Below the pieces are notes generated by a model. It had not been told where the DNA came from. It searched no databases and saw only the letters and a program-made list of their open reading frames with translations. Shown in pieces: positions 1 to 32,056 of a DNA stretch of 32,056 nt. The position numbers and the translations under genes were made by a program. This DNA comes from Syncephalis fuscata S228. Taxonomy: Eukaryota; Fungi; Zoopagomycota. The stretch spans positions 1 through 32,056 of the forward strand of contig JAHLTZ010000082.1 in NCBI GenBank assembly GCA_025786725.1. Direction: 5' to 3'. The stretch's first letter is position 1. Each line of letters starts with the position of its first letter.

Positions 1-630
1 AAGCTCAAAATACACGCCTGGATTCCGATGGCCCATGCCCGTCCGGCGAAACACTAACCTTTACTTATCTTGAAAACGGCCATGTTACTAAGGATAAATT
101 ACCAGACCGGCCAAATCCCAAGACATACACAATCCATTGGTCGTCAGCAGCAAACACCGATAGTATTAAGATGCGTTCTGATCTGTCGGAAAGCAACCAG
201 CTCGGTCCCGTGCATCAGTTTGACGATGGCCAATGCTCCGAGGATGGCTCGATGGGCCGTGCTGCACGCCCATGCCGCGGTAGCTTTACCATTCCAAGTA
301 ATGCAGCACCCGGCCGGCACCAGTTCGTTTGGTGGTGGAAGTTTGATAAGGCAGCGCCCGAGGAATATACCGCCTGTTTTGACGTTATGGTTTCGGGTAG
401 CGATGCACCTTCAAGTCCAGAACCTAGTCCAGAACCTAGTCCAGAGCCACGGCCCAATCCGCCATCATCACCATCTCCACCACCATCAAGCGACAACAAA
501 TGCGCTGGCCAGACCTACGACAAGAATGCATACGTGTGCGACAACGATCAGCTATGCACTATCGACAACCGTGCTTGCGGTAAAGCCTGCTATTCACCAT
601 CCCGTCAAGTGTGTTGACGGCAGTGCGTAG
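1..630 (+). CDS. LPMO-like (His-brace) protein paralog 1 with Pro/Ser linker and C-terminal CBM52-like module; 5'-truncated by window, apparent indels near 26, 44 and 612
   Basis: From 45 the frame reads GETLTFTYLENGHVTKDKLPDRPNPKTYTIHWSS...FDDGQCSEDG...RHQFVWWWKFDKAAPEEYTACFDV, nearly identical to the paralog at 1296-2275. It continues into an (SPEP)3 linker and CAGQTYDKNAYVCDNDQLCTIDNRACGKACYSPSRQVC (CBM52-type Cys pattern). Upstream homology SSKYTPGF-P-MAHAR-P-G needs two +1 C corrections. The stop is at 617, or at 630 (RQVCVDGSA*) if a GT is missing. Confidence 0.8.
414..449 (+). repeat. 3 x 12-bp coding tandem repeat encoding SPEP linker
   Basis: agtccagaacct agtccagaacct agtccagagcca. 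Confidence 0.9.
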
Positions 631-1295
631 TCTCTATTGTATGTGCCATCAGTCAGTTTAATTAATTATTTGCAGGACAAAATAAACTATAAATATAATA
701 ACTTATTCTGTTATAAATGGTTTTACTAGATTTGTATTTTTTTACTTACTATGCAGCTATTGGTATGTTTATAATAACCATCATTACAATTATTTGAATG
801 TGTAAAATGTTAAGTTTGATTATGTAGCAATAATAGACATATATTATATAGCTAATAGCTGCAATATGGTTGTAAATACGTTTCATTTTATCATATTGGC
901 ATATCCATTAACATGAGTTGCTTTGATAATAAATAGGCTGTTATCTAGAAATATTGTAGGCAGACAACTTTCTATGCTCTATTATTAGTTATGTTTATAT
1001 ATATAACTTTTTCAATATCGATATCAATATCGGTTTCTAGTTTCATTTCATTCTTATTACTTTTATATATTATCTAGTTTATTATATTTGATTGTAATAG
1101 TTAATAGTGATATTCTTAGCGTTAATCAATATTATTAACATCAAAACTACGATTAGGATAGCATCATAATAATGTGTTGTTTGGTCATCCAAATTGCAAT
1201 CTCTAAAATCAAAGTTGCAACAGTGCTATGTGAAATAAATAGTTAAAATAGTAAATATTTATTTATAATCCATACGATTCCAATTGTTTGCTTCA

Positions 1296-2275
1296 TTAGC
1301 AGCTATGTATTAGCTGAACAAGCTGATTGTTTGGGCAACATTTATATTGCTTTGGAGAATAACAAGCAGTGCCGCATGCTTTGGTACTCAACGGACACAG
1401 CTGGTTATTGTCGCAAACATAAAGTGAAGGATTATATGGTTGGCCTTTGCAGGAAAGAATACACTTGTATTGCTGGCAATTGGACGGCTAGTTGTAGCTG
1501 GCGAAGAGCTTTTGGCTGACGAGCTATTGCTTAAATCTTTACTATCCAGAGCAACATTACTGCCAACGGTGCTTTCGGGTATTGCCGCGTTCACCGTTGC
1601 CTCAGGATTGCTACCATCAAGGATCATAACATCAAAACAGGCGGTATACTCTTCTGGGCCCGCCTTATCAAATTTCCACCACCAAACAAACTGGTGCCGG
1701 CCAGGTGTAGCACTGCTTGGAATGGTGAAACTGCCGCGACATGGACGTTTAACACGGCCTGGTTGAAGACCGTCCTCGGAACATTGGCCATCATCAAATG
1801 GTAGAGCTGGACCGAGTTGGTTTTGTGCTGTCATATCCGACATCATTTTAATTGTGTCTTGATTTGCTGCTGACGACCAATGGATCGTGTATGTCTTGGG
1901 ATTTGGCTGGTCTGGCAATTTATCCTTTGTGACGTGGCCATTTTCAAGATAAGTCAAGGTTAGTGTTTGGCCGGGACGAGCATTGGCCATTGGAAATGCA
2001 GGCGCGTATTGTGTGCTTGAATCCTGTCGACCAGGGAAACAAGCAGGGACGTTTTGTCGATTGAGTATCCGGTAAGTCATATCGACGTCAATATGATTGG
2101 GGCTCCAGCCACGTTGGTAGCCATTGCACTGATTTGTGCTAATCGAATAATTGGTGCATTCAAGCCAGGAATGCGCGCCAACACTAGGCCATTGCTGGGC
2201 GAGTACAATGAAAGCGGCTAGCGCTATTGTACCAGCATTACGTTTAACACTAATATTATTTAAATAGATATTCAT
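1296..2275 (-). CDS. Secreted LPMO-like (His-brace) protein paralog 2 with Ser/Thr linker and frameshifted C-terminal CBM52-like module
   Basis: ATG at 2275; signal peptide ...ALAAFIVLAQQWPSVGA|HSWLEC with the His1 codon at 2173-2171. Mature H80 lies in YLENGH, and E174-E175-Y176-x-x-C179 follows. After the linker a different frame (1451-1296) reads CKGQPYNPSLYVCDNNQLCPLSTKACGTACYSPKQYKCCPNNQLVQLIHSC*, homologous to the paralog 1 module. One base appears to be missing around 1452-1488. Confidence 0.82.
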
Positions 2276-2743
2276 AATGACCGTATTTAGTATGAATTCA
2301 GAATAATACGCAAACAATGGTTGCTTGCATTCAAAATAGGTGCGCTACACTTAGTTGACGAATACAGGAGGTGATAGATTATAAAATGGCAGCAGGGTAT
2401 TCAAAAAGGCCAAGACTTTAGTTATAACCATGACATTGCAATTGAAAAAGGATGTTGCCATGTGAACTTGGAGTGGAAAAGCAAGTAAAACAATTTTCAT
2501 GTGTATTTTCAATAATAGTCGTTGTTCTAGACTCCATTCGGCAGCCAGAAATTGCTAAATATGAATTAAAAGACAAGTTCCCATAGCTTGTTATCCGCAG
2601 TAATATAATGTAAAAATTCTTAGTTGTGAAATAATTTGCATTTAAAGTCCGCACGTAAAACTGCCACACAATAAACAAATTAACTGCTTAATAATTTATT
2701 CCATTTACGGATAAGCACAATGCCTGACCGGCTAAAAACAGTC

Positions 2744-3565
2744 TTAATTAACGTGTTGCTGAGGAGCAATCGTGCCAGCCGCGACTTGATCACGAACTTG
2801 TTCGGGATAGTTGTACTGCGATGCATAGTCGAACCAATCGTTGCCATAGCCAGGATTGAATAGTGGCTTGTTACCAAGCCAGCGCGAAGCCTCGTTGGGT
2901 GGTAGCGCATCTCCTCGTTTCTCACCTGGAGAAAGTACATTGACATCGAAACAGGATGTATACTCTTCTTTGCCGTTAGTTTTGGCAAATTTCCACCACC
3001 ATACGACTTGGTGTCGTCCAGGTGCGGCGTCTTTTGGGATTGTTAGCCGACCCCAACATGGTCGTTTCACGCGACCAGCCGTTGTTCCTAAATCGGCACA
3101 ACCACCATCATCAAACTTAATCTCACGGCCAAGTTGGTTATTCTGGCTAAGATCAGCACGTGTCTTTATCGTATCGATATTTGTCGCAGTCGACCAATGT
3201 ACCGAGTAAGTGCCTGGATTCGGTGTGGGCAGATCAGCTACAGCATGGTTGCGCTCCATGTAGGTAAAAGTGATAGTTTGACCAGGAAATGCTCGTGCCA
3301 TAGGAAAACTGGGATTATCCGCTGCACGTTGCTGGTGGTTAGGAAAGCATGCTGGTGCTTTAGGATCACTTTGGCCTTTAAGACGCCAGGTCATTAGCGC
3401 ATCGCGATGCTGCGCGTCCCAGCCGCGCTGCCAGCCATGGCATTGTCCATTACGAAAATCAGTGCACTCAAGCCAGGAATGCGCCTTGGCTGGGTGGACG
3501 TCCGTAAGTAAAACACCAGCTGCGACTATAATAGCCGCTATAAGGGATGTAAGTTGCAAAATCAT
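2744..3565 (-). CDS. Secreted LPMO-like (His-brace) protein paralog 3, no CBM, aromatic-rich C-terminal extension
   Basis: Intact 273-aa ORF; signal peptide MILQLTSLIAAIIVAAGVLLTDVHPAKA|HSWLEC; H79 in YMERNH; FDDGGC; HQVVWWWKF; EEYTSCFDV. The six catalytic-domain Cys are shared with paralog 2. Confidence 0.85.
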   Translation of the reverse strand: MILQLTSLIAAIIVAAGVLLTDVHPAKAHSWLECTDFRNGQCHGWQRGWDAQHRDALMTWRLKGQSDPKAPACFPNHQQRAADNPSFPMARAFPGQTITFTYMERNHAVADLPTPNPGTYSVHWSTATNIDTIKTRADLSQNNQLGREIKFDDGGCADLGTTAGRVKRPCWGRLTIPKDAAPGRHQVVWWWKFAKTNGKEEYTSCFDVNVLSPGEKRGDALPPNEASRWLGNKPLFNPGYGNDWFDYASQYNYPEQVRDQVAAGTIAPQQHVN

Positions 3566-5463
3566 GGTTAGTTGCTAGTTAGTTTAGGATAATGAAATGA
3601 AAATGAATTTAAGATAATTTGCAGGCTTTATCTGTGAAAACGGGTGCTTTAAATATTTAATCCGCTTTTTTCTAAGGCGCTCTTCTCATACCTATTACCG
3701 CTTGTGCGATATAGTTTTTTCAAATGCACAACGGTTAAATCGTAGTCACTTTTACTTTGCTATCATTTACGTTAAAAGGTATAGTTTACTAAAACAGTGT
3801 TCGAGGTATGGTGTGTTTTAAAACATCTTTTTCCGTTTTTTTTGAAACAGCAGTCTTTTAATCATAATACTGCCTTGAATGGTAGTGATACAAACTGCTT
3901 TACTAGTTAAATAGTAAATGTTGCTTTGTTCTACACTATAAATACTTTAAACATGGCTTATTTGCAATTAAGCTTATTAATATTCGGTTCAGTGTATATA
4001 CGTGATAAAAATGATTTTACAAGTATGCAATTAGTTACGTTTTTATCTGCAGTAGCAGGCAACAAATAAACTTTGAATAATCACTGATTTATACCCATTT
4101 GTTTCAACTTGATACTGGTATTTAAAACTTAACGTCATAACTAAGTCCTATCCATTTTTGCATTGGTGTAACTTTTATCAAAACTGGTAATTTCGATGTG
4201 TGTATCTATCATGAATAGCAAGGATTACAGTAAAATAGACAAATCAAATACTATAAGACCCCATGACGTTTAACAGCTAGGTGCTTGATAGCATTGATAG
4301 AGGTGGTGGGCTGTAAGCTGATACATCATATGTTGGCTTATAGTCGATGGAACGCAATAATGTGTTTATACATATTGTTCATAAAAACATAACATACGAC
4401 AAACGTGTAACATTTTGTACCAACAAAGCCAAAGAACGCAATGTAAGAAGGTAAATATTGTTAAACTTTAGTTTACAGTCAAGTATCAAGTATAAGTAGG
4501 AAAGTGGCTATGTATATTAAATATATGAGCTGATTTATAGGCACAAAGTGATATATTTTATTTTTCATTAGTATTGTTTGCTCTGCATTAACATATTAGA
4601 ATATTGCAATTAGCTGCATTAGATACAGCTACAGTTGTGCTGCCCATTTTAACAATAATACCAGTAGTCTATTAGTCAGTTATTTTATTTATGTATATTA
4701 GTATTATTAAATTAATAAATGTGTGCTGTGTGTATTTTATTTTATATTCAATTTTATGTGCATTGATATTGATTGTTTGCTTGGTGGTCAAATGACTGAC
4801 ATTTAATAACATTTAATTTATTGAACATGATGGCGGGTGGTGAATGGCATCAAAGTTTAAAATACTTATCATGATAGATTATTATCCAGTATGCATATAT
4901 CCACCATTTACTTATATCATTTAACAATATAGTAGACACATTCTTTTCGCTGTAAAGCCAACAGTTTTTATTCATTTCGGTGATACACATATATATACTA
5001 TAATTTTAATACAATTATTCATTTTTCTCTAATTTGCTTTGTTTTACATCAATGTATATTATAATATCTATACTTATTTATTAAGGCTGTTTGTTCTTCT
5101 TTAGTTGCGTTTTCAACAAAGTTTGACTTGTTCGTTTTTTATTCTATTTTCTATGCATATATGAGCCGTTGCTATTTAGCCCATTTTGATTTTTTGTTTT
5201 AGAATCATTTTGCTATCACGTGAATAGGCATTAGCAGCCATCAGGTCTTACTTTAATTGGTAGAGGTATGGAATTCTACCGCCTTGGCCGAACAATAAAC
5301 ACAACGCTTGCGTTTTATTCTTTTTAATCCCTTCCTTGTTCGTTCGTTATTAGATATCCAGACTCCGGTTGGAACAAGGAGTTGGTTCATTTCCAAAGCT
5401 CATTTTCAAACTTTCTTTTCAAACATTGCATTATTAAGAATTACAAGCATTCATTATATTAGC

Positions 5464-6428
5464 ATGTCTTCATTTGCTATTTGGTCAGCGGTCACAACCA
5501 GCTGGCTTACATTTCCAGCTTTAGCAAGTGGCGACAAAAACTCCAATAAGCATGATGGCTGCCAAAGACGCGCTTGCGTAACCGGCCAGACTGCAGCTCT
5601 TAGCAATGTAGGTGATATCGTAAACGAGTTATTGACAAGCGGTCATTAATGTTAGCTATATACTAAAAAAAACAGCGCAACAATCCAACCGACACGATAA
5701 TCCATGCCAGTAGCGCCAAACTCCAGAACTTGAAAGAAGAGGTACCGCTTTGGGATAAATTATGGTCGCCTGCTACGGTAGTGACTATGGAACGCAAGTA
5801 CGCGGTTTGCCCTTGTGTTGGTAGGTATTGTGTTTCGCTTGTGTATAATCCCAAATTAAATATTTGTACAGCGGAGTTTTGGTGCTCCATCACATCGATT
5901 GCTTTTGCTTCACCAATTCTAATTTACCTATTTGTTCCCTATAATTTAATCTCATGGCAAATTCACGTTTGCTGCATATTTGGCATTTTATCCGCATCCG
6001 CCAGCACAATATACCATTGGACTCTTTTTAAGCTGTTTTCTTCGTTGGATGCAGCCATTGCCTGCACAACTATGCATGTATTTATGCTATTGGTGCTTGG
6101 TGAATGCTATCCATACCAGTCTTGGATAAGAAGCTCTAGCTTTTGGATATCAAATGTCGTTTTGGTGCTTGCCTACATCCTGCATCGGTGGGAAAATACG
6201 GCCAAGCCTGCAGTGCAAGTAATATCGTTTTCAGCTACGTTATTTAGCTGGGGCTTGATGCAGTTGGAAGAATGGTATGCTTTGGTGTTTGGCTGGCTAG
6301 GAATCATTTGCTTTCTAGTCGACCGTAAAAACATGGTAGCAGCGCATTCTATCTGGCATATTGGCGGCGGCCTTTCGCTAGGTTTGGCTGCGTGGGCGAT
6401 AATTTACCGTCAAATAGCTGACAATTAA
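5464..6428 (+). CDS. Alkaline ceramidase-like (CREST superfamily) multi-pass membrane hydrolase; exons 5464-5607, 5676-6428
   Basis: AEFWCSITS (cf. AEFWNTISN), SxxxH (STIYH), downstream D (SSLDAA) and HxxWH (HSIWH) Zn-site motifs; multiple hydrophobic helices. Phase-0 GTAGGT...AACAG intron at 5608-5675; exon 1 is less certain. Confidence 0.8.
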
Positions 6429-6434
6429 CAATAC

Positions 6435-6581
6435 AATCACTCTTTTATTAATTCACTACTTTAGAATAATTCCCAATACTTTATAATTATATATATATGA
6501 CCAACTTAATCACTCTTTTATTAATTCACTATTTTAGAATAATTTCCAATACTTTATAATTACATATATGACCAACTTAAT
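6435..6581. repeat. Tandem direct duplication, about 72-bp unit x2, immediately after the ceramidase stop
   Basis: aatcactcttttattaattcacta(c/t)tttagaataatt(c/t)ccaatactttataatta...atatgaccaactt at 6435-6507 and 6508-6578, with a few substitutions and a 2-bp AT indel. Confidence 0.95.
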
Positions 6582-7223
6582 AAATGGCTAAACATTACAT
6601 ATATTATATTGATATTTATGTGCTAATTCATTTGTAAATAATATATTTTAAACAAATGCCTATTATTACTATAGCAAAATTATGCTTTATAATAAATTGC
6701 TTGTTTTTAACAATTTATTGAAATCACTACTTAATTACGTTCACCATTTTAAACATAGCTATAATTCAGCCATTGTTAAACTAGAAGGTTGCATAGTAAT
6801 CTTGTTATTACATGCTTTGTTAGTAAGCAATAGCCAATTGTATGTAACTGTGTTACGTAAAGCAAGTGTGACATTATTCAATGGATTTGCAATTTATCTA
6901 TAGTTTACCAGAGAAATACGGCCTTCCTTTGCGCCATTATAGCAATTCTATTTTGGTAAACAATCTGCTTAATTAAGTAATTTAATATACCGGATTTTTA
7001 ATTTATTTATTTACAGAAAAGACCACCTATATTTATATTTAGTTATTCAATATCCGCTAATTAGGTACTATTCTTGTACCGAGCAAACCACCAAGCTTTT
7101 TTATACAAAAATAGTGTTGCAGAATCCTCAATTGACCTGATACGCTCATTATTTTCCATTCTTCTTCTACTATCTTTTTGATAAATAACACCAGTGACTT
7201 GTCAAAGAAATAGACCACTAACG

Positions 7224-8356
7224 ATGATTAACATATCCAAAAGTGTCTCTGCTCTCGTTGTCGCCGCATTGATTTTAGTTTCAACATGCCAGGCTGCTAC
7301 GATTCCAGCGGCAACTACGACAGATAGAGCAGAAGTGTTAACAAAAGCTCCCAAATCTATTGGATATGACCCAAGTATGCATTTATGTACATTTTACACG
7401 ACCGCATTAACCATATGTTATAAATGTAGCAACAAATACATTTTATGGCTACAAAATAGGCGTCAAGGATGCATTTGGTGATCCAGGACTTCAGTTTATT
7501 GACGATAAATCCTTAACTGCTGGTGCAAAGTCCATTCGTGCTATAAAAGATGATGGTCACAAGTATCTTTTTAGATGCGCAGCACCCAAGGAACTCCAGA
7601 TTAAATCAAGTGATACTGGGATTACTGACCGAAGACTGCAATTTCAAGAGGTATGTTGTCACAGCCCAAGAGCTCATGGCTAAACTAAATTGCATAATAG
7701 CAATGTGCTACCCGCTATTTCGATAAAGGCGATTACACGGCCCAAGAGGCAGCTGGCTGCCCAATGATCCATGCTCTCACAAACGATCCCAGTTGCTATG
7801 GCGACTTGGAACGAGATGCACCGATGAACCTCAGCCAAGCTGTCAACAAATTCAAAACCAATCCTCAAGAATTTGAAGACATATTTGAACAAATCAAGAA
7901 TGGTATGTTTTTATTAAATATATATATACAATTAGTATTAATATCTCTACTACCAGGTATGCAGATTATTGATAGTTTGAAATGGTATTACCATATAACG
8001 GACGAAAGTAAGTTAGCCTCACAACTATATCCCACTGCAATGTTCATTTTCTCGCAGATGTCATAGTTTATAAAGATAAAACCAAGTACAAGGTTCAGTT
8101 TACTCATGTTGAAAGTGCGGTACCTCGATCTGTGCTTCGCAACACGTATAAGTCGCCGGCCTATAATGCATGGATCGAGAAACAAAACAAAGTCACTAGC
8201 GATTTGTATGAGCGGATCTATAAGTTGCTATATCCAAAGGATACGTCACAAGAAACGGAACTCAAGGTTCAAAATGCTCTTAAATCGATTATATTAACAA
8301 ATACTTCAAAAGTATTCGGGAAACTAAACAAATTAGCCAAGGCTGTAAAAGGTTAA
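7224..8356 (+). CDS. Secreted protein (307 aa), probable degenerate protein-kinase-like fold; exons 7224-7374, 7430-7650, 7701-7902, 7957-8007, 8058-8356
   Basis: Signal peptide MINISKSVSALVVAALILVSTCQA. Four canonical GTA...AG introns give one continuous frame of 924 nt. The segment IFEQIKNGMQIIDSLKWYYHITDENVIVYKDKTKYKVQFTHVESA aligns by eye with kinase alphaE/catalytic loop/beta7-beta8. Confidence 0.7.
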
Positions 8357-8762
8357 CGCACCGTGTGCCAATTCTTGACTACAATGGCTTATGGCTTAGC
8401 AAATGTAGCATATTGCACAATCGGTTAATTGGCCAGTTTCCATTTACTTATTTATAGTTTTATATAAATGATCAATTTCTGCTACTGTTTTAAAAGATTT
8501 ATTGAATTGTTTAACGCGAAGAGAAATGAATAATTACAATTGCTAAATATGGTGACGGTGAAAGAATATGAGAGATATGCCAACAGCTAAAATAAAACAT
8601 TCAATAGCAAAAATATAAGTAAACAACACTACTGTTTATTGATAATAAATGAAATGGGTATTTGCGCTAACTATTGCGAATAACTGCGCGTCATCATCGG
8701 TATTCACATATATGTTTAAGTGGGTTCAATAGCCCAAACATTTGATTGTGGTAGAATACTGT

Positions 8763-11700
8763 TTATTCGTCGCTACCATCTTCCTCTTCGTCGCTATCGA
8801 ATATAATATCGACTTGTCCATCAACTGCAGTATCGATTATAAAAAAATCTATCAATTGGACTTCATTAATCGGCCCAAGTCGATGATCTTGAGCAATTGG
8901 TTTAATCACAGTATCGGATGGCACAGGCGGTGTAAGTAGCAATTTGACAACTCTGTAATGAAATACTAGATCAGTGAATGTAATAAAAATGAAACTGCTG
9001 ACTTACTTTTCATTTGAAATAAATCCCTTAAAGTACTTGTTATAAACATGCTTTAAATCGTCCATCTTTACTAAAGCCAAACGATTAACAAAATATTGCT
9101 CCTGCTCTTGTGGACTGGTAAAGCCCTGTAAATTTAGCAATTAGTAAAGCATCAAACAAATATAGACTAGTGCTTACTCTAAACGCATTATTAAGTGCGG
9201 CATTAATCACGCCACCACAGGTTGATCGCTTCGAAAACCATGCATACGCCACAGTAGATCGAGCCGCCTCCAGTGCATGAATATCACATACACTATCCCA
9301 ATGAGTGTCCAGCTTTTCAAGCAGTTGCCAAAAAGCATTTAGTGCTTGGGCCGGATCTTGTGCTCTGGATACGGAATACACCAATTGGCCATGCCATGGG
9401 TGAAGACTAACATCGGCGCCATAAGCATATCCTTTACCGCGTACAGCTTCGTAGATAGGCCCGTCAGCACGAGAAAGCAGCTCACAAAAAACGTTTATAG
9501 CAAAATAGTCAACATGACGTGCGTCTTGCAAATCGTTCACCGGTGCAAGTACATCACAGGGAAGTATGCATGATAAATAGGACGCGGACAATGCTGGTAA
9601 TGAAACAATGAGCAAACCTCCCGGTATAGCTAATTGTACATCGGTATCTACTTGGTAAGGTGAACGTGGCATTGGAAATGGTCCTTGATTATCACTAAAT
9701 GATACGTTGGTTGCTTGTTCCGATGATGGCGCTATTTTGTCCCAACTTGTAAAAAACTTTTGGTAAAGCTCATCATGGCTGGTTTCTGATGGTGTTGCAA
9801 TTTGTAGAAATCCTCCTAGTTCAGACCGACTATCCTTCAAACTGTCGCTATAATGCGTTGTTAGCAAATAAAGTCTAATGCTGTCCAATGCCGTTACAAT
9901 CTCATCGATTCCTTCCGGTGTCTTTAAACGACCAAGTACGCCTTTAAGAAAAGCTCTTTGACGAAACAGACTAATACAAATGTCATTCTGGTTCGTGGTA
10001 ATGCTCTTTTCTCCATATTGATTACCCGGTGCTGCTGATGTTGCTGAATTGGATACTTTTGTCATGGTAGTACGTGCCATAATCGCTTGCATCATATTAG
10101 ATCCTTCTCGTTGCAATTCACTAATGTCGCTTAATAAATTACGCGCAATGGCACCAATACGTTCTGCATCAAATACCACACCAGCTAATGCGCCCAGTAA
10201 CCAGCCCAGCATTTTGTTGTAGTTTTGAGGTGCACAGCTACCAGTTACTACTAAATAATCTGATAGCCATGTTGTGCCAATTAACTGGTTTCCGTAGCCC
10301 ACAGAAGCATCATGTGATACTAAATCGCGTGCCATGCCTGTTGCAACCTCACGATAATCCACAAGCTTGCTATCATCGACGGATACATCGATACCCGACA
10401 TAACATCGTGAATTTTTACCGACGATTCAAACAACAACGACTGGAATAGTAAAAGCCATGGCCGTAAATGATGAGGCAGTACGGCGACTGGGAAGCCAAT
10501 ACTTAAGTGAATAAATAGCGTGCTTGTTGAGACAAGTTGCATAGAGGCAAATGGTCTGGATGTAGCACTCATTTGGCTAATCTGCGCTGTTGACTCCAAT
10601 TGCGGAACGTGAGCCACCAGTGGTGGTGGTGGCATTTTAGCAATCAGTTCTGAAGGTACATTGACTTGGTTTGCTTTGGTGGCGCGCTCTACCGTAGCTG
10701 CCAGTTGGGCTAAGCCTTCATCGCCTAATTGATTTCTTTTTTCTTGTTCTTGTTGTAAAGACGTTTTTTCAAGCGTTTCGGCTAGTTTAGCATCCGGTAT
10801 CATAATTACCTAATTTTGATTTAGATAGATAATAGATACTATTAAACGTGACTTACCTCAACCATTGGTGCATCAATTAGCCAACGTTTTAGTAGTGTCT
10901 TCCAATAAATTTCGTCTTCGTTTGTTAGCTCGTCTATAATATTGAATACATTTGCCTGTGACCCAATCTTTGGAATATCAATGGTATTTTCATGATTTAA
11001 AAACGTTTGGGCCACTACGTCTTGTATCGTCCACTCCATTAATACTTCATGAGGCGAATACTCCATTTCCTCGCACAGCTTCTTTCGATGTCGCTCTATT
11101 GTGTCAGATATCTTTTGCTGACCAGTAAATCCTTCCTTTGCCACCTGACACAGTACTTGTTTGAATGCTTCATAAAACACACCATGTTCCAATAGCTTAG
11201 GTGGTGGCGTGTAGTCCTTTTCATCATTACTATCACTATTCGTTTCTTCACCAATCTCCAATTCGTATGGAATACCACTAAATCCAATAACAAAATAGGG
11301 ACGTGCATAACAATACAAGTGTGACCAAATGAAAGACGCCCATGGGCGTTCTTGCTCGGTGAATCGTTGTCGAAGAGGAGCCGCTGCTATATCTTCTAAG
11401 TAGCGAAACAATATTTGCAATGCCATACAAGTCTTTGCATCCGATAATGAAGGACCATGCCAACCTGAATTGATATTATTAACATTATTATTATTATTAC
11501 TACTATTGCTAAATAAAACATACCATACGCAATGTCTCCAACATCTTCCTCCACAGAAGCAAATTTTACAGCTTGTGACGTAATATCCTTAGTCAGAGTT
11601 TGATATTCTGCACAAAAGACAGGGGGTTGGCTTATAGCTTTCTTTGTACCTTGATTAATCGTGTCGAGTATAATGTCGATTTCGGTTAATATTGAGCTGT

Positions 11701-12471
11701 CTAGATTTGCTCCAGCCAAAATTAATGTAAGCTGACCCGGTTGGTAGTAGCGCTGATGATATTCTTTGATTTGTTCATTGTTCAAACGCATGATGTCCTG
11801 AGTGAGGCCACCGCATTCATAATAATATGTCGAATTGTCAGAATAAAGCTGCTGACGCATGGCTCGATCCATCTGCATTTATGATCAGTTACTGATGTTC
11901 AATAATGTCCATGTGCTTACCAAATCGGCAGATGTATTTTCTCGATCTGCCATTTCACTATAAACGACGCCCTGTCGTTTAGCTTGACCATCCCAGTGAA
12001 ATACCTCTGTGACAAATTGATCATCCCGTAGCGTAGGAGACAGCACGTGTTGCAGATAGACGGGTAGCACGTTCCGCATGCCCTCAACGCCCGCCGTGTC
12101 CAGCGTATACGCGGTATACGCTTCGGTGGTGTAAGCATTGGTACCAGAAGATAACGAGCGACACGCTAATGTATCTAGGTAGCCACGTTGTGGATATTCT
12201 TTAGAACCACAAAATATTACTATTAATATCGCAAAAATGTAAGTTTGTTAGGTTGACTGGTTATGTTTATAAACATACAGTGCTCTAGCGTATGCGGTAG
12301 ACCGCTATCACTTTTGTTGCCGGTCGGGACTACAATAGTAAGATAACATAGTGGACCTGGAACATTCAACAGAACGACGCGTAATTCCGTGCCATTGTGT
12401 TTATATACAGTGGTGGGATAGTTTATAGCTGGGCTATAATATTCCAGTTCTTCAGTAACAGTGAACGTCAT
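8763..12471 (-). CDS. M16 family (insulinase-like) zinc metallopeptidase, multi-exon, resembling the yeast YOL098C/SDD3-type group
   Basis: Inverted Zn motif DSGLPHTLEH|LIFCGSKEYP (intron 12220-12278), GTNAYT, GVVYSEM, YYYECGGL, VRGKGYAYGA; acidic C-terminus DSDEEEDGSDE* ending at 8763. Confidence 0.9.
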
Positions 12472-12589
12472 TTTGAATAAAGCAAGAAAGGGGTATTTTT
12501 CTTCTATTAACGAAATATCGATTAATCTTTTTGCAAACACGTTAATACTGCCATTAACTACACTTTGCATTAAATGGCATTACTATACT

Positions 12590-12780
12590 TAGTAATTATA
12601 AATTATCTATTTTTCCCACACTAAATAACTGTAAATGCGCACTTTTTTAACCATTTTCTAACCATTATTCTCCACTTGCGCGGGAGATAACTATATAACT
12701 GAATAGTTTTTATTCTCAATAAGAAATTTTAAATTCTTTTAACGCATATTGTTAAACATTGATATATGTTTATAATTGTT
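12590..12780 (+). repeat. Diverged dispersed non-coding repeat, copy 1 (copy 2 at about 21238-21420)
   Basis: Collinear shared blocks: taaattatctat.ttt...acactaaataa.tgta ... caataa.aa ... taac..atattgtta.a.att.a.atatgtttata. Confidence 0.7.
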
Positions 12781-14185
12781 GCTCTATTTTGTTGTTGCTT
12801 TCTAATTTACTACAAAGATAAAAACAGATACTATTTAAATTATACGTTTATTCATTGTTGTTACTGTAATTTTGCAATTCTTGCCATCAATTATAGGGTT
12901 AATAACTTATATAGTTATTTTATAGCAATTAGTTATACGATAATAATTTAATTTTTTAGAACTTTTTATAATAATTCAACGTGCTTTTAAACTGAATTTT
13001 ACTTTGCGCCTTTTGTTTTGAATCCCTAAGTAAAATTTGTTTTAATTGAAGTTATGCTGTCATGCACAACATACTTACATTGTTTTTATTAAAATATTGT
13101 TAATAAGTTTATTTAAATAAATAATGTAACATACTATTTGATTTTATTGAAACATTTGAGACCAATTATTATTGTTGTTGTTGACCATGTGTAAAAAGAT
13201 TGATTGAATATTAATAGAAGTCATATGATTGCGATCCCATATCGTTCCGTATTAATTGTTGTTACATCTATCTACAACATGGATTATTGCATCTGAATAA
13301 TCTTTTCTATTTTCTAATATTCTACTATTGCATTTTAGGCATATTTGTGCTGTAAGATCAAGATTAATATAATTATTATAAAAGTCGTTTGTTAAACAGC
13401 CACTTTTTTATAGTCAGTCTGACTAAATAAATGACATTTTGAACAATTAATAGCATAATGACAATATATATATATTAAAGCAATAATAAAGATAGCTAAT
13501 TAACTACATTATTGTATTGATAATTACACATGAATTAATTAATGTTGGATGCAGTAATATACATGTTATAATGATGAATGGGTGTTTAATTGCATTTAAG
13601 TGTTAAGGTGTGAAATAAGTAAATAAAAATATAGGAGTTAAAGTAAAATAGTTTACTAATATTAAATAATATATTAGTAGACTTATGTGATTCAGTGTCA
13701 AAAGATCAAAATTAGCATCCTTTACTTGATTGAACTACACATTTTTTGTTCTACTAAACATGGAACTGGATGGTGAGTTATATTAAATATCAAACTATAA
13801 CACTTTAAATACTTTACAGCAACAATAACGTAAATTAAAATTTATTTATTTATTATATTTTATTATAAGTAACATGAAATACTATTTAATATCTATTTTG
13901 ATATTGAAAATAGTGCAGATTAATTAATATTAATGGATTCAATCGGAGTTGATGTGGCACTGCTTCAACAAACCACTTCAGTAGTAAAAGCTGATTGACG
14001 ATTTATTATTCGAGTTATAGATCCTTTTTGTCCTTCAGTTTAAGGATAAAACTTAAAGTGTAATAGCTCCATATTTATAAATAAAATAATGGCTAAATAT
14101 GATTATTAAAAATGTTGTATAATTTAATGTAAAAGAATAACAAGTACTTTATAGCTATTTAAATGTAATGATCAAGTATATACAC

Positions 14186-14227
<42 letters not shown>
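14186..14227. repeat. (AAT)14 microsatellite
   Basis: Perfect trinucleotide run downstream of the APC2 stop. Confidence 0.95.
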
Positions 14228-14228
<1 letters not shown>

Positions 14229-14325
14229 GACTTGTCGATAATATTAGTTATGATATAGTGCAACCATTTGTATTCAACATAATGGCAACCAACTAATTGC
14301 CAATAACTACTTATGACTAAACTAA

Positions 14326-17300
14326 CTATGATTTTAGTCGGTATTGACCACCGACCCATAGCAGCTTCTCCTCTGTAACCATACTATCTAGCATGTCGCG
14401 TAGTTCACTCGAACTTTTTGTAAACTTGATTGGCCCTTGTAGAAACATCGTCAGCGTAGTATGAATACGCTCCAAAGGCTGTGGACCCATGCTGGAAAGC
14501 ATATTCTTAATAATGTTCCAGTAAAGCTTCGCTTCTTCTTCGGATAGTCCCAAAGCAGCAGCTGCACTGGAAGTCGATGTGCTTGCTGCGCCGTCTCCGC
14601 TCGTTTCGTCAGCCAACATAGCACCTAGCAATGCAAGATAGCACAATAGGGTTGCTATGCGTTAGCTTTGTAATACAATATCTATAAGCAATGCTCTTAC
14701 CTTGCGCGTCTTCATGTTCCTCCAGCGAGGATTGAATCGTAAATCGACCGATACTTTGCTCCTTAAGAATGCCATGGCTACACCAAAAATATAAACGCCG
14801 TCGTAGTTGCGGTGATGGCATTTGTAGTGTATCAGATAACTCGGATATATCCCAAGTATCTATAGCATAAATATAGTTATTAATTAACCTACTAATGAGA
14901 AAAATAAACTTACCGTGATCGTCAAATGCCATAATGACTGTGGCATGAGGTGGTGAAACATGGAATTCAACTTTACGCTCATCAAATTCAAGTTCCAAAT
15001 GAACACTGCCCACTTGTGGTACCCATTCAAGTTTGCGTCGTGGTTTATAACCGGTAAATGCATCGCTAGATGCTGTGCATAGCCTTATTATTATTATTAT
15101 TATTATTAAAAATTAGTTGCTTGTATTGTTGATATAGCTCAAATATACTTACTCATCAATTACATCAGGCAAATTAAATGTTTCTGATTTAAATTCTGGC
15201 CATGAAAGACGCGAAAGAACAATTGGCCGTAGTAAAGTTGATTCCTATGGCAAATAAAAACAATTATACAATCTTCCATCAATATAACCTTTTCCAAATC
15301 ATTATTACTTACATCATCATTTGGAATAATTTGATCTTGGTGTAAGTATTGTTCAAATCGTTTACTATCGGCAAAATCCTTAATCATCACTTCGCAGGAC
15401 TGCAAATTCGTTTCACCAAAACGTAGTTTTAACATCTCCAAATTACGGATCTAATTATAGTCAATCAATAGTCCATTTACATCTTGATACCATTCAATTT
15501 TAATACTCTACCTCTTTTTCCGTATCATAGTCGTCAATAGCCAAAAGACGCTCGGCAAACATCGCTTGGAATGCTTTTACAAATACATCACGCGTCTTGT
15601 ATATACTAATCAACATACTGATAGCATCGGCATTACGGCGATGAAGTGTATCCAATCCTGTTGCAATGTTTAAAAGATCATGTCGGATGGTTAGTATTAA
15701 GTAGCACTTTGCTATACCGTTATACTCACGAGGTCCAGCATCAATGGGGATCGGTTCCCAATCAGCATCATCGCCATCTTCATCTTCTGAATCGGATGTA
15801 TAGCCACCTTGCATAGCATCACCAGCCGTTAATTCCTCGATCAGATCTGACCTTGACTCGTTCATTAAATCCTCAGCAATACATCGAATGGTATCGTCTC
15901 GCTGACTATAGTAAATGAATTGGCATTTGTTTTATAATTACTAATAGTCTTACCGAAGATAATTACGCACTGGATCAGCCACTCGTTCTAACAAAGTACC
16001 GGGTGGATCAATAAAGCGAAGACATCGAATCATTGACACATAATGCATAAGAATGTCCGAAGTATCTGCGCCAGGGTGTAAAAGACGCTTTTCAAGTCTA
16101 ATTTTGTCTCGCTGTTTAACTATTGAATTCATAATAGCTAAATATACTTACGAAATTGACAAAGCTGCCACTAATTGATCTCGTTGACGTGGTGTTTTTA
16201 AACAAATCTATTTAAATTAAATATATCAATTGTCAAAGTGTTTAATCACTTTCTCAACTACCTTTAAATCTTCTAATGCACCTTTACAAGCTGGATATTC
16301 AACAATAATATTAAATAGCTCAGAAATCCTTAATGATTTGTTAATGATAGATTATTATTATCATTAGCATTACTATCATTATTATCATTATTACATATTT
16401 AAACCTACCGAATGTTTGCCAAACTACGCGAAAGATGAATGGCCAATGTATCGCGCCAAGTAAAAAATGAACTATTTTCACGCATTCCTATTCAAATACA
16501 TTAACAGCTATATCCGCTATGACTATTTACTTACCATAGTAAAATAAATAGTAAATCCAAGGCAATAGCACATGATCTAGCCAATAATTGCACTGAGAAT
16601 AGACCGATGTATCAAAAGAGCCACGCGTCATTGAATAGACCAAATACTCCATAGCTTGGGTTGATACTTTAATAACAATTTGACGCAGCCATTGGCCATC
16701 TACCACGGTCAACTGTTCACGTATTTGACGCATCTCTTTCAGTGCTTCTATTTGTTGAGATCGTTCTTCAGAGTGTGTACGATAAATAGAAGCATCATGA
16801 GATACTGATTGCAACTCATTAGAGATTTTATCTAATGCAGATATTAACTCTGTAGGTTGGGTAACTTTTGGTAATGGTAAATGATCTATGTCACGCTGTA
16901 TATCTTCAAATGTTTGTAACAGATTACGCGAGTAATAAAATGCCATGGGCCATAGACTACTTGGTAAAAGTGTTTTAATAACTCCCCGTACTCTACTCAT
17001 AAATTGGTCATGCTGTGACGATCTATACATTGTCAGTCATTATCATTAGCAGTTGGTAGTTATCATATTCATTTATATAGTTACTCTAGAAATAACGATG
17101 CTCGCCTGTCAATTCGATTAACCGCTGCCAAAATCAATCGATTCAGATGAAGAAACGTTTCGGATATCCATGAAAGTAGTTCTGGCTGTTCCCATAGCTC
17201 ATTACCCTCCGTATCTATGGTAATACGCTCCTAGTTGATGCTATTTAGACTAAATTCTATATAAGCAGTATATCCTACCCAATATTGTTGATCAGCTAAA

Positions 17301-17720
17301 GCAATTTCTTGAGACAAACTACTGACAAGTTGTTGCTGCGCCACCTCTAGTCAATTGGTTATCAATTTATTAATAGCTGTATAATGGTACTTGTTAATAG
17401 ATACTTGCCTGTTAAATAGTCAAGAAACTGTGTCCAAAGATTAAGCTGCCGTATACTAGTACGTAGCGAGTTCGCTTGAGCCTTTGCTAGCACTACAAAC
17501 ATACGAACATCAGTAAAAGTATTCGATAATCAATACAGCCAGAATCCACCTTCGTTCGATTGAAGAAGACGCGGTATATTCTCCCATAGCTTAATAGTAT
17601 TCATTAGCTGTCGTCAATATTTATTAGATTACTTACTTGAGAGATCTCTATAATGCTACTCTCCTCTAAAGTGGCCGAACTAGGCTGTTTTTGTCTAGAA
17701 TTATGTGTTCTATTCGTCAT
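14326..17720 (-). CDS. APC2: Anaphase-promoting complex subunit 2 (cullin-like), multi-exon
   Basis: RLLHPGADTSDILMHYVSMIRCLRFIDPPG, YLRQRDDTIRCI, WEPIPIDAGP, LKLRFGETNLQSCEVMIKD, RKLEWVPQVGSVHLELEF and C-terminal winged helix YWNIIKNMLSSMGPQPLERIHTTLTMF. Likely ATG at 17720. Confidence 0.95.
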
Positions 17721-17883
17721 ATTCAAAAAGTGCAATACGCGCAATAAAACAATGACGACAACAGAATTGGGCAGACGTGCCTTTTACTTTTGCATTCCTT
17801 AAGATTCCATACTTTTGTTACTTCTTTATTAACTACTTTTTATTGGCCATAACAATTACGACTTTCTTGGAAATAAGAGCAAT
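17721..17883. promoter_or_regulatory. Putative bidirectional promoter between APC2 and securin-like gene
   Basis: 163 bp between divergent ATGs; contains ACGCGC (CGCG core) near 17737 and pyrimidine-rich tracts. Confidence 0.55.
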
Positions 17884-19211
17884 ATGCATCGACGACAAAA
17901 ACCGCAGGAAGGCGTCTTGATTGACCAGGAGAATGCAGGCATGCTAGGCCGAACACCGGGCGTGTCTCGTGGTATTCTATCAGCCAAAATGGATTCCAAT
18001 TCACTGGCATTTAAAACACCAAATCCTCGCCTGGGTACGTTGCTTTGTATAACCTAACTATGCGGTGCTTGATACCGTATACTAACGATGTAGCGGTGTA
18101 GCTGACACCAAGGCAATGAATACAGCAATGGCAGCACCAATCAATAAACGGCGTCTACTAGGTGATATTACCAATGCAACACCTTATGTTCAAACAGTCG
18201 AGAAATCAAGCCATTTACCATCGGCACGGTCTCAAGTAAATATGCGTAGGCAAAGTGGACAGTATTTACCAAATACCAGATCTACAACAACACCCACTGC
18301 AACATCCACCATGTCTACTGTAACAATTGTAGATACGACAATTGACGAGAACATTGAGTACATGCCACCACGATCATCAGGTGATTAAATATAATTACTT
18401 TACTTTGATATTTATAGTTGCTATTTAATTAATTAGAATTACCATTCAAAGCGGAACTACCTCTTAATTGGCATCGGTTGATTGGTCCTGATAATCCACA
18501 AAGCTGCCATTTCCGCCGTGATAACAATAGTAGTAGTATGCCACTTAATGATTGGTCATTGAGTCGAGTGCCAGAAACATTACGGACACCATTTAGACCA
18601 AAAGATAGTAAGTAATTCAATGGATTAAAACATACACTATAACTTTACAATCAATAGAAGGTTTATTCTACCAAAATAACCGGCATTTGCTAGTTGATAT
18701 TGAGCCTCCAGTGATTAACGATGATGAATTGAGCCTTTCAAATTTGCTACATCCGATTGAATTTCCTATTCCTGACTCATACACAAAACGTCTTCTGCCG
18801 AGTACAGTCTACGCTGCTAACGATAGACGCAGTTCTTTTGGAAAGCCTCAAATTAACAATCAGCAGGCTGGTCGTAGTCGTGGGCATGGCTCTAGCTATT
18901 CAAATCAATCTGGCTATAGTCGTATAGCGTTTTCAGCAAGCAAACGATCCTCTCGGACTCAGCGTTTTCCCTCTCGCTTACCTGTGCTGTCTAAACTAAA
19001 GGCTCGCCACGATGTACAACCATCATTGTTGTATGATCATAAGCCTCATACTGGCTATCGTAGCACTACAACAACCGTAACATCATCCAATTATGATAAT
19101 CTAGACCACAGTAGTCGTTCGAGAATACCTCGATATCATAACCTGGCTGCCTCTGCATTGAATGCAATGCATTCGAAGGATACAACATCTAGCAAACGTT
19201 ATCAGCGATGA
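17884..19211 (+). CDS. Probable securin (Pds1/Cut2-like separase inhibitor); exons 17884-18034, 18102-18380, 18437-18607, 18658-19211 (384 aa)
   Basis: Low-complexity protein with N-terminal DQEN (KEN-like), FKTP, D-box RRLLGDITN (RxxLxxxxN), then DENIEYMPPRSSELPF, matching the fungal securin (D/E)IEYMPP...ELP separase-binding segment. Splice phases are consistent. Confidence 0.75.
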
Positions 19212-19357
19212 AATAGTAAATAGTTGCTTTCTGATTATAAATAATAAATATAGAGCATTGCTTTAAAATATATTGATTCAGCATTGTAAATAAGAAAACA
19301 AGAAATAGTTAAATAACACTCTTTATTATTTATCGCTAATAATAAATAAAAAAATAA

Positions 19358-20053
19358 CTAGAGATTGAATAGCATTGCACTAACTGCAACAAAGGCCGTC
19401 GAACCAATTATGGCTGAATTGGAGATATAGTAGGTGGGACTTGTAGATGATGATGAATATTTTTTGTCAGCTTCATCGCACATTTCCAGCGTGTTTTTAG
19501 CTTTTGCTGCTAATTCACTGGCAATATCATTGGCAAACGAGTTTGCTCTAATAGGCTTCCAAGTAAGCCTTGGTTCGAAGAGAGAACGTTCACAGGTTTG
19601 GCATGTCTTTATGTTGGAGTCATTATACGTCTTGTGGTTACAATACGTGCCATCGATTTCTTTTTTACAACCATAGTCTCTTATCAGTGGATAGACCAGC
19701 CAATCCGCATAAAAGTTCCAGATTTTTGTCTGTTTCTTCTCCAGCTCGCTTTTGCACGAGCTTTCGAGCGCATCAAGTGCTTTATTAACTTGAGTATCCG
19801 CACAACGATGACCAGGTGCGCCGTCACTTGGCGCCTCACATACGGATTTACTGGCGGCAGGCGTTGTGGCATTTAGTAGAGCTTTAAAACACTCTGGCTT
19901 TAAATCGGTGCTGCTCAGTGCTTTTTGACAGTTTTCTGAAATAGTCGAGGACTTGGATTTGGCAGGCACGGTACTATTGGTATTTGAAGCCTGCCCCATG
20001 GCTGCGCCTACAATAGCCAGGATCGGAATAAGTGTTTTCAATGAAAGAAACAT
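19358..20053 (-). CDS. Secreted, probably GPI-anchored Cys-rich protein of unknown function (231 aa)
   Basis: N-terminal signal peptide, 10 Cys, Ser-rich stretch then hydrophobic C-terminus (SNSAIIGSTAFVAVSAMLFNL); intronless ORF. Confidence 0.85.
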   Translation of the reverse strand: MFLSLKTLIPILAIVGAAMGQASNTNSTVPAKSKSSTISENCQKALSSTDLKPECFKALLNATTPAASKSVCEAPSDGAPGHRCADTQVNKALDALESSCKSELEKKQTKIWNFYADWLVYPLIRDYGCKKEIDGTYCNHKTYNDSNIKTCQTCERSLFEPRLTWKPIRANSFANDIASELAAKAKNTLEMCDEADKKYSSSSTSPTYYISNSAIIGSTAFVAVSAMLFNL

Positions 20054-21237
20054 GCTAAATAAAAAAATAAAAAATGCAATGATTTGAAAGGAAACTGGTA
20101 ATTTGCAAGTGCTATTTTACAAGCAAGTGTTATTTTGATGCAGGTTTAAATAGCTGAAGAGGTGCAACTCAATGTAATCTTTTTGGTAAGACAATATTAT
20201 AACTAGGTGAAGGTTGAATCAACTAAAGCATTGTCTAGAGTTGTAAACAAACTAAACTGTAGTCATCGGACACCTTTGCTGTTTGTCGAATATACATCTA
20301 GCCTGTATTATCTAGTAAAATATTACACCAACAATATTTAATGATTAAAGCTATGAATAAAATTACCGTTATAAATTGTTCTAAAAATACTACTGCTTTG
20401 TCTTAGTATCCAATATAATTGATCAGTGACTGATGGCTACAAGTAATTTTTAGACAAAAAAGTAATAAAATGTTACACACGCTTCTTTGTTCATTTCTAA
20501 TAATAAATGTAAATAGACTGTTAGAGCAATAACAAAAAAGTAAACAGCGTCACAGTAATTACAACAAAGAATTCTATGTCTTTGCTTAAATGACCATTTT
20601 TACAATAAGATAGACAACAAAGAAATCGATTGCTTGTTGCACAGAAATAATAAAGTGTTTAGTATATTTCGGCTTTTACAGATTGCTGTGTATTTTGAAT
20701 TTATATGTAGTATGCTTTGGATATTGTTTTTGCAAACGATTAATCTATTGATTTGATCAATGGTACTTATCTATATGTTATTCATGATATTTGAAGATTA
20801 TTAAGATATGATTATTAAATGTGACAATAAAAGTTATCCGGTTCCTTCATTATTTATTATAGCAGACACCATTGAACTGATTCCTATTGCAACTTTTTGG
20901 ATGTAAGAAGATAGCTATATGAACAGCATTACTTTTACTATTTATTAAAGTATAGCTAATATTATTTCTATTTATTTGTTTTATTGCTCTTATAATAATT
21001 AACCATTTGCTATTTTATAGCATTGCAACTATCACAGTTATTATTACTTGTTGTGCATGACAATAACATTGATTGTACTTAAATCACACAATAACAGATA
21101 CTAAATATTTAGTCTGCTGGTTATTTTAAGTCAGGACATGACTAAAGTTATTACTGCATGTTATTCTAAACTGCACCTTTTTATCTTCAAAATCAAACCA
21201 GATCTAAATTAGCTTAATAGCTGGTGTTTCCATATTA

Positions 21238-21420
21238 AATAACTGTAAATTATCTATCTTTCTACACTAAATAATTGTAGCTACATGCTTTTTACTATAT
21301 TTCATGCGCTATTTTTTGTATAAATGGAAATGGTTATATAAAAATGAGGGTTTATTAGCAATAAAAAGGATTAGAATTTTCTAACTTATATTGTTACATA
21401 TTTACATATGTTTATATTTC
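21238..21420 (+). repeat. Diverged dispersed non-coding repeat, copy 2
   Basis: Collinear similarity to 12590-12780. Confidence 0.7.
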
Positions 21421-21631
21421 TATCGACAACTCGATGTACTTTTATACTCCATTTATAAATAGGATACTAGTAATATCAATCTTTAATGGATTGATGCAGT
21501 CGTGTAACCGCCGTGTCTTAAACAGGTCAAAGATGTTCATGGCCATGCAGCGCCCTTTTCTTTCTACTTGTACCCACTATTGTTCCTCTTGTCTATTGCT
21601 TACCAATTCTAACATTTATTTCTAGCTAGTC

Positions 21632-23703
21632 ATGAATTTACGCACTAATAATGGATGTTTATGGCAAAATCACGACATTTTATTGTATTTGTGTCAATTT
21701 ATCGATGGCCAAGAATTAATACTTTTTGCAACCAGCTGTCGACTTATTTATCAAACAATAGTTGATCGGCCTGATTATTGGGAACGACGATATAAAAGTG
21801 TATTTTCATTAGGTGATCGACGTGAACAAGAATGGCTTACATGGTATAATTGGCACATTAATCCTACAACAAACTTAAAAAAATCTATACCCGATTTAAA
21901 TCAGGCAAAACAAAAACATTTATTATCACCTGTCATTACAAATATTAATACTACTGATAATGGATACGCATTATCTACTAGTTATTTGCAATACATTCCT
22001 AATTTCGATGCCACTCGATGGTTTTATGCTTATCAAAGACGTCGACAAACCAATAGCAACTTTATGGCAGGCCGATTCAAAAAGCAAATATGCCAATTTC
22101 CAATCGATGAACACGCTGGACTAGAATTATTTGAGGTAAATCCTTGGTATGCATTATTATTAGACAAGAACGAGGATAGACTTTGGTCAATTCAACATGA
22201 TGTCTTTAGCAAAAAAAATAAGGACATCAGTAATGGATTGGCATGGAAGGAATTGAATATTCCATTGCCGCCATCTTTATTTGAATTCAAAGACGCGATT
22301 TCCTATGGCTATGGGTTACGTCGGTTTGTTGTGGCTTCCGTTGTTTTAATGACATATGACGACGTGGCGCCTGTGGCTATTGGCGATCCAATAGGTAAAT
22401 AATAAACACCAACACTAATTATTATGTCACATATTTATTAACACCATTAAAAATAGTAAATATAGATGAATTGGAAGCACGGTATATTAGAGAAAATGAA
22501 TCTAAAGTTTTTAATACTTTAAATGGACGCACTAATATTCCCTCGGCCATTACACTCTTAAATGAACGAGAAAGTGACTTGCGCAAAGCCGTTCTAGTAT
22601 GGCCTAATACTGGCAACTCATCTCCCAGTATTATTTATCTTGGACACGGATATCAAGACGGAGGAAAGGAAGAGAAACACTATCTTTCTGACATTTATAA
22701 TGAATGGGTGCTTTTTCGTACTGGTTATCCACTGTATCCATACCAGCAGCTTGATTTATTTGATTTGGATGGAAACCAATGGATAAAAGGACCAGAGTTA
22801 GGTGATTATAGTTTATCTTCTTGTATCCAGTTTGCTTCTTGCAACCAATGCCAATTTCTGGTGTGTAAAATGGTACATGAAGCTAAAAAGCCTGATTCTG
22901 CCTCTATTTTTATAACCACTCAAGATTCACAAGCTGTTAAAAGTGATTATCAATCATCTTACATTCGATGGGAGTTATTTAACGCTTTAAAGGGTCAATC
23001 TCAATGTGAAGTAATATTATCGAATCAAATTACCATTCTATACTGGCCAAACGCCACAATTCAGGTCAAGACATACACAGAAAGAATGTGTATAATTACT
23101 GTAGATCATTCGAACTATAATGAATACGGCATTGACGGCAGAGGATTAAATATTTTAATGTTGTTTTTTGTATTTGGAAAGGATGCAGCGAACACTTCAT
23201 CACAATCATTATTTGACGCTAGAGATTACGGCGAACTACTGCCAATTGACAGTTCAGACCAAGGACATATACTATGGAGTCGGCATATACATAATGGCTT
23301 TTTTACAAACCTCTATAGTGAAAAGCTGATTATTCTTCAAAACAATGAAACATTTGATGTACTGGATGCTCGAGATGGAAATCTGTTGCGTTCAATTGCT
23401 TGTCCGTTCCGCGCAAAACTTACTCCATTTCTTGGATCTCTATGCGAGCTGTTTAGCTGGGATTACAAAGAAAATTGGTATATTGATATGCGCACTGGCC
23501 GTATTTACAAACCACCAGCTTGTCTTACTAGCAGAAAAGCCAAGGACGACACTAAAGATAGATTTGCAGGTCCCATTGAAGTGTCGCATTTACCGGCTGC
23601 CAAAAAAGACAGGACGTGGAACTACCCGGAATACAAGGTATCAAACGCCGTTATTAATAGAATTAATATAAAAGATGGGCAATACGAAGCATATATGTTA
23701 TAA
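21632..23703 (+). CDS. F-box-like domain protein, two exons (intron 22395 to 22456 or 22465)
   Basis: N-terminal HDILLYLCQFIDGQELILFATSCRLIYQTIVDRPDYWERRY fits the F-box pattern. A phase-1 GTAAAT...TAG intron joins the two long ORFs. The C-terminal region looks beta-rich but I do not recognise it. Confidence 0.75.
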
Positions 23704-24127
23704 ATAAAGCTTTATTTGCAAACATTGATACATTTAAACTAAACCTTCGATCTATTGAACATGATGATAAGTGATAAGTAGCATCAATCATCAAAATACT
23801 CATCATCATAGATTTACTATCTAGTATGTATATATCCAGTATATATATAGTACTTTTAAGCATAATTATGTTAATTTGGATTGTGTACTTGATATTATGT
23901 TGTTTGATTTCTATCTATCCTGGGTATATAGCCATAATTTATAACACTAAAGAAACATTAGAATTAATCAATAGTAAAATAAATCTAATAAAAATCAATT
24001 CACCTCTTTTTTAAAATACTTGCTGCTTTGTTGTTCTTTTAACAAATACGTTGGTAGAATATCGCCTGTTACTTTATATATACTAAGAACAGCCACAGTC
24101 ATCCTATAGCATAGTACCTATTAAAGT

Positions 24128-25397
24128 ATGAATATTCTTCATCATAAAAGGCAAGTTAAATGCTGTTAAACAACAGGCATTAGATAGCTTATATGTAAGT
24201 TTAGTTGGCACGTTTACAATGCAAAGAATCGTGAACGAGTTCGACAAGATGAAGAAAAGGCCCAGGCCGAAGAAGACAAGAAAAAGGAACGAATTCAGAT
24301 TGCCGTAAGTATTTATTATCTACATTAGTACTAAATAACTCTATAATAATAGGAACGAGAAGATCGGCTAACGCTATTACGAGCCAAAGCTGCAAAACGC
24401 TATGGAACTGCATCAACAGATATTACGAGTAACGGCACAGAGGACGCCTCTTTTATTGATACTAGTACTGTCGAATTATCTATAGTAGAAAGCAATATAG
24501 TCGATGATGTACAGTCTAGTAGCCAAGATATTCATTCCAACAAACTACCCTCTAGCACAAATCTCGAACATATTAACCTGTTCAAAGAGGAAGAGGAGAA
24601 AGCAGCAGCAGCAAACAATAAAGAGGCAGTTAAATCATCCAAATCAACGCCCGTTAAACCTATGCCCAATGATTGTTTTGGTCAACTTGTTAAAGGTAAG
24701 TTATTATATGTGTTTATTACAATTAAATAATAATTTTATATTAGGCCGTGAACCGTGGTATATACATCGATCAACAACCATCAAATCAACAAGTGAAAAT
24801 GATAGTAATAGAAGAAAATCACGGCTTTCAAGGTAGGCTATTTTAATGAATACCAACTGCGATTTAATCTAATAAATATGCATTTGTTATTAGACCCGTT
24901 ATTGCTCCTTCAATGATGCTGGAAGATCCTATGACGAGCATGCGCCGTCATCGTAACCGTAATGGGAACGAACATAAAACAAAACATGCATCTAAAACTA
25001 TTGATACTAAAACTGCTACATCAACTGGGTCGGTAAGTAGTTGTGATTAAATTGTGAATGTTGCTAACACACTATAAAGGGGGCAATAGAATCAACCAAG
25101 AGCAATAGCATTCAACAGTTACGAAAAGAGCGACTTGAACGGGAAAAGAGAGAACAAAAGCGTGCCAATGAACTATTAGGCATTGGACCAATTAGACTGA
25201 ATGAACGCGATGCAATCTATCATTCACAGTATAATCCAGAATTGACACAACATGCACATCGTCATAATTCCCGACCATCATCATCTTCAACAACGGATAG
25301 GAATGCAAGTCGATCGCATCGTTATTATAATGATCGTGATCATAAGAGTCATAGAAAGACACAATCACGTCGATCACGTTATCATTCTGACCATTGA
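24128..25397 (+). CDS. LENG1: LENG1-like spliceosome-associated protein (CIR N-terminal domain), multi-exon
   Basis: Spliced N-terminus MNILHHKSWHVYNAKNRERVRQDEEKA, internal HINLF and PWY, LRKERLEREKRE, YHSQYNPEL. The first intron (24151-24204) is GC-AG. Confidence 0.8.
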
Positions 25398-25428
25398 CCA
25401 TATTAAGATTACTTTATTAATGAAGAAA

Positions 25429-28257
25429 TTACAGATGTAGCTTCACTGCTTGCATAACACGCGCCACTAGTTCAGCCTTTTTAGTATTATTTGTAGATTG
25501 TTTACTAATACCGTGTAGATAGCCTTTCAGTTGCTCCACTGTCAACTAAATAGCCATTTAAAGAACAAAATAAATTACTATTGTATTTTTTAACATGAGT
25601 AATTATTAATTTACCTGGTTTATCTTGTCCATACGTGCCAGTTGGAGTATATGATCATGGCTTACAACGTCTTTCTTCGTCTTATTAACCCGTAGATTAC
25701 CATCAGCATCATACTATTGTCTAATGCCTAAGTGTTGATCATTGATTGCGTGGTCTTTTAACTAACCTCGGCCTTTCGTTTCATCAAGAAAACATAATGG
25801 TCCAGATCAATTTGAGATTTAAATTGACGTACTAAATCACCGATTCTCTATTAAAACGGCATAAATACTAATGTTAATAGCAATAATGTGGTAGAAATAC
25901 CTGAGAAGTTCCTTTAGTGTATTTTAGCATTCTATTGGCTGGTTCTGGTATATCTCGGCCTAAAGCTACAGCTTTGAGCACTTCATTATGTCGCTGTATT
26001 ACTAAAGTAATTAAATGTTAGTAAATAAATAAATACAGATGTATCTATGTATGTATATATGTACCAGGATTATTAAACATATCAGCTTGGAAGCTTTGTT
26101 TAAGAGCCAATTTACTGATTATTCTTTTAACTAAATCAATCTGTTCTTCTGATGCTATTGGTTATTAATAGGTATTGGCAATTTAGTATGTTATATCGCT
26201 ATTGTATTGATGTATACCTTCGATAGGTGTATTTACAGGTATATGGCGAATAGCATCACTAAATGGCAAAGTAATAATATGAAAGCCTGGCGGTTCCACC
26301 TGACCGTAATCATCAACCACTTCTAACTGTATTATAACTGTGTTAGTAGTATACTAGTTGCTACTATTGGTAATTATACCTGGGGTAATAGTGCAACCAA
26401 ACGTGGTCCTGAGTATTTTTTCATAATTAAACGGCAAATAGCCACGTATTTCTTTTCAGCGAGTGTTCTTAACAGTGCTGTAAATGTTGTTATACTGCCT
26501 TGATAAGTCTATTATTTATTAGTTCGTCTATCTATTATTTATATAGTGTTTTACCGCTTCATCAGGATAGGCAAAATACGGTGGTGACACTGTATGGTGT
26601 AGCTTAAGAGAGTTTTGTGGTTTAAATCCCAATAAACGTATACCTATGATAGAATAAGCTATATTAAATTAAATAAGCCAATCTACTGACCAGGTTCACC
26701 AAATGTTATCATTTGTTCTAATTCTTGTTTTGTGAACACAACCTATAATTATTCATTAAATTAATAATTATAATTGCCCTTTAATACTAATATACTACCT
26801 TTTCTCCACCAAACATATAATAATAATGTACTTGATCTTTATCAACATGCGTATCGGTATTCTAGTAAATATATCCAATAATAAACATAACATTTAATTA
26901 TATATATATAGTAGCTTACTTTTATGACTAACTCTGTCTTTGATTGTACATTATAGGCAAACCCATCATTAAAATAGAAAGGTCTACTCTTTTGCTTATT
27001 CTGTCTATCCAATAGTTTATATCTAATAAATGATTATAAATGAATATTAGTAAATGGTAAAATATCTACCTACATGCTAACACCAATTGTTAAACGGTCA
27101 GTTAAAGCAAAAGGAAGCTGCATCTGAGCGCGTTTTTTAGTCATTCGTCGCTTCACTTTAATAAGCAACTCTTTATATTGGTTGGAAACTGGCATTTCTC
27201 TCCACATATCGCTATGATCGTTATCGGCATCATTTAAATGTTTTGAAAGAATGGTCTAATATATATCAGTATGTAGAATCCATTTAATACAAATCTACCC
27301 ACTTTATAGAACTTTAACGGATCAAATCGTGAATCTAAAGAACTTAATTGAAATAGTTCAATTCGAATACCTGAACTATAAAGGCTCTAATGGGGTCTAT
27401 TAGTAGTATATCATCAAATGGTAATAAGCCTTACACTAATCTGTTCATGAATTATTTGCTGTGATTCAGGCTGAGATGCATGAGGTGTAGCATTATTTGT
27501 CATAAGAAATATCCGTTTAGTGCCTGTATATTGTTCGCTAGTTTACAGGTAATTATTCTAATGCATATTACCAAATACTAATATCAGCTGTATAATTACC
27601 TAGTAGGAAATACATTTTGACATACTTTAAGCACATCACCTAAACTACTGTCTGTTGTGGCAACTTGGCCAACAATTTGTTCGATCTTTTGAGGATCTAT
27701 ATAGTTAATTATTAATAACTGATATGTATATAAATATATATACTGCTAAATAACATAACTAAACAGTTAACTTACTGTTGGTAAACACTTCTAATTGTTT
27801 AACTTGCTCAGCACTTGATTCTTCCAAGTCTTGTAACAAGTAGATATGCTCAAACATCTCTTTATTACTACTCTCCAGCTATACTCATTATTATTGATAA
27901 CATTATATACGTCAAATAGCGTCAGTATGCATTAAATAAGTAAATATGCAATTTACCGTGCCATAGAATAAAATACCTATACGCTCTGTATTACTCTTAG
28001 GTAGCTTATCCAGCAATACAGTGCTTGCACAGCGTAAAGCGAATAAAAAAGGTATTTCGCCGTACTTATTGGCTTGTCTCATAGCGGTAGAGGCATCGAT
28101 AACAAATAGAGTGCAGTCTACACTACGTATATGTATCTGTAATACGATGCTTAGCTGGCACACTATTATTGTATACGCCAATTACCTGTTGCTCTTCGGC
28201 AACCGTCTCTTCAATATCAGTTGCTTCTTTAAAACTAAATTCTTGAGATTCAGTCAT
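25429..28257 (-). CDS. KU70: Ku70 (NHEJ DNA end-binding subunit), many short exons
   Basis: vWA start DCTLFVIDAS...IGILFYGT; core GIRLLGFKP, FAYPDE, GSITTFTALL, PRLVALLPQ, PPGFHIITLPFSDAIR; C-terminal SAP domain LTVEQLKGYL...KKAELVARV. Confidence 0.93.
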
Positions 28258-28362
28258 GTTTAAAAAGAATAAAATAGAAAATTTATACAGATACATTCAT
28301 GTAAAATAGATTTATTATTATTATTTATAGCGTCAGTGATAGGTCAGCGTACTTTTAGTCAT

Positions 28363-28852
28363 TTAAACGGCTTCTGCCTTTTCTAATCTCTTTGTCAGTT
28401 TTGGCATAGGCTTCTCGTTTGACTTTAAGTTTAAATTACGACGAGCGGCCACCTTCTCTTCCAACACGCGCTTTAACCGAACACCGGCTTCACTGGCCAG
28501 TTTATCGTCGCGTGTCTTTAACAAATAATTATCGAGTCCGCCTTTTTTGTCAATAGTACGCAATGCAGCGGCTGTCACTCTGAATCGAACCATACGACCT
28601 AGAATATCTGAATAAAGACGTTTGTTTTGTACATTGGGTAGCCATGTACTAATAGTAATAATAACAGTAGTAGCAATGGCGGCGATGTTAGATTAATACG
28701 TATATTAGCTGAATCTATACTTACCGCCGTGTCTTTTTCAGTGAGAATGGTTTGTTATTACCAAATTGAATGTGCTTTCCATCAAATAAACCACGCTGTG
28801 CACGCTTAAATGTGTTGACCGCGTTGGCGTAAAGTGTAAGCGATGGCTGCAT
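28363..28852 (-). CDS. Mitochondrial ribosomal protein bL28m (yeast MRPL24-like); intron 28649-28724
   Basis: FKRAQRGLFDGKHIQFGNNKPFSLKKTRRTWLPNVQNKRLYSDILG...VTAAALRTIDKKGGLDNYLL. Confidence 0.93.
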
Positions 28853-29023
28853 GTTGTGCTGCTGTAGTCGTTTGTAGAAAATAAATGGAGGAAAAATGTT
28901 GTAACAGCATCATTTATGTTTTCACTAGTTTTACTAACTACTCCTCATTGTGTATTGACACTAATTCCCTACTAACACTGTTTCTCCTTTCTTTGTTATA
29001 CATCTACACTGCTATTACTCAAT

Positions 29024-30038
29024 ATGAAGTAGTAAGTGGCGATTAAGCGTATTTATTTGAGTGGTAGACTTTAATGATTATTTACAGTCTACTTGGACCG
29101 TTGACACTACTGTTTGTTTGGTTAACAACCTGTTGTGTATGGGCAGCCACAAATATTCAAGGCTCTATCGTGCGTAATGAAGCTATTCCCGGTATGTATG
29201 AACAAGTATAGCCGTGGTATAGATATTAAATAGAAATACGTGTAAAATATTAGAACTATCTCTTCTATCTTCTTCAACGTTGGTAGTTTTGGACAATGGC
29301 AATCATGTAGGTCATGTTCGACAGGATGGCAGTTTCGTCATGTAAGCTTATTTGAGTATTGGTATTACAATTGAGTTAATAGCCATAAATTATTACGTAT
29401 TACGTATTGTATATTAGACCAATGGTAGCAGACGGTGATTATTTACTCGAAGTATGGACTACTAGTCTTGAATTCCCCAGAGTATGATTCATACAATATA
29501 TATATAGCTTTTAATCAACTAATTCATCATATTTATAGATGAAGCTATCGGTCAAGCAAGGTGTTGTTTATCCTAGTGTAACAGAAGTAGGCGCAGACTG
29601 GTCAAGTGCTGGTCCAGAGCTGCCTTATCCATTATTGCTGGTACCTCGCGGCAAGCGTCAATTCTTTACGGTAATAACAATAACAACAATTGTTTGTTCG
29701 CTGTTCTAATATGAAATTGTTAATTGTAGAAACGAGAAGGATTTAGCATTCTTGGACTGTTTGCCAATCCATATATGCTTATGATGGGCTTTAGTGTTAT
29801 TATGTTAGTAGTGATGCCCAAGATGATGAAAAGTATGGGTAAGTATTAGAAATACTACTATCTATTTAGTTGCTAATTAATTAACATTAATTAATAACAT
29901 TATTCTATTGATGTGTATCTATTAGATCCTGAAGCATTACAAGAAATGCAACAGAATCAAAATAATATTCAGAATAGTCTTGAAAATATGCCAGATATTT
30001 CACAGAAATTGGCCAACTTTTTTGCACCTAATTCATAG
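29024..30038 (+). CDS. EMC7: ER membrane protein complex subunit 7, multi-exon
   Basis: Signal peptide, GHVRQDGSFVI, GDYLLEV, QFFT-KREGFSILGLFANPYMLMMGFSVIMLVVMPKMMKSMDPEALQEMQ. Confidence 0.88.
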
Positions 30039-30288
30039 CGAACAATCTCTAGCGAACAATCCCCAGTGAACACTTCATAGTAAATAAATACTGTGCAATG
30101 ATTGGAAGTGAACGCGAATGTGTAGCAATCGATGATTGGCCAGTATAGAGCCATATCTGCCCTTGACTCCTTTTAAACTGTTACTTACGCTTTTACCATT
30201 ATTTCTACACACCTCTACTTCATACGCCGCCGTTTATCGACTAGCTACAGCTTCTATTTTTCTAACTTGATTCTACGTCTTTACTACA

Positions 30289-30714
30289 ATGTCGGATCAC
30301 GCCGAATCATTTCTCGATGAACCACGTCAGTTCATCAAGGAAAGCCAACAGCTATTGAAATCGCTGCACTAAGCCGGATCGTAAAGGTATGTCAGTTTGC
30401 ATGTTCTTGTAGAACATGCGACTGTAAAGTTCTAGCATTAATAGTAGTATTATAGAATATATCAAGGTGGCACAGGCTGTTTCTATGGGCTTTTTCGTTA
30501 TGGGCTTTATTGGATTCTTTGTCAAGGTATGTATAAAGATGAGCGTGTCAGTCAATTGTCTTAATATTAATATGTTATTTATAAATATGTCTGTGGTATA
30601 ATCTAGCTTATCCATATTCCAATCAACAACATCATTGTGTAAGTGAATGTTTAAGCTATTAATATTAGAGCTAATTATTATATTTATATTATTATTATTA
30701 GTGGTGGTGCCTAA
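30289..30714 (+). CDS. SSS1: Sec61 translocon gamma subunit, 4 exons, apparent +1 A at 30358-30360
   Basis: MSDHAESFLDEPRQFIKESQQLL[N][46 protein letters not shown]. As written the frame stops at 30370-30372; removing one A restores it. Confidence 0.92.
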
Positions 30715-31147
30715 GTAAAATGCAAAAAACAGACATAATTAAAGTTCAACTTAAAATGCATTTTATTTAGCGCTATAATTAACTAAATGAATATTGTTTA
30801 AGCCATTGATTTAAATATCTTAAATATTTTAAATGAATTAAATTAAAGATTTAAATCAAATATGGATAATTTAACTGAAATAGAAGATGTAGATTTAATA
30901 TGCATGCACTACACAACACAATGTGATAATAACACTAGGGACATGAAATATGCATAGTAATTATAATAACTAAATGAGACTCTATTGTATGAGAGGACTG
31001 ACAGTATATGAATGGAATAGATTACGAGCACACCCATCGTAATCTAGACCAAAAGCTATTGTTTCAATGATGATGATGATGATATTGACAATGCTGATAT
31101 TGACAATGATGATATTGCTGTTGTATTGCTAATGCCAATAGTTGCCA

Positions 31148-31967
31148 TTATAGGCGTAGGTGTGCACCTAGTGCATTGACTTGACGGCGATCTTCATCAC
31201 TACGTGGTTGCCATAAATTGTTGATATGACCAGCATGAGAGCCATAGTGAGCATTGTTGTTTGGTGAGCGTTCTCGGTAGTCGCGCATTGATGCATTCGT
31301 GTCATTGCAGTCGTTATGTGTATACGTATGAGCGGTGGTCATCATAGGCAGTAGAATTCTTGACTGTCCAATGCAAGGACTGTTTGTGTAGCTGATGCTC
31401 ATTTGCTGTAAATCATAAGCGCTTGGTGTAATAAATGCTACAGGCGTTGGTGGCAACAATGCCATACCTAAGGGTGCAGTGTGCAACGAGACAGTCGCTG
31501 CGGTAGGTGAGAGTGGAGCAGTGGTAACGCAGCTAGCATAAGCGTGGCCAGGCACAGATGCTAGGCGTGGCTGATGTAGCAGAACAGCCGGTGTTGTAGG
31601 CGAATGTTCAGGTGGAGTAAGCGGTGGCGTGCTAGCCATTTCCCAGACGCGTTCATTATACATCATTGTAGAATCGTGCGTATTACCTTCTGGCATTTGA
31701 CCATGATGATGCCACGACGACGGCGATGGCTGTGGAAGCGGCAAGTGCCATTCTTTCTGTGGTGGGCTGCGTGGTGCCTGTTTCGGTGATGGTACACGTG
31801 GACTCGACTCGCGATACACTGATCTAGACGACCTATAAGATAAATCGTGATCATGTTCGCTGGAAGAAACAGGTATCATGCTATGCGCGAATTGTTGGGG
31901 TAGCATCTGCTTTGTGTCATGAGATGCTGCATGTCTGGGGAAAGCATATTCGTTATGGCCGAATGAC

Positions 31968-32005
<38 letters not shown>

Positions 32006-32056
32006 TAGTTGTAGTTGCTGCTGCTGTAGTTGCTGCTGCTGCTGTTGTAGTTGCTG
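31148..32056 (-). CDS. C-terminal part of a polyQ, Pro/Ser/His-rich protein, probably a transcriptional regulator (possibly Gti1/Pac2 WOPR family); 5' end outside window
   Basis: Frame open from 32056: QQLQQQ...SFGHNEYAFPRHAASHDTKQMLPQQ... ending RSDEDRRQVNALGAHLRL*. This tail recalls the ED-x-R-x-L C-terminus I remember from Pac2-like proteins; no DNA-binding domain is visible in the window. Confidence 0.6.
31967..32056 (-). repeat. Coding CAG/CAA repeat (polyQ interrupted by Leu)
   Basis: (ctg/ttg)n on the + strand up to the window edge. Confidence 0.95.

Follow-up and report, generated by a model that had tools for sequence, protein, structure and literature searches.

DUF7492, a candidate new LPMO-like family represented by three neighbouring genes of the mycoparasite Syncephalis fuscata

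Past LPMO families have each revealed a new substrate or role: starch for AA13, xylan for AA14, insect chitin for AA15 and, for AA17, pectin in plant infection. The known AA11s act on chitin and have their second His at position 60. AA11 proteins (AoAA11, 4mah/4mai; AfAA11B, 9exj; AfAA11A, 7p3u) are, like the DUF7492 proteins described here, secreted fungal proteins starting at His1. The X325/Bim1-like proteins (Pfam DUF6595/BIM1-like; LaX325, 6ibh) are also fungal and secreted and share the LPMO-like fold. According to a review, X325 proteins have an additional Asp ligand, lack a CBM and are inactive on polysaccharides, a precedent which shows that polysaccharide oxidation cannot be predicted from a histidine brace (PMC13353379). 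PxLPMO1 of Podosphaera, a protein of 191 aa with His1/His52, was modelled on LaX325 and AA11 templates (PMC8035642); it was rejected as a DUF7492 member and taken to belong to a different family, because its length and second-His position differ. Also rejected was the 'new LPMO family' TrsA/Egh16 (PMC12377627); this protein has an Egh16 domain, and its orthologs are reported from nematode-trapping fungi alone. Among hydrolases, the S. pombe endo-1,3-beta-glucanase Eng1 (SpEng1) carries three CBM52 modules (PMC9609564).

The window analysed here is a stretch of 32,056 nucleotides (contig JAHLTZ010000082.1) from Syncephalis fuscata S228, a mycoparasite, that is, a fungus parasitising fungi. Positions 1-3565 contain three paralogs, p1, p2 and p3, which are neighbouring genes for predicted secreted proteins. 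These proteins probably form a branch of their own, as yet uncharacterised, within the LPMO superfamily (DUF7492), operating as secreted copper enzymes by the mechanism proposed below. The window contig duplicates another contig, C46 (98.4% identical), and is error-prone, which accounts for several frameshifts in the window copies. Synteny of the p3-p2 pair extends to two other Syncephalis species. Comparison of the neighbouring ORFs between 3.6 and 32 kb with Pfam revealed no redox partner and no CAZyme.

The complete paralog p3 (2744..3565, minus strand, 273 aa; PF24320 E 7e-12) is 99% identical to the S. fuscata protein P0001. Its signal peptide (3482-3565, minus) ends in A-K-A directly before HSWLEC, and the His1 codon (3479..3481, minus) encodes the residue predicted to start the mature protein and to be the first copper ligand, as judged from the signal peptide and homolog conservation. 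The DUF7492 catalytic-type domain (~2906-3481, minus) is followed by a conserved aromatic-rich tail of 53 aa (2747-2905, minus), which was modelled poorly in a second AF2 job (pLDDT ~40-60). The invariant second His of p3 is the mature H79 in YMERNH (codon 3245..3247, minus; 65/65 homologs), and Tyr174 (codon 2960..2962, minus) is the predicted axial Tyr, with Glu172 at -2, based on the 65-homolog alignment and the AA11 register.

In paralog p2 (1296..2275, minus; PF24320 E 4e-16), a signal peptide and a DUF7492 domain are followed by a linker rich in Ser and by a Carb_bind module. The signal peptide ends in V-G-A directly before HSWLEC, with the His1 codon at 2171-2173 (minus) within the DUF7492 domain, and the second His is the mature H80 in YLENGH. 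The open frame in the window spans 1388-2275 (minus), because a base missing after 1461, in the window only, creates a frame stop at 1388 and leaves the C-terminal Carb_bind (CBM52-type) module (1326..1451, minus) out of frame. The true CDS runs to window position 1296, and translation of 1296-1460 yields the module. This gene is in frame in C46 and in a transcript contig of the sequencing run X1, and its NCBI model P0006 has 326 aa with PF10645 at 36.1 bits.

Paralog p1 is partial (3..617, plus strand; PF24320 E 6e-10, PF10645 26 bits), as the contig start cuts the gene and its N-terminus lies off the window contig. The window retains the C-terminal two thirds of the DUF7492 domain, with YLENGH, then a Pro/Ser linker and, at 498..620 (plus), a Carb_bind module (PF10645, CBM52-type, assigned by Pfam), while the N-terminal exon in C46 encodes a signal peptide that ends in Ala directly before HSWLEC. 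A frame break at about window position 25 is common to the window and C46, a break at 44 occurs in the window copy only, and the 3' end is garbled in the window at 603-635. The PF10645 score rises from 26 bits in the window to 40.5 bits in the C46 copy (cut-off 25 bits). Over the domain, p1 and p2 showed a dN/dS of 0.14 (dS 0.97), with two reading-frame pieces of p1 joined for codon counting only.

The locus is held by one public sequencing run only, X1, and it is transcribed if our guess that this run is RNA, as it behaves, is right. The X1 contigs cover p1 (45-661) and p3 (2684-3578), leaving the spacers and window positions 1-44 uncovered. Over p2 there is a single transcript contig (1285..2560, plus; contig record 4 of X1), which is spliced and antisense to this gene, and in which the skipped segment 1959-2267 reads GT..AG on the plus strand.

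All three proteins matched the Pfam family DUF7492 (PF24320) above its gathering cut-off of 27 bits, with scores of 39.2 (p1), 59.5 (p2) and 45.6 bits (p3) and E values from 6e-10 to 4e-16, bearing out an earlier note on this DNA, which had tentatively named this family. The same Pfam family was matched by 130 of the 135 hits of our family profile. DUF7492 is not named in any paper of the searched literature, and NCBIfam gave nothing relevant for the window proteins. AA18 was rejected as the name of this family; we take AA18, for which Santos et al. 2025 is cited alongside, to be the CelOCE jelly-roll enzyme. The Pfam models of AA9 (PF03443), AA10/LPMO_10 (PF03067) and BIM1-like proteins showed no match to p1-p3 at E values up to 1, and AA9/AA10 matches among the relatives were weak and limited to 2-3 of 65-135 sequences. 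Some members are named 'Chitin-binding type-4 domain-containing protein' in UniRef, and related clusters appear as 'Lytic polysaccharide monooxygenase' in the ESM Atlas. Other members carry a CBM96 or a Tos1 cell-wall domain.

The features that the earlier note had read from the sequence were all confirmed at the places it gave. It had described signal peptides placed directly before HSWLEC in p2 and p3, and the residues at -3/-1 before HSW follow the patterns A-x-A, V-x-A and S-x-A across the paralogs (rule-based), with a hydrophobic leader running directly into H-S/T-W in 64/64 full-length homologs. The conserved second His that it placed at mature position 79/80 proved invariant, and the late W-x-W followed by EEYTxCFDV is found in all three proteins as VWWWKF...EEYT(A/S)CFDV, together with FDDGxC, a likeness far beyond chance. 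Among 65 homologs with a mean identity of about 25%, invariance is limited to three columns, H1, H79 (H80 in p2) and W163 of the W-x-W motif. The position of Tyr174 is occupied by Tyr in 63/65 and by Phe in 2/65 sequences, and the position two residues before it (Glu172) by Glu (53), Gln (5) or Asp (2), that is, in 60/65 sequences. As far as the alignment goes, this conservation of His1, the second His, Tyr/Phe and Glu/Gln is the pattern seen in LPMOs, and it is very probable that these are histidine-brace copper proteins.

An AF2 model of the p3 domain (pLDDT 92.1, pTM 0.90) predicts the LPMO beta-sandwich that the earlier note had proposed to look for with AlphaFold and Foldseek, and the top 50 Foldseek matches of this model were all LPMOs. 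Alignment with VIA-align against 48,161 chains placed LPMOs or LPMO-like proteins at all ranks from 1 to 22 (Z 7.6-11.8); below rank 22 the chains were unrelated, with Z of 7.5 or lower, except for AA14 (Z 7.1). The best scores were obtained for AA15 (Z 11.8; 5msz, 148 residues aligned, rmsd 3.2), AA13 (11.2), AA10 (10.9) and AA11 (10.2), and every LPMO alignment begins at model residue 1, opposite the His1 of the other chain. Similarity to LPMO structures is middling (TM 0.4-0.55, Z 10-12), and Z values of 6-7.5 are also reached by several beta-sandwich proteins that are unrelated. Since this fold class is common, the proteins might be metal-free, non-enzymatic secreted proteins for wall binding or adhesion on an immunoglobulin-like LPMO scaffold. 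We regard this as hardly credible, as it leaves unexplained the absolute conservation of His1 and the second His and the Tyr/Phe and Glu/Gln pattern in 65 distant homologs.

In the predicted model, no single AA family stands out as the structural neighbour of DUF7492. The best neighbours, AA15, AA13 and AA10 (5msz, 4opb, 4oy7), align over model residues 1-185, but they share no significant sequence similarity with DUF7492 (12-15% identity), and the window proteins have no LPMO_10 match. The Z values to these three families are far below those expected within one family. The genome itself has about 25 loci of LPMO_10-type genes (N-terminus HGY...), which share with p1-p3 a signal peptide followed by His and a late W-x-W...EEY-x-x-C-x-DV. 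They differ in having a much shorter catalytic domain (~130 aa), a Pfam LPMO_10 match, another Cys-rich C-terminal module and an arrangement in large tandem arrays. An hhalign comparison of DUF7492 with these paralogs gave 82% probability with the second His one column off, a link that is weak at best as sequence support.

A PDB search with the family profile retrieved AA11 chains (4mah, 9exj and 7p3u; E 1e-6 to 2e-5) as the only significant sequence matches, and identity in the structural alignments was also highest to AA11 (18-21%). The shared C-terminal segment T-I-P..PG.Y..W-x-W...E-x-Y-x-x-C aligns in register (E ~1e-6), with E-x-Y-x-x-C falling on Glu138/Tyr140/Cys143 of AA11, and the beta-sandwich superimposes over 139 residues (Z 10.2, rmsd 3.0, 18% identity). 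These matches, as well as the UniRef and ESM Atlas names, are what would be expected if p1-p3 had merely diverged very far within a CAZy family that already exists, most likely AA11, and no new family were involved. However, the AA11 match is confined to the C-terminal ~55 of 190 residues (best E 9e-7), full-length similarity at the family level was not found in these PDB comparisons, and the Z of 10.2 is no better than those for AA15, AA13 and AA10 and not above other AA families. DUF7492 also differs from AA11 in the N-terminal HSW(L/I)DC, the NGH motif of the second His at position 79/80, extra Cys pairs, the FDDGxC loop and the CBM52-type modules it carries. HSW(L/I)DC, NGH and FDDGxC were unmatched in any PDB chain found, and Pfam curators keep a separate DUF. 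Membership in AA11 thus appears very unlikely. The statement in the earlier note that these motifs fall outside the known AA consensus sequences stands for Pfam AA9, LPMO_10 and BIM1-like, but not for E-x-Y-x-x-C, which aligns with AA11.

A more serious alternative is offered by non-cleaving histidine-brace copper proteins of the X325/Bim1 type; as such, p1-p3 would serve in copper acquisition, buffering or remodelling of the own wall, with the CBM as a wall anchor only. LaX325 (6ibh) scored Z 9.5, a distance of about 1-2 units from the true LPMOs, and the reviewed histidine-brace proteins without polysaccharide oxidation provide a precedent (PMC13353379). In addition, about 17 of 65 family members have a GPI-like C-terminus (a Ser/Thr-rich linker, then a hydrophobic tail), as in the X325/Bim1 proteins of copper acquisition. 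Besides Zoopagales, DUF7492 occurs in Kickxellomycotina, Mortierellomycota, Taphrinomycotina and oomycetes and is common in these lineages, which are taken as largely non-mycoparasitic. In contrast, p1-p3 end in a CBM or a polar tail with no hydrophobic GPI signal, and showed no Pfam match to BIM1-like/DUF6595, a family separate from PF24320. Two of them carry a CBM, which is absent from X325 (PMC13353379), the Glu/Gln in the second sphere, a typical feature of catalytic LPMOs, is conserved, and the sequence link goes to the catalytic AA11. We consider this alternative possible but doubtful, and we lean slightly towards a prediction of true polysaccharide-oxidising enzymes. The suggestion in the earlier note of a locally expanded system for cell-wall attack is unproven, given that there are only three genes, that the family is found in non-Zoopagales lineages and that about one quarter of its members are GPI-like.

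In our preferred reading of p1-p3 as secreted copper enzymes, cleavage of the signal peptide would expose His1, and a single copper ion would be held in a histidine brace formed by His1, through both its amino group and its side chain, and by His79/80. Tyr174 would be the axial residue and Glu172 the second-sphere residue. The reduced copper would then react with H2O2 or O2, so that a glycosidic carbon in a polysaccharide of the cell wall is oxidised. The domain of p1 and p2 would be brought to the polymer by the CBM52-type module on its flexible linker, whereas in p3 the conserved aromatic tail would take the place of the CBM.

The polymer is best guessed to be beta-1,3-glucan, with chitin or chitosan as alternatives, and this choice of substrate is tentative. 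The Carb_bind module PF10645, which we take to be CBM52 with beta-1,3-glucan binding, was found only on p1 and p2 in the 29-Mb genome (36-40 bits in the C46 copies). Both proteins end in this module above the cut-off, as in Eng1, where it is attached to a GH81 hydrolase rather than to an LPMO-like domain. No LPMO acting on beta-1,3-glucan was found in the searched literature. The walls of Mucorales hosts contain much chitin and chitosan but little beta-1,3-glucan.

For p1-p3, we infer copper binding, catalysis, the substrate and an attack on host walls rather than remodelling of the own wall. The composite proposal that DUF7492 is a new AA family of copper LPMOs, that its CBM52-bearing members cleave beta-1,3-glucan oxidatively and that Syncephalis secretes them to break through the walls of fungal hosts or to feed on these walls is unlikely to hold in all its parts. 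Counted in favour of the main reading were, among other points, the p1-p2 dN/dS, the p3-p2 synteny, the CBM96 and Tos1 domains of other members and the X1 contigs over p1 and p3. Counted against it were the Mucorales wall composition, the frame break of p1 shared by both contigs, the antisense contig as the only one over p2 and the guessed RNA nature of X1, along with the middling structural similarity, the near-equal Z of X325, the GPI-like tails and the frequency of the family outside Zoopagales.

Thus, DUF7492 is a well-supported candidate for a new LPMO-like family. Judging from the alignments and the predicted model, it appears to have every sequence and fold hallmark of a new LPMO family, and its members are spread widely among early-diverging fungi, Taphrinomycotina and oomycetes. 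A concrete substrate hypothesis, fungal beta-1,3-glucan, follows from the fusion to a CBM52-type module, and the host organism, Syncephalis, ties the family to fungus-on-fungus parasitism. If these proteins are non-catalytic, they would join X325 as the second large family of copper proteins that are LPMO-like.

Three paralogous genes at the start of the window, p1 (3-617, plus strand, truncated by the contig start), p2 (1388-2275, minus strand, with its true end at 1296) and p3 (2744-3565, minus strand, 273 aa), encode proteins that all match the Pfam family DUF7492 (PF24320) above the cut-off, and the family name given in the earlier note is right. A hypothetical protein of S. fuscata shares 99% identity with the p3 ORF. 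The signal peptides of p3 and p2 end in A-K-A and V-G-A, respectively, immediately before HSWLEC, as had been read from the sequence (A-x-A or V-x-A), and the N-terminal part of p1, taken from its copy on a second contig (C46), ends in S-M-A followed by HSWLEC. The motifs listed in the earlier note are present in all three paralogs. A whole-genome profile scan revealed p1-p3 as the only PF24320 genes, with one set per contig.

A profile search of 1.84 billion representative sequences identified 394 relatives (E <= 1e-3), and all 64 hits spanning the whole domain have a hydrophobic leader followed directly by H-S/T-W. Only His1, His79 and Trp163 (mature p3 numbering) are invariant among 65 aligned sequences whose mean column identity is 25%, which bears out the proposed second conserved histidine. 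The predicted axial Tyr/Phe preceded at -2 by Glu/Gln, suggested as an LPMO-like pattern, is also found across the family, with Tyr in 63 and Phe in two sequences at position 174, and Glu (53 sequences), Gln (5) or Asp (2) two residues upstream. In the true LPMOs of families AA9-AA17, the same positions vary in exactly this way, Tyr alternating with Phe and Glu with Gln.

The AlphaFold2 model of the p3 domain, built on the family alignment (pLDDT 92.1, pTM 0.90), has the expected LPMO fold, and LPMOs accounted for all 50 top Foldseek matches. An exhaustive VIA-align comparison with 48,161 chains placed only LPMOs and LPMO-like proteins at ranks 1-22, including AA15 (5msz, Z 11.8), AA13 (4opb, 11.2), AA10 (4oy7, 10.9), AA11 (4mai, 10.2), AA9 (7ntl, 9.7), the Bim1-like X325 (6ibh, 9.5) and AA16 (7ze9, 7.6); below these were unrelated chains at Z <= 7.5, except AA14 at Z 7.1. 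All of these alignments begin at model residue 1, which is aligned with His1 of the enzyme. Since no AA family stands out structurally, DUF7492 seems to form a branch of its own outside the known LPMO families. At the sequence level, the family profile matched only AA11 among the structures (E 9e-7 to 2e-5), and this match is limited to the last 55 residues, where W-x-W and E-x-Y-x-x-C are in register with the C-terminal block of DUF7492; the AoAA11 counterparts of the latter motif, counted on the alignment, are Glu138, Tyr140 and Cys143.

The databases already hint at a relationship between DUF7492 and LPMOs, and the family has been catalogued: some members are named "Chitin-binding type-4 domain-containing protein" in UniRef, and related Mucoromycota clusters "Lytic polysaccharide monooxygenase" in the ESM Atlas. 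No paper in the searched literature names DUF7492. Other recent claims of new LPMOs were rejected as the same family, as they concern different proteins. X325 corresponds to Pfam DUF6595 (PMC10952591).

Both p1 and p2 have a C-terminal Carb_bind module (PF10645; 36-40 bits in the C46 copies, cut-off 25 bits) after a Pro/Ser-rich or Ser-rich linker, and a scan of the 29-Mb genome found PF10645 restricted to these genes. We take this module to be CAZy CBM52, the module that binds β-1,3-glucan in S. pombe Eng1. Three CBM52 modules are present in SpEng1 (PMC9609564). The searched literature on LPMOs with curdlan or laminarin revealed no β-1,3-glucan-active LPMO, which is a weak negative. Instead of Carb_bind, p3 has an aromatic-rich tail of 53 residues (2747-2905, minus strand) with low AlphaFold2 confidence and no Pfam match, whose motif LPPNEA..W..NPGYGN.W.DYA..Y recurs in five orthologs from Zoopagales; this tail may be a disordered extension or a short aromatic one that binds carbohydrate. 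Elsewhere in the family, CBM96 fusions occur in 4 of 135 members and a GPI-like hydrophobic C-terminus in about 17 of 65. The 1341-aa gene model P0082 from the oomycete Pythium brassicae carries a Tos1 cell-wall protein domain fused to DUF7492, and the giant 6462-aa protein P0060 contains 12 stretches matching the DUF7492 profile. A Cys-rich C-terminal motif, G-C...C-R-F-C-K/R, common to the DUF7492 proteins P0016, P0030, P0038 and P0067, is not matched by any Pfam model; it may represent a binding module that has so far gone unrecognised.

The genome also contains about 25 LPMO_10-type loci, partly in tandem arrays (C304 27.9-33.6 kb, C309 10.6-44.4 kb, C139, C86 and others; loci L008-L017), a set that marks a major expansion of LPMOs in this mycoparasite. 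Their products are short and secreted, start with HGY, and carry the motif W-x-W...EEYEQC.DV and a Cys-rich module at the end.

The window comprises the entire 32-kb contig C353. Its first ~4 kb (1-4003) are 98.4% identical to positions 240055-244106 of C46, a 621-kb contig. The differences are mainly single-base deletions on the window side (~40, dense at 600-1160); the window contig is probably an error-prone duplicate or the end of a low-quality haplotig, and artefacts of this copy account for several apparent frameshifts. The locus was found in one public sequencing run, tentatively read as RNA because its contigs are confined to genic parts, include one with a GT..AG skip and come with an attached Illumina adapter. 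The run contigs span p1 at 45-661 and p3 at 2684-3578 and contain the bases missing from the window at 603-635 and after 1461, so these frameshifts are confined to the window copy. The p2 contig (1285-2560, plus strand) skips 309 nt (1959-2267) with canonical GT..AG on the plus strand and is therefore a spliced antisense transcript; no contig of this run covers the sense-only part of p2. Antisense regulation may affect this one paralog.

The p3 then p2-type gene order is kept in S. plumigaleata and S. pseudoplumigaleata, and p1 and p2 stem from an old inverted duplication. Over the domain, their dS of 0.97 and dN/dS of 0.14 indicate purifying selection on both. A one-base frame break in p1 (window about 20-30, TTCC-G against the expected TTCCCG; also L007:4075-4079) is common to both genomic contigs and lies outside the run-contig coverage, which starts at 45. 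Given purifying selection and transcription, we tend to favour an error in the assembly or else a lesion or pseudogenisation of very recent origin.

The genus Syncephalis belongs to the Zoopagomycota and lives as an obligate mycoparasite (PMC10079182). DUF7492 has members in Zoopagomycota, Mortierellomycota, Taphrinomycotina and an oomycete, so mycoparasites are not its only carriers; a cell-wall-attack role of the cluster is speculative. The cluster itself is real, and its interpretation in the earlier note is supported as far as computation goes. The DUF7492 proteins are candidate copper binders that may cleave a polysaccharide or act like X325. Sequence and model support DUF7492 as a distinct, uncharacterised LPMO-like family whose histidine-brace signature is intact and which is fused here to CBM52-type modules.

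What the first reader, a model, noticed from the sequence alone, without database searches (positions are those of the whole stretch)
501..630. LPMO-like domain fused to a CBM52-like module points to beta-1,3-glucan as target
Seen: after a Pro/Ser linker, paralog 1 ends in C-x-G-x-x-Y-D-x-x-x-Y-V-C-x4-LC-x6-CG-x-ACY-x-P-x4-C. Known: this is the CBM52 pattern, characterised in S. pombe Eng1 endo-beta-1,3-glucanase as binding beta-1,3-glucan. Inference: catalytic domain-linker-CBM architecture independently supports a polysaccharide-active enzyme. It suggests fungal wall beta-1,3-glucan (host or self) as the target, a substrate for which I know no dedicated LPMO family.
Basis: partly seen in the sequence, partly recalled or inferred. 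Interest (0 to 1): 0.85.

Follow-up and report, generated by a model that had tools for sequence, protein, structure and literature searches.

The report
CBM52 module on LPMO-like protein
A fungus that parasitises other fungi carries secreted copper-enzyme-like proteins (LPMO fold, family DUF7492) that end in a genuine beta-1,3-glucan-binding module (CBM52). This points to an untested oxidative enzyme working at fungal cell walls, but it does not show which sugar polymer is cut.

Summary
Window 501-614 encodes a six-cysteine module after a Pro/Ser linker. It passes Pfam's CBM52 model (PF10645) and aligns to each of the three experimentally characterised CBM52 repeats of S. pombe Eng1 at 40-50% identity.

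The genome is Syncephalis fuscata, a mycoparasite (Zoopagales). The window is the badly polished start of a haplotig. The clean copy on contig C46 shows that the module runs about seven residues further than the window reads.

The upstream domain is Pfam DUF7492. It has an LPMO fold, an invariant N-terminal His, a second His and an axial Tyr. Its Glu-x-Tyr and W-x-W motifs align with chitin-active AA11.

In this genome CBM52 occurs only on two of the three DUF7492 genes. The fusion is also present in S. plumigaleata and Thamnocephalis, and in diverged form in Neoconidiobolus.

So "LPMO-like domain + CBM52" is real and undescribed in the searchable literature. "Beta-1,3-glucan is the catalytic substrate" remains an inference, for five reasons:
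- The active site looks AA11-like.
- There is one repeat, against three in Eng1.
- Host hyphal walls hold little beta-glucan.
- The parasite encodes the enzymes for making its own beta-1,3-glucan.
- This particular copy (paralog 1) is cut by the contig start and frameshifted in both contigs.

The scan had already noted this locus on the same DNA.

The parts
36..392 (+). C-terminal two-thirds of the DUF7492 (LPMO-like) domain of paralog 1. The N-terminus lies beyond the contig start. The second brace His is codon 81-83 and the axial Tyr is codon 366-368, in the E-E-Y motif.
   Evidence: The PF24320 match covers 42-407 and the family profile A3 covers 36-503. Codons were read. Frame breaks lie at ~20-28 (shared with C46) and at 45 (window only).
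393..500 (+). Pro/Ser-rich linker.
   Evidence: Translation. The equivalent linker of paralog 2 is modelled as disordered, pLDDT under 50.
501..614 (+). CBM52 module of paralog 1: one repeat with six Cys. In the window's reading a stop follows at 615-617. The reading supported by C46 and by orthologs continues to about 636.
   Evidence: PF10645: 26.8 bits and 28.1 bits with one stop read through. The C46 copy scores 40.3-42.9 bits over profile positions 1-49. BLASTP to the Eng1 repeats: E 5e-13 to 2e-9 for the C46 copy and 6e-11 to 5e-7 for the window copy. AF2 model of the module: pLDDT 93.
1326..1451 (-). CBM52 module of paralog 2, with two extra Cys. In the window it is out of frame with its catalytic domain because of a missing base at ~1462.
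   Evidence: PF10645 38.8 bits. C46 has one intact ORF, identical to NCBI BDF19DRAFT_440943. The indel was located.
1592..2179 (-). DUF7492 (LPMO-like) domain of paralog 2. His follows directly after a signal-peptide-like stretch.
   Evidence: PF24320 53.5 bits. AF2 model pLDDT 85, with 197 of 292 residues at 90 or more. The Foldseek top 50 are all LPMOs.
2921..3487 (-). DUF7492 domain of paralog 3. It has no CBM52 and carries an aromatic-rich tail instead.
   Evidence: PF24320 38 bits. Alignment, tree.

Best explanation
The stretch encodes the C-terminal targeting module of a secreted two-domain protein of the mycoparasite Syncephalis fuscata. The N-terminal domain (Pfam DUF7492) is a histidine-brace, LPMO-fold copper domain and a distant sister of chitin-active AA11. 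A disordered Pro/Ser linker joins it to a single CBM52 repeat, a small disulfide-locked stack of four beta-hairpins homologous to the beta-1,3-glucan-binding repeats of S. pombe Eng1.

Most likely the CBM52 holds the copper domain on beta-1,3-glucan-containing fungal wall material, either the parasite's own wall or glucan-rich host structures. There the domain oxidises a wall polysaccharide next to it. Given the AA11-like active site, chitin or the chitin-glucan complex is at least as likely a substrate as the glucan itself.

Shown: the domain identities, the fold, the conserved metal-site residues, the restriction of CBM52 to these genes, and conservation of the fusion. Inferred: copper binding, glucan binding by a single repeat, catalysis and the substrate. 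Paralog 1, the copy in the finding, may be a pseudogene or misassembled. Paralog 2 is the intact exemplar.
For: - CBM52 identity.
- P0131 is Eng1 itself. A full-library phmmer search with paralog 2 hits Eng1 at E 5.9e-10.
- CBM52 binds beta-1,3-glucan in Eng1 (PMC7388972; PMC3627985) and in M. oryzae GBP, which sits on the fungus's own wall.
- LPMO fold: AF2 model pLDDT 85, and the Foldseek top 50 are all AA10, AA9, AA11, AA16, AA15 or AA14.
- H1, W3, H80 and W166 are invariant and Y176 nearly so in 98 family members, with His directly after the signal peptide.
- The family profile hits AA11 structures 4mah, 9exj and 7p3u at E 2e-8 to 1e-6. It aligns E-x-Y and W-x-W with AA11's Glu, axial Tyr and core Trp residues.
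- In the genome CBM52 is found only on DUF7492 paralogs 1 and 2, and there are only three DUF7492 genes.
- The fusion is conserved in S. plumigaleata and Thamnocephalis and recognisable in Neoconidiobolus.
- The Zoopagales proteins form one clade, SH-aLRT 100.
- The genome encodes GT48 and GH72.
Against: - There are no biochemical data for any DUF7492 protein; no paper holds DUF7492 or PF24320.
- The module is a single repeat, while the characterised Eng1 CBM has three.
- I could not read the model's coordinates, so the brace geometry rests on sequence conservation and on the alignment to AA11.
- Only the C-terminal third aligns to AA11 by sequence.
- A histidine brace does not guarantee polysaccharide oxidation, as X325 shows (PMC13353379).
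- Paralog 1 is frameshifted in both contigs and has no protein model at NCBI.
Confidence: 0.45

Rival explanations
1. One reading: DUF7492+CBM52 is a dedicated beta-1,3-glucan-cleaving LPMO, and the CBM matches the catalytic substrate.
For: - The CBM52 is genuine and its characterised relatives bind beta-1,3-glucan.
- CBM52 otherwise accompanies GH81 and GH16 glucanases.
- The genome already has 30 or more separate HGY-start AA11-like LPMO matches, presumably chitin-active, and none of them carries CBM52. A different substrate for the DUF7492 trio is therefore plausible.
- Beta-1,3-glucan is absent from the LPMO substrates named in a 2026 paper.
- Resting Rhizopus spores are rich in beta-1,3-glucan (PMC13192858).
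Against: - The second-sphere Glu-Tyr pair and the W-x-W core match chitin-active AA11.
- CBMs often target a neighbouring polymer rather than the substrate.
- Mucorales hyphal walls have minimal beta-glucan (PMC11437000).
- Other DUF7492 members carry CBM1, CBM96, GPI-like tails or nothing, so the family has no fixed glucan link.
- Triple-helical or amorphous beta-1,3-glucan is not an obvious crystalline LPMO substrate (my own knowledge).
Confidence: 0.2
2. It is a non-catalytic copper-binding or wall-remodelling protein, analogous to X325/Bim1. It is kept on the parasite's own wall by CBM52 in place of the GPI anchor used by many relatives.
For: - 19 of 98 family members end in a Ser/Thr-rich tail plus a hydrophobic C-terminus, which looks GPI-like.
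- X325 shows that a histidine brace can exist without polysaccharide oxidation.
- M. oryzae GBP, a CBM52 protein, resides on the fungus's own wall.
- S. fuscata encodes GT48 and GH72, so it probably makes its own beta-1,3-glucan.
- The fusion also occurs in Neoconidiobolus, which is not a mycoparasite.
Against: - The full AA11-type second sphere (Glu, Tyr, Trp-x-Trp) is conserved.
- A few relatives carry true substrate-targeting CBMs, CBM1 and CBM96.
- A third Asp ligand, as in X325, could not be tested.
Confidence: 0.2
3. The copy in the finding (paralog 1 of S. fuscata) is a dead gene, and its CBM52 is a relic. This concerns this copy only. It is compatible with any of the functional readings for paralog 2 and the orthologs.
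For: - A 1-nt frame break in the catalytic domain is shared by C353 and by the interior of the 621-kb contig C46.
- No NCBI protein model exists, although paralog 2 and the S. plumigaleata ortholog are annotated.
Against: - The break lies in a short C run in an assembly with many 1-nt indels.
- Apart from the break both pieces are open, and together with the upstream ORF they retain the signal peptide, all brace residues and all six Cys.
Confidence: 0.4

Closest known systems
[quoted passage not shown]
   Same: The six-Cys pattern, the conserved Tyr residues and the terminal Y-x-C-x-D-G-x-L motif are shared. Identity is 40-52% to each Eng1 repeat. The module is above Pfam's cut-off.
   Different: There is one repeat instead of three. 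The central loop is 3-4 residues shorter. The module is attached to an LPMO-like domain rather than to GH81. Binding is untested.
AA11 lytic polysaccharide monooxygenases (AoAA11 4mah, AfAA11B 9exj, AfAA11A 7p3u), which are chitin-active
   Same: Both have an LPMO beta-sandwich, an N-terminal His, a second His, an axial Tyr with Glu two residues before it, and a W-x-W core. The profile E-value is 2e-8.
   Different: Only the C-terminal ~60-75 residues align by sequence. The N-terminus is H-S/T-W, not the HGY start seen in the genome's own AA11-like genes. Pfam treats it as a separate family (DUF7492). The genome's AA11-like genes form a distinct set. It carries CBM52, not X278.
X325 LPMO-like copper proteins (LbX325, Bim1)
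   Same: Both are fungal LPMO-fold proteins with a histidine brace. Many DUF7492 relatives have GPI-like tails like X325.
   Different: The Syncephalis proteins carry a CBM instead of a GPI signal. An AA11-type Glu-Tyr pair is present. X325's extra Asp ligand was not examined.
M. oryzae GBP (MGG_05232), a secreted CBM52 protein
   Same: Both are secreted fungal proteins with CBM52. GBP binds beta-1,3-glucan and the fungus's own wall.
   Different: The paper names no other domain in GBP besides its signal peptide and CBM52. Here the CBM52 is the tail of an LPMO-like domain.

Membership tests
CBM52 (PF10645) | Match to the family profile above the curated cut-off (25 bits) | tested here: met
   Window copy 26.8-28.1 bits. 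C46 copy 40.3-42.9 bits over positions 1-49. Paralog 2 scores 36.3-38.8 bits.
CBM52 (PF10645) | Homology to the experimentally characterised repeats of S. pombe Eng1, with all six Cys and the conserved Tyr aligned | tested here: met
   BLASTP E 5e-13, 4e-11 and 2e-9 at 40-52% identity. Alignment A4 has five invariant Cys columns; the sixth Cys column is filled in nearly all rows. P0131 was confirmed to be Eng1.
CBM52 (PF10645) | Tandem three-repeat organisation, as in the characterised Eng1 CBM | tested here: not met
   Paralogs 1 and 2 have a single repeat. Eng1 has three.
CBM52 (PF10645) | Binding to beta-1,3-glucan | not testable with these tools
   Needs pull-down or ITC with curdlan, pachyman, laminarin, chitin and wall preparations.
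LPMO (copper histidine-brace monooxygenases, in general) | Signal peptide cleaved so that His becomes residue 1 | tested here: met
   H-S/T-W follows a hydrophobic leader in paralogs 1 (C46), 2 and 3 and in about 97 relatives. H1 is invariant in 98 sequences. Cleavage itself is inferred.
LPMO (copper histidine-brace monooxygenases, in general) | A second brace His and an axial Tyr/Phe | tested here: met
   H80 is invariant and Y176 is at least 90% conserved. Y176 aligns with the Tyr at position 140 of the AoAA11 chain, by my count on the alignment. It corresponds to the axial Tyr that PMC12186267 describes for AA11 (Y141 in AfAA11B).
LPMO (copper histidine-brace monooxygenases, in general) | Immunoglobulin-like beta-sandwich LPMO fold | tested here: met
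   AF2 pLDDT 85. The Foldseek top 50 are all LPMOs, with probabilities mostly 0.96-1.00 (0.85 at rank 50), best E 5.8e-5 and TM-score on the target about 0.5.
LPMO (copper histidine-brace monooxygenases, in general) | Copper binding and oxidative cleavage of a polysaccharide | not testable with these tools
   No characterised DUF7492 member was found in the literature.
AA11 | Sequence similarity over the whole catalytic domain | tested here: not met
   The family profile aligns only positions 128-201 to residues 89-165 of 4mah. Pfam files it as the separate family PF24320. The genome's HGY-start AA11-like genes hit the DUF7492 profile only weakly (E 8e-9 or weaker, C-terminal part only). Two of them examined match AfAA11A and LPMO_10.
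AA11 | Tyr-Glu second-sphere pair, stated to be unique to AA11 in PMC12186267 | tested here: met
   The E-E-Y motif aligns with AA11's E-M-Y. E174 and E175 are at least 90% conserved.
X325 | C-terminal GPI anchor signal and no CBM | tested here: not met
   Paralogs 1 and 2 end in CBM52 with no hydrophobic tail. However, 19 of 98 relatives have GPI-like ends.
X325 | An additional Asp ligand to copper | not tested
   This needs the model coordinates or a solved structure.

The most novel reading that the evidence does not exclude
DUF7492 is an uncharacterised LPMO family. Its Zoopagomycota members, tethered by CBM52, oxidatively cleave fungal beta-1,3-glucan. This would be the first LPMO activity on that polymer, used by obligate mycoparasites at the host interface or on host spores.
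Probability: 0.15. Interest if true: 0.85.

Novelty: new variant of a known kind. Interest (0 to 1): 0.55.

Why it matters
LPMOs are known for cellulose, hemicellulose, chitin, starch and pectin, but none is known for beta-1,3-glucan, the main structural polymer of most fungal walls. Here a widespread LPMO-fold family with no characterised member (365 clusters at 50% identity) carries a beta-1,3-glucan-binding module in one lineage. That gives a concrete and cheap experiment: express paralog 2, then assay binding and oxidation on glucans, chitin and walls.

Either outcome is informative. One would be a new LPMO specificity relevant to antifungal and mycoparasite biology. The other would be an example of a chitin-type or non-catalytic copper protein parked on glucan.

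The work also gives DUF7492 a structural and evolutionary assignment, as a distant sister of AA11. In addition it yields a predicted fold for CBM52, whose nearest solved structure is only a weak granulin match (Z 3.6).

Tried and rejected
- An intron as the explanation for paralog 2's frame change: rejected, because C46 has one uninterrupted ORF identical to the NCBI protein.
- DUF7492 as AA11 proper, or as the "AA11" counted in mycoparasites by Ahrendt 2018: not supported. Only the C-terminal third aligns, and a separate expanded HGY-start AA11-like set exists. Whether CAZy counts DUF7492 under AA11 could not be checked.
- AA18: this family number is cited to Santos et al. 2025. The same review that mentions AA18 describes the metagenomic cellulose oxidase CelOCE separately. 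Equating the two is my own inference. Neither source gives a sign that AA18 covers DUF7492, and I could not check this in CAZy.
- Solved structures for CBM52: Foldseek found nothing. VIA-align gave only a weak granulin match, Z 3.6.
- Gene neighbourhood: ten large ORFs in the window gave no Pfam hit above the curated cut-off, and none to a CAZyme family.
- Literature: no paper holds DUF7492 or PF24320. The original Eng1 CBM paper (PMID 18466295) is not held, so its content is cited second-hand.
- dN/dS test of paralog 1 against its S. plumigaleata ortholog: not attempted. At 70% protein identity synonymous sites are probably saturated, and the test could not exclude a recent break.

Full report
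**What is in the window.** Window 171-617 (+) is an open frame. Pfam places residues 110-148 of that ORF in PF10645 (Carb_bind) at 26.8 bits, against a curated cut-off of 25, E 6e-6. The preceding part falls in PF24320 (DUF7492). A paper equates PF10645 with CBM52 (bioRxiv 10.1101/2025.07.03.663104).

**Where it comes from, and the quality of the sequence.** The window is G000:C353:1-32056, so the contig start cuts paralog 1. A 99%-identical, collinear copy lies inside the 621-kb contig C46.

Paralog 2 on C46 is 100% identical to NCBI [quoted passage not shown]. That species belongs to Zoopagales, family Piptocephalidaceae, a family of parasites of other fungi (PMC6899921).

Over the first 4 kb, C353 differs from C46 by 17 substitutions and 43 gap openings. 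Nearly all are single bases missing from the window, and they are concentrated in positions 600-1150. This is the signature of a poorly polished contig end. Three consequences follow:
- The window's last four residues and its stop at 615-617 result from deletions at 604-624. C46 reads on through Y-K-C-V-D-G-Q-L. That reading matches the S. plumigaleata ortholog and all three Eng1 repeats.
- The frame change in paralog 2 at ~1462 is absent from C46.
- A 1-nt frame break at about window 20-28 is shared by both contigs, and NCBI has no protein for S. fuscata paralog 1. I searched the two pieces of paralog 1 separately and joined nothing.

**Is it really CBM52?** Yes.
- The C46 copy of the module scores 40.3-42.9 bits over the whole 49-position profile.
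- A search of 1.84 billion representative proteins with paralog 2 found P0131 at E 5.9e-10 through the module alone. P0131 is S. pombe Eng1 itself, NP_593162.
- Pairwise, the paralog 1 module aligns to each of Eng1's three repeats at 52, 49 and 40% identity (E 5e-13, 4e-11, 2e-9), with every Cys in register. The window's own truncated version still gives 6e-11.
- Eng1's C-terminus is reported as a CBM of three ~50-residue repeats. It has affinity for beta-1,3-glucan chains and is needed for activity on insoluble substrate and for septum targeting (PMC3627985; PMC7388972).
- Among my hits, CBM52 also sits on GH81 (Eng1) and on a GH16 protein whose cluster includes a Piromyces finnis sequence.

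An AF2 model of the module is confident (pLDDT 93) and consists of four beta-hairpins. Foldseek found no solved relative. The only whole-module structural neighbour is zebrafish granulin at Z 3.6, which is weak. One difference from Eng1 is that the module is a single repeat with a shorter central loop.

**What is the upstream domain?** DUF7492 is a moderately large family: 365 clusters at 50% identity with E at most 0.001. Named members come from Ascomycota (Taphrina, Savitreella), Mortierellomycota, Chytridiomycota and Zoopagomycota.
- In 98 members with an intact N-terminus, H1, W3, H80 and W166 are invariant and Y176 nearly so. The His follows a signal-peptide-like leader.
- The AF2 model of mature paralog 2 has pLDDT 85, with 197 of 292 residues at 90 or more. 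All 50 best Foldseek matches are LPMOs (AA10, AA9, AA11, AA16, AA15, AA14). TM-scores are only about 0.5, so it is the same fold but a distinct family.
- By sequence the family profile reaches the AA11 structures 4mah, 9exj and 7p3u (E 1.8e-8 to 1e-6). It aligns the family's W-x-W and E-E-Y with AA11's W-T-W and E-M-Y.
- PMC12186267 states that AA11s have an axial Tyr combined with a Glu two residues earlier, a pairing unique among LPMOs, and core Trp residues at those positions.

DUF7492 is therefore best described as a distant sister of AA11, not as AA11 itself. Only the C-terminal third aligns. The same genome also holds 30 or more matches to a different, HGY-start AA11-like LPMO set. Two members I examined hit AfAA11A and Pfam LPMO_10. 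This agrees with the AA11 expansions reported for mycoparasites (PMC6784888).

**Distribution of the fusion.** In S. fuscata, CBM52 is found only on DUF7492 paralogs 1 and 2, each seen on both contigs. DUF7492 is found only in this three-gene cluster.
- The same architecture is annotated in S. plumigaleata (two genes) and Thamnocephalis sphaerospora. A degenerate version occurs in a second Thamnocephalis gene.
- A diverged but significantly similar tail occurs in Neoconidiobolus thromboides (E 2e-8, all eight Cys aligned).
- CAZy-based counts in Ahrendt 2018 list exactly one CBM52 in T. sphaerospora.
- On a tree of catalytic domains the Zoopagales proteins form one clade (SH-aLRT 100). The tail-swapped paralog-3 type is nested among the CBM52 bearers, so the fusion looks ancestral there.

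Elsewhere the family is different. Of 98 members, 4 carry a Pfam-significant CBM52 (all four are Zoopagales proteins), 2 carry CBM96 and 1 carries CBM1. A further 19 have a Ser/Thr-rich tail ending in a hydrophobic, GPI-like C-terminus, and 27 have almost no tail.

**Interpretation.** The architecture of signal peptide, histidine-brace domain, disordered linker and CBM is that of a secreted enzyme active on carbohydrate, and the CBM very probably recognises beta-1,3-glucan.

The second inference, that beta-1,3-glucan is the catalytic target, is not established and faces counter-evidence:
- The AA11-type active site suggests chitin.
- A CBM may merely place an enzyme next to its substrate.
- The usual hosts of Syncephalis, from my own knowledge, are Mucorales. 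Their hyphal walls are dominated by chitin and chitosan with minimal beta-glucan (PMC11437000), although resting Rhizopus spores are rich in beta-1,3-glucan (PMC13192858).
- The parasite encodes its own GT48 glucan synthase and GH72 transglycosylase. CBM52 could therefore simply retain the protein on its own wall, as with M. oryzae GBP, and replace the GPI-like anchor of relatives.
- Histidine-brace proteins without polysaccharide activity exist, such as X325.

The LPMO substrates named in a 2026 paper do not include beta-1,3-glucan, and my literature searches found no LPMO reported to act on it.

**Verdict.** The combination of an LPMO-like family with CBM52 is real, conserved in Zoopagomycota and undescribed in the literature I could search. 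Its substrate and its catalytic competence are open. The specific copy at 501-630 is truncated, locally mis-assembled and possibly dead. Paralog 2 on C46 is the protein to test.

Noticed in passing
window 1-1150 (also ~1462): The start of contig C353 lacks more than 40 single bases relative to the 99%-identical contig C46 (17 mismatches against 43 gap openings in 4 kb). This looks like a poorly polished contig end, so frameshifts seen here should not be read as biology.
   Followed up: yes
window ~20-28; C46 ~240075: A 1-nt frame break inside the LPMO-like domain of paralog 1 is shared by both contigs, and NCBI has no protein model for this gene. It is either a pseudogene or a residual assembly error.
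   Followed up: partly
G000 contigs C309, C304, C328, C214 and others (loci L016-L020): The genome has 30 or more matches to a separate set of LPMO genes that start with HGY. The two examined hit AfAA11A and Pfam LPMO_10, and one (L019) has its own C-terminal Cys-rich module. This appears to be an expansion of chitin-type LPMOs in this mycoparasite.
   Followed up: partly
window 21500-23900: This stretch matches 50 or more places on many contigs at 66-73% identity. Its two ORFs (21632-22402 and 22471-23703) have no Pfam hit. It is probably a repeated element or an expanded lineage-specific gene family.
   Followed up: no
window 4003-20000 versus C46: The C46 copy of this region is about 7 kb longer than C353, and the alignment breaks after window 4003. 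The two contigs therefore differ structurally and are not just redundant assemblies of one sequence.
   Followed up: no
window 2744-2935 (-), paralog 3: The paralog-3 type, with an aromatic-rich tail instead of CBM52, is conserved in Syncephalis and Thamnocephalis. It nests among the CBM52-bearing lineages on the tree, which suggests that the tail was replaced after duplication.
   Followed up: partly
P0002 and P0003 (S. plumigaleata): The catalytic domains of the two S. plumigaleata CBM52-bearing paralogs are almost identical (branch lengths 0.01 and 0), while their linkers and CBM52 tails differ. This suggests gene conversion or a very recent duplication of the domain.
   Followed up: no
model m15144d45f093 (C46 copy of window 489-636): CBM52 is predicted with high confidence as a stack of four beta-hairpins. 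Foldseek finds no solved relative, and the nearest fold is granulin (Z 3.6).
   Followed up: yes
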